Source: a virus. From it: a stretch of 64,000 nt of DNA. The stretch is from IMG/VR virus record IMGVR_UViG_3300045988_124424, positions 1-64,000 of that record; one strand, given 5' to 3'. Shown here one piece after another: positions 1 through 64,000 of the stretch. The notes under the pieces were generated by a model. That model made no database searches and was not told the origin of the DNA. It worked only from the letters and a program-made list of their open reading frames with translations. Numbering within the stretch: the first letter of the stretch is position 1; each line of letters begins with the position of its first letter. The position numbers and the translations under genes were made by a program.

Positions 1-8355: not shown

Positions 8356-9165
8356 ATGGAAGACGATCTTATTACAACAAAAGAAGTAGGCGATTATCGC
8401 ATTAAAGTGTATTATTGCCATGATTCAGAATGCCCTATAACTAATTGGGGTTTGTTTGGGTCATTCTTTTTTGAATACTCTGATATGCATCGATTGCATG
8501 ATGAATGCAATTGGAAAACTTTCTTCTACGATAACAAGCATGATCTTAGAGATGTTATTGATGCTATTGTAATGAAGCATATAGAACAGAAAGACATTGT
8601 AAAATATTTAAAGAAAGGGGAAGCGAATGGGATCTCATTCACATACAACAGAGGTGGCAATGTATGGGAGTTGAAGCATAAGACAAGTCCATATATAGGT
8701 CAAGAGTTTTTTCCAAGTGATTTGACGGACTTTGATTGCAGAGGAGAATTAATAGAGGATCTGGATGATGAAGACCTGTTAGATATCATATCCAAATATG
8801 GAAAAGATGTGGTAGCTATAGAGTGGTCAACAAGGGGTTATAGTCAAGGTGATTATATAAAAGGGATAGCATACGTTACAAAAGAAAAATATGATAATGA
8901 AGTCTGCAACAAAGAAGGAGACTGGAAAGAAGATTGTGCCAAGATTATAGATAATGAGGTAAAGTCCATAGGTATGTGGATGTGGGGAGATGTAAAGGGG
9001 TATGTGCTTGAAAAGAAAGTGAAATTTGTCAAGAAATACGAAGATGAATCCAGGGAGAATGAAGAGGGAGAAGAATGGGAAGAGGTTGATTCCTGTTGGG
9101 ATTGTTATATGGAAACAGACGAATTGATAGAAGAAATAATGGAAGAACATAACTTGAAAGAATAA
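8356..9165 (+). CDS. Hypothetical protein with an acidic C-terminus (269 aa).
   Basis: ORF. Confidence 0.6.
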   Translation: MEDDLITTKEVGDYRIKVYYCHDSECPITNWGLFGSFFFEYSDMHRLHDECNWKTFFYDNKHDLRDVIDAIVMKHIEQKDIVKYLKKGEANGISFTYNRGGNVWELKHKTSPYIGQEFFPSDLTDFDCRGELIEDLDDEDLLDIISKYGKDVVAIEWSTRGYSQGDYIKGIAYVTKEKYDNEVCNKEGDWKEDCAKIIDNEVKSIGMWMWGDVKGYVLEKKVKFVKKYEDESRENEEGEEWEEVDSCWDCYMETDELIEEIMEEHNLKE

Positions 9166-9169
9166 GGAG

Positions 9170-9352
9170 ATGGGGAGATCACGAGGGTGTATTATCAGAA
9201 AGAACACCAAAGAATTAAGAGAAAGCCTCATGTCATTAAGATATCGTTGGTTGGTGAAAGAAAAAGGAGCTAATTGCATAGTCACAAATCCAGAAATATT
9301 AAAATACATGGAATTGCGAGAAAAATCAGTAGAAGCATGGAAGGATGGATAG
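9170..9352 (+). CDS. Hypothetical protein (60 aa).
   Basis: SD GGAGATGGGGAG upstream. Confidence 0.4.
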   Translation: MGRSRGCIIRKNTKELRESLMSLRYRWLVKEKGANCIVTNPEILKYMELREKSVEAWKDG

Positions 9353-9537
9353 ATTGTGGAGCCAATGATGATATGTTTCTGGCTATAGCAGCATTAGCAA
9401 ATGATGCTTTTTTGAAAAAAGCAGAAGGTTATCCGGTAGATGTAGATTTGGAAGCACAAGGGTTTTACCGTTGTAATGACGCAGGAACACTTCCCGGAGA
9501 GTGTGCAGATTTTATTTTTCATAAGTGTAATGATTAA
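9337..9537 (+). CDS. Hypothetical protein (about 66 aa, internal ATG of ORF 9274-9537).
   Basis: ORF overlapping the previous stop by about 15 nt. Confidence 0.4.
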   Translation: MEGWIDCGANDDMFLAIAALANDAFLKKAEGYPVDVDLEAQGFYRCNDAGTLPGECADFIFHKCND

Positions 9538-9548
9538 ACTAAAATAAT

Positions 9549-10445
9549 ATGGAAACTACAAACAAACTGTTTTATTCAGGTACAAAATTCTTTACAGAAA
9601 ATGAAGAAGATTATAGAATAACAGTTAGAATCTCTTTGGATGATGACTGCAAAAATAACATATGCGACTGGAGCATAACAGCCGACGTTGACTGGAAAAA
9701 CAAGCATGGAAAATATGAGGATTACTTAGGAGGCTGCTGCCACGATGAAGTCGCAAAACATTTTCCGGAATTAGCGAAATTCATATCGTTGCATCTTTGT
9801 AACCATTATGGTGCTCCTATGTATCCGGTAGAAAATGGCATATATCACGTTAGAAGAAGCGGTATGTCTGTGGCAATGGAGTATTTGCGTATATCAGAGC
9901 AAGAATGCGCAGAATTATATAAAGCCTCTGAGGATGAGTTGTATTTCAAGTATATGCTTTTCAATCTGGGGATTGTGAATAGATGGAAACGTGAATCAGA
10001 AGAGCTTATTGCGGAACTTGAAAAAATGTGTGGAAAAAAGTGGGTTAATCCATATAAGCCGGAAGAAGAAAGATTTGTTTTAACACTAACAGACGAGGAA
10101 CGATCTCTTATTGAAGAGCGTATTAAAGCCGGGTATTACTCCTCAGAAAATATCGAAAAGCATATGGAAGAGGCTCATAAAGCAAAGATGGCGGCAAAGC
10201 GTGCTGAAATTTGTGAGCGATACGATAAGAAAATCAGACAAGCAGAAGCAGAAAAGAAGATAATGCTCTGTGTGTTTGATTATGGGTTGTCTACCGATAA
10301 CATCATATATTATCCTCATACGAACACTTTATCTTTCAACTGGAACGATTATGGAAGAAAAATCACACAGGAAGAGTTTGTTGATTTTGTGAATAACGTA
10401 GATCGCTCTCAGTTGCCGGAAGGTATTAAGTTTGAACTTAAATAA
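9549..10445 (+). CDS. Hypothetical protein (298 aa).
   Basis: ORF. Confidence 0.6.
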   Translation: METTNKLFYSGTKFFTENEEDYRITVRISLDDDCKNNICDWSITADVDWKNKHGKYEDYLGGCCHDEVAKHFPELAKFISLHLCNHYGAPMYPVENGIYHVRRSGMSVAMEYLRISEQECAELYKASEDELYFKYMLFNLGIVNRWKRESEELIAELEKMCGKKWVNPYKPEEERFVLTLTDEERSLIEERIKAGYYSSENIEKHMEEAHKAKMAAKRAEICERYDKKIRQAEAEKKIMLCVFDYGLSTDNIIYYPHTNTLSFNWNDYGRKITQEEFVDFVNNVDRSQLPEGIKFELK

Positions 10446-10746
10446 AATACAGGATATGGAAAGATTGAATTTTGAAACATTGTTTCGTATCGTAAGATGG
10501 GATTACAACCGTTGTTTCAAGGATGAGTCGTTAGACAAGGATTTGTTTATGGGAAAATACGGGAAAGTTATGGGTGAACATTATTATAACAAGTTTATCC
10601 ATGAATTTGACGGGAATATCCTGAAGATGATTGGTTACTTCAGAGGTTCCGAAAAAGAGGGGCAAGTCTTCTGCGATATGATAACCGAACGTATTGAAAA
10701 ATACGAAAAGAGAATGTCATATGATAAAGGTAAGTTAAACAATTAA
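10432..10746 (+). CDS. Hypothetical protein (104 aa).
   Basis: ORF. Confidence 0.5.
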   Translation: MNLNKIQDMERLNFETLFRIVRWDYNRCFKDESLDKDLFMGKYGKVMGEHYYNKFIHEFDGNILKMIGYFRGSEKEGQVFCDMITERIEKYEKRMSYDKGKLNN

Positions 10747-10758
10747 AAAGATACTTAT

Positions 10759-11466
10759 ATGAACAATTCAATGGTCGCTCACTTGTGGGCAAACGAAAAG
10801 CAAGAATCAGCGAATGGTAGTAACTTCTATTTTGAAGGAGAAAGTATTTACTCCTATGGAAGACATTTTGAGGTCGGAAGAATCGTGCGAAACAAGTGTG
10901 GGGAAAAGGCGTATTTGATTAATGACATATATTATTCTTCTTCTACAAGCAAACATCAATGTCGTGTTCGTGAAGCAATACCAACTGGCTCAAAGGTGTT
11001 CTATGTTGAATGTAATATATCATATTGTATCGGTAACATGCTCTTTGTTACCAATATGTTGGAATATATTAAAGATGCTATTGAAAAATACAAGAAAGCC
11101 AGAACCGAATTGTCTTATCGGGATGTTTGGGGAGCTTTTAAAAATATGATGGATTACATTGAGTTCTTCGATATGGGGACTTCCCAGCGTCTTCTTAAAA
11201 AGAGCGCAAACGAATGGCTTGGAACTAACCATGAATTATCACAGAAATCAGATAAGATTAAACGTGAACATGTCTGTGAGTTGAAACGTATTTTCCAGAT
11301 ATTGTTGAATCATAAAGCACTGGAAGTCCTTGGAACCGTTAATGTGATTGTAGATGAAGTTTGTGGTGAAGGAACTTATTTGAAATATCGGGAAAGAGTT
11401 GAAAAATATAGAATAAATATAGAAACAAAACAGAAAAAAAACGAAGGGCAAGGGAAGAAGAATTAG
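10759..11466 (+). CDS. Hypothetical protein (235 aa).
   Basis: ORF. Confidence 0.6.
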   Translation: MNNSMVAHLWANEKQESANGSNFYFEGESIYSYGRHFEVGRIVRNKCGEKAYLINDIYYSSSTSKHQCRVREAIPTGSKVFYVECNISYCIGNMLFVTNMLEYIKDAIEKYKKARTELSYRDVWGAFKNMMDYIEFFDMGTSQRLLKKSANEWLGTNHELSQKSDKIKREHVCELKRIFQILLNHKALEVLGTVNVIVDEVCGEGTYLKYRERVEKYRINIETKQKKNEGQGKKN

Positions 11467-11528
11467 ATAAATTTCGTAAGGATTTTTATGAAAGATTAGA
11501 AAAATGGAAGTCGGGAGAACTTAATTTC

Positions 11529-11822
11529 TTGCATTCATATTATTTTATTGATTGTGCTGACGTAAATGCTTGGATGCGTATAAAAGGAGGAATTATTGAA
11601 ACGAGCAAACAAATAAAAATCGGGATAGAAGAAGCCAGAAGGATGTGGCAGGTGGTGTCGCTGTTGCACCGGGGAGGCCAGTTCCGGCATGGCCTGGTAG
11701 AGGACGTGGGTGGCAATAAGTGGAGCATAAACCGGTATGAAAACGATATACTGACAGCCGGATGTCATCGTATTGCGTATAGTGAGATGGAAAGTATTGC
11801 AAAGCAACTGGGATGGGCGTAA
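11529..11822 (+). CDS. Hypothetical protein (97 aa) containing a local GC-rich patch.
   Basis: ORF. Confidence 0.45.
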   Translation: MHSYYFIDCADVNAWMRIKGGIIETSKQIKIGIEEARRMWQVVSLLHRGGQFRHGLVEDVGGNKWSINRYENDILTAGCHRIAYSEMESIAKQLGWA

Positions 11823-11863
11823 GTAACCCATCTTATTTTATAACAACTAAAAACAAGAAAAAT

Positions 11864-12082
11864 ATGGAAAATGCAATTATTGTTCCGTTTGATTTAGAAA
11901 CGGCGAAAAAAATAAACATAGGGGAAAGAGTAGGTCAGATTGTGACAGAGAAAGGACGAAATAGAGCAGAAATAGTATATGAAGACGACTATATGATTCG
12001 ATTGAGTAAAACAAAGTTAGAGAAGAAAAATATGAAATTAAATAACATCCGTATGTTTTATAACATAGCCAGTATAAAATGA
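11864..12082 (+). CDS. Hypothetical protein (about 72 aa, starts MENAIIV).
   Basis: Internal ATG of ORF 11813-12082. Confidence 0.45.
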   Translation: MENAIIVPFDLETAKKINIGERVGQIVTEKGRNRAEIVYEDDYMIRLSKTKLEKKNMKLNNIRMFYNIASIK

Positions 12083-12876
12083 TATATAAAGTAAAAATAA
12101 AAGACAATACAAAAACTCCTTTTGAATATGCTTCTGACATAGAAGCGTTTGAAAATAGTAGAGAATTTATTTTCAAGCCAGGAGTGAATGTGATTGTAGG
12201 TAAAAACGGTAGTGGAAAATCAACTTTGCTTAACATCATATCAATGTATGCGTTATGTGAGAAATCCATGTGCTCTGAAATACCGATCGAGGCACTGGAT
12301 TTTCCACCTATATTTGATGATGATGACAAGGTTCTTGATGGGATTGACATATCATCCGATTATGCAGGGAAAGTATTCCGTTTATTGCCATCGGCGGAGA
12401 TGAATCGAGATAGTGTATTGAAAAACATCAGCAACTTAGATTTGTATGTGAATAATATTAGAAGATCTTATGGAGAGAAAGTGGTGTTATCATTGGAATC
12501 ACTTTTCAATTTAATGTTCGGTCAAAAGGATTATACGTTTCCAATACAAGATCTTGTAGAATACAAGAAAAAATCAAATGCGTTTTGGATTAAAAGGATT
12601 GATAATCTGTTGAAGTATTATAAAAGAAACCGCATAACATTAGCAGAAAGCAGTTTTGAATACACGGTTCTCATGGATGAGCCAGACAGGAATCTTGACA
12701 TTGACAATATAATGCAAATTTATAATGTATTATCATTCCATAAACCACAAACACAAATTATAGCCATAATACACAATCCGGCATTGATTTACAAATTAAG
12801 CAAATTAGATTGTGTGAATTTCATAGAGATGACAGAAGGATATCTTAGTAAAACTTGTATATTTATGTCCAATTAA
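12079..12876 (+). CDS. ABC-type / AAA ATPase (265 aa).
   Basis: Walker A VIVGKNGSGKSTLLNIIS near the N-terminus. Walker B-like VLMDEPDRNLD. Confidence 0.65.
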   Translation: MIYKVKIKDNTKTPFEYASDIEAFENSREFIFKPGVNVIVGKNGSGKSTLLNIISMYALCEKSMCSEIPIEALDFPPIFDDDDKVLDGIDISSDYAGKVFRLLPSAEMNRDSVLKNISNLDLYVNNIRRSYGEKVVLSLESLFNLMFGQKDYTFPIQDLVEYKKKSNAFWIKRIDNLLKYYKRNRITLAESSFEYTVLMDEPDRNLDIDNIMQIYNVLSFHKPQTQIIAIIHNPALIYKLSKLDCVNFIEMTEGYLSKTCIFMSN

Positions 12877-12888
12877 ATATTTTCAACA

Positions 12889-13272
12889 ATGAGCTATTTT
12901 GTATTAATGGGGAGAAGAATCCCAAAGCAGGCTATAACAGGCTTTAAGTTCCAAAATGAAACAGATAATATTTGTCCTTTCCTGTCAATCAGGATAAGAG
13001 GGAAGGAGGAAATTATACCTTTCAAAGATAAAAAGGAGATACAGTCTGTAAAAGCGCATCTGTGTTCTGTCTTCTCCGGATTTGTGAAAATAGGCGACTG
13101 GTATCTCAAGATGTCGGAAATCAAGGAATATAAACCGGTAACTGCCGAGGATATGAATCCCTACATTTTATTCAAAACATCTAAGTTTGGGAACATAAAA
13201 GTTCGTTTCCCAAAAGATGAAGATATGAATGCGGAATTATTGGTATTGGATCAACTTTTTGATGTGGAATGA
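12889..13272 (+). CDS. Hypothetical protein (127 aa).
   Basis: ORF. Confidence 0.5.
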   Translation: MSYFVLMGRRIPKQAITGFKFQNETDNICPFLSIRIRGKEEIIPFKDKKEIQSVKAHLCSVFSGFVKIGDWYLKMSEIKEYKPVTAEDMNPYILFKTSKFGNIKVRFPKDEDMNAELLVLDQLFDVE

Positions 13273-13301
13273 ATTAGTAATCACCTTTTATAAATCAAGC
13301 T

Positions 13302-13553
13302 ATGACCTGGAAAGAATTGAAAGACAAAATATCTCTTATGACAGAAGAAGAGCAACAGCAAGAAGTTGCAGTTTGGGGAGAATATCTGAATTTGATGAAA
13401 GATTGCTCCTTGGAGAAAACAAATGAGAATATGTACTACAACTCTGAATGGGATTATACTCGTGAAGAGAGCGAATTGGAACCGGAAGACAAGAATGACC
13501 CTGATGTACATAAGGTATATGAAGCAGGAATGTATTATATTTATTCGAATTGA
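13302..13553 (+). CDS. Hypothetical acidic protein (83 aa).
   Basis: ORF. Confidence 0.45.
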   Translation: MTWKELKDKISLMTEEEQQQEVAVWGEYLNLMKDCSLEKTNENMYYNSEWDYTREESELEPEDKNDPDVHKVYEAGMYYIYSN

Positions 13554-13571
13554 TTTTAAAAAGATCTGATT

Positions 13572-14318
13572 ATGGCAGCATTAACAACACTAAATATAAC
13601 GGAAAAGAACGCTAATAACAGTTTGTCCGTAACTGTTAAAGTGAATGTCACCAAAGAAGGAGTGTTTACCACTACATTGTCAAAAGAAGATGTGGATAAG
13701 ATTCATTCTTATAGGATCAAATTACCTACAAACAGATTAGGCAACGAAGGATATTTCAATAGTATAGCACTTTCTGATTTGGAAAGTCAAATCAGGGAAG
13801 TTCTGAAGAGATGTTTAAGTTATAAAATAGTAGAAGAAGTGCCTGTTATTAAGTATCAACTGGAAACGAATTGCACGTTTTCCTATGACAAAAACGGAAA
13901 TATTGTCCCTAACCCCTCTAAGGAATGGACAGGAGGCGATGAAAATGGAAAATGGAGAGATGGAACTTCCCGTTTAGATGCCTTAAACACCCAACCTTTC
14001 GGTTTTAGTGTTTATGCAAAACCATTTCTAAAAAGAGTAATTGAATATGGAAATGGAGAGACAAAAGTAGAATACGGCAGGTTAAATACAGAAAAAGGAA
14101 CTTATGCGCACTGGCTGAATTGTGTAACGAGCATATCATACAATAGACATAAACAGGTAATGGAAGTGGAGTGTAACGAATGTACCTCGAAATTATTCGT
14201 TGATATGATCAAGTCCATTTGTAATATAAGCGAACAAGTTAAGAGTTTTGTCAATCCAGAACAAATAAAAGCAATTGCGGAGTCAAATGAACCGATTTTG
14301 CTTTTATCTAACAACTAA
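13572..14318 (+). CDS. Hypothetical protein (248 aa).
   Basis: ORF. Confidence 0.6.
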   Translation: MAALTTLNITEKNANNSLSVTVKVNVTKEGVFTTTLSKEDVDKIHSYRIKLPTNRLGNEGYFNSIALSDLESQIREVLKRCLSYKIVEEVPVIKYQLETNCTFSYDKNGNIVPNPSKEWTGGDENGKWRDGTSRLDALNTQPFGFSVYAKPFLKRVIEYGNGETKVEYGRLNTEKGTYAHWLNCVTSISYNRHKQVMEVECNECTSKLFVDMIKSICNISEQVKSFVNPEQIKAIAESNEPILLLSNN

Positions 14319-14471
14319 AAAATCATGAGGTATGTATGTGTTTTTATCTGCTTTCTGTTATGGCTTATTTTTACATTGTTATTATCATCAACTGTCATAG
14401 GATTGGTTATAAGCGTGAGTGATGAATGGCAGGAAATGGGTGACAAAATAATAGATAAACTTTAATAAAAT

Positions 14472-14717
14472 ATGAATAAGAATATAATCAACAACGCTCA
14501 ACTTTTAGAGATTAAAACTAAGATTAGACAACTTGGAGCAATGATGAATGCATATCAATGCAGGTTTGTGGTTTCTTCGGGTCAATTGTTTTTTGTGGAT
14601 GATGAATATGCTGGAACGGTTAAACTGACTAATCTTGATAATGGAGAATCTAACATATCATTCCCTTCATGTGACGATGGATTGATAATCAATCCAGCCG
14701 ATAAGCATATTAAATAA
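14472..14717 (+). CDS. Hypothetical protein (81 aa).
   Basis: ORF. Confidence 0.45.
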   Translation: MNKNIINNAQLLEIKTKIRQLGAMMNAYQCRFVVSSGQLFFVDDEYAGTVKLTNLDNGESNISFPSCDDGLIINPADKHIK

Positions 14718-14761
14718 TTTCAAAACTAAAAATATTTAAATTAATTAAACAATAATAAGAC

Positions 14762-15028
14762 ATGAAACAAGATATAGAATTTGCTGTTCCTCTTTTTAAA
14801 GCTGGTGCAGAATGGCGCATTAACAGCGTGTGGCATTCTATAACAGTAATTCCAGATTGCCACCGTTTTATTGTGTTTCTCCCTAAGAAATCAACAATAG
14901 GATCAAAGAATCCAATTATGGGTATATTGGAAGAGAACAGAACTTTTATATCCAGCCGTCCAGGATGTATTTTATGCAGATTAGATGAAATGGAATCATG
15001 GGCTTATTTGGATGATCTATTACCTTAG
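14762..15028 (+). CDS. Hypothetical protein (88 aa).
   Basis: ORF. Confidence 0.45.
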   Translation: MKQDIEFAVPLFKAGAEWRINSVWHSITVIPDCHRFIVFLPKKSTIGSKNPIMGILEENRTFISSRPGCILCRLDEMESWAYLDDLLP

Positions 15029-15102
15029 GTAATTATATACTCAATTTTAAAAGTTAGAATTATGAAAAAAAAGATTTAACAGACAAAGAAAAAGAGGAAA
15101 GA

Positions 15103-15312
15103 ATGAATTACCTTACCATTCATAAATGTAAAAACGAGGATGAACGTAAAGAGTTAAAAGAATTATGTGATTGGTATTTTAAGGATACTCCTACATTAAC
15201 TATGTCTTTTTCTTTAACAGAAGAAGATTTTCGGGTAACAATGGAAAGGGACGTGGAGTTGTCGGAGGTAGCCAGAGCGGTAAAGAATCAACACCATAAG
15301 AAGAAAATTTGA
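15103..15312 (+). CDS. Hypothetical protein (69 aa).
   Basis: SD-like GAGGAAAG upstream. Confidence 0.45.
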   Translation: MNYLTIHKCKNEDERKELKELCDWYFKDTPTLTMSFSLTEEDFRVTMERDVELSEVARAVKNQHHKKKI

Positions 15313-15318
15313 AAGGTT

Positions 15319-15522
15319 ATGACCGACAGAGAACTTCTTGAAGAAAACAATAAGATGTTAAAGGAAATTCTAAGTTTTGTGAGAAAAGTTAATTCTGCTG
15401 AATACAGGGATCATCAAGACTTTATGGAATTTCTTAGAAATGTGGCAGCCGATATATGGGTAGAATATACGGAGCCTGAACAAAGAGGTAGATTGTTTAA
15501 TTTAATAAATAAAAAGAAATGA
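15319..15522 (+). CDS. Hypothetical protein (67 aa).
   Basis: ORF. Confidence 0.45.
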   Translation: MTDRELLEENNKMLKEILSFVRKVNSAEYRDHQDFMEFLRNVAADIWVEYTEPEQRGRLFNLINKKK

Positions 15523-16184
15523 AAACAGTTTTTGATTTAAGCAGAGATGAGATTGTGGCATTGACAGACGAAGAGATAAGTCTGTATATAGACAAAGAGC
15601 TTGCTGGTAAAGGTATTCCAATTGAAGCTAAAAACTGGAATATAAAGAACGAAAAAGAAGTCGTGTATCCAAGAACTGGAGTTCCAGTATTTATGTTAAA
15701 AGATATCGGCATCGGTTTTAGAACCGTAGAAGGTGCAACTGAGGTGGCTAATTTGCTTGTTAAATATAATGCATTTAAAATAGAATCAAGGTTTCTGACA
15801 GGATCGTATGAACAGTTTTGGATCATAAAAGAAAGTGTTTGCCCGGCTATTAAAGGGGAAGCGGGGTATAACAAAGAAGAGTTTGATAAGGTAAACAAGG
15901 AAAGCAAAGATCCAGAATTGGAAAGTATAAATTCCTTCAATGATACTGTGAAAAAAGCCAATGAAATTAAAGACAGGGTGTTGAAATACGTGTACAACAT
16001 AAAACAAGAGCGTTCATATAACAATGACCTGGTTGGTATCTTTGAAAGGTATAAAGATATAGCAGACGGTGATATGGAGGTAGCTATGAATTTTATTAAG
16101 GAGGCCTATCCATTCAATGAAGAAACAGAATCGTTTATCAGGAAAAAGTTTGACATGCCTATGCCGGACGAATCAAAAGAGTAG
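15519..16184 (+). CDS. Hypothetical protein (221 aa).
   Basis: ORF with ATGA overlap. Confidence 0.6.
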   Translation: MKTVFDLSRDEIVALTDEEISLYIDKELAGKGIPIEAKNWNIKNEKEVVYPRTGVPVFMLKDIGIGFRTVEGATEVANLLVKYNAFKIESRFLTGSYEQFWIIKESVCPAIKGEAGYNKEEFDKVNKESKDPELESINSFNDTVKKANEIKDRVLKYVYNIKQERSYNNDLVGIFERYKDIADGDMEVAMNFIKEAYPFNEETESFIRKKFDMPMPDESKE

Positions 16185-16261
16185 TAATTAGGCTAAATTA
16201 AATCATTTTGAATTTTTTTTTATTATCAAAAGACATATCTTTGTCCAAAAAAACAAACAGA

Positions 16262-16516
16262 ATGGAAGAAAAAGAGATAAAAGAAGCTATGATTGAAGCC
16301 CTGACGCACTTAGAGGGGTGTAAGTATTTCGTAGCCACGATAGTAAATGAAGAGGAAAGAAGATTTGATATGAGCCTAAGAATGTCACAGCATCAATTGG
16401 CGTTAATTATAAAAGGCATCTTATCTAATAATGAGATGATGATGATGGATGTTTTGCAGTGGTGTTCTGAAAGATTTAAAAATAGTATAGAGAAAGGAAA
16501 GAAATCAACTAATTAA
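16262..16516 (+). CDS. Hypothetical protein (about 84 aa).
   Basis: Internal ATG (MEEKEIKE) of ORF 16208-16516. Confidence 0.45.
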   Translation: MEEKEIKEAMIEALTHLEGCKYFVATIVNEEERRFDMSLRMSQHQLALIIKGILSNNEMMMMDVLQWCSERFKNSIEKGKKSTN

Positions 16517-16527
16517 ATATTAATACA

Positions 16528-16998
16528 ATGAATCGCTGGTTTGAAATTACGGTAAAAGCCGAGATTGATAATATCGAGAACGGCAAAAAAAAGAAAGTAA
16601 CTGAAAAGTATTTGGTAGATGCCTTGTCTTATACAGAGGCAGAATCAAGATCTTTAGAGATTTTCAAGGATTTATTTCAAGTGTTCGACATTATTAAAAT
16701 AAATCCTATTAAAGTGTCGGAAATCTTCTTCAACGGAGAAGCTGAGTACTGGTATAAGTGTAAGGTAAATTACATTACACTGGATGAAAAGAAAGGTAAA
16801 GAAAAGAAAACTCCATGCTATATGTATGTCCAGGCCGGCAATCCTAAGGATGCCGAAGCTGTGTTGACTAAAGGTATGCAGGGCACGTTAGGAGACTGGA
16901 ATTGCGAAGCTATTGCTGAAACGAAGATCATTGACGTATTCAAATACGATCTTCAGAAGGGAGCTGAAAAATTAGGCGAGAAGAAGAGTGAAGAGTAA
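16528..16998 (+). CDS. Hypothetical protein (156 aa).
   Basis: ORF. Confidence 0.55.
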   Translation: MNRWFEITVKAEIDNIENGKKKKVTEKYLVDALSYTEAESRSLEIFKDLFQVFDIIKINPIKVSEIFFNGEAEYWYKCKVNYITLDEKKGKEKKTPCYMYVQAGNPKDAEAVLTKGMQGTLGDWNCEAIAETKIIDVFKYDLQKGAEKLGEKKSEE

Positions 16999-17227
16999 GG
17001 CTGATGTAGTTTCCAACATAGCGCTTGTTGTGGCGATAATATCATTGCTTTCAGCAGGCGCTTTCCTTCTGATAGTGATTAAGACAGACGAGGTATCTAA
17101 ATTATTAATGAACGTACCTTATCTACTGGCTTCAGCGGGATTGTTCTTTTCAATAATATCATTATTATTCGAATGGAAAGCAAGGAAAAGAAGCTATACG
17201 TCTGCGAACGATGCGGACGAAAAGTGA
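16988..17227 (+). CDS. Small membrane protein (79 aa, two predicted TM helices).
   Basis: Hydrophobic stretches VVSNIALVVAIISLLSAGAFLLIVI and LLASAGLFFSIISLLF. Confidence 0.5.
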   Translation: MKSKADVVSNIALVVAIISLLSAGAFLLIVIKTDEVSKLLMNVPYLLASAGLFFSIISLLFEWKARKRSYTSANDADEK

Positions 17228-17694
17228 TGATAAGAAGTCGCGGCTTATGCCAGGCTTGCAGGAGCAAAGAGTTGACTCCGAAGAAAAAAAACAGAATTAC
17301 ATCCATTAAAAACAGCAGCAAGAAGAAAAAGTTAGAGAGCCCGGATTTATCCGGGTTTTTTTGTCTTATGCTGGAAGAGCTGAATAGTATTCGGATGTCT
17401 ATGACTGGTAGGGCTATCCATTTTCCTACAGTATGTAACGTATGTCACATACTTCCAAAAAGGATATATAAGTCGGTTGCCACTTGCAGAGATAATATAG
17501 TTTTCCTTCATGAATCGGAGCATACGGTATTCGACATGTATCTTGACCGGATGGAATTTGATAAACTTGAAACAGAATTTCCTTTTGTATGGAAGTATGC
17601 GGTAAAGAAGGTATTGGATATGGAAAGCAGGGGAATGATTAAAGAAAGAGGTAGGTTGATTATTGAAATAATTGACAGGTATAACCCCAAATAG
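17173..17694 (+). CDS. Zinc-finger / HNH-like endonuclease candidate (173 aa).
   Basis: N-terminal CxxC...CxxC. Central CNVCH...DN...LHESEH could be an H-N-H arrangement. The last about 6 codons (DRYNPK*) lie inside the repeat family and are duplicated at 27.73 kb. Confidence 0.45.
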   Translation: MESKEKKLYVCERCGRKVMIRSRGLCQACRSKELTPKKKNRITSIKNSSKKKKLESPDLSGFFCLMLEELNSIRMSMTGRAIHFPTVCNVCHILPKRIYKSVATCRDNIVFLHESEHTVFDMYLDRMEFDKLETEFPFVWKYAVKKVLDMESRGMIKERGRLIIEIIDRYNPK

Positions 17695-18047
17695 TATTAA
17701 CCCAATATAATTCTATTATAAAAGTTTAATACATCTCTTTCAGAGATCGGGTTATTAGCCTAAGCCTTGAAACGAAGGCTACGTTATTTGAGAATAGATA
17801 GTTACCAAGGAATGTTTATCCAAGTTTCTTGCTCTAAGGATGGTGATTAAACAGGAGTAGTGTATTTGACGAAACAGTGTTGCCATTATATAAAACCTCT
17901 TATAACATTGGCGATGGGTACTTACAGGAGAAATCATGACTTATCCCTAACGGGATTTACATCTACCAAGGAGACCGAAAGGTCTCCGAGGGGATGTATT
18001 AAAACATACGAATAGCTTTAAATATATTTAATAGAATATGGGATATG
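17678..18047 (+). repeat. Intergenic structured repeat R-A, the longest copy.
   Basis: Homologous to 27730-27939 (direct orientation) and to 47133-47335 (inverted). Contains hairpins ATCTCT-TTC-AGAGAT, GCCTT-GAAACG-AAGGC and GGAGACC-GAAA-GGTCTCC. Carries a 134-bp block, flanked by TACCAAGGA direct repeats, that is absent from R-B. Confidence 0.85.
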
Positions 18048-18218
18048 AGAAAAAAATATAAGGTTACGATAGAAGCTGACGATGAAGTTATTTTCATTGC
18101 CAACATAAAAAGAGGAGATAGCGAGAGATTGATTGATTTTGAGAGAGCGGCCGCAGATATTGATGAGGCTGTAACTGTGTTGTATTATGTTAAAGAGGAA
18201 TTAATTGAGAAATTGAGA
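18039..18218 (+). CDS. Hypothetical small protein (59 aa, MGYEKKYKV...).
   Basis: The ORF starts inside the conserved end of R-A. It is below the ORF-track cutoff. Confidence 0.35.
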
Positions 18219-19531
18219 TGATAGAAGAAAAGATTAAAATATTAACAGATTTAGGGTTTGTCCCTATGGTGGAAGGAGTAGAAAATACGTTGTTTAGAAT
18301 GAACGATGTTGTGATGTCGGTGTCAGATCCTAATCAAACACCGGAGCAATTGAGAAAGGAAGTTATGTCTTTAATAAAAAACAAAGATATAGCAGAAAGA
18401 GGCGGACGGGTTCCAGTAGTTAAAGAGCCTGAGCCAGAGCAGGCCCAGGGAGAAGAACCGGAAGCTCCGGCAGAGGAAGCAGATCCTAACCCTGGAGAGG
18501 AAGATTCGAATCCGTTTACAGAAAATCAAGAAACGTTAGAGCCGTTTTATATCTGCGATGAGTTGAAGAAGATTGAGACTCCCAAATTCGTAAGATTGAC
18601 ATTAGACGATAATCGTTTTTATGTAAGGAAGATGGATGATGGAACGGCCAAGATATATGCTTCGGTAACAACTTTAATCAAAGATGGGTATGTAGATGAT
18701 AAGACCGCACTTCAGGAATGGAAGCAAGAGATGAAGATGCTTGGTCGCAATCCGGAAGAGGTGGCACAGTATGAAGCCGACAGGGGAACGATCATGCACT
18801 ATCTGTACGGATTGTACCTAACAGGTAGAGATATGGTCTTAAATCGAAGCTTTGTAGTTAAGACAGTGCAAGAAGGCAAGCTGAAAATATCTAAGAAAAA
18901 TCTTGATCGGTTTTTTAACAGTATTGATGATCTTGATGATATGATTGTCAGAATTATGAAGTTTGCCAAATTTTGTTCAGAGTATAAGGTTAAGCCGATG
19001 ATGATTGAAAGAATATTGTCATTAGAAGACTATTTAGTAGCTACGCCGATAGATGCGATGGTTAAAATGACATTCAAATACAAAGAAGAAGGTTATTTTG
19101 GAGCCGTGTATCAAAGGGCTACAGGGCAGTTTAAAAAAGGTGATCCGAAGAAGGAGGTAAGAGACGTGGAGAAGGAAGAAGTGGTTATTCTCGACTTTAA
19201 ATCAGGGGGAATATGGGAATCATACGCATTTCAATTAGAAGCTGAAAGAAGAATGGTTAAAGCATGGTATGGGATTGATGCACGTATTATGAACTTTTCT
19301 CCAAAAAGCACGAGCAGCAAAGGATATACGTTGAAAGAATGGACAGAAGACAGTATAGCACTTGAAAAGGCGGACTGCGTGTTCCAACAAGGTATGTTGA
19401 ATCACCTTAGAAAAGATAAGAAGTTCAAAGTGAGAAAAGGAGTGCTGAATATCAATAAGCCGTACAATGAAGAGGATCATACGGTCGTGTATGATATTGC
19501 AGAGGAAATGTCTAAAAGATTCATAATATGA
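18218..19531 (+). CDS. Protein with a C-terminal PD-(D/E)XK (RecB / lambda-exo / YqaJ-like) nuclease domain (437 aa).
   Basis: Motifs SVTTLIKDGY, ATPIDAMVK, VVILDFKSGG (DxK) and FQLEAERRM (QxxxY). A Pro/Glu-rich linker lies in the N-terminal third. Confidence 0.55.
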   Translation: MIEEKIKILTDLGFVPMVEGVENTLFRMNDVVMSVSDPNQTPEQLRKEVMSLIKNKDIAERGGRVPVVKEPEPEQAQGEEPEAPAEEADPNPGEEDSNPFTENQETLEPFYICDELKKIETPKFVRLTLDDNRFYVRKMDDGTAKIYASVTTLIKDGYVDDKTALQEWKQEMKMLGRNPEEVAQYEADRGTIMHYLYGLYLTGRDMVLNRSFVVKTVQEGKLKISKKNLDRFFNSIDDLDDMIVRIMKFAKFCSEYKVKPMMIERILSLEDYLVATPIDAMVKMTFKYKEEGYFGAVYQRATGQFKKGDPKKEVRDVEKEEVVILDFKSGGIWESYAFQLEAERRMVKAWYGIDARIMNFSPKSTSSKGYTLKEWTEDSIALEKADCVFQQGMLNHLRKDKKFKVRKGVLNINKPYNEEDHTVVYDIAEEMSKRFII

Positions 19532-19629
19532 ACGATATTGTTATTCCTGAAGGAGATTATATAGAATAAGAAATATGGCAAGACCATCGAAATAATAATG
19601 CCTATATTGGTCAGAAATACAAGAAGAGT

Positions 19630-19980
19630 ATGAAAAGAAAAATTAGAAGAACAGGAGAGATAATAGACGTAATCACTTTCAGTAGCTCAACTACAAGAAG
19701 CGACCATGACAGAATACAGTTCTATGGTGATAATGGGAATGTGATAAGTGAGAGTTTAAATTTTTATCTCGATACCCTTCCTGTAAATGACGAAAACAAA
19801 GATGTAGACTGGGAGCAACGTAGATTCGATCTTATTAAGGCTTATTCTATTGAGTTTGTTAAAGCACAAAATAGAAAAGGTGAAATAGATTGCGGAGTAT
19901 ATGTACCAGATGTGGTGTCATGGTCTATAACTATAGCAGATAGAATCATAGAGGCGATGAGAGGAGTTAAAAATGCTTGA
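19630..19980 (+). CDS. Hypothetical protein (116 aa).
   Basis: ORF. Confidence 0.5.
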   Translation: MKRKIRRTGEIIDVITFSSSTTRSDHDRIQFYGDNGNVISESLNFYLDTLPVNDENKDVDWEQRRFDLIKAYSIEFVKAQNRKGEIDCGVYVPDVVSWSITIADRIIEAMRGVKNA

Positions 19981-20986
19981 TTTTAGAAAATACGAAAACG
20001 TACCCCGGTTTCAACTTGACCGCAGACCCGGCAGGAGCCGGCTGAAGCTAACCTGCCCGGCCTGCGGGAAAAGCCGGTGCCTCACCCCTTATATTGATGT
20101 GGCAACAGGTCAGGTTGTTGGAAACGAGTTCGGAAGATGCGATCATGAACGGACTTGCGGTTACGATAAACGACCTACCGGCAAGGATGTAGGTGACAAA
20201 GATCTTTGGATTTCGGGAAACAAGTGTATAAGAGCTTATCGTCCTCCTGTAAATCCTGACGTTGTAAATTACATACCTTTTAGCGAGTTTGAGAGGACTG
20301 TGGTTCCAGACGATAGAAACACCGTATTTAGATTTTTATCGTCTCTATGGGGAAAAGAAAGGGTATCTGATGTGTTCAGAAGGTATCATGTCGGAACAAT
20401 GGACTTATGGGGATGGAAAGGGTGTTGTATATTCTGGCAGATAGACAAAGATTTTGTATGCAGAACCGGCAAGATCATGGACTTTTGTATAAAGACCGAC
20501 AGCCAGGGGAATGAGATTGATGTAAAAAGAGTGAAGGAAAAAGACGGTGACAATGAGCGGCCTCATGTTATGTTTTATCACTCGTTGCATGCAAGAGACT
20601 TCTTGTTTAGACAATGCCTGTTTGGAGAACATCTTCTAAGCCAGTATCCGGATAAGGTGGTTAATTTGGTGGAATCAGAAAAGACGGCTATTATATGCGC
20701 TGTGAATAAACCAGATGAGTTATTTGTAGCTACCGGTGGGTTGCAGAATCTAAGGCCGGAAGTGATAGATGTTTTAAAAGATAGAAAGACTGTAGCTTTT
20801 CCGGACAAAGGACAAGCATTTGAGACATGGAGTAAAAAGATAGATGGGATGATGATGAAGTCAAGGATAAAAGTATCGGACTATCTTCAAAATGTTGAAA
20901 ATGTAGGAGACGGAGATGATGTGGCAGATTTGATAATTAGTAACAAGATAAAAGAAAAATATCATGAGCCTGGATGTTTATATTAA
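19973..20986 (+). CDS. Putative DNA primase-like protein with an N-terminal zinc-binding motif (337 aa).
   Basis: CPACGKSRC...GRCDHERTCGY Cys/His cluster. A TOPRIM-like acidic segment VNLVESEKTAII...VATGG. The gene lies upstream of a DnaB-like helicase. Confidence 0.4.
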   Translation: MLDFRKYENVPRFQLDRRPGRSRLKLTCPACGKSRCLTPYIDVATGQVVGNEFGRCDHERTCGYDKRPTGKDVGDKDLWISGNKCIRAYRPPVNPDVVNYIPFSEFERTVVPDDRNTVFRFLSSLWGKERVSDVFRRYHVGTMDLWGWKGCCIFWQIDKDFVCRTGKIMDFCIKTDSQGNEIDVKRVKEKDGDNERPHVMFYHSLHARDFLFRQCLFGEHLLSQYPDKVVNLVESEKTAIICAVNKPDELFVATGGLQNLRPEVIDVLKDRKTVAFPDKGQAFETWSKKIDGMMMKSRIKVSDYLQNVENVGDGDDVADLIISNKIKEKYHEPGCLY

Positions 20987-21317
20987 GAACAAGAAGAAAG
21001 AAGAGGATCGTGAATGGGTTGCAAACATCACCCACAACATGAACAAGATGGCACAAAGAATATTCGTATCGGAAAATAAAGAAACGCTGTACGATTATGT
21101 TTGGAGACCAGAAGAATTGTATAAAGAAATATATACCAATGAGATGAAGAATGTACTTACAAAAGGTATATGTATTATGATCTCTAAGAGAAAAAGTCTT
21201 TTGAGATACGAGCCGGAAAACGGATGGGGGTCTTATGATTCATTTCTTAAGTTTCTTATCAAATACAAAGAGGCGTGTGAAGATCATCCGGGTTATATAA
21301 TTGAAGCAAGTAGATAA
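20964..21317 (+). CDS. Hypothetical protein (117 aa).
   Basis: ORF. Confidence 0.5.
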   Translation: MSLDVYIKNKKKEEDREWVANITHNMNKMAQRIFVSENKETLYDYVWRPEELYKEIYTNEMKNVLTKGICIMISKRKSLLRYEPENGWGSYDSFLKFLIKYKEACEDHPGYIIEASR

Positions 21318-21579
21318 CAACATGGAAAATTATAAAAATACTTTAAATGAGGTAGTGGTGATCGAATCGTCACCAGAAACGTATTTTGTTTACGCTATTC
21401 GTAATGCTATTCGTATCTCTAAATGTGCGTATCCGACAGCTAAGAAAGTAATTTTCAAAAGAGAGGACGTAGAGGTAGAGATCTCAGAAATGGAAACTGA
21501 AAGCAGTTTGTATGAAAAGTTTAAAGAAAAACAAAAGAATAGGGTATGGAACTTAATGAGCGCCAACAACGGGTTTTAA
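21301..21579 (+). CDS. Hypothetical protein (92 aa).
   Basis: ORF. Confidence 0.45.
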   Translation: MKQVDNNMENYKNTLNEVVVIESSPETYFVYAIRNAIRISKCAYPTAKKVIFKREDVEVEISEMETESSLYEKFKEKQKNRVWNLMSANNGF

Positions 21580-22112
21580 GAGGCGAAATTTGTCCTTATT
21601 GCGGAAGAGAAACTGAGCTGGTAAATGCCGATAAAATATATAGCAGAAAAGGCTTAGGGATGGTTATGATGTGCAAACCATGCAACGCTTATGTCGGTGT
21701 TCATGAATCAGGGCCGAATAAGGGAAAAGCTAAAGGCCGGCTTGCGGGGCCATCACTGAGGTCTCTTAAGATAAGAGTCCATGCCGAACTTGACAGATTA
21801 TGGTCTACGCCGGAGGAACGGGAAAGGATGTATAAAGATTTATCTGAATTTCTATCTATACCGGAAGAGTACACACATATAGGTATGTTTGGCGAGAAGA
21901 CGATGGGAAAAGTCTTTCAGTTCTGTCATGTAAACAAAGAACGATCAGGTTCGAGAATAGAATGGCATAAGCCTGGAGATAAGTGCCCTAATAAGAACAA
22001 TCAAATAGTGTCAGGAAGTAGCGCATGTAGAGGATGTCCTGAGTATCTCCATGATGAGAAAGATGGGTATGTCTGGTGTGATCCTGATATGAGCTACGGC
22101 AGGTTGAAATAG
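21546..22112 (+). CDS. Zinc-ribbon protein (188 aa), a possible DNA-binding regulator.
   Basis: CPYCGRE...CKPCNAY and C-terminal CRGCPEY motifs. Confidence 0.5.
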   Translation: MELNERQQRVLRGEICPYCGRETELVNADKIYSRKGLGMVMMCKPCNAYVGVHESGPNKGKAKGRLAGPSLRSLKIRVHAELDRLWSTPEERERMYKDLSEFLSIPEEYTHIGMFGEKTMGKVFQFCHVNKERSGSRIEWHKPGDKCPNKNNQIVSGSSACRGCPEYLHDEKDGYVWCDPDMSYGRLK

Positions 22113-22164
22113 GGCGCGAATTGCCTATCTTTGTGCTATTATTAATCAAAAAAAATATAAGCAC

Positions 22165-22443
22165 ATGGGCAGATCAACAGAGTACTACAGGACTCATCCA
22201 GAAGCTAGGAAGAAAAAGGCTAAAAAGGACAAGGAGATAAATGCCAGACCGGAACAGAAAGCCAAACGCCGGGAGCTTGGTCGTAAAAACTACGAAACGG
22301 ACAAGAAGAAGGGCAAGGGCTGGAGGAAAGGCAAGGATTGTTCTCATACCAAGAACGGTCTTAGGTATAAATCAGTAAAAGCTAATAGGGGATCCAAGTC
22401 GGATACGAAAGGTGACAAAAATGCAAGAGGAGATAGCAAATAG
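22165..22443 (+). CDS. Highly basic Lys/Arg-rich protein (92 aa), probably nucleic-acid binding.
   Basis: About 35 percent K+R. Overlaps the start of the helicase gene. Confidence 0.5.
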   Translation: MGRSTEYYRTHPEARKKKAKKDKEINARPEQKAKRRELGRKNYETDKKKGKGWRKGKDCSHTKNGLRYKSVKANRGSKSDTKGDKNARGDSK

Positions 22444-23545
22444 GATAGATATAAGAAGGATATTCAAGACCTCTAAACAAGTTATGGAAGAGGCGTATGA
22501 GAATATCTTGAAATACAGGCGGGGAGAGCTTATCCCCGCTAAAACCGGATACGATTATATTGATGAGGCTTTGCTTGGAGGTATTTTTCCTCAGCACGCT
22601 ATTGCCATAGGAGCCCGGCCATCTGTAGGTAAATCGTATGTGGCCCAAAAGATATTGGAAAATGTGATGAATCCGATGATCAACCCGCAAGCAGAAGATT
22701 ATTTTCTTGTTAATTGCGAGTTCGAAATGAATCCTCAAGATCTTCTTCTTCGTAGAATGAGCCAGGATATGAAAAAGCGAGCTCCTGAAATATTAAGAAG
22801 GCAAGATTCTAATACAGTAGAAGAGATGAGGATGTTTGAAATCCTTCAAGGTGAAATCAGGAATAATATAATATACATCGATGCTCCGTGTACGGTAAAA
22901 GAGTTTGAGGCGGCTGTGTATCATATAGCTACCAAACATAAAGACAAACGTCTTATAATATTTAAAGTCGATCATATTGCTTTAATAAAAAGAATGGGAT
23001 TAGATCCTAAGTCGGCTATAGATGATTTGGTGGCGGTTATGAATGAGGCTAAATTAGTATATAAAAACATATTTTTCCTCATCATATCCCAATTCAACAG
23101 AGAGATAGAAGGAAGGATAAAAAGCCCACAAGAGCAGCCTCCGCGTCTTTCTGATTTTTACCAATCTGATACGCTGGGTCAGTTATGTACGTTAATGATA
23201 GGTTTGCACAATCCTCGTAGGTACGGACTGGATAAGTATATGATATTTGGGAAAGACTGGTATCAGACCCTTGATAGGTTTAAAACTGAAAACAAAACAT
23301 CATTCAGGACAGCCGGGCTGGTGTTTCATCATATATTGAAGGTAAGGCAGGTTAGTATGGAAGAGCTTACTAACACAATCCACCCAGAGATTCTGCCGGG
23401 GCATGGATGGATGTACGGGGAGGGCGGGACGAAGTTCGTGAACCCTAACCAGCCGCCGACGCCGCCCAAGCTCTATACTGTGGAAGACGTTACGAACAAT
23501 CAAGATCAAGAACAAGAGACAAAGGAAGAACAGTCAGTATATTAA
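22412..23545 (+). CDS. DnaB-like replicative helicase (RecA-fold ATPase domain, 377 aa).
   Basis: Walker A GARPSVGKS. A IIFKVDHIALI Walker B-like strand. Replication-gene context. Confidence 0.6.
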   Translation: MTKMQEEIANRIDIRRIFKTSKQVMEEAYENILKYRRGELIPAKTGYDYIDEALLGGIFPQHAIAIGARPSVGKSYVAQKILENVMNPMINPQAEDYFLVNCEFEMNPQDLLLRRMSQDMKKRAPEILRRQDSNTVEEMRMFEILQGEIRNNIIYIDAPCTVKEFEAAVYHIATKHKDKRLIIFKVDHIALIKRMGLDPKSAIDDLVAVMNEAKLVYKNIFFLIISQFNREIEGRIKSPQEQPPRLSDFYQSDTLGQLCTLMIGLHNPRRYGLDKYMIFGKDWYQTLDRFKTENKTSFRTAGLVFHHILKVRQVSMEELTNTIHPEILPGHGWMYGEGGTKFVNPNQPPTPPKLYTVEDVTNNQDQEQETKEEQSVY

Positions 23546-23558
23546 AAAAAAGAAACGT

Positions 23559-24161
23559 ATGAGACTTACTGTAGAAGAAAACGAATACCTGATAAGTAAG
23601 TTCCTTTTGGTTCTTACCGAATTTGCAGGGGATGAAAGAGAGATGTTTTTAATCAACTCCATACACGACAAGGCGGTGGCGGATATGAATTATCGTCTTC
23701 CGTCTTTAATAAGCAGAGAACGTAAAAGACGAGTCATTGAGCTCCTTAAAGAAGGGACCAGAATAATCAAGGACTTTTCCGGCTATGCAGGTGATATGGG
23801 TATGATTAACGAATACGATCGTCTAAAGAAAGAAATAGGAACCGTCCAAGATCAGCTTGGCGACGTAGAAGGTCAACTTCGGGCAGCCGGCGAAGTAATC
23901 AAGAAAGAGCTTGATATGATTGCTGACCGAATCAAAGAAGATCTTCTCGACCGAGAGCTGGCTAAAAGTAATGCCGAGGCTGAAAGAAAAGCCAAAGTGG
24001 ATCTGAGATACGAAGTAGCTTTAGGTGACTACAAGGAGATGCTGGAAGTGATTTTTACAACCAGAAACAAGTATTCTACGGTAGATTCTGTACATGATGA
24101 TCTTCGTCAGTCGGTATCTACCGGTAGAAATTCGATTATCAAAGAAGGATACAATAGTTAA
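23559..24161 (+). CDS. Hypothetical coiled-coil protein (200 aa).
   Basis: ORF. Confidence 0.55.
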   Translation: MRLTVEENEYLISKFLLVLTEFAGDEREMFLINSIHDKAVADMNYRLPSLISRERKRRVIELLKEGTRIIKDFSGYAGDMGMINEYDRLKKEIGTVQDQLGDVEGQLRAAGEVIKKELDMIADRIKEDLLDRELAKSNAEAERKAKVDLRYEVALGDYKEMLEVIFTTRNKYSTVDSVHDDLRQSVSTGRNSIIKEGYNS

Positions 24162-24176
24162 AAAAAAGGAGGAAAT

Positions 24177-24386
24177 ATGGAAAAGAAGGAATTTAAAGTA
24201 GGAGAAGTGTTTGATGCCGGACTTGTAAGATTAAAATGTGTGGATGCTCCAGAGCCAGACTTAGGATGTGAAGGATGTATATTTAATGACCACATTACAT
24301 GCGGGTCGGTAGATGTAGTCGCAGGCCCGTGTAATCACGTAGAGAGGGAGGATGGTAAGGATGTTATTTTTATTAAAGCTGATTAG
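24177..24386 (+). CDS. Hypothetical small Cys-containing protein (69 aa).
   Basis: SD AAGGAGG 6 nt upstream. Confidence 0.5.
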   Translation: MEKKEFKVGEVFDAGLVRLKCVDAPEPDLGCEGCIFNDHITCGSVDVVAGPCNHVEREDGKDVIFIKAD

Positions 24387-24388
24387 GC

Positions 24389-25102
24389 ATGTACATCAAT
24401 TTCAGACAACTTGCAGCATCAGACATGACTCCTAATGATCTGGCTAATCTTCTTGCTATAAGACAGAAGGATACGGTTATGATCGAAGCCATGCTGGAAA
24501 AAGATGCTGGGAGGTATATAGAGCTTGGCCTGGTTGAGAAATTAAAATCAGGCGTGATGAGATTGACCAACAAAGGAACGTCTTTTGTGAATTATATAGA
24601 GACACCGGAAATAACGGACGAGGTCCTGGAAACGTTGAAGATTATGATAGGAATGTACGAATCATATTCAAAAGACATAGGTGTCAGCAGAAAAGAAGCG
24701 GAATCCAGATTGTGTTGGTTTATGGGTAACACCTCATTCAAGAAAGAGGTCATACTTCAGGTAACGGAATCTTATATAGCAGAGTCAGGAGATTATACAA
24801 TGAGCTTATGTAACTTCATATGGAAACCGCCTTCTCAGGCTTTTTCAGTTCATATGAGCCTTAAAAATTCAAAGCTCTTTGACTTAATAGCTGAAAAATT
24901 TAAGATCGCTACCGAGCCTTATTTGGAGTCTAAGAAGAATAAGGAAATGGATTGGTTGTTTGCCGTATCTAAATTGCCTACGCCGCCGGCTAAAGGCAAT
25001 CCGGATTATTTGTTTACCGGAAGTTCTGAAACAGACAAAGAGCGATTGAAAAACATAAAAACGTATTTGTTTAACAAAATTAGAAAGCAATGGAAAAAGT
25101 AA
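24389..25102 (+). CDS. Hypothetical protein (237 aa).
   Basis: ORF. Confidence 0.6.
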   Translation: MYINFRQLAASDMTPNDLANLLAIRQKDTVMIEAMLEKDAGRYIELGLVEKLKSGVMRLTNKGTSFVNYIETPEITDEVLETLKIMIGMYESYSKDIGVSRKEAESRLCWFMGNTSFKKEVILQVTESYIAESGDYTMSLCNFIWKPPSQAFSVHMSLKNSKLFDLIAEKFKIATEPYLESKKNKEMDWLFAVSKLPTPPAKGNPDYLFTGSSETDKERLKNIKTYLFNKIRKQWKK

Positions 25103-25341
25103 GAATCAGAAAGATAATAGAGGATATAATTATTACTCAGTTTCTTAATTCGGAAATAGATATAGTTCATGAAGAAGATGTGACGTTTAAAGAACTTGGA
25201 TTAGATTCTGTTGATCAAATTGAACTGGAAGTGATGGTGGAACAAAAATTCAATATTGTTATTATTGATTATGATATGGAGACCATCAAAGATATGACTG
25301 ATCTTGTTTACAAAATAATAACAGAAGGGTATGGGAAGTGA
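25090..25341 (+). CDS. Hypothetical acidic protein (83 aa).
   Basis: ORF. Confidence 0.45.
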   Translation: MEKVRIRKIIEDIIITQFLNSEIDIVHEEDVTFKELGLDSVDQIELEVMVEQKFNIVIIDYDMETIKDMTDLVYKIITEGYGK

Positions 25342-25825
25342 CATAATTTTATGCATGGCTTTAATAGCGTCATTTGCTTTTGTTATACAGTTTTTGTTGT
25401 CGATATTAGGATCTGATCTGGATACGGATATTGACATTGATAGCGCTTCTGATTTAAGCATGTCTTTGTCGGACATCATATCATTCAAAGGCATAACACA
25501 TTTTATTCTTGGATATAGCTGGACTACGTACTTTTCGGGTTCCCATTTAGTAGGGATCGTAATAGGGTCATTTTTCTTTATCGTTTTGTTTTACGTATAT
25601 AAGTTACTTCTTAAGTTAAAACAAGAAATGGTGTACGAATGTCCGGAAGATTTAAATGGCAGAGAGGCGGAGATAGTATTTAGATCAGGTAAGAATCATT
25701 ATATGGTAAATATTTCGAAAAATGGAAGACAGGAACAGATGAGAGTGAGGTGCTTGTCTGGAAAAAATTACAAAAACGGTGACAAGGTGAATATAAAATA
25801 CGAAGAAGGAGAATTAAGTATCTAA
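25331..25825 (+). CDS. NfeD-like membrane protein (N-terminal TM helices plus a C-terminal beta/OB-like domain).
   Basis: Hydrophobic N-terminal half and a soluble C-terminal beta-rich tail. It sits immediately upstream of an SPFH gene, the classical NfeD-SPFH pairing. Confidence 0.5.
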   Translation: MGSDIILCMALIASFAFVIQFLLSILGSDLDTDIDIDSASDLSMSLSDIISFKGITHFILGYSWTTYFSGSHLVGIVIGSFFFIVLFYVYKLLLKLKQEMVYECPEDLNGREAEIVFRSGKNHYMVNISKNGRQEQMRVRCLSGKNYKNGDKVNIKYEEGELSI

Positions 25826-25857
25826 TTTTTTTTATCAACAATTAAATTTTAAAAGTT

Positions 25858-27558
25858 ATGACAACAATCATGTACGTGTCAGCTATTTTAGCTGTAGTGA
25901 TTATTTTGACAATCATCGGAGTCTTATCAAGGTATCGTAGATGTAAGCCTAATCAAGTCTTGGTCGTTTATGGTAAGACAGGTGGGGAAAAGAAATCGGC
26001 GAAATTATATCATGGTGGAGCGGCATTCGTCTTGCCTATTATTCAAAGCTATGATATTTTGTCTATGGAGCCTATGCAAATAGATTGTAGGCTCACCGGT
26101 GCTTTGTCGTCTCAAAATATCAGAGTGGATGTACCTACTACTATTACAGTAGCAATCAGCACAAATCCTGAAATTATGCAGAATGCAGCAGAAAGGCTTT
26201 TGGGGATGGATACTGAATCTACTGAAAATCTTATTACGGATATTGTTTATGGCCAAATGCGTTTGATCATTGCTGAAATGACGATTGAAAAACTTAATTC
26301 TGACAGGGATGAGTTTTTGGATAAGGCAAGAAAAAACATTGATAACGAACTTAATAAGTTAGGCCTTTACCTCCTAAATATCAACATCAGTGACATCAGA
26401 GACGAAGCCGGCTATATCATGAATCTTGGCAAAGAAGCTGAAAGTAAGGCCCTGAACGAAGCACAGGCTAATATCGAAGAACAGGAAAAGCTGGGTGCTA
26501 TTAAGATTGCTGTACAGCAAAAGGAAAAAGAAACGGCTGTAGCTAATACCCAAAAAGAGCAAGAGATTCAAATTGCCTATACTGAAAAAGAAAAGGAAAC
26601 GGTAGTAGCTGAAACAAAGAAAGAAAAAGAAGTAGCTTTGGCTTTAACCGATAAAGAAAAACAGATCGGTGTAGCTCAAGCCGATAGAGATAGGGCTGCG
26701 GTTATTGCAAAGACTTTGGCTGATAAGGAATCAGCGATCGCAAAATCTAAGGCAGAACTTGAAGTAAATAAAGCCGAGGCTGAAAGGATGGAAGAAGTCG
26801 GAAAGAACAAGGCTGAAGCTGACAAGGAAGCAGCTATAGCAATACAAAACTCTGAAGCTCAGATTAAGAAGGCTGAGGCTGAGAAAAATGCTTCTGTGGG
26901 CTACAACAATGCCCAGAAAGAGGTTGCTGTATCAGAATCAGAATTGCAGGTTATCAAAGCTCAATCAGAAAAGAAAGCCGGAGAAGAGAAAGTTAAATCG
27001 GAAGCGGCTGTGAAAACGGCAAAAGAGCTTGCTGATAAAGAAGTGGAAGAAGCTAAAGCTAAGAAGGTTCAAGCTGCGCTTAAAGCTGAAAAGATTGTGC
27101 CGGCTGAAATTCAGAAGCAGGAGGCTATGTTGCAAGCTGATGCTGAAGCTGAGAAGATCAAACGCCGGGCTGATGCCGAAGCAGCAGCACATTTGGCAAA
27201 AGCTGAGGCAGAGGCAAAAGCTATTCAGATGAAGCTGGAGGCAGAAGCCGAAGGTAAGAAAAAGTCGTTAATGGCAGAAGCCGACGGATTTAAGGCTATG
27301 GTGGAAGCAGCAGAATCCAATCCTCAGATCGCCATCCAGTACAAGATGGTTAATCAGTGGAAAGAAATTGCTGGAGAACAGGTTAAAGCATTTGAGCACA
27401 TTAATCTCGGAAATATCACGGTATTTGACGGCGGTCAGAACAGTACCGGTAATTTCCTTAACAATGTTGTCAAGACCGTCGCTCCGGCATTGGGAGTCAT
27501 TGATCAGCTTCCGATTGCAGATACTTTAAAGAAATTAAAAGGAGATGACAAAAAATAA
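25858..27558 (+). CDS. SPFH / band-7 / flotillin-like protein with a long Glu/Ala/Lys coiled-coil C-terminus (566 aa).
   Basis: N-terminal TM helix, an SPFH-like core (VLVVYGKTGG...FVLPIIQSYDILSMEP) and an EA-rich repeat region typical of flotillin/YqiK-like proteins. Confidence 0.65.
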   Translation: MTTIMYVSAILAVVIILTIIGVLSRYRRCKPNQVLVVYGKTGGEKKSAKLYHGGAAFVLPIIQSYDILSMEPMQIDCRLTGALSSQNIRVDVPTTITVAISTNPEIMQNAAERLLGMDTESTENLITDIVYGQMRLIIAEMTIEKLNSDRDEFLDKARKNIDNELNKLGLYLLNINISDIRDEAGYIMNLGKEAESKALNEAQANIEEQEKLGAIKIAVQQKEKETAVANTQKEQEIQIAYTEKEKETVVAETKKEKEVALALTDKEKQIGVAQADRDRAAVIAKTLADKESAIAKSKAELEVNKAEAERMEEVGKNKAEADKEAAIAIQNSEAQIKKAEAEKNASVGYNNAQKEVAVSESELQVIKAQSEKKAGEEKVKSEAAVKTAKELADKEVEEAKAKKVQAALKAEKIVPAEIQKQEAMLQADAEAEKIKRRADAEAAAHLAKAEAEAKAIQMKLEAEAEGKKKSLMAEADGFKAMVEAAESNPQIAIQYKMVNQWKEIAGEQVKAFEHINLGNITVFDGGQNSTGNFLNNVVKTVAPALGVIDQLPIADTLKKLKGDDKK

Positions 27559-27697
27559 ATACAATGGCCCAAGGTTACACTTGGGCCTAATTGAAGAAAT
27601 AAAAGCAGCATTCATAGATTTCCTGCCTGCGGGAACAGTGATTTTAAGTGCTTTACTAATTACGATATTTTTAACATGGATTTTGGACAAGATTTAG
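27545..27697 (+). CDS. Possible small single-TM protein (50 aa).
   Basis: ORF MTKNKYNG...GTVILSALLITIFLTWILDKI, overlapping the flotillin stop. Not in the ORF track. Confidence 0.25.
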   Translation: MTKNKYNGPRLHLGLIEEIKAAFIDFLPAGTVILSALLITIFLTWILDKI

Positions 27698-27747
27698 AAC
27701 CAGAAGAACTGACCGGGCATTATGATCGGTGTTATAACCCCAAATAG
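27676..27747 (+). pseudogene. Remnant ORF (23 aa) ending DRCYNPK*, matching the C-terminal end of the HNH-like gene 17173-17694.
   Basis: The shared TATAACCCCAAATAG terminus lies inside the repeat family. Confidence 0.35.
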
Positions 27748-27939
27748 TATTAACCCAATATAATTCTATTATAAAAGTTTAATACATCTCTTTCAGAGAT
27801 CGGGTTATTAGCCTAAGCCTTGAAACAGAGGCTACGTTATTTGAGAATAAATAGTTACCAAGGAGACCGGAAGGTCTCCGAGGGGATGTATTAAAACATA
27901 TGAATAGCTTTAAATATATTTAATAGAATATGAGATATG
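27730..27939 (+). repeat. Intergenic structured repeat R-B, a short copy lacking the 134-bp block.
   Basis: Near-identical to R-A over about 210 bp. Hairpin GGAGACC-GGAA-GGTCTCC (the tetraloop differs from R-A). Stem GCCTT/GAGGC retains a G-U pair. Confidence 0.85.
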
Positions 27940-28284
27940 GAATTGATTTTGAAACAGAAGAAGAGGAGGATGAAGAGTATGACTGACGAGGAATTTGTAT
28001 TGGATAATAAGAAAAAGATTATAGTAAGAAAAAGAATATCTTATTTAAACAAAGGGGATAAAGTGTGGATTGTGTCTTCCGACGGGTATCTGCTACACAC
28101 GGACGTGGTTAGAGCCGAACGCGGACGGTCTTATGTGGATATAGACGGTATCCTGTATTGGAAACGAGGATTAGATGGCAAGCATCGTAATCGTAATAAC
28201 TACATGCAGTTCGCCATGACGCCGGAGGACGGTAAGAAGTATGTCGTATATTACCCGGAAGGATTTAAAGACAATGACTTATGA
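27937..28284 (+). CDS. Hypothetical basic protein (115 aa).
   Basis: The ORF starts inside the conserved end of R-B. Confidence 0.5.
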   Translation: MELILKQKKRRMKSMTDEEFVLDNKKKIIVRKRISYLNKGDKVWIVSSDGYLLHTDVVRAERGRSYVDIDGILYWKRGLDGKHRNRNNYMQFAMTPEDGKKYVVYYPEGFKDNDL

Positions 28285-29300
28285 TGGTCCCGGAAACGCA
28301 TTTGCTATATAAGGAGTTTAATGGCGTGAAACGTCTTGCCATATCTTATTCCCAGATAGATACGTTTCTTACTTGTCCAATGAAATGGTATAAGACTTAC
28401 GTGGAGGGCAAAAGGTCTACGGAAAAACAAGAAGCTACGTCTTATGGTACGGTTATTCATAAGACACTGGAATACTTCTTCAAGAACGGAAGACAGCCTT
28501 CTGGCAAAGACCTGGGGGAAGCTATAAGTTACTATGCTTACCAAGAAGACATACCTTGGCAATCACCGGAAAATATGATGATAGCCATGAAGCAATCTGG
28601 AGAGCTTCTTGCTTGGATTGTGGATCTGTTCAAAAAAGACGGCAATAGGTTTATGATAGCTGATGGTGATCTTAATCCCTGCGAGAAACTTATCAGACAC
28701 GGCGCTATAGTTGGAGTCGAAGAAGATTTTGTGCTGCCGTACCGTCTTCCTAAGCCTGTTAACATAAATGGAGTAATTCATACTCATGTGTACATAGTAG
28801 GATCGGTAGACCTTCATCTGGCTATAAAAAGCAAGAACGTAGTTCACCATTATGTCATAGATTGGAAATCAGGTAATAAGGTTTTTGATTCTAAGAAGTT
28901 GGAAACGAATTTACAGCATCCTATATATTCATTTTACATCTATAGAAAATATGGTGGAGTTCTACCAGATATGAACATCTATTTCTTTACCAGAACCAGA
29001 CAATACCAAAAGGTTAAGGTGGATGAGGAACGTAAAACAAAATCTATAGAGATGCTAAATGACACTTTGTCTAAAATGTATGATTTTGAAGATAATAGTG
29101 TAAAATCATTTCAAGCGTACATCCAGGGAGCAGAAGGAGCCAGGTATAGCAAGCGGCGTGCCACCCTAAGCCAGCCTGTTTCGCAAAACAAGCTACCCTG
29201 CCCGTCAGCACTGTGTTATTATTGCGACTTTGGATTACATAACAAAAACGAATGCCCTTTCTCTTCGGATTGGGATCCGTCTAAAAAGATAAAACGATGA
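28281..29300 (+). CDS. Cas4-like / RecB-family PD-(D/E)XK exonuclease with a Cys cluster (339 aa).
   Basis: N-terminal SQIDTFLTCPMKWY. Motifs GSVDLHL, VIDWKSGNK and QHPIYSFYIY (QxxxY). Three C-terminal Cys (CPSALCYYC...NEC) consistent with an Fe-S site. Confidence 0.65.
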   Translation: MMVPETHLLYKEFNGVKRLAISYSQIDTFLTCPMKWYKTYVEGKRSTEKQEATSYGTVIHKTLEYFFKNGRQPSGKDLGEAISYYAYQEDIPWQSPENMMIAMKQSGELLAWIVDLFKKDGNRFMIADGDLNPCEKLIRHGAIVGVEEDFVLPYRLPKPVNINGVIHTHVYIVGSVDLHLAIKSKNVVHHYVIDWKSGNKVFDSKKLETNLQHPIYSFYIYRKYGGVLPDMNIYFFTRTRQYQKVKVDEERKTKSIEMLNDTLSKMYDFEDNSVKSFQAYIQGAEGARYSKRRATLSQPVSQNKLPCPSALCYYCDFGLHNKNECPFSSDWDPSKKIKR

Positions 29301-29469
29301 AATACGAGGACGTTCAAAAGTTAAGAACAAAATACCGGCAAGATCCGGAAGTTATAAACGTAGAATACATGAGAGACGTTGCTGTAAGATGCGGGAATTT
29401 CAAGAAAGCGTTTGAGCTTCAGGAAAGACTGAAGGATATATGGTTTAACTACTTAAAAGAAATACAATG
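29297..29469 (+). CDS. Hypothetical small protein (56 aa).
   Basis: ORF MKYEDVQKLRTKYRQDPE... with ATGA overlap. Below the ORF-track cutoff. Confidence 0.3.
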
Positions 29470-29781
29470 AAAGAAGCATTGATAGCAGGAGCAGCGGTCT
29501 TTTTATTATCATACTTGTTTGTAACGATTCTTATAAAAATAAGCAGGGTAATAGATCGGTATAAGATGAAGAAGAAGACCGACAAAATAAAAGTTGGTCA
29601 AAGATACGAATACAAAGGCTACTTCATGGATCCATTTGAAAGAGGCAAGCATATAATCAAGATATTAGATATAAAGGAAGGGTACGCTCTGTACGAGTAC
29701 GGAAAAAGCCCAAGTTTGTTATGTTCTATGGAGCTTGAAGATATTGTCGAAAGATATGTTTTAATTACTGATATAAAATAA
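29467..29781 (+). CDS. Hypothetical protein with an N-terminal TM helix (104 aa).
   Basis: ORF. Confidence 0.5.
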   Translation: MKEALIAGAAVFLLSYLFVTILIKISRVIDRYKMKKKTDKIKVGQRYEYKGYFMDPFERGKHIIKILDIKEGYALYEYGKSPSLLCSMELEDIVERYVLITDIK

Positions 29782-29787
29782 GGGATT

Positions 29788-30174
29788 ATGGAAAAGAAAG
29801 TCACAATCAAAGAAGGGATGGATATTTTTTACAAAAATGCAGGGAAAGGTATATGGGTCTATATTGGACTTTTTGGAAATAAAGTGCTATCCATTTTAAA
29901 AAACAAAGGTGTTATTGCATGCGAAAACGATGCTGAATATTGCGTGTTGATGGATGGAGAAGATCATTTCATAAGTATAGCAAAAGACATGAGTCACGAC
30001 TATTGTTGTGAGTACGTTGTAGAAAGAGCAGAAGCCTACAGAGATTACCCCTCCAAAGGTGCTACATGCAGTGTATGCCTGTTTGAAGATAATGAGAATA
30101 AAGCAAGGGAGATGTTGAAAGAGGCGATAATAGAACTTTCAAAAAATAATATAATAGATTGTGATGGGCTTTGA
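29788..30174 (+). CDS. Hypothetical Cys-rich protein (128 aa).
   Basis: ORF. Confidence 0.5.
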   Translation: MEKKVTIKEGMDIFYKNAGKGIWVYIGLFGNKVLSILKNKGVIACENDAEYCVLMDGEDHFISIAKDMSHDYCCEYVVERAEAYRDYPSKGATCSVCLFEDNENKAREMLKEAIIELSKNNIIDCDGL

Positions 30175-31585
30175 ACTTAGACCTTACCAGAAAGAAGCAG
30201 TAGATGCCGGGCTTAAGTTTCTTACAGGAAGATCTAAAAAGCCTGGCATAATAGTAGCCCCATGCGGAGCGGGTAAGAGCCTTCTGATATCCAAGATAGC
30301 ACATGAGATAAATAGACCAACGTTAGTATTGCAGCCATCAAAAGAAATTCTGGAGCAGAATTATGCTAAGGCTGTATCGTTTGGCTCCGAACCTACTATA
30401 TACTCTGCCTCATGTGGCGTAAAGGAATTATCGGCTATGACTTATGCTACACTTAAAAGCATAAAGAAAGACGTAGCAAGGTTGAAAGATACAGGGATAG
30501 ATACCTTATTGATAGACGAATGTCATTCAGGATATTCTCCTGAAGAAGGTTCTGAATTTATGGAGTTTATGAGCGAGTTTCCCGAGGCGAAGGTGCTGGG
30601 CTTCACCGCCACTCCCTGCCGCCTCAGAGCCTACAGTTCCATGCTGGAAGGAAACTATAGCAAACTTAATATGCTGACAAAAGACGAGCATAACTTCTTC
30701 AAGAAGTTAGTTCATGTAATACAAATACAAGAGCTAACTTCTCAAGGTTTTTGGTGTCCACTTAAGTACGAACGATGGTCATTTGATGAATCGGCTCTGA
30801 TGTTAAACAGTACCGGAGCCGAATATACCAACGAATCTATTAAAGAAAGCATCGTACGAAATGGCTTAAACAACTCTATCTACAAGCGTCTTCTTCAGCT
30901 TATGAACGAGCGTAAAGCCATTTTGGTTTGTATGGATTCTATCGAATCATGTAATAGAATATCAGAGTTTATGAATGCCAAAATGGGAGCCATAACAGGT
31001 GTCGTAACATCGCTAACAACCAAAAAGAAAAGAGAGCAAATCATATCAGATTTCAAAGAAGGTAAGTTGAAGGTGGTTTTTAATTATTCAACGCTTGCTA
31101 CCGGATTTGATTTTCCTGAACTTGATTGTGTGATGTTTGGTCGACCGACTTTCTCATATTCAACGTATTACCAAATATTAGGCCGCGCCGTCCGCATCCA
31201 TCCTGACAAGAAAGAGGCGCTGATTATTGATTGCTGCGACAACATGAGGCGTTTCGGTCGGATAGAAGACTTGACAATCGAGCAATTCCCTTCTAAGGGC
31301 TGGTGTATGTTTGCCGGAGATCAACTTCTGTCCAATATAAGGATGGGTGATATTATTACCAAAGACGAGATCCTTCGCCGGGCAGCCTCGCTTAAATCTG
31401 TGAATGGAGATGGTAGGAGAGAAGACGATCTTGACAGTATAATAATGTGGTTTGGAAAATATGAAGGAATTAGATTCAAGGACATACCGGTGTCGTATTT
31501 TAGGTTCTTGGCTGAGAATATGGCAGTAAAACCAGGAGATAGAAAAGAAAAGATTATCGAATATTATAATAGGATAAAGGCATGA
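30161..31585 (+). CDS. Superfamily-2 DEAD/DEAH-type helicase (474 aa).
   Basis: Motif I GIIVAPCGAGKSLL. Motif II LIDECH. Motif III-like GFTATP. Motif VI QILGRAVR. Confidence 0.75.
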   Translation: MMGFELRPYQKEAVDAGLKFLTGRSKKPGIIVAPCGAGKSLLISKIAHEINRPTLVLQPSKEILEQNYAKAVSFGSEPTIYSASCGVKELSAMTYATLKSIKKDVARLKDTGIDTLLIDECHSGYSPEEGSEFMEFMSEFPEAKVLGFTATPCRLRAYSSMLEGNYSKLNMLTKDEHNFFKKLVHVIQIQELTSQGFWCPLKYERWSFDESALMLNSTGAEYTNESIKESIVRNGLNNSIYKRLLQLMNERKAILVCMDSIESCNRISEFMNAKMGAITGVVTSLTTKKKREQIISDFKEGKLKVVFNYSTLATGFDFPELDCVMFGRPTFSYSTYYQILGRAVRIHPDKKEALIIDCCDNMRRFGRIEDLTIEQFPSKGWCMFAGDQLLSNIRMGDIITKDEILRRAASLKSVNGDGRREDDLDSIIMWFGKYEGIRFKDIPVSYFRFLAENMAVKPGDRKEKIIEYYNRIKA

Positions 31586-31938
31586 ACAACAAGAGAAGAA
31601 AAAAAATATCGGATGTTATTAACAATGTAAATAAGTATAAAACGGATTTTGAATACATCAAATCAAAGTTGTCAGAGTTAAAGCACAACATAAATTCAGC
31701 CAAAGATGATGTTGATATGATTTTAGACGAAGAGACTGAGGCGAGAGATAATATACCTGAATCGTTACAAGACTCAGAAAGATATTGGGAATCAGATCAG
31801 GCTGTAACTTATATGGAGGAGGTGGTTGATGACATGGAAGGTATTATAAATGATTTAGATGATGTGATTTCAACCATAGATGGGAGCATTAAAACTATAA
31901 ATGGTTCTATTAAAGTAAATTTGGAAGGAATAATATAA
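31582..31938 (+). CDS. Hypothetical acidic protein (118 aa).
   Basis: ORF. Confidence 0.5.
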   Translation: MNNKRRKKISDVINNVNKYKTDFEYIKSKLSELKHNINSAKDDVDMILDEETEARDNIPESLQDSERYWESDQAVTYMEEVVDDMEGIINDLDDVISTIDGSIKTINGSIKVNLEGII

Positions 31939-32244
31939 ATGGAAACAAATGAATTAAGGGAAATACTTAAATTGTATGGTCTTCAACATGATGTTGTTAT
32001 CAACAAGAGTTCAAGAAGGTATTCTATTATCTTAGATAATAACATAATAGGAACCAATCACGACAAAGAGAGGGTGGTTGTGTTCCGTCCTATACCGGAA
32101 GGGAAAAACACATTCTGCATGGAGCGAGATAGGTTCTACACGGAGTTTGAAGAAGCTTTTGATGACGATAAAGCCATAGAAGCCGTAAGACAATATTTTG
32201 AAAACAATAAAACAGAAAGTCATGAACGAAAACGAAATATTTAG
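31939..32244 (+). CDS. Hypothetical protein (101 aa).
   Basis: ORF. Confidence 0.5.
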   Translation: METNELREILKLYGLQHDVVINKSSRRYSIILDNNIIGTNHDKERVVVFRPIPEGKNTFCMERDRFYTEFEEAFDDDKAIEAVRQYFENNKTESHERKRNI

Positions 32245-32569
32245 GTTGAAGGGCAGAATAGCCATATCTAACCTATCACGTGAGGATAAGAACATGATAA
32301 ATAGCATCCTTGATGGTGTCAACAAAAAGGATGAAGAGGAAAAAGGATATGTCTATACCGTGAGAGTAAAACTAAACAACGGAAAGGTTGTACATGCTAC
32401 TTTATTTTTTAAAAGCAAGACAGGTTCCACATTTGAAGAATTAAAGAAGGAGCTTGATGATATGGGAGTTAAAGATGATGATTATAGCAATAACGGCATA
32501 ATTATCATTAACCGCATTGTTATGAGCGGAGAAGAATTTGATCGCTTTATAGGCGAAGAAGAAAAATAA
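32198..32569 (+). CDS. Hypothetical protein (123 aa).
   Basis: ORF. Confidence 0.45.
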   Translation: MKTIKQKVMNENEIFRLKGRIAISNLSREDKNMINSILDGVNKKDEEEKGYVYTVRVKLNNGKVVHATLFFKSKTGSTFEELKKELDDMGVKDDDYSNNGIIIINRIVMSGEEFDRFIGEEEK

Positions 32570-32613
32570 TGGACTATATCATTATACTAATTGATTAAAA
32601 CAACGATAAAACG

Positions 32614-33180
32614 ATGGAAAAAATGGACAATAATACTAAAAACATCCTTTATCCAAAAGGATCTATTTTTCAAACACTGAAAGATGATAAGATAGATAAA
32701 AACACTATAATATACAAAGGATCTTTAGTGACTTCAGCAACAAACATAAAAGAAAATGACAAGTTTGCTGAAGTTTATTACAATGGAGACGCAATTATTA
32801 TAGAAACAGACATTATGGAACTTATTCGTGTAGGAGATCCAGAAAAAAGTACTTCAATAAAATCAGTGAAAAATGACATCATTGACGACAAACTACGATG
32901 GGATTTGCTTCCGATGGAAGAAATTGAGGACATTGTAAAAGTCTATCATGCCGGAGCCAAAAAATATGGGTCTAATAATTGGCAGAATCTTGACAACGGA
33001 TTTGAGCGGTATCGAGCTGCAATGTTTCGACACCTGATGAAATACATGAAAGGAGAAAGAGTGGATTCCGATACAGGATGTTTTCATCTTGCACAATGTG
33101 CATGGAACTGCATAGCTATGCTGTGGTATGACAAGCATGGAAAAGGGTTGATACCATTAAATAAGGAGGAAAAGAAATGA
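32614..33180 (+). CDS. Possible MazG-like / dNTP pyrophosphohydrolase-like protein (188 aa).
   Basis: Segment RWDLLPMEEIEDIVKVYHAGAKKYGSNNWQN...FERYRAAMFRHL is reminiscent of all-alpha NTP-pyrophosphatase domains found in phages. Assignment is from memory of the family only. Confidence 0.3.
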   Translation: MEKMDNNTKNILYPKGSIFQTLKDDKIDKNTIIYKGSLVTSATNIKENDKFAEVYYNGDAIIIETDIMELIRVGDPEKSTSIKSVKNDIIDDKLRWDLLPMEEIEDIVKVYHAGAKKYGSNNWQNLDNGFERYRAAMFRHLMKYMKGERVDSDTGCFHLAQCAWNCIAMLWYDKHGKGLIPLNKEEKK

Positions 33181-33485
33181 CAATAGAACAACTAAATTAT
33201 TTATTAAGAAAAGAGCTTTATGCTATAAAAAAACATAAAGACAATATTGATAGAATCAAAAAAGAATATTTTGATTCCAATTATGGGTTAAAAGAAGGAG
33301 ATAAGATCCGTATTTTACACGAAACAGGAGATGAAATGATAGGCTTCTTGAAAAAAGTTGAAGTATGTGAAGACGGAGATCTGTACTTGACAATCCAAAA
33401 ACAAAACGAAAAAGGTGACAAAGGCAGAGGAACATGGAATATGTATCTATCATCAAAATCAATTAAAATTGAAAAATGTGTATAA
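33177..33485 (+). CDS. Hypothetical protein (102 aa).
   Basis: ORF. Confidence 0.5.
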   Translation: MTIEQLNYLLRKELYAIKKHKDNIDRIKKEYFDSNYGLKEGDKIRILHETGDEMIGFLKKVEVCEDGDLYLTIQKQNEKGDKGRGTWNMYLSSKSIKIEKCV

Positions 33486-33489
33486 TGTC

Positions 33490-34668
33490 ATGAGAGTGTT
33501 AAGTTTATTTGACGGAATGTCATGTGGTCAAATAGCGTTAAAAGAAATAGGGATCACGCCTGAAGTATATTATGCGTCAGAAATAGATAAGTTCGCTATT
33601 AAACAAACGCAATTAAATTTTCCTAATACGATACAAGTAGGAGATGTGAGGGATTTAAATGTAGAAGATCTTGGACGCATAGATCTTATTTTAGCCGGCA
33701 GCCCATGTACGGATATGTCTTTTTCTGGAAAAAGAAAAGGGTTGTCTACCGTAGAAGGAATAGAAGTCAAATCACTTAATGAGTATCTTGAATTAAAAAA
33801 ACAAGGATTTGAGTTTGCCGGTCAGTCTTACTTGTTCTGGGAGTTTATTCGTATTTTGAATGATGTAAGAAAAACTAATCCTGATGTGTTGTTTCTTCTT
33901 GAGAACGTTAAGATGGGAAAGAAATGGGAGCCGGTATTCGATGATGCTATAGGGTGTAAGGGCAATCATATTAATTCAGCACTTGTTTCAGCTCAAGTCA
34001 GGAAACGTATTTATTGGACTAATATTCAAGACGGCATTATTCCTCAACCTGAAGACGAAGGTTTGACCATAAGTGATATAGCTGAATATGAAGTAGATGA
34101 AAAATATTACTTATCTGAAAAAGTTTTAAACAATTTAGCTTTTCACTTAAAAAGAAATCACGACAAGGGAAATTATTATGGAGCTAATATTAAAACAAAA
34201 GATGAAAAATCCAATACTGTTACCGTAAAGGGTAAATACACGTACGATCTTATTTGTGTAGCAATGAGAGGTAGGAATCCAGAAAAACCTACATGTAGAG
34301 AATCTGGTCTTAAAACAGTTCAGATGATTGAATTTAAAAACGATAGAAAATCCAATTGTCCCACAACAGTTCAGAAAGATAATCTTATTTTCCAAATACC
34401 AAGAGGATTTAACAAAGGTGGATTTCATGAAGATAAGGCTCCAACATTATCTTGTAATTCATATGATAGAAACAATTTTATCATACAGAGAGCATTACAT
34501 GGCGATTTCAGAATAAGAAGATTAACCCCTACAGAGTGCTCCAGGTTACAGACTGTACCAGATTGGTATAAATGGGAATGCAGCGAAACCCAACAGTACA
34601 AGATGTTGGGAAACGGGTGGACTATTAAAGTTATTGAACATATACTTAAAAGAATAAAAGAATCATGA
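33490..34668 (+). CDS. DNA (cytosine-5)-methyltransferase (about 392 aa).
   Basis: C5-MTase motifs: I LFDGMSCG, IV GSPCTDMSFSG, VI LLENV, VIII QVRKRIYW and X RLQTVPDWY...LGNGWT. The start is chosen at the internal ATG (MRVLSLFDG). Confidence 0.85.
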   Translation: MRVLSLFDGMSCGQIALKEIGITPEVYYASEIDKFAIKQTQLNFPNTIQVGDVRDLNVEDLGRIDLILAGSPCTDMSFSGKRKGLSTVEGIEVKSLNEYLELKKQGFEFAGQSYLFWEFIRILNDVRKTNPDVLFLLENVKMGKKWEPVFDDAIGCKGNHINSALVSAQVRKRIYWTNIQDGIIPQPEDEGLTISDIAEYEVDEKYYLSEKVLNNLAFHLKRNHDKGNYYGANIKTKDEKSNTVTVKGKYTYDLICVAMRGRNPEKPTCRESGLKTVQMIEFKNDRKSNCPTTVQKDNLIFQIPRGFNKGGFHEDKAPTLSCNSYDRNNFIIQRALHGDFRIRRLTPTECSRLQTVPDWYKWECSETQQYKMLGNGWTIKVIEHILKRIKES

Positions 34669-35195
34669 TTAGAGCAAGATTTTACATTAAAAAATCCGAC
34701 TGCGATAACGACTACCGTCCAGTCAAATGGCCTATAAAATATCCATATTGGTGTAGTGCAGAATCCAGTAATTCATTTGTATTGGTGGCGTATGCTGAAG
34801 ATGAAGACAGCATAAAAGAACTGTGGCCGGAGGCGTATGATATTAATGTCTTAGAGAAAGATACCGAAATTAGATTCACATTAAGATTCCCTAAGCCGGA
34901 ATGGTATGAATTGTACGAAAGGGAATTAGAAGAATGTGATAGATTTATATGGGTTACGGATGCGTGCCTGAGAGACGGTATAATAAGAAAAGTAAAAGCT
35001 AAAATAGAAGAGTATGGTGGTCTTTTGTTAGCTGACATTCCTGATAGGTTCACTCCTTATGAAATAGGAAGGGATGCTTTTGAGAGCAAAGAAGAAGCTT
35101 TAAAACATGCAGAGGAACGGAGAGCGCACCTGATCGAATCTATTAAGAAACAATTGAATGAACTTGAAAATCTAAAATTTGAATGCGATGATTAA
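34665..35195 (+). CDS. Hypothetical protein (176 aa).
   Basis: ORF with ATGA overlap. Last gene of the plus arm before the insertion. Confidence 0.55.
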   Translation: MIRARFYIKKSDCDNDYRPVKWPIKYPYWCSAESSNSFVLVAYAEDEDSIKELWPEAYDINVLEKDTEIRFTLRFPKPEWYELYERELEECDRFIWVTDACLRDGIIRKVKAKIEEYGGLLLADIPDRFTPYEIGRDAFESKEEALKHAEERRAHLIESIKKQLNELENLKFECDD

Positions 35196-35292
35196 TTACG
35201 CAGCAAAAGCCAGAAAAGCTTATTTGATAAATAAGGTGATTATATACAACTTTACACTACTACTAAAAAATAATCATTGACCAGCACATCTT

Positions 35293-35336
35293 ACAACCTC
35301 ATAACAATATTCATAAAAATGTTGTTATGGGGTTGT
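35293..35336. other. Long hairpin (about 15-bp stem) ACAACCTCATAACAA / TTGTTATGGGGTTGT.
   Basis: Read directly. Resembles the hairpin at 38109-38155. Confidence 0.6.
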
Positions 35337-35651
35337 TTGCATTTCCAAATATCTATATCTTTGCCCTCACGTATTAGAGTTAAGACGTAGAAGCGTTAAG
35401 ATATTATCCGGCATTGAAATCTGGACAATTTCATCGAACAGGATAATAGCAAATGTTTCTACGCCTGTGTTGTTGTATATCACTTTGCTTAATACAAAGG
35501 GCAAACTATATACCAGCATAAGGCGTGGATCTATTGTGTATTATTGTTTGATGGGCAGTCCAGAGCCTCAATGTCATAATATCCAATAGTCTCCGCGCTT
35601 TTTTTATTTGTTAATCTTTCGAAGGAGGCAGAAAGAGCAAAATTATTTCAT

Positions 35652-35970
35652 ATGAAAAAGTATCTATTATTGTTAGTTGTTCTATTTAATAGGTTCATGG
35701 GGAGAGCAATTCCCCGCAGATGAATTTTTCGAACTCACATTTTATAATGACGATACAGGCGTAATGACTGTATATTACAATGAAGGCAAAAAGAAAAGCC
35801 CAGATCCTTTCACATACTCTTTTGATAAAAATACAATGAGGTTAGTCATTGTATTTGATAGTGACCCTGAGCCACCTATTGTTTATGATGTAAAGGCGTC
35901 AGAAGGTTGGCTGAAACTTGATTGTATATCTGGTGATTTTGAAGATTTCTCAATGTACAAAATAAAGTAA
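35652..35970 (+). pseudogene. Frameshifted lipoprotein-like gene.
   Basis: The signal-peptide ORF MKKYLLLLVVLFNRFMGRAIPRR* (35652-35723) is in one frame. The 97-aa body (35677-35970) is in the +1 frame. C4 and T5 homopolymers lie in the overlap. Confidence 0.4.
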
Positions 35971-36065
35971 TACGAAACAATATGATAGTAAAAGCGGTGG
36001 TAACTTAGTTTATCACCGCTTTCTTTTTATAAATCAATTAATTATTCACTTTTAAAATTAAAAAC

Positions 36066-36245
36066 ATGAAAACAATTGAATCCAGAAAAGAAATTATTGA
36101 ACAAAGACTTAATGAGCTTTTTGATATAAATGATAAGAGAAAATTTTCTAAAGAAGAACATGAGGAATTTGTAAAATTGACAAATGAACTTCATAGTAAC
36201 TATGGAAAAACAATTATAGATACTTCTATTTCATTTCAACTATAA
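36066..36245 (+). CDS. Hypothetical small protein (59 aa).
   Basis: ORF MKTIESRKEIIEQRL..., below the ORF-track cutoff. Confidence 0.3.
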   Translation: MKTIESRKEIIEQRLNELFDINDKRKFSKEEHEEFVKLTNELHSNYGKTIIDTSISFQL

Positions 36246-36703
36246 GAGTTCTGTTGGATAAAACTGATTTCTAAATCCAAAGGGAAATCTGTATTTATCT
36301 TATCAGAAACATGCAAATAAAAACACAGCATAGGTGGATTTTTAATATTAATACCATTATTGAGTTGTAACCAGCTAGCTTGATGTATAAAATGCTGATA
36401 CAAAAATTCAGTAACAAGTCCTTTTAATTCTTCTTTATTACATGGATTTGAAGTTTGAATATTATATGTAGCAATATATGTATGTAATATACGTTTATTT
36501 TCATTACAATAATAATCTATAGGAGACATATTAGAGTCAATTTTTATACGATAATTAACATTAATACAATTTACAGTTATTTTAGTAGAAAATTTACCAG
36601 AACAATTATCTCCTGATTCCAAACATTCAACTGGCTTTGTTTTATCTTCATTATTTATCACATATCTATAATGGGATAAAAATGTTATTTCTCTATTTTC
36701 CAT
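36236..36703 (-). CDS. Hypothetical protein (155 aa).
   Basis: ORF in a very AT-rich segment, convergent with 36066-36245. Confidence 0.4.
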   Translation of the reverse strand: MENREITFLSHYRYVINNEDKTKPVECLESGDNCSGKFSTKITVNCINVNYRIKIDSNMSPIDYYCNENKRILHTYIATYNIQTSNPCNKEELKGLVTEFLYQHFIHQASWLQLNNGINIKNPPMLCFYLHVSDKINTDFPLDLEISFIQQNSYS

Positions 36704-36871
36704 GATATTAGTATTATTAAGTTAGACAATCCTCAAAAATAGAAAAGAATCAGAAATTTAACAACAAAAAAAAATAATTCAAAATCAGATATTCGATGAA
36801 TTTAATTGATTTTTAGTTGGTTATATGAATATATTTTTGTATTTTTATAATCCAATATAAAGATAAGAAGT

Positions 36872-37795
36872 ATGTTCGATTTTAAATCACTTCCTGAATT
36901 TTCAAAATTGTTCCCTGATGAGCAAGCGTGTATAGCCTTTCTTGAAAAAGAAAGGTGGGGAGATCACGTTGTTTCTCCTTTTGATCCGGAATCTAAGGTG
37001 TATAAATGCAAAGGAAATAGATACAAGTGTGAAAATACGGGTAAATATTTCAATGTTCGTACAGGAACGATTTTTGAAAATTCGAAAGTCTCATTACGAA
37101 AATGGATGTTGGCTTGTTATTTTGTTGTTGAAATGAAAAGAGGAGTATCATCTTTACAGTTGTCTAAAATCGTGGGAGTAACACAGAAAACGGCTTGGTT
37201 TATGCTTCAACGTATTCACAATTGTTTTAATATTGAAATAAAAGAGCCGTGTTTGAAAGGCGAGATTGAAGTGGATGAAACTTATATTGGTGGCAAAAAC
37301 AAGAATAGACATAGTAAGGATAAAATTAAAGATGCACAGGGGAGATCTTTAAAAGATAAAACCCCTGTGTTTGGGACACTCCAACGAGAAGGATTTGTTG
37401 TCGCTTATGTCGTTACAGACACAAAAGGTAAAACCTTACTTCCTTTGATATACAATACCGTTCATCCTAATTCTACCATATATTCTGACGAATGGTATGC
37501 GTATAACGGGATCAACAAAGAAAAGTTTGATCATCAAAAAGTATATCACAAAAAGGGAACGTATGTAATAGGCAGAAGATCAACAAACACAATCGAAGGA
37601 TATTGGAGCCATTTGAAGAAAATGATTTCTGGAACCCATTTCTGGGTGTCGAGAAAACATCTTCAAAGATATGTAGATTGCGAATCTTTCAGATATAACA
37701 CGAAACATCTATCGGAATCTGAAAGATTCGATGTATTTTTGCAGAATACCAAACGACGATTAAGGTATTCACAACTAAAGAAAATTACGGCATGA
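36872..37795 (+). CDS. IS1595-family (ISXO2-like) transposase with an N-terminal zinc-ribbon (307 aa).
   Basis: N-terminal Cys/His ribbon (CIAFLEKERWGDHVVSP...CKGNRYKCENTGKYFNV) followed by a DDE-type core (EVDETYIGGK...YSDEWYAYNG...GYWSHLKK). Confidence 0.75.
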   Translation: MFDFKSLPEFSKLFPDEQACIAFLEKERWGDHVVSPFDPESKVYKCKGNRYKCENTGKYFNVRTGTIFENSKVSLRKWMLACYFVVEMKRGVSSLQLSKIVGVTQKTAWFMLQRIHNCFNIEIKEPCLKGEIEVDETYIGGKNKNRHSKDKIKDAQGRSLKDKTPVFGTLQREGFVVAYVVTDTKGKTLLPLIYNTVHPNSTIYSDEWYAYNGINKEKFDHQKVYHKKGTYVIGRRSTNTIEGYWSHLKKMISGTHFWVSRKHLQRYVDCESFRYNTKHLSESERFDVFLQNTKRRLRYSQLKKITA

Positions 37796-37980
37796 AAAAA
37801 AATAAGAAATTCACAATATCAACCACTACTACGATCAGAAGTAGTAAAAGTGGAAAATTAGAGAAGGATATGAAGAGAATAGCTAAAGGTGTATTTAGCT
37901 ATAATCCCAAAACAGATCCTAACGACCCTCTTTTTGATAAAACCACCTCTAAAAAAGGTGGTAACGAAAAAGTATTTTAA
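37792..37980 (+). CDS. Hypothetical basic small protein (62 aa).
   Basis: ORF with ATGA overlap to the transposase. Confidence 0.35.
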   Translation: MKKNKKFTISTTTTIRSSKSGKLEKDMKRIAKGVFSYNPKTDPNDPLFDKTTSKKGGNEKVF

Positions 37981-37986
37981 CCATAT

Positions 37987-38032
37987 AAAACAGAAGCCGG
38001 ATATACGTTAATCATTATCCGGCTTCTGTTTT
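37987..38032. terminator. Perfect 17-bp-stem hairpin AAAACAGAAGCCGGATA / TATCCGGCTTCTGTTTT, a candidate bidirectional terminator.
   Basis: Read directly. Lies between the convergent arms. Confidence 0.6.
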
Positions 38033-38108
38033 ATATAGATGGTGTAAAGTTGTATATAATCACCGAAACTTATTTCATGTTCTGCTTATACAAGAAAAGA
38101 TGGTAACT

Positions 38109-38155
38109 ACAACAATCCCCAACCATACAATAGGCGTACGGTTGGGGATTGTTGT
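38109..38155. terminator. 16-bp-stem hairpin ACAACAATCCCCAACC / GGTTGGGGATTGTTGT at the end of the minus arm.
   Basis: Read directly. Abuts the stop of 38155-38892 on the minus strand. Confidence 0.55.
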
Positions 38156-38892
38156 CATATCGTAAAATTAAGTGTTTTTTTTAATATCAGATATTCAGTA
38201 TGAACTTTACTTCCGCCATCATCTATCAAGTCCAAATTAATATAAGCTGTATATGATACATGATAATCACCAGGATCAAGACGTTTCATATATGATAAGA
38301 ACATAGAATTTAAACCTTGGCCAGACCATGATTCTGGATATGGCAAAGGTTTAAAGTCGACGTCTGTACATCTTACAACCCAAGTAAGATTAGGATCTGC
38401 CCTAACTATTCTATCATGAGGTCCATCAATTACAAGATCTGGCATCTTATATTGGTAACTATCATAATTAAGGACAATAGGATCACCAAAGTTTACACCG
38501 TATATAGCAGCAGGTGGAGTAAAGCTTGTTATTAAAAAGGTTCTATTAATCCTATTGGTTGTTCTTAGCGTAAACTCATCAGGTGCTATCACACTTACTC
38601 TAAATCCATAATAAGGAGAGGTTGTTAAAGCAATAGCAAGAACCACCGAATCCTGTTCAAGCAATTCCTCTGTCGTATCAACCTGACTATCGATCTCTTG
38701 CCTATCTTCCATTGGAACACCGCCTTGGACACTTATGGAATCCAGCCGTTCTTTTTTAGACAGAAAGATAAATTGCCCGCCCTGTGGAATGGTGCCTACT
38801 TTCTTTCCTTCTACGATTACCCCTCCCCCTATACAATTGCTAACTATCTTATACTCATATAGTTTAGCATTATTTTCAAATCTTCTTCTCAT
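38155..38892 (-). CDS. Hypothetical protein, possibly a tail fiber or adhesin component (245 aa).
   Basis: ORF. Terminal gene of the structural arm. Confidence 0.5.
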   Translation of the reverse strand: MRRRFENNAKLYEYKIVSNCIGGGVIVEGKKVGTIPQGGQFIFLSKKERLDSISVQGGVPMEDRQEIDSQVDTTEELLEQDSVVLAIALTTSPYYGFRVSVIAPDEFTLRTTNRINRTFLITSFTPPAAIYGVNFGDPIVLNYDSYQYKMPDLVIDGPHDRIVRADPNLTWVVRCTDVDFKPLPYPESWSGQGLNSMFLSYMKRLDPGDYHVSYTAYINLDLIDDGGSKVHTEYLILKKTLNFTI

Positions 38893-38896
38893 AATT

Positions 38897-39601
38897 TCAT
38901 AAAATTAATTCGGTAAAGGGGCGGACATAACGTGGATTACTCCTTGTACTTGTATCCAAATGATCTCCTTGGATGTTTATATCATAATACCACGAATAGG
39001 TAAATTGTGTAGATTGAGTGGATGTCCACATTTTATTACTCATTATCGTACCTCCTACCATTAAAAGACATTCGTTTATTTCATTCGCATACAATGATAT
39101 CAAAAAAAACTCTCCGGCGCCACCTACATATCCATTTTGACCATTTTTAAATAAATAGCTATTAGCTTTATTAAAAGCGTAATTTTCATTACTGGTATCA
39201 TATTCAAGATACGCATTCTGATTTTCACGCCCCCAATAATCCTTTTTAACGGTCTCCATATAAGAACTATTTTGTGCAAATACATTGTCTACTCTTCCAT
39301 CCTTACCCCAACTAAATGTGCCAATATATTCGGTGGCTATAACAAAACACACTTTATCTACAAGAGCTATTCCATTGCATAGATCATTGGAATATCCTTT
39401 ATTAGACCAATTTTCTTTTGTATATAATCCTCCATCTACATGTTGGATGTATATGCCTTTATTGATTATAAGCGAGGGATTTACCCCCATCCCTATTTGA
39501 AATCTTCGTCTCATGATTTTTGTTTGCAAGATAGCAATAATTGACAACATAAAAGAAACCGGTTCCCTATCATCTCTGACTGAGAACCGGTAAGAAAACA
39601 A
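38897..39601 (-). CDS. Hypothetical protein, possibly a tail fiber or adhesin component (234 aa).
   Basis: ORF. Rich in aromatic residues plus Gly/Asn. Confidence 0.5.
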   Translation of the reverse strand: MFSYRFSVRDDREPVSFMLSIIAILQTKIMRRRFQIGMGVNPSLIINKGIYIQHVDGGLYTKENWSNKGYSNDLCNGIALVDKVCFVIATEYIGTFSWGKDGRVDNVFAQNSSYMETVKKDYWGRENQNAYLEYDTSNENYAFNKANSYLFKNGQNGYVGGAGEFFLISLYANEINECLLMVGGTIMSNKMWTSTQSTQFTYSWYYDINIQGDHLDTSTRSNPRYVRPFTELIL

Positions 39602-39727
39602 TTTCAGAAAAAATTTAACCTACATAATCTTTCAAGTAAGAACAAAAAACGTACAATCTACTCTTTGACGATGCTAATATAACATATTGGAATCATACAA
39701 AAACAATGCAAGTCCGATATTCTTCGT

Positions 39728-42700
39728 CTACTTGTAGCTCACATCATCGTCTCCTTCTGAATCAGGAGTGGCACCGATGAAAAACATCATTGACTTGTTG
39801 TTCGTCTGCTGCCACCAGTTATAGGCACGTGCTACGTCTTCCGGCGTCTTGATATTATACCATTGTTTGATAAACGTCTGTTTGGCGAGTTGCCTAAATA
39901 ACTTAGACTCTCCCTTGTATGTACCGGATGTTACTTTATCAAGTGAATAATTCCTAAGATCGGTAAGATCCTTCAGTTTTCGCCCCATAACAAACGGATC
40001 GTTAATGATATCTACCACGTTAAGCTCCATAATAAACGGCATCTGTGAAGCTATTTCGTTTATGGTTCTGAATCCGACATAGGATCCAAATTGAGTAAGC
40101 CAACTTTCTTCGTTTTCATCATCATCACGCCATCCGGCAAGAAGCATAGATACGGCCTGCATGATAAGGAACGTGCCGGCATAGACACTGAGACGTTTGA
40201 GATTGGTTTTTTCTACCTCATTCATATTGTCTTTATTTTCGTTCCAGGCATCTATGATGTTTTTCATACCAGACTCGGAAGCCAGGCTAAATGTTTTGGC
40301 TATCATATTCTTTAACGTAATTGACAACCCTTCCTCTTCTTGCATTGTCTGGAAATTGAAGCCACGTCTTTTCCACAGACGTTGAGCCGCCAGCACCAAC
40401 CATCCTCGGTGGGCGGTCATGAACCTGGCTATCCAGTTGCGCGATGCGGCAGTTCGGTTTTCTTCATTCAAAGATCCGTTACATATCTGTGACAAGCTAC
40501 GAACCTGATTTCTGGTTATAGCCATCTGGGTTTCAACTTCCTCAACAGTAACACCCGATCCGGGCTTTACAACCACCTTCCCATCCACGACATCTACCAT
40601 ACTCCATAAAGTACGATCTTTTAATGCGTTCCATTCTCTTTTTATGGTACTCTGTTCTTTATTACGTTCTTTTTCCATCTTGAAATCTTGGAACGTATAG
40701 AACCGGCCTTTGTAATAACGAACATTGTCCATAGTAGCAATCATAACCTGCGGATCAAGAGGGTAGTTCAGGATTTCCATAAAAGCATACATAGGCGAAC
40801 GCATTAAGGTCCTGGCCGCTCTATTGTATCCGGCACCATACATACGATTTCGGATATTGAATATCCCCATTCTCTCACCTATGACATATAATTTGCTTTT
40901 TCTATCTATGTCTCCGGTTTCTGCTATACAAGATGGAGCAAGGCGTGAAAATTCAGCCGATGCGTATTTAAGGGAGTCTTTGCTTATATACTGTCCTACG
41001 GCAGATTCCATGATGAGGTTGATATGACCTGTTAAGGCGCCGGTAGCTGCCACAAACGGAGACAGCGCCAGGTTCATAACCGACATAAATCTTTCAACGG
41101 CCATCATTATCCTGGTAAGGTCTACTGTGTACCCACCGATGTTCACCGTAAGTTTTTTGGTGTTCATCCTAATGCCATAATAATGATCGTTGAAGAAGTC
41201 CCTGAACATCTGATATGCTTGGGTTGCTTCAGCCTTCTTACCGTCCTCAAATTGTTTATTCAGTAACATCTGCTCCAGTCCTTGGGCAAGCTCTATAGAT
41301 TTCTGCTTTTCGTTGTATAATGATGATTGCATCATAAGCATCGAATAAGAGTAACTAAAATCATGAGATACGTCATCTTGGTTCTCTAATTCATATATGT
41401 AGTATTTAGGTATGAACCGAACCCTATCTTCCGGATCATATACCTCACCCTGGCGTGTTTTACCATACAGGGAGTCATCTACGCGGTCAAGACATAAGTC
41501 GGATACGAAGTTCCTGACCGTACTTTTAAGGCTGATACCTAACCCTTCTATACGTTCTATATCTTGTTTGGATATCTGTGGAATAGCATACAGGTTCGGG
41601 CTCTGCTCTTTGTATAGATCAAGGGATTGTCTTTTTATTTCCTTGAGTTTTTGAATCATATTCCACTGCTCTACGTTTTTAGTAGCAACCTCATTACCAT
41701 CAGCATCATATTTGATACCAAAGTCATTGAGATACGATTCATCACGATACAGGCTTTTCTTAGGCATGCGATGACCATACCCATGATCTTTTACATAATC
41801 AGGATTACGACCGCTATTTTCGGCTTCAGATTCAGCCACCCATGCCCTTGCAGGGTCGAAAGACAGGTACGATATGTCCATGCCATAATCTTGTGTGGAT
41901 GTCCCATTCTGTACGTCCTTAACCATCTGCGCTACATCTATCTCACCTCGACCGATTTTGTCGATCATAGCCGCATATCCAGTAGGCGCCATGCGTTTAT
42001 AGTACGAAAAGACCTGGCTCCTGGCAAATTCATTAACGATATCGTTCACTTCAGCTACTCCGTTATCGTGTCCAAATATGTCAGACATCTTAGCTCTAAC
42101 CGCATTCCTAAAATCTCTACGATCTAGCTTTTTATCTATTCCCAATTTTTCTGACAAGTAGTTGGTTTCAGAGACGGTAAACATATATCTGTTATCTTGA
42201 GCCATGAATAACTTATCTCTAAGAGCCTGAATCCTTTTGGCTTTTTTGGCAGTAGTATGACGCTGTGCAAACTGCCATTCAATTTCCTTAGAGTCAGCAA
42301 GAGCATTTAAATAAGACTGATTTACTTCGTTTTCAGCCTTACTGCTTTTAGTAAGGTATTTATCAATATCTTCAAGACCCACCATCTTAGCATAATCTAT
42401 CAAAATAGCGTAATCGGCTTCAATAGCTTCAGATGCGGCCCTAAAAGCATCTCTTTCAGATGAGGTAAATGTTGCTTCATTGATTTCTCCGATATCAGCC
42501 ACGTCACGGTTGTTGCCGATTATTTCCTTGATAATAGCCTTATTTTTTTCTATATCTTTTACAATCGAATCCACGTCAGTTGCATCTCTATCACTTGTCG
42601 TAGAACTAATGATATCATGCGCCATTTTAAGATATGAAGCCTTGTTATTTGATTCGGTACGCGCCGACTGTTCTGATTCTACATCATTCCAAAACCGATC

Positions 42701-45700
42701 GTTGAATGACAGGTGACCCCCCAACATAAGCGTCTTCAGCGCAGCTTCCCCTCCAGACTCACGCTGAATCGTTCTCAATCTTTCCAAAAATGATTCTGAT
42801 ACGGCATTAGTGACATTATTTGATTCTTTTCTCCAAACTTCATTTATGGCTTGTATTTCTTTAGCCATCTTAAGTTGGTCGCCGGTTTTTTCAACACGTC
42901 TGGTACCAACATATATGTATTCCGAAGCTGCTTCCTTACGTTGTTTACGAAGCAGTCCTTCTTCTTCGTAGTTACTACTCTTATAGTAAGCAACCTCATC
43001 AAAATTACCACCGCTATCAATAAAAGGCTGCCTCAGTATTCGTTTTTGCCGGGAAAGAGCATTAAGATATTCTTTAGTTGTTTGAGAAACTGGATGCCCC
43101 AATTCTTCTTCAGCCTTTTTGTATATGGATTCCATTCTTGTGGCATAACTTTCACTAAATTCCAATTCTGAATTTTCAGCATCCCACTTTTCCATCTGTT
43201 CTGTATAGATCTTTTCCTGCTCGATGGTGAAAATATCAGTATTAACCCTATCGGACGATGGTTTAAATTTAGCGTTTTCAGTAACCGTATTTCCGTCCTT
43301 GTCAACTACTTCTCTTTTAAATACGTAATTACGATTATTATCAACCACATCATTGATTTCTTCTTCTGATATTTCTATGTTCATGACAGTCGCGAACGCA
43401 CGCATCTGTGCCAGTTTCTTATTACGATCGTATTTAGCCATATCAAGAGCACTACGAAGGTAATTAGAAGTTTTGCCGTCTACTTTCTGAAGCAGTTTTT
43501 CAAATTCAGATTTGTTAAAACCATGCTTTTTAGCATATGCCAGGAAGTCGGATATGGCGGGCTGGGCATTCACCATCGCATTGTAATTGTCTTTGGCAAT
43601 CATAGCTCCAAGAGCGTTATTGAACGGACTGGAAGAATGCTCTAATATACCGAACCACCTACTTATCCAAGAAACATCGTGTTGAACCTTGTCAAAAAAT
43701 TCTTTTACTCTCTTTACCTTATCTGCCGGCACATGAAGTTCGTTCATTAACTTATCAAGCAACGTGCTTTCATCAAGGTCTTGTACTGATTTAATATCAG
43801 ACTGAATACCATTGATGTCGGCAATGACGGTATTGATCCTATTTGTATAATCCTGCTTTTCACGTTCATCAAATTCGGTACTTCTGTTACGGATATATCC
43901 TCGAAGATCGTTCATGATCGGAAGAACCTGATTGTTGATAATATCTACGTTCTTTCGATCATTGGTATTGAAGTGAAGTTTACCGTCTTTGGTATCACCA
44001 TGAAGGATGGTGTTCACCACATTACTTAAGTATCTGACCTGAGCTTCGGCTGTGGAGATCATGCTGTTCATGGCAGCCGCCATCTCATTCTTGTCTATTT
44101 CGGTCTCTACCTTATTTATCTTATCTTCTATGGTCTTAAGCTGAGCAAGAGTCATAGACGTAGTTACAGCCCTATCAGAGCTTATCTGACGTAAGTCTCT
44201 TAACGTTTTTCTCAATGCCCGGATCTTAGACTCAAGAAACTTGTTCTTGTTCATAGAAGAAAGGGAGTATAATGTAAAGTCATTATCCTTTAACAGAGAG
44301 GTGTCAAATCCTTTATCTATGTCAGTAATGGCAAGATCACGAATGTTTTTAATAACGTTATTCAAATCTTGTCTTTGGGTTGATAAAGCTGATTTAAGCC
44401 AGCTTACGATTCCAGAGAGAAGCTGCCGGACGCGCCCCAGGAAGGAGGTGGGCTCTACCGGCGCCTGTGCTGTGCCGGTCTGCATCTCCCTGGCGAGGAT
44501 CTTTCCAAGAATTTCTCTCCTAACAGCATTATCAAGCTCAGCTCCTTCATATACCTTACCGTATGTATTATAATACTGACCTGCATACTGGTTCCACTCT
44601 TCCGTACCTTCTACATCTTGCAGAACAGCCTCAACAGCATTCTGATCTCTGTACGCCTCTACGAGAAAGTGTGCTGTTTCTTCTACTAAATCAGATAAAG
44701 TAGCATCTTCACCAACTGCTATTACGTTATTGGCAATATCCGCCAATGCCTTAGCAGAAGGTTCATGCCCGTATTTGGTTTGGTACTTCTCTATATAGTC
44801 GGTCATACCTATGACACTAACGCCAAGAGTTTTCAGTATCTCGACAATAGAATTTCGTTGATCACGTTCCTGCCTGCTATAATCTGATACGATCTTAGCT
44901 TTAGTATCAGCATAAAGATCGTTGTCTTCTAATATGAACGAAACTACAAGCGCATCAAAATGATCGTACTTAGCATCCAATTCATTGTATCTTCCAGACT
45001 TGAGATCGTTCTTTATCTGTTCCCTACTAACCCTTTCCGTCCCTCTGGTAGCGAGTCTCATAGTTACCTTACTATTATCCAACGAGCTTATGGTTATCAT
45101 ACCCTGGTCGTTCATGGAAACATCGGAACCAAAATGATTACGGAGCTCGGTGTAGGATAAGGCTGAATTGAAAAGTCTAATTTGTCCTGTATGCCCTTCT
45201 CCTGTAAGATAATAGCTTCTTGTTTCCGGATCGAATATCTTAGATCCGGACAAAAGACCTTTCTTTATAAGGTAGTTAATTATACCGCCTTTTGTTGATA
45301 AAGAAGTAGAAGCGGAAGCGGTCATGACCGGTATAAAAGACTTGGGATTATTAAGAACATACTTTCCAGCCTTGTAAGTAATGTCTGCCACGCCATCCCA
45401 GGCAGATTCTTGAACGGTGCCGGATAAGAATCCTATTCTAATATCATTCCCGCCAGAGCGAAGAGCTTCTCCGTAATCTTCAAATAATTGATTACGATCG
45501 TTCATGAAAAACAAACGAGGCTCTCCGGTCTGATACGTTACACCCACAGGATTAGAATCTGTCTGTGGTAACTCTTCTGGGCTAAATATCTTAAGACCGT
45601 CTTTTATAACCATATAATTAACACCCTTATCCTGTACCATAGATACGGGAGTGAAGTCCGAAGATATAGCATCTTGTAAATACTGCCCGGCGTCTATTCC

Positions 45701-46141
45701 CGGTCCTTCCGGTACGGAAATACTTGACGGGACCATAGCATCTACCAACATAATATTATCACCCAGATCTTGGCTGTAAAATCCAAAGCCCGATTCTCGG
45801 ATTTCATAAGGTGCATCTGATTTTGATACAAGAACAGGATTACTCATCTTAGAAGCCTTATCCAGCACCCTTTCTCTATAAGCTTCCGGAATAAGATCGA
45901 TGTTGGATTTCACCTTATTGTAGGCCTGTTTATTAACAGGCACTTTCTTTCTCCAGTCGCCAAAAGCCTTTAAGAACTTATTAGAAAATACGGTTTTAAA
46001 AACAGTAGTAGCCCGTTCCCTGTTCTCCATAAGAGGAATAGATGCTATTTTATCAAATAACATAGACCTGTCCCCTGATCTGGTAGAGACAGAAACAACT
46101 TTCTTTTTATTATCTCTTTTAATAATACACGTTGATACCAT
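39728..46141 (-). CDS. Giant virion-associated protein (2137 aa), function unresolved.
   Basis: Uninterrupted 6.4-kb ORF. I recognised no catalytic motifs. Confidence 0.7.
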   Translation of the reverse strand: MVSTCIIKRDNKKKVVSVSTRSGDRSMLFDKIASIPLMENRERATTVFKTVFSNKFLKAFGDWRKKVPVNKQAYNKVKSNIDLIPEAYRERVLDKASKMSNPVLVSKSDAPYEIRESGFGFYSQDLGDNIMLVDAMVPSSISVPEGPGIDAGQYLQDAISSDFTPVSMVQDKGVNYMVIKDGLKIFSPEELPQTDSNPVGVTYQTGEPRLFFMNDRNQLFEDYGEALRSGGNDIRIGFLSGTVQESAWDGVADITYKAGKYVLNNPKSFIPVMTASASTSLSTKGGIINYLIKKGLLSGSKIFDPETRSYYLTGEGHTGQIRLFNSALSYTELRNHFGSDVSMNDQGMITISSLDNSKVTMRLATRGTERVSREQIKNDLKSGRYNELDAKYDHFDALVVSFILEDNDLYADTKAKIVSDYSRQERDQRNSIVEILKTLGVSVIGMTDYIEKYQTKYGHEPSAKALADIANNVIAVGEDATLSDLVEETAHFLVEAYRDQNAVEAVLQDVEGTEEWNQYAGQYYNTYGKVYEGAELDNAVRREILGKILAREMQTGTAQAPVEPTSFLGRVRQLLSGIVSWLKSALSTQRQDLNNVIKNIRDLAITDIDKGFDTSLLKDNDFTLYSLSSMNKNKFLESKIRALRKTLRDLRQISSDRAVTTSMTLAQLKTIEDKINKVETEIDKNEMAAAMNSMISTAEAQVRYLSNVVNTILHGDTKDGKLHFNTNDRKNVDIINNQVLPIMNDLRGYIRNRSTEFDEREKQDYTNRINTVIADINGIQSDIKSVQDLDESTLLDKLMNELHVPADKVKRVKEFFDKVQHDVSWISRWFGILEHSSSPFNNALGAMIAKDNYNAMVNAQPAISDFLAYAKKHGFNKSEFEKLLQKVDGKTSNYLRSALDMAKYDRNKKLAQMRAFATVMNIEISEEEINDVVDNNRNYVFKREVVDKDGNTVTENAKFKPSSDRVNTDIFTIEQEKIYTEQMEKWDAENSELEFSESYATRMESIYKKAEEELGHPVSQTTKEYLNALSRQKRILRQPFIDSGGNFDEVAYYKSSNYEEEGLLRKQRKEAASEYIYVGTRRVEKTGDQLKMAKEIQAINEVWRKESNNVTNAVSESFLERLRTIQRESGGEAALKTLMLGGHLSFNDRFWNDVESEQSARTESNNKASYLKMAHDIISSTTSDRDATDVDSIVKDIEKNKAIIKEIIGNNRDVADIGEINEATFTSSERDAFRAASEAIEADYAILIDYAKMVGLEDIDKYLTKSSKAENEVNQSYLNALADSKEIEWQFAQRHTTAKKAKRIQALRDKLFMAQDNRYMFTVSETNYLSEKLGIDKKLDRRDFRNAVRAKMSDIFGHDNGVAEVNDIVNEFARSQVFSYYKRMAPTGYAAMIDKIGRGEIDVAQMVKDVQNGTSTQDYGMDISYLSFDPARAWVAESEAENSGRNPDYVKDHGYGHRMPKKSLYRDESYLNDFGIKYDADGNEVATKNVEQWNMIQKLKEIKRQSLDLYKEQSPNLYAIPQISKQDIERIEGLGISLKSTVRNFVSDLCLDRVDDSLYGKTRQGEVYDPEDRVRFIPKYYIYELENQDDVSHDFSYSYSMLMMQSSLYNEKQKSIELAQGLEQMLLNKQFEDGKKAEATQAYQMFRDFFNDHYYGIRMNTKKLTVNIGGYTVDLTRIMMAVERFMSVMNLALSPFVAATGALTGHINLIMESAVGQYISKDSLKYASAEFSRLAPSCIAETGDIDRKSKLYVIGERMGIFNIRNRMYGAGYNRAARTLMRSPMYAFMEILNYPLDPQVMIATMDNVRYYKGRFYTFQDFKMEKERNKEQSTIKREWNALKDRTLWSMVDVVDGKVVVKPGSGVTVEEVETQMAITRNQVRSLSQICNGSLNEENRTAASRNWIARFMTAHRGWLVLAAQRLWKRRGFNFQTMQEEEGLSITLKNMIAKTFSLASESGMKNIIDAWNENKDNMNEVEKTNLKRLSVYAGTFLIMQAVSMLLAGWRDDDENEESWLTQFGSYVGFRTINEIASQMPFIMELNVVDIINDPFVMGRKLKDLTDLRNYSLDKVTSGTYKGESKLFRQLAKQTFIKQWYNIKTPEDVARAYNWWQQTNNKSMMFFIGATPDSEGDDDVSYK

Positions 46142-46189
46142 GATAAAACATTTTTGTTATGAGACAAAGGTAGTTAAAAATCAAGCATA

Positions 46190-46229
46190 TGATAAAACAA
46201 AGCCATCTAACTTCTCAGTCTGATGGCTT
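46190..46229 (-). terminator. Hairpin AAGCCATC/GATGGCTT followed by a T-run on the minus strand.
   Basis: Lies between 46282-46674(-) and the start of the giant gene. Confidence 0.4.
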
Positions 46230-46281
46230 AAAAATAATATGAAAAAAAATTATAATCTGACGAAAAATCGTCAAGTTCAGC

Positions 46282-46674
46282 TTATATGTAATGCATGTAC
46301 CCATCTCGGTGTATAAACCTTCCCGATTCAAAGCGCTCAATATCTTCAGGGCAAATAGAGCCCGAATCCTCTCTCCTGGCTTCAAACCAAAGCCCCGGCT
46401 TACGAATTAGGCAAGTTATGATATAATTGAAGCAATTGTGCGTAAAATGGAAAACAGATCCTACAGGGAAATACCTATCAGCTTGAAATACGATTCTTTT
46501 TCGTTTAGTATCAAACGTGATATCTCCTACTATCTTAGCCACGTAATAGCTTCTGCCATTTAACGTTTCATCTGTTTGTGGTATCCAATAATAACCTCTT
46601 GCCATGCCACAAATATATAAAAAAAATCGGACAAGATATATGTCCGACTTTATATTACTTTGATTCGTTTTCAA
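46282..46674 (-). CDS. Hypothetical protein (130 aa).
   Basis: ORF. Confidence 0.5.
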   Translation of the reverse strand: MKTNQSNIKSDIYLVRFFLYICGMARGYYWIPQTDETLNGRSYYVAKIVGDITFDTKRKRIVFQADRYFPVGSVFHFTHNCFNYIITCLIRKPGLWFEARREDSGSICPEDIERFESGRFIHRDGYMHYI

Positions 46675-46814
46675 ACCGCTTTATAAGAGAAGCAATATCA
46701 TCACCACAAACAAACATCATTCGACGTTCTTCTTTTGGTTTATGAGACACTGGGATGGTTTTGTTTATCTTAATCTGATTCGCCAGACCTCTGCCTAAAC
46801 GAATATCAACTTTT

Positions 46815-47156
46815 TTACCTTTCATGAATTATTTGTTTAAAAAGACCAATTCCATCTATTATAATATGACCGCTTTGCATACGACCATTATTAGGATTGT
46901 GTAGAAAATTGAAACCACTTTCTTTTTCCTGTCTTTCAAAAGAACTGATATCCTTTCCTCTACGGGCTCTTTCAAAAGCTTTCTTGAACAACTTGCCTCT
47001 AAAGGTCTTGACGAGGATCTTGGTAGCGTTATTGCCGGCTTTTACCATTGCTTTCCTTGCCTGGTCCTCCGAGACAAAACTGCTTCGGAAAATATACGAT
47101 GCTGCTGTTTGTATGTCCTGCTTGGTATTATTTAAGGTTTTATATAATGGCAACAC
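46815..47156 (-). CDS. Hypothetical basic protein (113 aa).
   Basis: ORF. Its first about 7 codons and upstream region are duplicated, truncated, inside R-A at 17.87 kb. Confidence 0.55.
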   Translation of the reverse strand: MLPLYKTLNNTKQDIQTAASYIFRSSFVSEDQARKAMVKAGNNATKILVKTFRGKLFKKAFERARRGKDISSFERQEKESGFNFLHNPNNGRMQSGHIIIDGIGLFKQIIHER

Positions 47157-47335
47157 TGTTTCGTCAAATACACTACTCCTGTTTAATCACCATCCTTAGG
47201 GCTACGGACTTGGGCAAACATCCGTAGGTAACTATCTATTCTCAAATAACGTAGCCTTCGTTTCAAGGCTTAGGCTAATATCCGGACCATTTATGGTACA
47301 TTAAAACCTTATAATGAAATTATATTGTTTTAATG
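47133..47335 (-). repeat. Intergenic structured repeat R-C, an inverted copy that is direct relative to minus-strand transcription.
   Basis: The reverse complement matches the R-A blocks (GCCTTGAAACGAAGGC...GATGGTGATTAAACAGGAGTAGTGTATTTGACGAAACAGTGTTGCCATTATATAAAACC). The upstream hairpin is replaced by the compensatory ACCAT-AA-ATGGT. Confidence 0.8.
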
Positions 47336-47438
47336 TTATTTCGGATATCAATATATTTACGTCAAACATACAGATATACTTTTTACCCCAATCGATTCTT
47401 TTTATCTTACGACCTAATTTAAGCCGTTCTAAAGCCTG

Positions 47439-48125
47439 TTAGAATGTCATGCCACGACGAGGCAGTTTGAGATACTTTTTAAGTCTGTCGGCAGCTTCAT
47501 TTGGTGTATGGCCATCGTATTCGAAAGCGGTTTCTCTTTCAGGAATATCAAACAAATCCCAGTATTTGCTTTCATAGTGATTAGATACCTGACCGGTAGG
47601 TAGGATCGCCATCACAATAAACCAATCATCAGAACCGAAGCATTTTTCTCCGTCGCTGTGTCTCCTTGATTTGCAAACTTCAACCTGTCCGTTTCTGGCT
47701 AATAGATTAAAGAAGGCGGCGTTATACAACATGCGGTACCGATACAATTCATTGAAAGTGTGGTATCCGTCAGAGACTTCTCCCACGTCTACAGGCTTCT
47801 TGTTTTGAATACTACCCAAAATATTCTCTATATAGAGCTGTATTTTATACAGACCCATTTCGGTGTGGCCGTATTTGTTCAAGATATTATTGACATCGTA
47901 TTGTATATTAAAATCTTTTTCAAATTCTACTTCAGGATGATTAGGATAGCAGTAATCTACTGATGCTTCTAACACAGACTTGATATGCTCTACTATCCTC
48001 GTGGCATCATCATGTTTTAAGAAATTCTTGAATCCCTCAACGAATTTAATATCTTCTTCGATTGTTGATTCGAACTCTTCTTTTGTCATTACTCTAACCA
48101 CATCTTTAAAATCTTTTAATTCCAT
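47439..48125 (-). CDS. Hypothetical protein (228 aa).
   Basis: ORF. Confidence 0.55.
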   Translation of the reverse strand: MELKDFKDVVRVMTKEEFESTIEEDIKFVEGFKNFLKHDDATRIVEHIKSVLEASVDYCYPNHPEVEFEKDFNIQYDVNNILNKYGHTEMGLYKIQLYIENILGSIQNKKPVDVGEVSDGYHTFNELYRYRMLYNAAFFNLLARNGQVEVCKSRRHSDGEKCFGSDDWFIVMAILPTGQVSNHYESKYWDLFDIPERETAFEYDGHTPNEAADRLKKYLKLPRRGMTF

Positions 48126-48148
48126 GATTTGTTTTAAATTAATTGTTA

Positions 48149-48784
48149 CTATACTTTCTTTATCCTACAATACAAACCCCACAAAAACTCAGCGGAGAAA
48201 CTATCCCATACATTATTCTTCTGCCAAAGTTCTACTTTGTTAACAAACCAAGACCATGTGGGACCCTCATATGAAGAATCAGATGATGATCCCAATCCGA
48301 TTTTCCCCATTTCATTCGCCACATCAGAATAAGGATCTAAATCGACTCCCCTAATCATGTTAATAATATCATCCTTGTCTAACGTAAATTGAAACCGCTC
48401 CTTGTTAGTAGGCGGATCTTGATTCAATTTACCAGTCGCAAGCCATTCTCCATCATGATACAATTCGGCAAGTTTCTTTACCTTATTTTTAAGAAAAGAA
48501 TACTCTTGTGTGACTTCTATAAAATCAGCTTCGTTAGCTTCACCCTCTATGAAGATAACGGTTTTGCTTCCAGGTCTATGATCGTCTAAGCTTGCCGGGA
48601 TTCCCAATATCGTCCATCCTTTAAACTCAGCTATCTTAAAACGCATGACATCAAACACCTTATAGAAATCATCACAATCTACAGATTCTATTACCTTAAT
48701 ATCCTCTTCTGTGAATTTACCTCGTATTGGAATAACGTGATGACCGGGGCAGCCATCGGTTCCGAAATATGCGATTCTAACCAC
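48149..48784 (-). CDS. Hypothetical protein (211 aa).
   Basis: ORF. Confidence 0.55.
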   Translation of the reverse strand: MVRIAYFGTDGCPGHHVIPIRGKFTEEDIKVIESVDCDDFYKVFDVMRFKIAEFKGWTILGIPASLDDHRPGSKTVIFIEGEANEADFIEVTQEYSFLKNKVKKLAELYHDGEWLATGKLNQDPPTNKERFQFTLDKDDIINMIRGVDLDPYSDVANEMGKIGLGSSSDSSYEGPTWSWFVNKVELWQKNNVWDSFSAEFLWGLYCRIKKV

Positions 48785-48804
48785 GATATTTACAATATTT
48801 TAAT

Positions 48805-49020
48805 TTATTTTGCTAAAACATTCATATAACATGGCACATCTACCACATCTCTTCTACGAAGTCCCTTATCAAAATAAGAAACTATATAAGTGTTTTTACC
48901 TTCATGATCAGGTCTTGGATCAAAGCATTCAAAAACGAATCTTGTTCTACCTTCAAGATGACCAAACATGAAAACAAATTCGCCACCGTATCTTTTATTA
49001 GCCAATTCTTCTACGGTCAT
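48805..49020 (-). CDS. Hypothetical protein (71 aa).
   Basis: ORF. Confidence 0.45.
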   Translation of the reverse strand: MTVEELANKRYGGEFVFMFGHLEGRTRFVFECFDPRPDHEGKNTYIVSYFDKGLRRRDVVDVPCYMNVLAK

Positions 49021-49244
49021 AATCTGTCCCCTCCTAATCCTGAATTGATGCTAACATACTTGACACGGACATCATTTCCACGTCCAAGCTGACCCCAGCC
49101 GGGCGATGGCGTTCCCTTAGCCGGAGCAGGGACAGCCCTAAGCCGAGACCAGTCCTGCTTTTGCCTCATGGCTTCAGCCTCTTTGTAATACCGGTTACAC
49201 AGTTCTTGATCTTCGTAACCAACGTAATCTTCCTTATTTTCCAT
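49017..49244 (-). CDS. Hypothetical protein (75 aa).
   Basis: ORF with overlapping stop/start. Confidence 0.45.
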   Translation of the reverse strand: MENKEDYVGYEDQELCNRYYKEAEAMRQKQDWSRLRAVPAPAKGTPSPGWGQLGRGNDVRVKYVSINSGLGGDRL

Positions 49245-49311
49245 AAAAAATACTTTTTCAACAAAAGTACGACATTCACGAATTAATTAGATTTAAAATA
49301 AAACAATATAA

Positions 49312-49349
49312 ATTAAAATAAAAACCCGATACGTTAAAATCGCATCGGG
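49312..49349 (-). terminator. Hairpin CCCGAT/ATCGGG followed by a T-run on the minus strand.
   Basis: Downstream of the stop of 49374-49691(-). Confidence 0.45.
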
Positions 49350-49373
49350 CCTGGTATTGAAAAAAAAATAGGT

Positions 49374-49691
49374 TCAGATCTTGGGTAAAGATTCGAGCCA
49401 ATTTTTAACATCTTTATATTTAGGGTCTTTGTCTATTCTATCTTTCAGTTCATGCAATGCTGAGTCCATAACCGTATTCGGTACGCCAATCAACTCTCCT
49501 ATTAAATACAATGGGGTTTTATTCGATTTAGATTCGTGTGCTATATTCATGTCAAAAAAAAAGTTATGTGAAACAAACCGGCCACGGGTATTAGCCCCGG
49601 CTCCATCTAAAAGGACGATTTTATCACCACCCATAATTTTATAGTATTTAATTGTTAAACATACGTGCATGAAGCACGTAACAAAGTTCAT
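49374..49691 (-). CDS. Hypothetical protein (up to 105 aa). The probable start is MGGDKIVLLDGAG at 49634.
   Basis: ORF. Confidence 0.45.
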   Translation of the reverse strand: MNFVTCFMHVCLTIKYYKIMGGDKIVLLDGAGANTRGRFVSHNFFFDMNIAHESKSNKTPLYLIGELIGVPNTVMDSALHELKDRIDKDPKYKDVKNWLESLPKI

Positions 49692-49756
49692 GATTGTAAG
49701 GTGGAATATAGGTGTGTTTATTTCTTATAGAAGAGAAATATTTTCAGCAAAAACAG

Positions 49757-49795
49757 AAACAAAAAAAAGTAGTGTTTTTTATTCTTTCAAAACAC
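49757..49795 (-). terminator. AT-rich hairpin GTGTTTT/AAAACAC followed by a T-run on the minus strand.
   Basis: Downstream of the Bro-like gene stop. Confidence 0.35.
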
Positions 49796-49810
49796 CACCT
49801 GTAAATAAAC

Positions 49811-50695
49811 TTAAGCAAACTTGCCATATTTTAGAAACACATTTTTGAGTTTTCCTTTTATACCATTTAAGGTCACTTCATATCCGGAGCCTGTCATGTA
49901 TATGGTTTGTTGATTGATTCTATCACCAGAATACTTATCTATGAAATAAGACCTATACACTCCATACCCTTTAACTACAACATTGCTATATAGCTCCCAT
50001 TTGCCAAGACCGTTCCTAAACATGAATTTAGCTTCTTCAAGGAATGAGCGAAGATTCTTTTCAGCAATAATAACACCATTTTGCTCTAACTTCTTTGCAA
50101 TATCACGAATCAGCCACATATTGTTATGGTCTACTTTCCTAAAAGACTCGGCAAATTCTACATCGGGCTTGTGTTCTTCTATTGTTTTCAAAGCTTGTTG
50201 CTTCTCTGCCTCTGCCTGCGACTTTTCGGCTATAGCTTTTTGAGCAGCTTCATATTGATCAGCCCAGGCTCTTGCTGCATCTGCCGGATTAGAAAAGTCA
50301 GGGACCAAAATTCCCTTTCCACCGGAACTTGTTTTATATTCTCCTGTTTTACGAATAGAAGGAAGAACCTCAGATGTTACCCATTTCTTAAATCTCTTAG
50401 CAGACTCTAATTTTGAAGATAATATAAGAGAATATAAACCAGATTCATTAATTATTCTTATACTATCTATATATCTGGTTTTCAATATAGATCGTTTTAC
50501 GCCCCATTGATTATCAGATACTTGCAAAAGCATAGAATCATCATCATCTACATGTCTTTTTACCGCATCTTTAGCATTTATATATCCAAGAGATTTAGCC
50601 ACATCTGACGCCACAAACCAAACATCTCCTTTTGGATCTACAATAATTCTAAGCTCTCCAAAATCCGGACTTTCAAAAACAGAAACTTTATCCAT
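49811..50695 (-). CDS. Bro-N / KilA-C type phage antirepressor-like protein (294 aa).
   Basis: The N-terminus MDKVSVFESPDFGELRIIVDPKGDVWFVASDVAKSLGY is characteristic of Bro-N domains. Confidence 0.65.
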   Translation of the reverse strand: MDKVSVFESPDFGELRIIVDPKGDVWFVASDVAKSLGYINAKDAVKRHVDDDDSMLLQVSDNQWGVKRSILKTRYIDSIRIINESGLYSLILSSKLESAKRFKKWVTSEVLPSIRKTGEYKTSSGGKGILVPDFSNPADAARAWADQYEAAQKAIAEKSQAEAEKQQALKTIEEHKPDVEFAESFRKVDHNNMWLIRDIAKKLEQNGVIIAEKNLRSFLEEAKFMFRNGLGKWELYSNVVVKGYGVYRSYFIDKYSGDRINQQTIYMTGSGYEVTLNGIKGKLKNVFLKYGKFA

Positions 50696-50873
50696 GATAA
50701 AAAAAATAGGCCCAAAAGAGAATGTCAGATCCCACTATGACAAACCCTAATGAGCCAAAAATATCTTTCAACATCAAACAACCAGAGGTGGGATCTCGTT
50801 GTTCATTGTTTCTGGAGCAAAGATAGGAACAGGATTTTAAATAGCAAATATTTTAATACTTTTTAAATCAAAC

Positions 50874-50899
50874 CAGGGCCCGCATCACTGCGAGCCCTG
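50874..50899 (-). terminator. GC-rich hairpin CAGGGCCCGC/GCGAGCCCTG.
   Basis: Downstream of 50983-51180(-). The T-tail is weak. Confidence 0.3.
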
Positions 50900-50982
50900 A
50901 TCTACACTAATCTAAACTAATACCATGAAAAACTTAAATCTAAAAACTAAAGAACACACAAATGTAGGAAAATGTATGCCTT

Positions 50983-51180
50983 TCACAAAGAATCTGTATC
51001 CTGTTCTTTTGTGTGATTCAAGACATAGGATATAGTTCTGATACTTAATCCGGTTTGATTTCGTATCAGATTATAAATATAGGATTTTGAAACTACAGTT
51101 CTTAATTGACCTAAATCATTCATAATGTTTTTATACATAAGATGAATGCTGTTGTTACGTTTGATGGTACTGATTCTCAT
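50983..51180 (-). CDS. Hypothetical protein (65 aa).
   Basis: ORF. Confidence 0.4.
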   Translation of the reverse strand: MRISTIKRNNSIHLMYKNIMNDLGQLRTVVSKSYIYNLIRNQTGLSIRTISYVLNHTKEQDTDSL

Positions 51181-51324
51181 TTCCTACTGTTATTAGTTAC
51201 GTTCGGTTCTTACTTTTTCCTTATTTCCATAATCCCTTCCTGAAACTAATATTGCAAACTTAATAAAAATAATTCATAAACAATGAAAATCTAACTTTTC
51301 TTGTATGTTATTGATATACGTGCA

Positions 51325-51359
51325 TATATAAGAAAAGTGAGACTTTCACAAGCCTCACT
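51325..51359 (-). terminator. Hairpin AAGTGAG/CTCACTT followed by a T-rich tail on the minus strand.
   Basis: Downstream of the 752-aa gene. Confidence 0.35.
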
Positions 51360-51400
51360 TCCCAAATTATAACTATGAAAAAACTATATATATACAAAAA

Positions 51401-53659
51401 TTACCTGCATTCCAATTTGTTAAGATCATCCAATTCAGGCTTGCTTACGATCATATCTTGCGTCAGGCCAGATCTGTTTTGGTATGGAGCGTAATCGGTT
51501 TCTACCGTCTTAACCTTCTGATTAGAATCGTATTTCACCTCCGATTCGGTTCCTGTCAGATTTTGGTAGATAGAGCCGGAACTACTTTCGCTTACTTTAG
51601 ACCATATCTTATTACCTACTCTTATAAAATTATCATAAATACCTTCGGCTGTTATAACACCATCTTGCTCTACGATATTAGGACCCGATTTTTCTTTTAA
51701 CAAATACGGGTGCCTGGTGTAAAAATAGTGTTCAAAATCATTCCCAGCATACGAAGGGTCATACCTCTCCAAATAAAACAATTCTGATAAAGAAGGGTCG
51801 GTACTGGTCATGCTATAATCAAACAACATCAACCTGTCTTTTCCAGATAAAGATAATTCTATTGATTTCAAAATATCAGGATCATCAGAAATAAGACCCA
51901 AAGATGGACCAGGTTTGAAGTCAAGATACTTATAGGCATTATCATATAATTTTGTTTTATGGAGTTTGTTGTCAAGGTAAGATTGGTATAAATCGAATAA
52001 GGATAATGGGTTTTCGCTATCTTGTTTTTTGTTCATGTATCGACTATACTCCCGATCCACATCCACGTAAGGAACGTCAAGTACCGCCGGGTGTCCAAAC
52101 GCCATCCTGGTCATTATCATGTCCTCTGTGTTCTGAGAATCCATGAACGATCTGACGTATTTTTTAATGGAATCCATGAGCGTATTATTATCTACGTTCC
52201 GTACTTTCTCTTTATCCAAAACGCCGTTCTTAAAACAAGATTCAGGATATATTTTAGTAGAAAAATGAGTTAGGTTGTGCTTGGCTAACACTGTTGATAT
52301 TTGATACATCTCGTTAAGATCATCTTTGCTGATCCTTTGATATAGATTATCTCCTACCTTAAGCAATGAATGTTTCTCAAATGCCTCTACTGGGTCTATA
52401 TCGGATTCAGAATAAACGATATTCAAATTATCCATATACTCCGGCAATAATCCAAAATAATAGTCTGTACTATCACCAAGAACATCATCTATAGAAGATG
52501 CCAGCGTTGGAGCATAATTTACATCATTATGCCTGGCCACATAAATATCAAGATCCAGCATCAAATTATCTATCTTATTCAAAGATTCTTCTGTGCCATC
52601 ATAAGTTTCCGATGTCCCTATTATATCTATGCCAAACCACGTACAAGCCTCTTCTATATCCCATATCATGCTTCTTAAATCGGATTCGGTGTCGGCATTA
52701 GCCCTATGTAAATAAGCCGATATACGAGCTCTTAGGAACTCTATTTTGCCAGGATTGTAATAAGACAGATCTTGTAGCTTAGACAAGGATCTTCTCTTGC
52801 CTTCTACCACATCATCCCCTTCTATGTTTATTACCGGAATCTTATTCGTAGATGAGAACTCATCAAACATAGATTCGGCAAATTCTTTATCAGAAACGAA
52901 TTTCTCAACCAGTTCAGGGTATGAGTTTCTCAACGATTCAAAAGCAGATGAAAATTCAGAAAAGTTTTTTATGCCGGCTACTGTTTTACGCATAGCATAA
53001 TAAAGCTCAGAAGGATTATATGGTACCTTTTTACCAAATTGGTTAAACACTCCCTCCTTGTAAACAATAGGACCATACTGATAGTCAACAGACATAAAAT
53101 AATTATCCTTTTCCCTATCATGTTCGTTAATAGAAGAATCTATTAACTTTCTCATGGAAGTCGAAACCTCGTTTAAAACAGAAGGATCGGATAAAATACG
53201 ACTTATTTCTGTTTCATCATACAAACCGGATCTCCTTAATTTCTGCTCATTCAGTATCAAACTGCCATCTACATAAAAATCGAAGAGAATAGCATTAGAC
53301 AATGAAGACGCATTGAAAAAATAATGAGTAGACAAAAGGAAATCCCTTACATCCTTAACATCCTGAGCCGTTAAAGGATCAGCAAAATAAGTCTGACGCT
53401 TCATATACGACAGCACATCTTCTAAAAGAGGTTCGCCATTGGGATCGGTGTTAAACATCTCCCCTGGAGCCGGGTTATTCCAATGACCGTAATACGACAA
53501 AAAACCAGGAGTGTAAGCCTTAGCCCATACCTGAAGGGCCCGCTCGCTGTTTCCTAATACTTTTAAAGCACTTTCGTAAAGAACGGAAGGCTCCCCGTTA
53601 GGAGCCTTAACCCGTTTTATTTCATTTTCCTTTTTTTCTATCTGACATTTGACACCCAT
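51401..53659 (-). CDS. Large virion-associated protein (752 aa), function unresolved.
   Basis: Long ORF. Confidence 0.65.
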   Translation of the reverse strand: MGVKCQIEKKENEIKRVKAPNGEPSVLYESALKVLGNSERALQVWAKAYTPGFLSYYGHWNNPAPGEMFNTDPNGEPLLEDVLSYMKRQTYFADPLTAQDVKDVRDFLLSTHYFFNASSLSNAILFDFYVDGSLILNEQKLRRSGLYDETEISRILSDPSVLNEVSTSMRKLIDSSINEHDREKDNYFMSVDYQYGPIVYKEGVFNQFGKKVPYNPSELYYAMRKTVAGIKNFSEFSSAFESLRNSYPELVEKFVSDKEFAESMFDEFSSTNKIPVINIEGDDVVEGKRRSLSKLQDLSYYNPGKIEFLRARISAYLHRANADTESDLRSMIWDIEEACTWFGIDIIGTSETYDGTEESLNKIDNLMLDLDIYVARHNDVNYAPTLASSIDDVLGDSTDYYFGLLPEYMDNLNIVYSESDIDPVEAFEKHSLLKVGDNLYQRISKDDLNEMYQISTVLAKHNLTHFSTKIYPESCFKNGVLDKEKVRNVDNNTLMDSIKKYVRSFMDSQNTEDMIMTRMAFGHPAVLDVPYVDVDREYSRYMNKKQDSENPLSLFDLYQSYLDNKLHKTKLYDNAYKYLDFKPGPSLGLISDDPDILKSIELSLSGKDRLMLFDYSMTSTDPSLSELFYLERYDPSYAGNDFEHYFYTRHPYLLKEKSGPNIVEQDGVITAEGIYDNFIRVGNKIWSKVSESSSGSIYQNLTGTESEVKYDSNQKVKTVETDYAPYQNRSGLTQDMIVSKPELDDLNKLECR

Positions 53660-53685
53660 TGTAATTAACTTTTTTGCAAAGTTAA

Positions 53686-54225
53686 TTATAAAACCGACTT
53701 ATACAATGACGGATCCCAAACTCCTTCTATATAAATCTCTGGAAAACTCAAACTGCCATCACGAAGAGTGGTGACTTCCAAGCTGGGAATGTTGAAAACA
53801 GTACTGGTATCACCAAACTCACCATTCAACTTGATAGCATTTCCGCTGTTATTAGCCTCATAATAAAAATAACAATAATTTTCATTAATGCTTGGATCAT
53901 ATTCGTACCAATATGTTAGATCTTGTATATGATCTTCTATGTTACCAATTTTGTTTTCACCTAATATAAAAATACCATTATTGCTATGATTATAAACCAT
54001 AGATTCATAACCACCATAATTCCAATTACTATTAAACATTATGTAACTAACATCAGAATCATGATCTTTTAATACAGGTCCTATATGTATATGAATTTTA
54101 TTAAACTGACATACATAAGGTCTTTTTCCTCCAAGCCTTTTTATATCTTCATTGGATAACTTATTATAACATCCTCCCACGAAATTATCCGCAGCATTAA
54201 AAAATCTCCTTCTCATACTCAACAC
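53686..54225 (-). CDS. Hypothetical protein (179 aa), possibly structural.
   Basis: ORF overlapping the end of the giant gene. Confidence 0.5.
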   Translation of the reverse strand: MLSMRRRFFNAADNFVGGCYNKLSNEDIKRLGGKRPYVCQFNKIHIHIGPVLKDHDSDVSYIMFNSNWNYGGYESMVYNHSNNGIFILGENKIGNIEDHIQDLTYWYEYDPSINENYCYFYYEANNSGNAIKLNGEFGDTSTVFNIPSLEVTTLRDGSLSFPEIYIEGVWDPSLYKSVL

Positions 54226-57200
54226 TCCTTATTTAACTCATTTATCGAATCCGAATTATCAGAACCTTCTACGAGATTCTTATTCCTATCTATCTCTTCC
54301 TGGCTCATATTACTCATCATATTTTGTATTTTTCTACCAGATTGAGATAAAGAGCGGATGAATGCACTGGAACTTATCTTAACTCCAAGATTCGGTTTTG
54401 CCCTAAACGCTTCACCGGTACTGATATTATACAAATCATACACACCTGAGTTCATATAGAATTTATATATCCAGTTTCCACCAGCTTTTTTGTATCCTAA
54501 TTTGGTTAGCTCGACTACACTCATACCAAATTTAATGCCATTACGACCCATTATCTTCTCCGGTATAGGTTCTACCTTAGCCGGAACAGATGTATATGCT
54601 TCATCACCGCCGTACAGGAAATAAGGGGTTGTTACCCTTGATATGTGAGTAAGCGGTTCTTCGGATATACGAGGTTCGTCTTTCTCGGCCTTAGATTCTT
54701 TCCTTGGATTGGATATTCTAATAAAAGGATCGTATGTTAAAAAGGTTAAGCCGTATTCTACTTTATAACCTGATACGCCGTTAAGATCCCTTATAGCCTT
54801 AGTCGTATGCGAGTGGTTGATGGTGTCTATCCCGTACCTTGATTCCATATCGGTCATAATGCTATTAACTTCATCCCCCTCTACATAAACCTCTTCTCCT
54901 TCCGGGATAGAGGTTATGCCGGCAGCCCTTCTAAGTAACCATAAAGTAACTTCGGCAATATCAGAGAACTTATCTCCGTTCTTCTTATAGTTATCTACTC
55001 TTCCTTCTTCAGATCCAGGTAAATAGACATCTCCCTCAGCTTTGCCATCATCTCTGGGTTGTCCTTCTCTTTTTCCATCTCCCTTTTTATCGCCATCTTC
55101 CTCAGCGCGTACTGCACCGCCTTCTGCACTTCCTTCTTTTCCATCATTTAAAATATTATCTGATTCTGACTCTATAGACTCCACAACAGCATCATACTCT
55201 GGAATGCCGCTAAGGAAATCTGCTACGTTATTCAAAAACTCTATTTTTTCCTCGTTTGTCATATCAAGGCTTTCCATAGGTCTCCATATGGCAGGCAGGT
55301 TATTTAATTCTATTGCAGTAGAAACATCTTCTACAGTTTGATTATCTACCGTAGGCAAAACTTCAGAAACCAAACTATTGATGTCAGATTCCATTTTTTC
55401 TACTTCCTCTTTTGTGCCATATTCTTTTAGGGCATCCATGCCATTGACTCTAAGAGAATAATTCAAAGCCTTGCTTGGAACAAAATTAATATATTTCAAA
55501 AAGTTTTTCAACTCTGATATAATTTGTTCGTCAGATCTTGGACCAACATAATCAACCACCACCTGATCTGTTTGAGAACGAAGCCAAGAAACATATTCTT
55601 CTAAGGTCTTACCTCCCTTTTTAGAAGGAGTGGATATTTTATCACCTACTGTTCCTTTAGGTTCTAATCCCATTTCTTCCTTAAGGCTTTTAGGATTACC
55701 TCTCTCACGAAGAAACCTCAAATCACCTCCTACAATCTTCCTTGCTATAAAATCAAAAATATTAGCATAAGACGGCAATCCTTCTTTTTCTATATGAGAT
55801 TCTATTTCGTTTAACATAAGAGGGAAGTTTCTCCTGGAGGTACGCTTCTTGCCAGGTAAAGACCGCGCAGCTTGTGCCGCAGGAGTCGGCTGAGCTAATG
55901 GCGCCGGCTGAGTCTCCCGGACAGCCCCTTCCTCTGGCATTTCCTCTTCATAAACATCCACGTCTTCTTTAGAAGTAACGGTCTTACCCTCATCAGAGAA
56001 AGGAAGATCATCCTCTATAAGTGATTTAGGTCTGGAAGATGATTTACCAAACTGAATCCTGATCTTAGGAGCAACAAACATCTCACCTTCGAAATCTATT
56101 CCAGATTCTACTTCAGACGTCACAATGTCTTTCACACTCCTACTTCCATCTTCTACCCACTTAACAACATCAGGAACTGTAGATAATTCTTCTATAGCCT
56201 CACGAGCTTTTCTAAGACCTGAAATAGGATTCAAATACGATACTTGATACGAAGCCGGATCAAGACCTAACTTGGTTAGATACGCATTAAGATCTTGTAT
56301 ATCATCTTGACTCATCTGTAGCAATTCAGAATCACCGGATTCAAGCAGCATATCTATAAAAGACATCCATTTCCGCCCTTCCTCTGATTCCACAGAACGT
56401 AGGCTAACTGGGAAAAGATAATTAAGACCGTTTTTACCTTTGATGACAACTACCGGAACTCTTACATTTTTGTAATTATTCCCCTTGTCATTTAATATAG
56501 AATAAGCAAATGGGAAGCCTGTGTATTTAGATCCGTTCTTAAGCACGACTTTGCCATTTAATACATATCCGACATCAGATACTTTTTCAGCACCTTTTTC
56601 GGTAATAGGGAGATTTTCTACCTGGCCATATCCTTGACCGTTCACCTTCATGTTAAACACCGGTCTTCCGGGAAGGGTCTGGGCAACAACATGCGTGCCG
56701 ACGCCGATGGTAGCCGACCGGCCGGCGTCCTTCTTCCACTTGTTGAAAGCCGTTCTTCTTATCTTACTTATACCATCTATGCCTCCTGTATCAGCTTTTA
56801 CAACAGAAACGAATCTGTTCCCACTCATGACCTTGATAACCATATTGGATACCAGTTTATTCTCAGCAGATTCTATTCTTTTTTTATCGCCGGACTGAAC
56901 AGCGTCATTGTATTCGGCAAAAAGAGACTGATTATAGGTATCATTTACATCTATTTCGAGATTAACCTTATCTCCTTTTTTCAAAGAAGATAATGCTTCC
57001 TGATCTATTTTATCTACCTCATTCTCTCCGAATCCGACACCTGTTCTGTACGGAACCAATTCATCTGAATCAAGACGCTTATAAACCAAAGAATAGGAAT
57101 TACCCACGTCCTGAATAGACACGTCTGTGTAACGGTTAAGAACACGAGCCGATTCTTTGTCTATAGACCATCTCGCATGATAAGGCAATTCAATTATAGT

Positions 57201-60200
57201 AGCCGTTTCTCCACCTATATTAAGAGAATACCTTTTAGTGCCATTAGCGTTCGTTTCAGAGCTTATTTGAATAGGAACCAATGATTTTATAGAAGATATA
57301 AATTTATCGGCTCTAAGACCTGCAATTTCATACCTTTCGTTGCCATCGTTGGATATTCTTCTAACCATCAACGTCTCTGGATTCTGGGCGCTATCTATGT
57401 TAGCTCCAGGCGTATTATCGGATTCATCTAACTCATTTACAAGAGAATCTATATTGGTATCATCCTCCCCAAAATTACTTAACGTAGATTCGGAAATACG
57501 ACCTTTATCAACAATCCTGTTTTGTTCGATATAAGGAAGGAGATCTGTGATGTTTCCAACCTGGCCAAGATCTTCTATGGTAAATACCGAATCGGCAAGC
57601 TTATCTTCGTCAACCTTCTCCCCTTTATCCCGTCTGTTCATTATATCAACATACGAAGAAATAGCATCATCAAGTTCCTTCCTTTGATCTGGTTCTAAAT
57701 TGGATTTAGCCATATCAATAATAGCTTTATTTTCCTCATATACTGATCTCGGACTTGTAAGTCTGTCAGCCTTTTCAGATAATGATTTTATGAGATTAAT
57801 AGGGCTGTCACCTAAAGACGACACATAATCATCAAAATCTTGTTTGTATTTATCATACACATCTTTTTCTCTCGCAGTAAGAAGATCAGCATTTCCTGTA
57901 TATAATTTATCAATTATAGACTGCCTTACTACCGGAACCATAATAGGATTATCCATAGCAGCCTCATAATCTTCATCTGATACAGACTCCGTAAGCGGTG
58001 ACTCTTTTATATTATCTTCCGCTTCCTTCATCCTATCTTCTCTTACTCTATCAAGAGCATGCATAAATGCTTTAATAGTCCAAGCTTCGTCTTCCGAAAT
58101 CTTACCTTCTGACACAGCTTGATCTACTACCTCATCAGTGTCATATTCACCGACTTTATTAGGCTCTGCAAAATCAGGAACCTTGTCATCCCCCTTATAA
58201 GGAGTAGACCATAGAGAAGACAGCGCTTTTGAAAATCCCCTGTTTTCCTCAGCTAAGAATCTTTTATCAAGCATCTTAGACAAGAAATTATTCATATTCC
58301 TATAGTCCATCAAACTCCTACGGTATTCATTTACCAAGGATCTCATGGCTTTGTCTTTGGCTGTAAACTTCTTTTCCTGTCTTGATTTTACATTAAAATA
58401 ATCATCAAAAGCCACAAGAGTATCATAGGCTTCTATTACATCTTGTGAACTTATGGGAGAAAGAGGAGATGATAAAACAGATTCGGTTTTACTTACCAAC
58501 TCTTCTATCGAAAACTCTTTTCCTATTAACGTTGATAACTCAGACAACGAATTATTGTAATTGGTTCTAAGATCTTCCAATTCTCTGGTTTTTCGTTGTA
58601 TGGACTCAGCTTGTGGGTCTTTTCCATCTACGTTACGGGGACGGGTGGCAAGATCTTCTATTTCGGATTCAAGTTCTTCTATTCTTGACCGTATGCCACG
58701 GATAGCCATCGCCCGCTCCCTTGCCCTGTCCGACAGCCGGGAGAACGTACTTAGAGCATCCGCCACGCGAGGCTGCCCCGAAAGCGTTTCTATGACAGAA
58801 GCTATGTCTTTCATTCTTGATTCTGATTGAAGACCAAGGAAGGCATTACGAGCCACGTATTTCCTAAACTCAATCTTAGAATCATCACCTATAAGATCTT
58901 CGGCAAAACTCTGGGCAGATCTGAAATCCGAAAGACGATTGTTATAATTATCAATAATAGAATCCTTGTATTTCTTTGCCTCTTCCAAAGACATTCCATT
59001 AGCTTCGGCTATTTCCGAAATAGGCATCATATCAATCATCTGCCTAAAATTTTCAGCCGAATCCTCTAAGGTTCCCATTTGGTTGTCAATAGACATCTTT
59101 TCAAACATAGCATCATCAAGCTCCTTGCCAGTCATAGACTGGGCATCGGAACGAACTTGAGGCCCTAAACTCATTGATTTTTTCAACGTATTCAAAGCCG
59201 CCGTGTTAAGATTAGAAGATGCTTTGTTGTATTCATTCACTTGCCTTTCCAGCAAGATCTGACTATTGCTATACTCTTTAACCCCAAAGAAGCCTTCCCT
59301 CATACCAAACAAAGAACCGATAATAGCACCGATTCCTATTTCAGTCCATCCTTCTTTAGACGTATATTGCTTTTTAAATCCTTCAGAAATAGCATCAAGA
59401 ACATCAACGGCTCCGTTCATGGCTACATTATCATATCTTGACTTAACATATTCCTCAGCCGTATTCTGAACAGCACCTTGAGATCCTTCTTCCCATAAGC
59501 CTTCGGACACCGGCCTTTTCATGATATTGAAAACATTGCCTGCTATCTTTTGTCCTATATTGGGATTGGTTATTTTAATAGCCATCTCTCCCGGCTTCGC
59601 AACTTCCGTCCCTAATCCAAATAAATGCTTGTTGAGCTTCTTTTCCAACCCTGGTATAGCCTTGCCTCCTAACCCTATATACTTACCAAAAAGAAGCCAG
59701 TTAGATAATCCTACTATACCCATATTGGCGGCAAATATAGCACTACCTACATCAGCATTAGAATTACGAAAAACAGCCATTTCCTCTGCATTGGGATCAC
59801 GACCATAAATCTTACGATAATAATCCTTGAAATCAGACTCAGATTGCTTCATAAAAGAATTTGCTTCAACCGATGACTCGAATCCGGCACTGGTAGCCAA
59901 CAACGTCATGGTTTTAGCCGCCTCCCCTACATTTCTTCCGGTAGCAACTCCTTTTCTTACATAGTCATTAAACACGCTTTTAAGGCTTCCTATACCCCTA
60001 TTTGCAGCTTGCCTTGCTGCTAACTTAGCTCCGATTCTTCCACCTAATTTAGCACCTATATTGCCCAATGATCCAACTCCAAGTCCTCCGGTCATGTACG
60101 CTGATATCATGGCTCCTACGGTAAAAGACATTCCGTTACCAAGGACATCATTCCATAAGAAATTACCGGTATCCTTAAAAAGCTTCTGACCGAAATTATA

Positions 60201-64000: not shown

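Follow-up and report, generated by a model that had tools for sequence, protein, structure and literature searches.

In the viral DNA analysed here, a window of 64 kb from a genome of probably ~150 kb, the gene for a small HNH-like protein ends inside the first nucleotides of a repeat, and a short ORF with a similar ending precedes a second copy of that repeat. Does this arrangement record a free-standing HNH homing-endonuclease cassette that moved together with the repeat and left a fragment of its gene at the second copy, as an earlier note on the sequence had proposed, or is the repeat a mobile element in its own right that happens to adjoin the gene? The overlap itself is real. The 173-aa protein has the C-terminus ...IIDRYNPK*, and the last 15 nt of its ORF (TATAACCCCAAATAG) are found exactly twice in the window, at 17680–17694 and at 27733–27747, for a chance expectation of 0.02 occurrences and with two copies in none of 100 shuffles. 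This 15-mer opens a direct repeat (17680–17811 versus 27733–27864, 98%) that has a second block further on (17964–18047 versus 27856–27939, 96%). The repeat does start inside the end of the ORF, at four codons plus the stop rather than the six or so codons first estimated, and it is the inserted element that supplies these last codons (YNPK*).

The copy at the end of the gene (copy A) is longer than the second (copy B) by 161 nt, the extra piece lying between two TACCAAGGA 9-mers, and each copy runs exactly up to the start codon of the gene that follows (ATG at 18045 and 27937, respectively; Table 1). The earlier note had listed these two copies, both of which are genuine, and had missed a third, copy C, which is diverged and lies on the opposite strand. 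The only related record among annotated phages is csAssE-Sib, a 151-kb human-gut phage, in which a distant blastn search with the element found no copy; at site C, copy C replaces ~1 kb of the csAssE-Sib sequence. The phage of the window probably infects a member of the Bacteroidales.

Table 1. Positions of the repeat copies, of their parts and of the adjoining genes within the 64-kb window.
Feature	Position	Strand	Basis or remark
Resident phage gene, 173-aa zinc-ribbon and HNH-like nuclease	17173..17694	+	'NinG' in the csAssE-Sib annotation
Predicted guide segment, ~16 nt of flanking phage DNA directly 5′ of the copy A scaffold	17665..17680	+	HEARO start at 17681 and IscB biology
Copy A, gene-less IscB-type element, 364 nt	17681..18044	+	Near intact; site empty in csAssE-Sib
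HEARO / IscB omega-RNA scaffold	17681..17925	+	RF02033, full model 1-211/211
First TACCAAGGA 9-mer	17803..17811	+	End point of the 161-nt deletion of copy B
Terminal omega-RNA hairpin, CAGGA-GAAA-TCCTG in relatives	17925..17938	+	Comparison with relatives
Far (LE-side) element end	17939..18044	+	Hairpins CCC-TAAC-GGG and GGAGACC-GAAA-GGTCTCC (17970-17987)
Second TACCAAGGA 9-mer	17964..17972	+	Other end point of the 161-nt deletion of copy B
Downstream 58-aa gene	18045..18221	+	ATG(A) is the proposed TAM; adjoins copy A
23-codon ORF	27676..27747	+	Pre-existing flank frame running into the element's stop codon
Copy B of the element, 203 nt	27734..27936	+	161-nt internal deletion; site empty in csAssE-Sib
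Downstream 115-aa gene	27937..28284	+	ATG(G) adjoins copy B
Copy C, diverged (84.5%), 3′-truncated omega-RNA copy	about 47127..47346	-	blastn of copy A against the window

The gene was described as HNH-like, and this stands at the level of motif and predicted fold but not at that of an above-threshold Pfam match. Across the 25 sequences of the 173-aa family, H92, N108 and H117 are invariant, as are C91, E116 and D121, giving the H...N...H catalytic motif; the predicted fold is likewise HNH-like, and an N-terminal CxxC...CxxC zinc ribbon is present. Pfam HNH_2 is touched by 17 of the 25 members (best E 5.6e-4), all under the curated cut-off, and the window's own protein has no Pfam HNH match. 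The NinG family, whose name the gene bears in csAssE-Sib, is absent from the Pfam matches at E≤1 of all 25 members; a PHROGs search with the protein gave no match, and a PDB sequence profile search with the family returned zinc-ribbon noise only. The protein resembles phage HNH homing endonucleases and lambda NinG (Rap) in being small, with an H-N-H motif and a zinc ribbon, and in the location of its gene, a replication/recombination block with DUF4494, an exonuclease-like protein, a primase and a DnaB-like helicase. It differs from phage HNH homing endonucleases in that the gene has a fixed position in relatives instead of a sporadic one and is not linked to the repeat.

This last point was established by comparison with related phages. 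In csAssE-Sib the 173-aa gene occupies the same position, is 94% identical and directly overlaps the start of the gene that follows, the repeat being absent, and the gene holds its place in the related contig L033 as well. The C-termini of close homologues read RYDRRKD, RYEKKI or RYEKTL and never RYNPK, the sole exception being L033, in which the same insertion is present; in all, ~49 homologues have a different C-terminal ending. Because these terminal residues vary among homologues, the exchange of EKTL* for NPK* was probably harmless. The 3′ end of the ORF is thus not linked to the repeat in relatives, an outcome that the earlier note had itself set against this half of its proposal, and conversely the repeat occurs without the gene at site B, at site C and at two further sites (D and E) described below. 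We take the 173-aa gene to encode a resident, putative HNH-like nuclease and to lie upstream of a TAM by chance; the element adjoins it by chance and the two have not moved together.

The sites of copies A and B are precisely empty in csAssE-Sib. Site A reads ...ATTGACAGA TAT GAGAAAAC... in csAssE-Sib and ...GACAGG TAT[AACCCC...GGGATAT]GAGAAAAA in the window (element in brackets), while site B reads ...GATCAGTGT TAT GGAATTG... and ...GATCGGTGT TAT[AACCCC...GAGATAT]GGAATTG, respectively; the empty site A of the csAssE-Sib type can be written as TTGAAATAATTGACAG[A/G]T, then ATGAG. At sites A and B, therefore, the repeat is a presence/absence polymorphism with precise junctions. TAT flanks each copy on both sides and is single in the empty site, such that the boundaries of copy A can be shifted by up to 3 nt. 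This ambiguity fits a TEM (TTAT) that resembles the TAM, with no duplication, and it fits a target duplication of 2–3 bp, which would be atypical for IS200/IS605.

These allele pairs also account for the 23-codon ORF. An ORF ending DRCYNPK* does exist before copy B, as had been reported, but the empty site B of csAssE-Sib holds no trace of the HNH-like gene and carries the same frame (...HYDQCYGIDFETEEEE), so that the ORF is not a remnant of that gene. Each of the three frames meets a stop codon within 30 nt at the omega-RNA end of the element, frame 0 reading YNPK*. Any upstream frame that enters the element consequently closes within 30 nt, and entry in frame 0 gives the YNPK* ending of both the HNH-like gene and the 23-codon ORF. 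The 'DR' that the two ORFs also have in common is written with different codons (GAC AGG and GAT CGG; csAssE-Sib has CAG) and is, judging from these codons, coincidental, partly through a recent CAG>CGG change. A cassette in which a free-standing homing-endonuclease gene travelled with the repeat would explain an HNH-like gene whose 3′ end overlaps the repeat, together with a short ORF of the same ending before copy B. Given that csAssE-Sib has the gene at this position and lacks the repeat there, that homologues have other C-termini, that the repeat lies beside unrelated genes at no fewer than three other sites, that the empty site B is free of any trace of the HNH-like gene and that YNPK* is encoded by the element, we attach almost no credence to it.

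What the repeat is became evident from a scan of the whole window against Rfam, in which a single match exceeded a gathering score. Copy A matches the HEARO / IscB omega-RNA family (95.4 bits against a gathering score of 83, a modest score; E 3e-18) over the first 245 nt of the element, with a start within one base of the repeat boundary. Copy C gives a HEARO match beneath the gathering score (66.1 bits, E 4e-13) with its 3′ side cut off, and copy B, from which the internal deletion takes away the 3′ half of the omega RNA, has no Rfam match even at E≤10. Copies B and C are dead relics, and copy A is the only near-complete omega RNA in the window.

Comparison with related phage copies, introduced below, points in the same direction. 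For nine diverged phage copies RNAalifold predicts 51 pairs, 17 of them with compensatory changes, and among 33 gene-less copies two stems each occur as two fully compensated haplotypes with no broken pairs. The pattern is suggestive of structural constraint on the stems and not proof of it, because gene conversion between copies may explain part of the variation; the interior of the L033 copy at site A is that of the other HEARO in L033. Both ends of the element are nearly invariant across the 33 copies, including the last ~110 nt, and hairpins that may be substrates of a Y1 TnpA lie near both ends (ATCTCT/AGAGAT and GGAGACC/GGTCTCC). Only copy A of the window and the copy in the contig L020 have a broken terminal hairpin in the RNA. 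A C>A change at position 17936 of copy A disrupts one pair of this hairpin and creates a spurious ATG. We had considered AGGAGAAATCATGACTTATCCCTAA (17926–17950) as a Shine–Dalgarno sequence followed by a decayed iscB start and rejected this, since relatives have the omega-RNA hairpin here and copy A has the C>A change.

IscB is a transposon nuclease and the ancestor of Cas9, and small HNH-only relatives of IscB exist. The 173-aa protein was accordingly weighed as a partner of the HEARO RNA and discarded: the RNA lies downstream of the gene and not upstream, the pairing is present in two contigs only, and the gene usually occurs without the RNA. A co-oriented IscB (RRXRR/RuvC and HNH) is present downstream of the HEARO in relatives and is absent downstream of the window's HEARO. 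Within the 64-kb window, tblastn with an IscB query (E≤1) and Pfam on the larger ORFs found no IscB, and no ORF of at least 120 aa matched Y1_Tnp, the Y1 TnpA domain.

The parentage of the element was instead found in its relatives. Around site B, the contig L046 and the window are syntenic (flotillin, element, 115-aa gene, PD-(D/E)XK nuclease), and just downstream of this block L046 carries a second HEARO (93.8 bits), followed after 54 nt by a 406-aa protein with Pfam RRXRR (1.5e-59) and HNH domains, which is an IscB. The gene-less element and this IscB-linked RNA align past their common terminal hairpin, up to GACTTAT, and the last ~40 nt of the gene-less element, that is of the far end of copy A, are homologous to the end of the complete IscB unit (GAATAGATTTAATAAATTTAATAGAA...ATT|ATG), both abutting an ATG. 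As both of its ends are homologous to those of the L046 IscB unit, the gene-less element can be read as an internal-deletion derivative. An intermediate is provided by L033, where a HEARO is followed by an internally deleted IscB, at another site that is empty in the window. More widely, a protein-based scan of IMG/VR found 339 IscB stretches, and a related omega RNA lies 30–48 nt upstream of the ATG in 76 of the 80 best of these loci. The repeat is thus very likely a gene-less, non-autonomous (PATE-like) derivative of an IscB-type element of the IS200/IS605 superfamily that lost iscB by internal deletion; on this reading, what remains would be the HEARO end, with the omega RNA, and ~100 nt at the other end.

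A miniature element of a different kind was also examined. A MITE of a DDE transposon with a TA or TAT duplication, mobilised for instance by the IS1595-family transposase encoded at 36872–37795, would account for the TAT on both sides of each copy and would have a DDE transposase to hand in the window. Its termini ought to be inverted repeats, and they are not (TATAACCCC... versus ...ATATCCCAT on the reverse complement), for which reason a link to the window's IS1595 transposase was rejected; moreover, the body of the element is a HEARO RNA whose relatives precede IscB, and IS1595 elements make 8-bp duplications. We consider this origin very improbable.

Relatives of the IscB-derived element were recovered with a 28-nt pattern from its right end, which gave 38 loci on 37 IMG/VR contigs of 15–253 kb, mostly of 80 kb or more. 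About 35 of the 37 contigs carry the full element of 367 nt at 90–98% identity, and flank comparison places it at four or more distinct sites (A, B, D and E). Site A is occupied in the window and in L033 only, site B in at least 24 related contigs (all with full-length copies), site D in seven or eight contigs and site E in one; an exact flank search did not find sites D and E in the window. In most relatives the repeat adjoins unrelated genes at other sites. At least 13 of these 37 contigs encode a full IscB as well.

The junctions at these sites obey a simple rule. The right flank starts with G in every case (...AT|G), and the resulting ATG opens a real, co-oriented ORF of 58, 115, 224 or 290 aa. 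Read on the omega strand the junctions are ...|ATGR, which is YCAT| on the LE strand; at the five sites compared, the LE-strand motifs are TCAT, CCAT, TCAT and CCAT for the gene-less elements and TTCAT for the IscB unit. Insertion thus takes place 3′ of a short conserved motif (TAM) next to LE, and because a YCAT target reads ATGR on the other strand, each copy comes to lie directly 5′ of a start codon and co-oriented with its neighbours. The exact placement of every copy against the start codon of a gene in the same orientation could alternatively mean that the element has been co-opted as an expression cassette, providing a promoter, leader or start-codon context for the gene downstream, and the near-invariance of the last ~110 nt and the TAnnTTT-like motifs of the AT-rich tail would suit such a role. 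The YCAT/ATGR target, which is like the TTCAT TAM of GstIscB, explains the ATG more simply, and csAssE-Sib expresses these genes although it lacks the element; we regard co-option as improbable.

The layout of the phage elements matches what Meers et al. describe for IscB on all four points at which the two can be compared (bioRxiv 10.1101/2023.03.14.532601): the omega RNA of IscB is bounded by the transposon RE, the TAM adjoins LE (TTCAT for the Geobacillus IscB element GstIscB), IscB elements are oriented like the upstream gene, and tnpA is found nearby in only ~1.5% of iscB genes. With HEARO/OMEGA RNAs (RF02033) copy A has in common a pseudoknotted multi-stem architecture with covariation, a start exactly at the element boundary and flanking DNA at the expected position of the guide, and relatives of the same lineage have the RNA 30–54 nt upstream of an RRXRR and HNH IscB gene. 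The window differs in having no IscB after the RNA and in the truncation of two of its three copies, and the guiding role is a prediction. The ISGst IscB element of Geobacillus stearothermophilus (TAM TTCAT) is similar in its omega RNA at RE, the lack of a linked tnpA, an AT-rich TAM ending in CAT beside LE and co-orientation with the upstream gene; here, however, the TAM is deduced from five sites and defined only as YCAT, and the TEM would be TTAT. Meers et al. also describe PATEs whose omega RNAs serve in trans (bioRxiv 10.1101/2023.03.14.532601). Like PATEs, the window elements have no protein gene, retain both transposon ends and a guide-RNA scaffold, occur at multiple sites and would need nuclease and transposase in trans. 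Those PATEs for which Meers et al. discuss the need of a nuclease in trans belong to the TnpB type and are found in the chromosome of a bacterium, whereas the elements described here are IscB-type, reside in large gut-phage genomes and each sit at a start codon.

On this basis a mechanism can be proposed for the IscB-derived elements. Read-through transcription from the upstream gene would produce an omega RNA that takes its 5′ guide from the ~16 nt of adjoining phage sequence (for copy A, the guide segment in Table 1). An IscB encoded elsewhere in the same phage, or by a relative that infects the same cell, would join this RNA in trans. Genomes in which the junction is uninterrupted, with the guide match followed by ATGR, would then be cut by the complex, and recombinational repair would copy the element in, resulting in homing or retention, while jumps to new sites would call for a Y1 TnpA transposase in trans. 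Transcription, RNP formation, cleavage and homing of the elements are all inferred from published IscB and TnpB biology, and the elements in the window genome may equally be inert scars.

The same IscB-derived element could now be decaying junk, the scar of past invasions with none of the three copies active, and we give this a substantial chance, although one short of even. The window encodes neither IscB nor TnpA, copy B has lost 161 nt, copy C is truncated, the terminal hairpin of copy A is broken and IscB itself is decaying in the lineage (L033). On the other hand, of the 37 related contigs that have gene-less copies, at least 13 carry a full-length IscB, the nearly invariant ends and the stems that remain paired in 33 copies speak for recent activity or constraint, and the window shows just 64 kb of a genome of probably ~150 kb. 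A bolder proposal, which we think unlikely but worth stating, is that the gene-less elements, through their omega RNAs, supply additional guides to an IscB that the phage encodes at another place in its genome, and so direct cleavage of co-infecting relatives that lack the insertion, so that the elements and their neighbouring genes spread by homing or exclude competitors. If true, a ~150-kb gut-phage lineage would possess a natural, RNA-guided gene drive acting from virus to virus, and one that leaves its carrier unharmed because start-codon junctions are targeted.

HEARO/omega RNAs, IscB elements and gene-less PATEs are already known. New are the identification of such elements in this phage lineage, their abundance, the targeting of start codons and the pairs of occupied and empty alleles; the literature that we searched, with incomplete coverage, contained no description of these phage elements and no paper on csAssE-Sib. 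A group of large human-gut phages is heavily colonised by complete IscB units, decayed IscB, gene-less elements and truncated copies, and the OMEGA insertion sites differ in occupancy even among close relatives. The literature covered treats homing of OMEGA elements into co-infecting phages as theoretical, and the allele pairs, taken together with the predicted guides and the ATGR TAM, are concrete substrates on which it could be tested. For annotation, the locus carries two warnings: short ORFs and altered gene ends beside such repeats are insertion artefacts, and a 'HNH-endonuclease-associated RNA' may adjoin an unrelated HNH gene by coincidence. A story of a homing cassette and its remnant is here replaced by one of copies of a miniature IscB/omega-RNA transposon, in which the common peptide is the element's stop codon.

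The omega-RNA scaffold of the element is very AT-rich (34% GC) and has an extra hairpin in its 5′ region. Scans for exact matches to a pattern from the central omega-RNA stem were negative for IMG/VR and for GTDB genomes, and in JGI metagenomes they returned only GC-rich, distant canonical HEARO-IscB loci, which serve as a reference for the architecture and not as parents of the element.

Three loci carrying the element at site B (L023, L025 and L028) have lost phage DNA from the left flank directly upstream of the omega RNA. The deletions differ between the loci and fall exactly at the position predicted for the guide, the short stretch of flanking phage DNA immediately 5' of the omega RNA, so that each would alter the predicted guide. 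On L033 (1704–2555 and 3731–4096), a contig with the gene-less element at site A, a HEARO is followed by an IscB gene with an internal deletion, leaving a 59-aa N-terminal and a 152-aa C-terminal piece. The interior of the site-A copy is the same as that of the second HEARO on this contig, the one preceding the deleted IscB, which suggests gene conversion between element copies within L033.

Three environmental loci (L003, L005 and L007) share the order HEARO, 158-aa ORF, second HEARO, IscB. Because the 158-aa ORF stands between the two RNAs, one HEARO in each locus precedes a non-IscB gene; this ORF had no Pfam match in any of the three.

Relatives of the element occur in other records. A contig labelled Vibrio olivae (L051, NZ_JBHMEP010000019.1; 41% GC) encodes an IscB with 87% identity to the gut-phage IscB and an omega RNA with 83.5% identity to the element, the unit being flanked on both sides by a ~17-nt AACGCAAAAAGGAAAT-like string. 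This contig is probably phage or contaminant DNA within the assembly. Full-model HEARO matches were found in two further phage records and, since the host of one of these phages, PF672P2, is a cultured Parabacteroides, they hint at a Bacteroidales host range for the element family. No IscB-sized ORF is present among the annotated ORFs near the PF672P2 HEARO.

Coordinates of HEARO loci in other records and of further features of the window
Feature	Location	Strand	Remark
Double-HEARO locus (example)	L007 4476–5525	minus	environmental locus
HEARO, full-model match	L048 3451–3664		130.4 bits; Parabacteroides phage PF672P2
HEARO, full-model match	L049 2420–2661		89.4 bits; phage record MT838317, without annotation
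Tandem units, about nine, 22/33-nt, AAATCCAATAGATAAGCGTTT(T)AAA...	window 1–215		very start of window
Flotillin/SPFH (Band 7) protein, 566 aa, phage-encoded	window 25858–27558	+	just upstream of repeat copy B
dATP/dGTP diphosphohydrolase N-terminal domain protein, MazZ-like	window 32614–33180	+	2e-26
C5 cytosine DNA methyltransferase	window 33415–34668	+	adjoins MazZ-like protein gene
DDE transposase, IS1595/ISXO2-like	window 36872–37795	+	Pfam 2.8e-42

The counterpart of the 173-aa zinc-ribbon gene (window ORF 17173–17694) in the sister phage csAssE-Sib, a CDS labelled 'NinG' (L001 3243–3713), is annotated from the residue equivalent to M19. This shorter start loses the invariant zinc-ribbon residues C11 and C14, and the real start is therefore probably the longer one, as in the window ORF. 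With that start the first 55 nt of the gene are shared with the 79-aa membrane-protein ORF that comes before it.

Elsewhere in the window, the IS1595/ISXO2-like transposase represents a second mobile element, unrelated to the omega-RNA element. The MazZ-like protein and the methyltransferase may constitute a nucleotide-pool or DNA-modification module, and the tandem units have the look of iterons or of a terminal repeat. The flotillin gene is also kept in csAssE-Sib and in L046, a syntenic relative.

What the first reader, a model, noticed from the sequence alone, without database searches (positions are those of the whole stretch)
17678..18047. Three-copy family of structured intergenic repeats (17.7, 27.7 and 47.2 kb) with compensatory stem changes
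About 200-370 bp elements occur at 17678-18047 (R-A), 27730-27939 (R-B) and 47133-47335 (R-C, inverted). Each lies immediately upstream of the following gene in that gene's transcription orientation. They share three hairpins. One is GGAGACC-G(A/G)AA-GGTCTCC with a GNRA loop. One is GCCTT...A/GAGGC. The third is ATCTCT-TTC-AGAGAT in R-A and R-B but ACCAT-AA-ATGGT in R-C, which is a compensatory replacement of the stem and suggests selection on RNA or DNA secondary structure. The conserved ends run into the start codons of the downstream genes (ATATTTAATAGAATATG).
Basis: seen in the sequence. Interest (0 to 1): 0.75.

Follow-up and report, generated by a model that had tools for sequence, protein, structure and literature searches.

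The report
Orphan IscB guide-RNA transposon remnants
The three repeats are copies of the guide-RNA (HEARO / omega-RNA) part of an IscB transposon, the ancestor of Cas9, that has lost its nuclease gene; one copy is intact and two are broken, so this is a known kind of element found in a gut phage.

Summary
The repeat family is real, and its identity is known. R-A (17681-18044, +) matches Rfam HEARO (RF02033) over its full length at 95.4 bits, above the 83-bit gathering score. HEARO is the omega-RNA scaffold of IscB/IsrB transposons.

No iscB gene lies next to any copy or anywhere in the window. More than 100 related gut-phage contigs carry the same RNA directly upstream of a 394-426 aa IscB (RRXRR + HNH domains).

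- **R-A** is a 364-nt ORF-less mini-element: omega-RNA, a 3' hairpin and the AT-rich transposon end.
- **R-B** (27734-27936) is the same element with a ~160-nt internal deletion between 9-bp direct repeats.
- **R-C** (about 47127-47348, -) is the first ~220 nt of a full IscB element. A ~2-kb deletion cut off the rest.

The closest phage, csAssE-Sib, has clean empty sites for R-A and R-B. Insertion is exactly 5' of ATGAG or ATGGA, the known ISC target N|ATGR, which here is the start codon of the next gene.

They are omega-RNA helices, supported by covariation across 120 sequences.

Standalone omega-RNAs that work in trans with IscB are already described. This is a new member of a known kind. 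Whether R-A is still active is inferred, not shown.

The parts
17665..17680 (+). Left flank of R-A (GAAATAATTGACAGGT). If the RNA is made by read-through from the upstream NinG-like gene, this would be its 16-nt guide.
   Evidence: Position directly 5' of HEARO model position 1. The guide role is inferred from IscB biology (10.1101/2023.03.14.532601). The csAssE-Sib empty site differs at 1 of these 16 bases. There is no other match in the window with 2 or fewer mismatches.
17681..18044 (+). R-A: complete ORF-less mini-ISC element, 364 nt (omega-RNA, 3' hairpins and AT-rich transposon end).
   Evidence: Empty site in csAssE-Sib is GACAGAT|ATGAGAAAAC. The same 356-369-nt unit occurs in about 30 loci from other phage contigs, in at least 8 flank contexts.
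17681..17925 (+). HEARO / IscB omega-RNA scaffold within R-A.
   Evidence: Rfam RF02033, 95.4 bits against a gathering score of 83, E 3.1e-18, model positions 1-211 of 211. Covariation on alignment A3.
17733..17747 (+). It is an insertion relative to the Rfam model.
   Evidence: Shown as lower-case insert in the cmscan alignment. At least 10 different stems occupy the same position in relatives. In helix 6, 4 of 5 pairs have a change on both sides.
17763..17780 (+). It follows the 5' strand of the pseudoknot (GCCTA, 17758-17762).
   Evidence: Helix 9 is 97.3% paired, with CG->AU in 20 sequences and UA->CG in 27. Structure line.
17943..17998 (+).
   Evidence: Minimum free energy -32.3 kcal/mol for 17926-18044, z = -3.87, 0 of 200 shuffles as stable. 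The L004-type element keeps the hairpin with changed pairs (GGGAACC/GGTTCCT, ACATTCC/GGAATGT).
17999..18044 (+). AT-rich right end of the element. By the convention in which the omega-RNA lies at the right end, this is the transposon left end.
   Evidence: Similar to the short tail after the iscB stop codon in full-length elements such as L015 (GAATAGATTTAATAAATTTAATAGAA).
18045..18049 (+). ATGAG: target / TAM-like motif immediately 3' of R-A. Its ATG is the start codon of the 58-aa ORF 18045-18221.
   Evidence: ISC target N|ATGA is described in PMC4810608. The GstIscB TAM is TTCAT, reverse complement ATGAA.
27734..27936 (+). R-B: the same mini-element with a ~160-nt internal deletion between 9-bp direct repeats TACCAAGGA (17804-17812 and 17964-17972 in R-A; single copy at 27856-27864). 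It lacks most omega-RNA helices and the pseudoknot 3' strand.
   Evidence: No Rfam match even at E<=10. Empty site in csAssE-Sib is GTGTT|ATGGAATTG. Full-length 364-nt copies occupy this same site in other phages, e.g. L024 and L100. The deletion junction was not found in IMG/VR.
27937..27941 (+). ATGGA motif 3' of R-B. Its ATG is the start codon of the 115-aa ORF 27937-28284.
47127..47348 (-). R-C: the 5' ~220 nt of the omega-RNA of a full-length IscB element from a sister subfamily. It is truncated by a ~2-kb deletion.
   Evidence: HEARO 66.1 bits, below the gathering score, with the pseudoknot 3' strand missing. It is 98.6-99% identical to the 5' part of the elements in L015 and L046. L015 (410-aa IscB) and L067 hold about 2.0 kb where the window has about 7 nt. 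csAssE-Sib has 1036 nt with three small ORFs here instead.

Best explanation
The repeats are insertions of an IscB-type (ISC, IS200/IS605 superfamily) mobile element that is common in human-gut phages.

**Shown**
- R-A is a 364-nt derivative that lost iscB. It keeps the complete omega-RNA (HEARO) scaffold, a 3' hairpin and the AT-rich transposon end.
- R-B is that same derivative after a slippage-type deletion between 9-bp repeats. It is no longer a recognisable omega-RNA.
- R-C is the stump of a full-length IscB element, left by a ~2-kb deletion.
- The elements insert without target duplication exactly 5' of ATGR, co-oriented with the flanking genes. In surviving insertions this ATG is usually the start codon of the next gene.

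**Inferred**
- Read-through transcription from the upstream gene yields an omega-RNA whose first ~16 nt come from the left flank.
- An IscB supplied in trans would load this RNA. The source could be a full-length sibling element in the same phage genome, a co-infecting phage or the host.
- The complex would cut unoccupied alleles, that is the flank sequence followed by ATGRR, in related phages.
- Recombinational repair would then copy the mini-element in (homing).
- Rare moves to new ATGR sites would need a Y1 TnpA transposase in trans.

I put identity as an ISC/omega-RNA remnant family at about 0.9. I put current trans-activity of R-A at about 0.4. R-B and R-C are inert.
For: **Identity**
- Rfam HEARO full-length hit above the gathering score for R-A, and a sub-threshold full-length hit for R-C.
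- Covariation supports the Rfam structure on 120 sequences.
- In most of more than 118 IMG/VR contigs, the same RNA is followed about 190 nt after the search pattern by a 394-426 aa protein. Two of these proteins were scanned and both carry RRXRR and HNH domains.
- That protein is homologous to OgeuIscB (7utn/7xht, E 3e-39).
- The right end of R-A resembles the tail after the iscB stop codon in L015.

**Insertion behaviour**
- Clean empty sites in csAssE-Sib, with junctions at N|ATGAG and N|ATGGA.
- All ORF-less copies whose ends could be determined are flanked by ATG[GA][AT], in at least 8 flank contexts.
- This matches the published ISC target N|ATGA (PMC4810608) and the IscB TAM TTCAT, reverse complement ATGAA (10.1101/2023.03.14.532601).

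**Recent mobility or gene conversion of the ORF-less unit**
- Copies at different sites are 97-100% identical, while copies at one site fall into clusters only 88-93% alike.

**Trans use is plausible**
- Standalone omega-RNAs are reported to work in trans with IscB (PMC10691335, PMC9581776).
- One related phage contig holds both an ORF-less copy (L032) and an intact IscB element (L087).

**Decay of the other two copies**
- R-B and R-C.
Against: - No IscB is encoded in the 64-kb window (tblastn, all E > 1).
- None is found in 9.9 kb beyond its end in a contig 100% identical to the window over 50853-64000.
- None is found in the closest complete phage, csAssE-Sib. A partner nuclease for R-A is therefore not demonstrated.
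- No Y1 transposase was found in the window.
- R-A has non-canonical pairs in helix P1 and in the long closing helix.
- R-A has a C-to-A change in the CAGGA/TCCTG hairpin that all but one of the aligned relatives keep intact.
- Transcription, RNA ends and cleavage are untested.
- The csAssE-Sib empty sites each carry one mismatch to the putative guides in the half nearest the motif.
Confidence: 0.8

Rival explanations
1. All three copies, R-A included, are inert fossils. An IscB element invaded this phage lineage, lost its gene, and the remnants are drifting neutral DNA with no current RNA-guided activity.
For: No iscB in the window, in the 9.9 kb beyond it, or in the nearest complete relative. 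Two of the three copies are plainly broken. R-A carries several mispairs.
Against: R-A still scores above Rfam's gathering threshold over the full model. The ORF-less unit sits in at least 8 contexts at 97-100% identity and does not cluster by site, which points to recent spread or conversion after gene loss. ORF-less copies differ from each other by paired changes in helices, such as AAG-GAA/TTTCTT against TAC-GGA/TCTGTA.
Confidence: 0.4
2. The mini-element has been co-opted as a cis-acting leader (promoter, 5' UTR or translation-initiation region) for the gene whose ATG it abuts.
For: R-A and R-B end exactly at the start codons of the 58-aa and 115-aa ORFs and are co-oriented with them. So the last ~45 AT-rich nt of the element now form the translation-initiation region. 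Promoter-like hexamers occur inside the element.
Against: csAssE-Sib expresses the same genes without the element; there the upstream gene overlaps the start codon. The ATG adjacency is fully explained by the N|ATGR target. R-B tolerates loss of ~160 nt. The promoter scan is consensus matching only and may not suit the host.
Confidence: 0.1
3. A previously undescribed family of structured regulatory RNAs, such as a riboswitch or phage sRNA, unrelated to transposons.
For: Conserved hairpins with compensatory changes.
Against: Full-length match to a curated Rfam family. Linkage to IscB in relatives. Insertion polymorphism at a transposon target motif.
Confidence: 0.02

Closest known systems
HEARO RNA (Rfam RF02033), the omega-RNA of IscB/IsrB OMEGA systems
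   Same: Same scaffold. R-A aligns to all 211 model positions at 95.4 bits. The helices covary and the pseudoknot strands are present. Relatives encode IscB directly downstream.
   Different: There is no iscB downstream in this window. This phage clade has an extra variable hairpin (17733-17747) and extra 3' hairpins that are not in the Rfam model.
Standalone omega-RNAs, reported as mobilised, lacking an effector and working in trans with IscB (cited in PMC10691335 and PMC9581776)
   Same: An effector-less, evidently mobilised omega-RNA unit present at several sites.
   Different: The described cases lie in the same genome as effector-containing loci. Here co-residence with iscB is shown only for a related contig (L032 + L087), not for this phage. 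The setting is a phage genome, with insertions at gene start codons.
ISC transposons and ORF-less IS200/IS605 derivatives (PATEs) (PMC4810608; 10.1101/2023.03.14.532601)
   Same: Insertion without target duplication immediately 5' of ATGA/ATGG. Non-autonomous. Empty and occupied alleles both found. Subterminal hairpin near the end.
   Different: Classical PATEs keep only the transposase-binding ends. This derivative keeps the whole ~300-nt guide-RNA scaffold. No Y1 transposase was seen nearby.
Homing endonuclease genes and mobile introns of phages
   Same: Presence/absence polymorphism between closely related phages at identical sites. The predicted spread is by cleavage of the empty allele and recombinational repair (concept reviewed in PMC13565253).
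   Different: Recognition would be RNA-guided, and the nuclease is not carried by the element itself. No intron family matched in Rfam.

Membership tests
HEARO / IscB omega-RNA (RF02033) | Covariance-model score at or above Rfam's gathering score (83 bits) | tested here: met
   R-A scores 95.4 bits over the full model. R-C scores 66.1 bits, below threshold. R-B has no hit at E<=10. Membership therefore holds for R-A only; the other two are fragments.
HEARO / IscB omega-RNA (RF02033) | Conserved multi-helix structure supported by covariation | tested here: met
   80.2% of cells paired against 34-43% with slid partners. Covariation score 0.272 against 0.10 or less. 0 of 500 shuffles reach it. 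Helices 9, 12, 13 and 14 are 97-99% paired with many double changes. The structure was taken from Rfam and the alignment from MAFFT.
HEARO / IscB omega-RNA (RF02033) | Pseudoknot between the strand 5' of the GCCTT hairpin and the 3' region (GCCUA with UUGGC) | tested here: met
   R-A forms 4 of 5 pairs. Family-wide, 78.8% of cells are paired and one pair covaries strongly (CG->UA/AU in 20 sequences). The 3' strand is absent from R-B and R-C.
HEARO / IscB omega-RNA (RF02033) | Located directly upstream of an iscB/isrB gene | tested here: not met
   Downstream ORFs are of 58 and 437 aa (R-A), 115 and 339 aa (R-B), and small ORFs (R-C). There is no IscB similarity anywhere in the window. The feature is met in most related loci.
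HEARO / IscB omega-RNA (RF02033) | RNA is expressed, carries a 5' guide from the flank and directs IscB cleavage | not testable with these tools
   No expression or biochemical data are available. This is inferred from the literature.
Non-autonomous ISC / IS200-IS605 element (PATE-like) | Precise insertion at a short specific target without target-site duplication, with empty alleles in relatives | tested here: met
   The empty sites GACAGAT|ATGAG and GTGTT|ATGGA in csAssE-Sib match N|ATGR. The shared T/AT at the junctions makes the exact cut ambiguous by 1-3 nt.
Non-autonomous ISC / IS200-IS605 element (PATE-like) | Multiple near-identical copies at unrelated sites | tested here: met
   At least 8 flank contexts, with copies 97-100% identical across sites.
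Non-autonomous ISC / IS200-IS605 element (PATE-like) | Subterminal hairpins recognised by a Y1 TnpA, with a TnpA available in trans | tested here: inconclusive
   A strong conserved hairpin lies 46-86 nt from the right end, but whether TnpA binds it is unknown. There is no TnpA in the window. Only one weak partial hit was found in L046, using from-memory queries.
Standalone omega-RNA acting in trans | A compatible IscB encoded elsewhere in the same genome or cell | tested here: inconclusive
   Absent from the window, from the adjoining 9.9 kb and from csAssE-Sib. Present together with an ORF-less copy in related contig IMGVR_UViG_3300045988_112249 (L032 + L087). The rest of this phage's genome and its host were not available.

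The most novel reading that the evidence does not exclude
ORF-less omega-RNA mini-elements are active 'guide-only' parasites of IscB in gut-phage populations. They borrow IscB from sibling elements during infection or co-infection. They home into empty ATGR sites at gene start codons, and they act as recombination points that shuffle neighbouring phage modules. This would give standalone omega-RNAs a biological role, which the literature still calls unknown.
Probability: 0.3. Interest if true: 0.6.

Novelty: new member of a known kind. Interest (0 to 1): 0.4.

Why it matters
The finding turns an apparently new 'structured repeat' into a recognisable element: the guide RNA of a Cas9-ancestor transposon that survives without its nuclease.

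The published role of such standalone omega-RNAs is stated to be unknown (PMC10691335). This abundant gut-phage lineage offers natural occupied and empty alleles, defined guides and target motifs, and sibling IscB genes. That makes trans-guided homing directly testable.

It also matters for annotation. These ~360-nt blocks are annotated as intergenic or as small hypothetical proteins (for example in phage PF672P2), and they may break metagenome assemblies.

Tried and rejected
- **Other RNA families.** The Rfam gathering scan of the whole window gave only HEARO, with no group I/II intron, riboswitch or sRNA family. Permissive scans around R-B gave only chance-level hits.
- **tRNA or tmRNA.** None in the window.
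- **IscB in the window.** tblastn with two phage IscBs found nothing better than E = 1.3. The 417-aa ORF at 33415-34668 looked like a candidate by size. By its motifs (read by eye, not run against Pfam) it is a cytosine-5 DNA methyltransferase.
- **The two downstream nucleases as partners.** The 339-aa ORF after R-B is an ordinary PD-(D/E)XK exonuclease, and the 437-aa ORF after R-A has no Pfam hit. csAssE-Sib has both genes without the elements, so I dropped this idea.
- **Source genome via the R-B deletion junction.** Zero matches in IMG/VR.
- **Extra targets for the three putative guides.** No site in the window with 2 or fewer mismatches is followed by ATGR.
- **Literature on IscB in crAss-like or gut phages.** Nothing specific found.
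- **Sigma-70 promoter scan.** It gives more matches than shuffles but is uninformative for this host.

Full report
**1. Observation**

The three elements exist and are clearly related.
- R-A and R-B share 132 nt at 98% and 84 nt at 96% identity. R-A and R-C share a 159-nt inverted arm at 91% (sequences).
- R-B equals R-A minus about 160 nt. The missing stretch lies between two copies of TACCAAGGA (17804-17812 and 17964-17972). R-B keeps a single copy at 27856-27864.
- R-C shares only the first ~220 nt with R-A. It has a different 5' ~70 nt and lacks the GGAGACC hairpin.

**2. Identity**

A whole-window Rfam scan at gathering thresholds gives exactly one hit. Positions 17681-17925 (+) match HEARO (RF02033) at 95.4 bits against a gathering score of 83, E 3e-18, over model positions 1-211 of 211.

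HEARO is the RNA found upstream of IscB genes, now known as the omega-RNA guide scaffold (10.1101/2023.03.14.532601; PMC13565253).
- R-C matches the same model over its full length at 66.1 bits, below threshold, with the pseudoknot 3' strand missing.
- R-B gives no match even at E<=10.

**3. No nuclease here, but one in the relatives**

None of the ORFs next to the repeats is an IscB.
- After R-A come ORFs of 58 and 437 aa. The 437-aa product is annotated 'DNA replication factor' in csAssE-Sib.
- After R-B come ORFs of 115 and 339 aa. The 339-aa product is a PD-(D/E)XK nuclease.
- After R-C come small ORFs and then a 2137-aa protein.
- tblastn with two phage IscBs finds nothing in the window.

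An exact-pattern scan for a conserved 29-nt stretch of the RNA found it widely.
Most are 50-250-kb contigs, and many come from a single IMG dataset that I take to be human-gut derived.
- It also hit 34 bacterial genomes, mostly Lachnospiraceae and Erysipelotrichaceae MAGs.
- In most viral loci a 394-426 aa ORF starts about 190 nt after the pattern.
- Two of these proteins were scanned and both have the RRXRR and HNH domains. One was compared with solved structures and is homologous to OgeuIscB (7utn/7xht, E 3e-39).

So this RNA family normally belongs to a full IscB element.

**4. What each copy is**

*R-A.* Homology between R-A and full-length elements runs from the left end to about 17944. 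It resumes in the last ~45 nt, which resemble the short tail after the iscB stop codon, for example in L015. R-A is therefore an internal-deletion derivative: omega-RNA plus transposon end.

This 356-369-nt unit is itself a repeated entity. It occurs in about 30 loci from other phage contigs, in at least 8 different flank contexts.

*R-B.* At the R-B site, other phages carry the undeleted 364-nt version, for example L024 and L100. The R-B deletion therefore most likely happened in place. Its junction is not found in IMG/VR.

*R-C.* R-C is 98.6-99% identical to the 5' part of IscB-bearing elements in L015 and L046. At the same site, L015 and L067 have about 2.0 kb where the window has about 7 nt. 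L015 encodes a 410-aa IscB there.

R-C is thus the stump of a full element. The deletion also removed about 0.7 kb of phage DNA and the ATG of the next gene. That gene now opens with a GTG inside R-C.

**5. Insertion sites**

The closest deposited phage, csAssE-Sib (OR575929.1, 151 kb, human gut, 90-96% identity), lacks R-A and R-B and shows clean empty sites.

| Site | Empty allele (csAssE-Sib) | Occupied allele (window) |
|---|---|---|
| R-A | GACAGAT\|ATGAGAAAAC | GACAGGT[ATAACCCC...GGGAT]ATGAGAAAAA |
| R-B | GTGTT\|ATGGAATTG | GTGTT[ATAACCCC...GAGAT]ATGGAATTG |

- There is no target duplication. The shared T/AT at the junctions leaves 1-3 nt of ambiguity.
- Every ORF-less copy whose end could be determined is followed by ATG[GA][AT].
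- Full-length elements likewise end just before an ATG (by inspection).
- This matches the published ISC target N|ATGA (PMC4810608). It also matches the IscB TAM TTCAT, reverse complement ATGAA, with the omega-RNA lying at the transposon right end.
- In four of five distinct right-flank contexts, this ATG is the start codon of the next gene. This holds for the ORFs at 18045 and 27937 and for the 178-aa and 177-aa ORFs in L004 and L083. It also appears to hold in Parabacteroides phage PF672P2 (L005).

The simplest reason is that insertions at internal ATGR sites disrupt genes and are lost. That reason is inference.

**6. Structure**

I projected the Rfam consensus structure of R-A onto a MAFFT alignment of 120 distinct sequences (A3) and counted pairs.
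- 80.2% of cells form standard pairs, against 34-43% when partners are slid by 1-3 columns.
- 53 of 78 pairs show a change on both sides.
- The covariation score is 0.272, against 0.10 or less for slid partners. No shuffle of 500 reaches it.
- The core helices (9, 12, 13, 14) are 97-99% paired.
- The 5' helices score lower, because MAFFT aligns the divergent bacterial subfamilies poorly there.

- **Hairpin 2 (GCCTT/AAGGC)** is helix 9, with CG->AU and UA->CG replacements.
- **Hairpin 3 (ATCTCT/AGAGAT against ACCAT/ATGGT)** is a clade-specific insert relative to the Rfam model. It has at least 10 different stems at the same position.
- **Hairpin 1 (GGAGACC-GNRA-GGTCTCC)** is the tip of a longer hairpin at 17958-17998, in the part of the ORF-less element 3' of the Rfam model. 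For 17926-18044, z = -3.87. The L004-type element is only ~70% identical yet keeps this hairpin through paired changes. Its role is open: omega-RNA terminal stem, TnpA-binding subterminal hairpin, or a leftover terminator.

**7. Dynamics**

ORF-less copies do not cluster by insertion site.
- The window's R-A is 98% identical to copies at the R-B site and at a third site in other phages.
- It is only 93% identical to other copies at its own site.
- Site-B copies fall into clusters 88-100% alike.
- Some loci share one flank but not the other, for example L064 against the R-B site and L054 against L083.

This pattern fits repeated invasion or gene conversion, with recombination at the element, after iscB was lost. 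It does not show which enzyme is responsible.

**8. Mechanism**

*Shown:* identity, insertion polymorphism, target motif, structural conservation, and decay of R-B and R-C.

*Inferred:* R-A is transcribed by read-through from the co-oriented NinG-like gene. It acquires a ~16-nt guide (GAAATAATTGACAGGT) and could direct a trans-supplied IscB to empty alleles followed by ATGRR, which would drive homing.

*In favour:*
- Standalone omega-RNAs are reported to function in trans with IscB, and their role is called unknown (PMC10691335, PMC9581776).
- One related contig carries both an ORF-less copy and an intact IscB element (L032 + L087).

*Against:*
- No IscB in the window or in csAssE-Sib.
- None in 9.9 kb beyond the window in a contig 100% identical to it over 50853-64000.
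- No TnpA in the window (a crude search).
- R-A has a few mispairs.
- Each csAssE-Sib empty site has one mismatch to the putative guide. At 5-10% background divergence this is expected by chance.

**9. Verdict**

This is a real feature, correctly seen as structured RNA, but already explained in kind. It consists of orphan and decayed copies of an IscB omega-RNA element. Novelty is limited to the setting: a gut-phage lineage, start-codon sites, and an ORF-less unit that seems to keep spreading.

Noticed in passing
window 1-215: At least eight tandem copies of a ~22-nt unit (AAATCCAATAGATAAGCGTTTT), some spaced at 32-33 nt. This is an iteron-like array at the very start of the window, possibly a replication origin or a genome-end feature.
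   Followed up: no
L158 1172-2254 (contig 100% identical to window 50853-64000, about 8.7 kb beyond window position 64000); also L163 15278-16417: A TnpB gene (OrfB_IS605 + Cas12f1-like_TNB, 360 aa) lies just outside the window. The phage therefore also carries the other OMEGA nuclease family. Its own RNA and ends were not examined.
   Followed up: partly
window 47349-48125 (-): The WDGH-domain gene (47439-48125) ends early compared with the 251-aa DUF2829 protein of csAssE-Sib. The DUF2829-like coding sequence continues in another frame for ~90 nt, until the R-C insertion point. That point is an internal ATGG in csAssE-Sib.
   Followed up: partly
window 46815-47156 (-): This 113-aa ORF lost its original ATG in the deletion that truncated R-C. 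It now begins at a GTG inside the omega-RNA remnant. An internal ATG near 47042 with an AAGGAAAG upstream could be the real start.
   Followed up: no
contig ERZ1755070 NODE_36_length_63298 (locus L158): Extrapolating its coordinates, this contig from the same strain should end near window position ~17.87 kb, inside R-A. That suggests the repeats break short-read assemblies. This is an inference coordinates and was not verified.
   Followed up: no
L036, L055, L074, L093 (right ends of IscB elements): In these loci, the sequence just after the element's right-flank ATGG looks like a tRNA gene (…GGTTCAAGTCCGGCCGGGTCCA). It was read by eye and not run through ARAGORN.
   Followed up: no
L005 3451-3664 (Parabacteroides phage PF672P2, OP172820.1) and L004 2420-2661 (MT838317.1): Both deposited phage records carry orphan HEARO RNAs above Rfam's threshold (130.4 and 89.4 bits) with no iscB next to them. 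In PF672P2 the region is annotated as a small hypothetical protein on the opposite strand.
   Followed up: partly
window 18218-19531 and 28281-29300: The second gene downstream of R-B is a PD-(D/E)XK exonuclease (Pfam). The second gene downstream of R-A, 437 aa, has a similar-looking D..(D/E)xK motif by eye but no Pfam hit. Both genes exist without the elements in csAssE-Sib, so the pairing is probably coincidental.
   Followed up: partly

Follow-up and report, generated by a model that had tools for sequence, protein, structure and literature searches.

Flotillin-NfeD operons are widespread in bacteria, and their physiological role is debated. The occurrence of such a gene pair on a virus raises the question of where it came from, how it is maintained and what it might do in an infected cell. 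This question is posed by a stretch of 64,000 nt of viral DNA (IMG/VR record IMGVR_UViG_3300045988_124424, positions 1 to 64,000; referred to as the window), for which an NfeD-like gene followed by an SPFH gene had been proposed from the sequence. Both open reading frames were found on the plus strand, at 25331-25825 and 25858-27558, and are separated by 32 nt. Literature searches brought up no report of a flotillin-NfeD pair on a phage; an SPFH-like domain is mentioned in one 2026 preprint for a different genus, of the Crassvirales.

The phage and the genomic setting of the pair

The phage origin is confirmed: the window shares 94.8% identity with the complete genome sequence of csAssE-Sib, a phage, and encodes virion structural proteins and replication genes, as detected by profile searches. 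The phage has a genome of approximately 150 kb and is common in the human gut; it is abundant in human-gut metagenomes, where hundreds of near-identical contigs are present. An assignment as crAss-like was withdrawn, as the taxonomy of the record reads Caudoviricetes only and the nearest cultured relatives of a large structural protein are the Cellulophaga phages phi4:1 and phi17:2. The host probably belongs to the Bacteroidales, judging from one line of evidence, the similarity of the flotillin described below.

The pair is embedded in a long same-strand block of replication genes, flanked on that strand by genes for DnaB, a primase, a PD-(D/E)XK exonuclease and a helicase. Going by this position, it may be expressed early or in the replication phase. 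The annotation shows no endolysin, holin or spanin near the pair, and no link between the module and lysis genes was seen in these surroundings. A gap of 239 nt downstream was checked as a possible RNA gene and yielded neither an Rfam match nor a tRNA; this reading was dropped, as the gap is an insertion that occurs repeatedly and has no relation to the module.

A flotillin and its NfeD2-like partner

The larger gene (25858-27558, plus strand) encodes a flotillin-type SPFH protein of 566 aa. The Pfam models Band_7 (PF01145, residues 30-211, E 2.5e-25, 90 bits at a cutoff of 23.6) and Flot (PF15975, residues 450-559, E 1.5e-9, 38.4 bits at a cutoff of 27) are both matched, and of the solved structures, human flotillin-2 (E 4.7e-23) and flotillin-1 (E 3.5e-18) are matched best, which makes the proposed SPFH/band-7 assignment unambiguous. 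The protein starts with its single N-terminal hydrophobic segment, the membrane anchor (residues 1-28, Kyte-Doolittle 2.83), which is followed by the SPFH/Band_7 domain (30-211), an EA-rich coiled coil (approximately 196-470) and the Flot C-terminal domain (450-559). The long EA-rich coiled coil was likewise foreseen in the original prediction: Glu, Ala and Lys make up 57% of residues 196-470, and 19 EA and 21 AE dipeptides occur across the whole protein. The FloT equivalog NF058507 of NCBIfam was not reached (148 bits at a cutoff of 700); by its profile matches, the protein is a member of the flotillin family and not an equivalog of B. subtilis FloT. Like its cellular relatives, it may form large oligomers or membrane cages. 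The length of 566 aa is kept in 73 of 80 related genomes, and the coiled coil varies across the population (408-659 aa), which could reflect relaxed constraint in this region or assembly artefacts; putative fusions of partner and flotillin were also seen. The annotation itself is already public, the GenBank record of csAssE-Sib reading "flotillin family protein".

The smaller gene (25331-25825, plus strand) encodes a protein of 164 aa that is hardly recognizable by sequence. Single-sequence searches against Pfam, PHROGs, NCBIfam, PADLOC and PDB returned nothing meaningful; their only hits, to an anti-sigma factor antagonist, were at chance level and were set aside. A structure model built from 72 sequences (pLDDT 96-98; an earlier model from 5 close sequences had given 63) predicts three N-terminal membrane helices (2-26, 52-69 and 72-96) with an acidic DxDxD loop at 28-41, and a C-terminal, soluble, all-beta OB-fold of five strands (112-163, within a region of approximately 111-164) that resembles solved NfeD domains. 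This agrees with the membrane protein with a C-terminal beta domain that had been described for this gene. Size and layout correspond to the definition of the NfeD2 type, for which a length of approximately 140-175 aa, three hydrophobic stretches near the N-terminus and a short linker are given (Hinderhofer et al., 2009, PMC2636767). The protein is not the NfeD long form (NfeD1b): it has only 164 aa, and no N-terminal ClpP-type serine protease domain was found by Pfam.

The Pfam NfeD model (PF01957) did not match the partner at E<=0.1 and was matched by a single one of the 72 members of the partner family (6e-5). The accepted prototype YuaF also stays below its cutoff (18.8 bits at a cutoff of 29.1), so that this model does not discriminate the NfeD2 type. 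When the partner-family profile was searched against PDB with hmmsearch, YuaF was the best match at a marginal E of 0.023. With hhalign, the family profile was compared to the single YuaF sequence, as seeding with YuaF gave only 6 near-identical Bacillus fragments, and a marginal similarity was obtained (probability 74.6%, E 2.7e-5 over 62 columns; 19% identity). Furthermore, a viral relative with 35% identity carries the UniProt name 'NfeD-like C-terminal domain-containing protein'. Together with the three-helix and OB layout and the conserved place before a flotillin, also seen in 79 of 80 host loci, these results support the reading of the partner as NfeD2-like (YuaF/YqiJ-like), although the YuaF comparison is marginal. 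The core of the original prediction, an NfeD-like membrane protein followed by an SPFH protein on a phage, is supported by these comparisons. The OB domain of the partner may bind the phage flotillin, by analogy to cellular pairs.

The arrangement corresponds to the SPFH2-NfeD2 operons yuaF-floT (yuaG) of B. subtilis and yqiJ-yqiK of E. coli (Hinderhofer et al., 2009, PMC2636767), with which it shares an OB protein with three hydrophobic stretches directly before an EA-rich coiled-coil flotillin of approximately 500-570 aa, and also a partner that is barely recognizable by sequence. Such gene pairs co-evolve and are transferred laterally together (PMC2636767). Unlike yuaF-floT, the phage locus has no yuaI-like acetyltransferase and its setting is viral. 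A physical mechanism has been proposed only for FloA-NfeD of S. aureus (Ukleja et al., 2024, PMC11222466), which resembles the phage pair in operon logic and in the helices and OB-like domain of the partner. There, oligomers are stabilized by docking of the NfeD OB domain onto the coiled coil of the flotillin, and under stress the pair acts as a holdase for unfolded membrane proteins (PMC11222466). FloA, however, is a short flotillin (approximately 37 kDa) of another SPFH subgroup and not of the long Bacteroidales type, and the holdase activity is that of FloA-NfeD. E. coli HflK/HflC belong to the same SPFH superfamily and form a membrane cage, as the phage flotillin may, but differ in facing the periplasm, in their hetero-pair organization and in lacking an NfeD partner; the best matches of the phage protein are flotillins and not HflK/C. 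HflK/HflC have historically been linked to phage biology via FtsH and lambda CII.

Origin in Bacteroidales, inheritance and flanking genes

The closest cellular counterparts were found in 80 Bacteroidales loci from Bacteroides, Parabacteroides, Phocaeicola and Prevotella. The genomes were scanned with the flotillin alignment, as that of the partner family was too divergent for a pattern scan. Across its full length, the phage flotillin shares 64-67% identity with the chromosomal flotillins, and in 79 of the 80 loci a partner-family gene lies 14-132 nt upstream. A second paralogue is present in Phocaeicola. The phage partner belongs to one HMM family with the host partners (E 1e-51 to 1e-67) at an identity of 31-44%. 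The operon of B. thetaiotaomicron, in which a 165-aa 'hypothetical/transmembrane protein' precedes a 552-aa 'flotillin family protein', exemplifies the likeness in gene order, strand, sizes and short intergenic gap. Unlike these operons, the phage pair stands on a phage genome among replication genes and is flanked by an acyl carrier protein (ACP) gene and a small ORF, both lacking in the Bacteroidales loci. In addition, the coiled coil of the phage flotillin is approximately 33 residues longer and its tail is shorter.

Host flotillins share a mean identity of 89% with each other and only about 65% with the phage protein, which points to an old capture. The phage copies of three lineages (that of the window, L166 and L168), in all of which the pair arrangement is kept, are monophyletic in the trees of both genes, which are quick neighbour-joining trees without support values. 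Relative to the sister lineage, the flotillin is under strong purifying selection (dN/dS 0.057, synonymous sites being saturated). The partners of the phage lineages share 65% identity, and nearly all of the 80 related genomes have both ORFs in intact form. The pair is host-derived, co-inherited and conserved, and is sited among replication genes.

Identity between phage and host flotillins differs by region, reaching 79% in the SPFH domain and 83% in the C-terminal region, compared to 50% in the first half of the coiled coil and 33-41% for the partner. Host-like oligomerization regions next to a diverged coiled-coil half and a diverged partner suggest that flotillin and partner interact through an interface peculiar to the phage, while co-assembly of the scaffold with host flotillin would still be possible. 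Partners are divergent among the hosts as well (mean identity 55%), so fast evolution of the partner characterizes the family as a whole rather than the phage in particular.

Directly upstream of the pair, an ACP of 83 aa is encoded on the plus strand (25090-25341; Pfam PP-binding 6.8e-6, PHROG ACP 2.1e-8 and NCBIfam ACP models). This gene was missing from the original prediction. Its stop overlaps the start of the partner gene by 11 nt, so the two are probably co-translated; place and overlap are repeated in the sister lineage. The phosphopantetheine-attachment DS motif is conserved, and identity between the phage lineages is 37% at the amino acid level. The ACP gene is absent from the 80 host flotillin loci, and in the third lineage, L168, a DHH-family gene takes its place. 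It is a neighbour on the phage side, outside the host operon.

Downstream, the predicted 50-aa ORF with a C-terminal hydrophobic helix is present on the plus strand (27545-27697) and overlaps the flotillin stop by 14 nt, as had been described. It is polymorphic, with a 21-nt duplication in 5 of the 80 related genomes, and truncated in 33 of them; in 30 of these the helix is lost through a 10-nt deletion, and 3 have earlier frameshifts. A positional counterpart of 52 aa with similar layout exists in the sister lineage (34% identity, dN/dS 0.87), and the ORF is absent from the 80 host loci. It is a doubtful or dispensable component and not a reliable third member of the module.

The module is rare in phages and viruses. 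It occurs in about 171 of 2.9 million IMG/VR contigs, and there are 2 full-length flotillin matches among 50,697 deposited phage records, the only other one being a 'flotillin family protein' of Vibrio phage KIT04 (LC487410). That flotillin is likewise preceded immediately by a small membrane protein, but it has 473 aa and 27.6% identity to the flotillin of the window, and the upstream protein (82 aa) is all-helical, lacking both an OB domain and any significant similarity to the partner family. By sequence comparison, the KIT04 gene represents an independent acquisition.

Possible roles during infection

By analogy with cellular flotillins, the pair may serve the maintenance or the rewiring of membranes during infection. 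The preferred reading, to which we give about an even chance, is that a host flotillin operon was captured as a unit and kept under selection to support the infected cell. An ancestor of the phage lineage would have taken up the two-gene Bacteroidales module, the NfeD2-type gene followed by the flotillin gene, in one piece, and both genes would have been retained under purifying selection since then. As known from cellular homologues, both proteins would enter the inner membrane of the host during infection. On the cytoplasmic side, the flotillin would assemble into a scaffold or cage, with oligomerization mediated by the SPFH domain, the coiled coil and the C-terminal region, and the OB domain of the partner would dock at the start of the coiled coil and stabilize large oligomers. 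The likeliest purpose would be to supplement or take over the microdomain function of the host membrane (membrane proteins, fluidity, energetics), so that the infected cell stays productive for a large, slowly replicating phage.

Since the host has its own copy, simple supplementation seems redundant, and a subversive use is possible, if rather unlikely. The phage flotillin would co-assemble with that of the host, and the diverged partner would redirect the mixed scaffold and disable or rewire host microdomains, e.g., for the superinfection exclusion of competing phages or to blunt membrane-based defence or stress signalling. The host-like oligomerization regions, in combination with the strong divergence of the partner and the presumed docking region (33-50%), fit such a use, as does the position in an early/replication block, a frequent location of exclusion and takeover genes. 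Partner divergence is also a feature of the hosts, however, phage-host mixing is putative, and neither protein matched a PADLOC or anti-defence family. A role of the pair in anti-phage defence was also considered; no PADLOC model matched it. The 11-nt overlap of ACP stop and partner start in both sister lineages, the conserved DS motif and the origin of the association on the phage side, which brought ACP and pair together, would suit a role in membrane building, in which the ACP supplies acyl groups and the flotillin scaffold organizes the site where the host membrane is modified or expanded. We consider this improbable, as L168 carries the DHH-family gene instead, the ACP is poorly conserved between lineages, ACP genes often stand alone in phages (PHROG 5934), and neither an acyltransferase nor a synthase nor a phosphopantetheinyl transferase was noted in the vicinity.

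Even less probable is a lysis-timing device in which scaffold and single-helix protein control holin-like permeabilization. The hydrophobic helix of the 50-aa ORF and its conserved position in the sister lineage are in its favour, but the neighbours are replication genes and not lysis genes, host operons lack the ORF, and its helix is lost in 33 of 80 relatives in which flotillin and partner are intact. That the genes are passenger DNA, picked up recently and without function, is strongly disfavoured and hardly credible: the high similarity to host genes reflects host origin, whereas the occurrence in three diverged lineages as a single clade, the low dN/dS at saturated synonymous sites, the intact ORFs across 80 genomes and the age of the capture all speak against it. 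A further reading that we regard as unlikely is a phage-specific membrane compartment, in which a flotillin cage, tuned by the diverged partner and variable in height through the length of its coiled coil, would enclose or sequester certain membrane proteins of host or phage; possible cargoes are a defence effector, an entry receptor or a protease, e.g., FtsH. If true, this would be a dedicated viral membrane-organizing device and not a plain copy of host housekeeping.

The practical value is modest and consists of a defined gene pair for genetic work once the host has been found. Bacteroidales proteins of approximately 165 aa that are annotated as "hypothetical" or "transmembrane" are now tied to the NfeD2 partners of flotillins. 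Moreover, the long retention of the whole pair under strong selection in a virus constitutes a natural experiment, suggesting that the module is beneficial under the stress of infection.

Phage context and gene arrangement

The window is phage DNA. Over bases 20000-32000 it shares 94.8% identity with the human gut phage csAssE-Sib, whose complete genome is 151 kb long. Among its other products are virion structural proteins of very large size, a methyltransferase, a DnaB-like helicase and other helicases, and a PD-(D/E)XK exonuclease. For one structural protein of 2213 aa (54219-60860, minus strand), the closest relatives in culture come from two Cellulophaga phages of 145 kb, phi4:1 and phi17:2, with 27% identity over residues 121-658. 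The taxonomy of the csAssE-Sib record ends at Caudoviricetes; together with the Cellulophaga relatives this led to a crAss-like assignment being dropped, and therefore no membership of the Crassvirales is claimed. The comparison places this gut phage nearer to the Cellulophaga-type group of large Bacteroidota phages than its name suggests. At the left edge of the window, 22-nt AAATCCAATAGATAAGCGTTTT-like units form a tandem array (19-210). TnpB/IS605 OrfB-type genes with a Cas12f-like TNB domain are located inside the replication-gene blocks of related phages (L165, from about 13180; L167, from about 9738; L168, 2670-3815).

Three ORFs had been placed by the original prediction, and all were recovered on the plus strand: a 164-aa protein (25331-25825), a 566-aa protein (25858-27558) and a 50-aa ORF (27545-27697) that overlaps the stop of the second gene by 14 nt. 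A further gene, missed by the prediction, encodes an 83-aa acyl carrier protein (ACP; 25090-25341, plus strand) and ends 11 nt inside the 164-aa gene. In the GenBank record of csAssE-Sib, the ACP, 164-aa and 566-aa genes are already labelled "acyl carrier protein", "transmembrane protein" and "flotillin family protein". The ACP evolves fast (37% identity between sister lineages), yet its DS phosphopantetheine site is kept. The conserved 237-aa protein encoded directly upstream (24389-25102), with a dN/dS of 0.087 between lineages, matches no known family; only a weak hit to PADLOC LmuC (E 0.0028) was obtained.

A flotillin and its probable NfeD2-type partner

The predicted SPFH/flotillin identity of the 566-aa protein was borne out by Pfam matches that exceed the curated cutoffs, to Band_7 with 90 bits (residues 30-211) and to Flot with 38.4 bits (residues 450-559), and by human flotillin-2 (E 4.7e-23) and flotillin-1 (E 3.5e-18) as the closest solved structures. 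A hydrophobic N-terminal anchor comprises residues 1-28, and Glu, Ala and Lys make up 57% of the central region. Against the NCBIfam FloT equivalog it scores 148 bits, far short of the cutoff of 700; the protein thus belongs to the flotillin family and is not an orthologue of B. subtilis FloT.

Within the phage population, flotillin length ranges from 408 to 659 aa (P0289, P0301, P0306, P0297, P0307), the coiled coil (about residues 212-450) having lost or gained segments in frame by deletion or duplication. A 481-aa form is encoded by four contigs, which come from three sources and reach ~151 kb; assembly artefacts may account for some of the variants. Because the coiled coil determines cage height in SPFH cages, variants that are real would differ in cage geometry. 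In some assembled contigs (P0020, P0028, P0031, P0032) the N-terminal membrane part of the partner is fused to the C-terminal region of flotillin; such fusions reflect either misassembly or natural deletions that have removed most of the two genes.

For the 164-aa protein, single-sequence searches of Pfam, PHROGs, NCBIfam, PADLOC and PDB gave nothing meaningful, and word-indexed homologues all lie within the same phage lineage. An exhaustive profile search recovered 235 cluster representatives, mostly of 155-185 aa and matching end to end. A confident AlphaFold2 model built on an alignment of 72 family members (mean pLDDT 89) shows three helices (2-26, 52-69 and 72-96), a C-terminal beta domain (pLDDT 96-98) and an acidic loop that is disordered. 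The top match of the family profile among PDB sequences is YuaF, spanning the whole OB domain at only E 0.023, and the top match in a viral structure library is a 175-aa gut-virome protein (35% identity over the full length, E 1.4e-13) named "NfeD-like C-terminal domain-containing protein" in UniProt. Flotillin-associated NfeD2 proteins are "minimally conserved" and are recognized by three hydrophobic stretches, an all-beta C-domain and operon position (Hinderhofer et al., 2009; PMC2636767), all of which are found in the 164-aa protein. These results agree with the predicted NfeD-like protein upstream of the flotillin. In a comparison of the family with YuaF, hhalign gave a probability of 74.6% (E 2.7e-5). 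The Pfam NfeD model was not matched by the window protein and by only one of the 72 family members; on that model, however, YuaF itself scores only 18.8 bits at a cutoff of 29.1.

Host origin and maintenance in phages

A scan of one genome per species revealed 80 loci in Bacteroides, Parabacteroides, Phocaeicola, Prevotella and relatives with flotillins 64-67% identical to the phage protein over the full length. In 79 of them, the flotillin gene is preceded on its own strand, at a distance of 14-132 nt, by a member of the 164-aa family (HMM E 1e-51 to 1e-67); in the remaining one the contig ends there. Public names for these host proteins do not go beyond "hypothetical" and "transmembrane protein". 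The host loci contain neither the ACP nor the 50-aa ORF, and therefore the phage carries the two-gene operon of the host clade between phage-specific neighbors. Identity and origin of the pair carry high confidence. Some Phocaeicola/Bacteroidaceae genomes (L142-L147; Phocaeicola vulgatus and relatives) have a second, deeper-branching pair of a 566-aa flotillin and a 177-aa partner beside the standard one; loci L142 and L150 come from the same assembly.

A sister lineage (contigs up to 150 kb, and up to 155.5 kb for near-identical variants; flotillin 83%, partner 65% identical) shares the gene order 237-aa protein, ACP, partner, flotillin and, across the flotillin stop, a 52-aa ORF, and in a third phage-like context (L168) the pair follows a DHH-family gene. 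Quick neighbor-joining trees, one for each gene, group the three phage copies in a single clade next to those of Bacteroidales; over the first 380 flotillin columns, phage-host identity is about 70% and host-host identity 89% on average. Flotillin dN/dS between the sister lineages is 0.057, with synonymous sites saturated, and intact lengths are kept in 79 (partner, 164 aa) and 73 (flotillin, 566 aa) of 80 IMG/VR genomes of the species. The comparison adds a probable single and old capture of the pair, followed by strong selection.

The 50-aa ORF exists and overlaps the flotillin stop as predicted, but it is not a reliable component of the module, its helix being lost in 33 of 80 genomes. In 30 of these, on several sequence backgrounds, the loss of 10 nt between direct AGTG repeats ends the ORF at 34 aa, ahead of the helix, and three further genomes have earlier frameshifts; five of the 80 carry a 21-nt in-frame duplication within the helix. 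Both length polymorphisms, the 10-nt deletion and the 21-nt duplication, are recurrent (loci L012, L022, L005). Position, overlap, length and C-terminal helix are kept in the sister lineage (34% identity, dN/dS 0.87). At best, it is a dispensable small membrane protein not to be counted in the module. Next comes a ~205-nt element (27733-27939), inserted at a place where csAssE-Sib and the sister lineage have none. It lies just 3′ of the ATG used by csAssE-Sib for the downstream gene, so that this gene starts at 27937 in the window. A second copy (17680-17811 plus 17964-18047) is 96-98% identical with about 150 nt additional mid-element. The intergenic region 27698-27936 has a stable fold (z -2.97) with the hairpin GGAGACCGGAAGGTCTCC and neither an Rfam nor a tRNA match; the repeat may be a small mobile element or regulatory cassette.

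Rarity and putative function

The flotillin matches 8 of 50,697 deposited phage records, only csAssE-Sib and Vibrio phage KIT04 over the full length; in KIT04, unlike here, the upstream gene encodes an 82-aa helix-only protein without OB domain. PHROGs has no family for flotillin or partner, and in IMG/VR near-identical copies occur on 165 contigs, a broader pattern raising this to only 171 of 2.9 million. In the literature, no paper on a flotillin-NfeD pair in a phage was found; one preprint mentions an SPFH-like domain in another gut phage genus. The finding is real, the genes are correctly interpreted as to identity, and the pair is an operon of the SPFH2-NfeD2 kind that sits, unusually, in a virus. 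Flotillin had been annotated publicly before; new here are the placing of the partner family in NfeD2, the origin from the host clade, the single capture long ago and the strength of selection.

That the pair is passenger DNA is contradicted by the selection data and is extremely improbable. A role in lysis timing finds no support in the gene context and is very unlikely. Only slightly more credit is given to a lipid-linked role together with the ACP, which is probably co-translated with the partner by translational coupling; the annotated relative shows no synthase or transferase that would act with this ACP. Subversion of the host or superinfection exclusion is a more serious candidate, although a doubtful one.

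Identity, origin, co-inheritance, selection and genomic context of the two proteins are established here, and the mechanism is inferred from cellular systems. In S. aureus, the OB-like domain of NfeD binds the start of the flotillin coiled coil and NfeD stabilizes high-molecular-weight flotillin oligomers, the pair holding unfolded membrane proteins under stress (PMC11222466). Between phage and host, the flotillin is 79% identical in the SPFH domain, 83% in the C-terminal region and 50% in the first half of the coiled coil, and the partner 33-41% throughout. This regional pattern agrees with a co-evolving partner interface specific to the phage and with a scaffold that could still mix with host flotillin. 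The favored reading, with about an even chance when taken as a whole, is that the phage pair supplements or takes over the maintenance of host membrane microdomains during a long infection.
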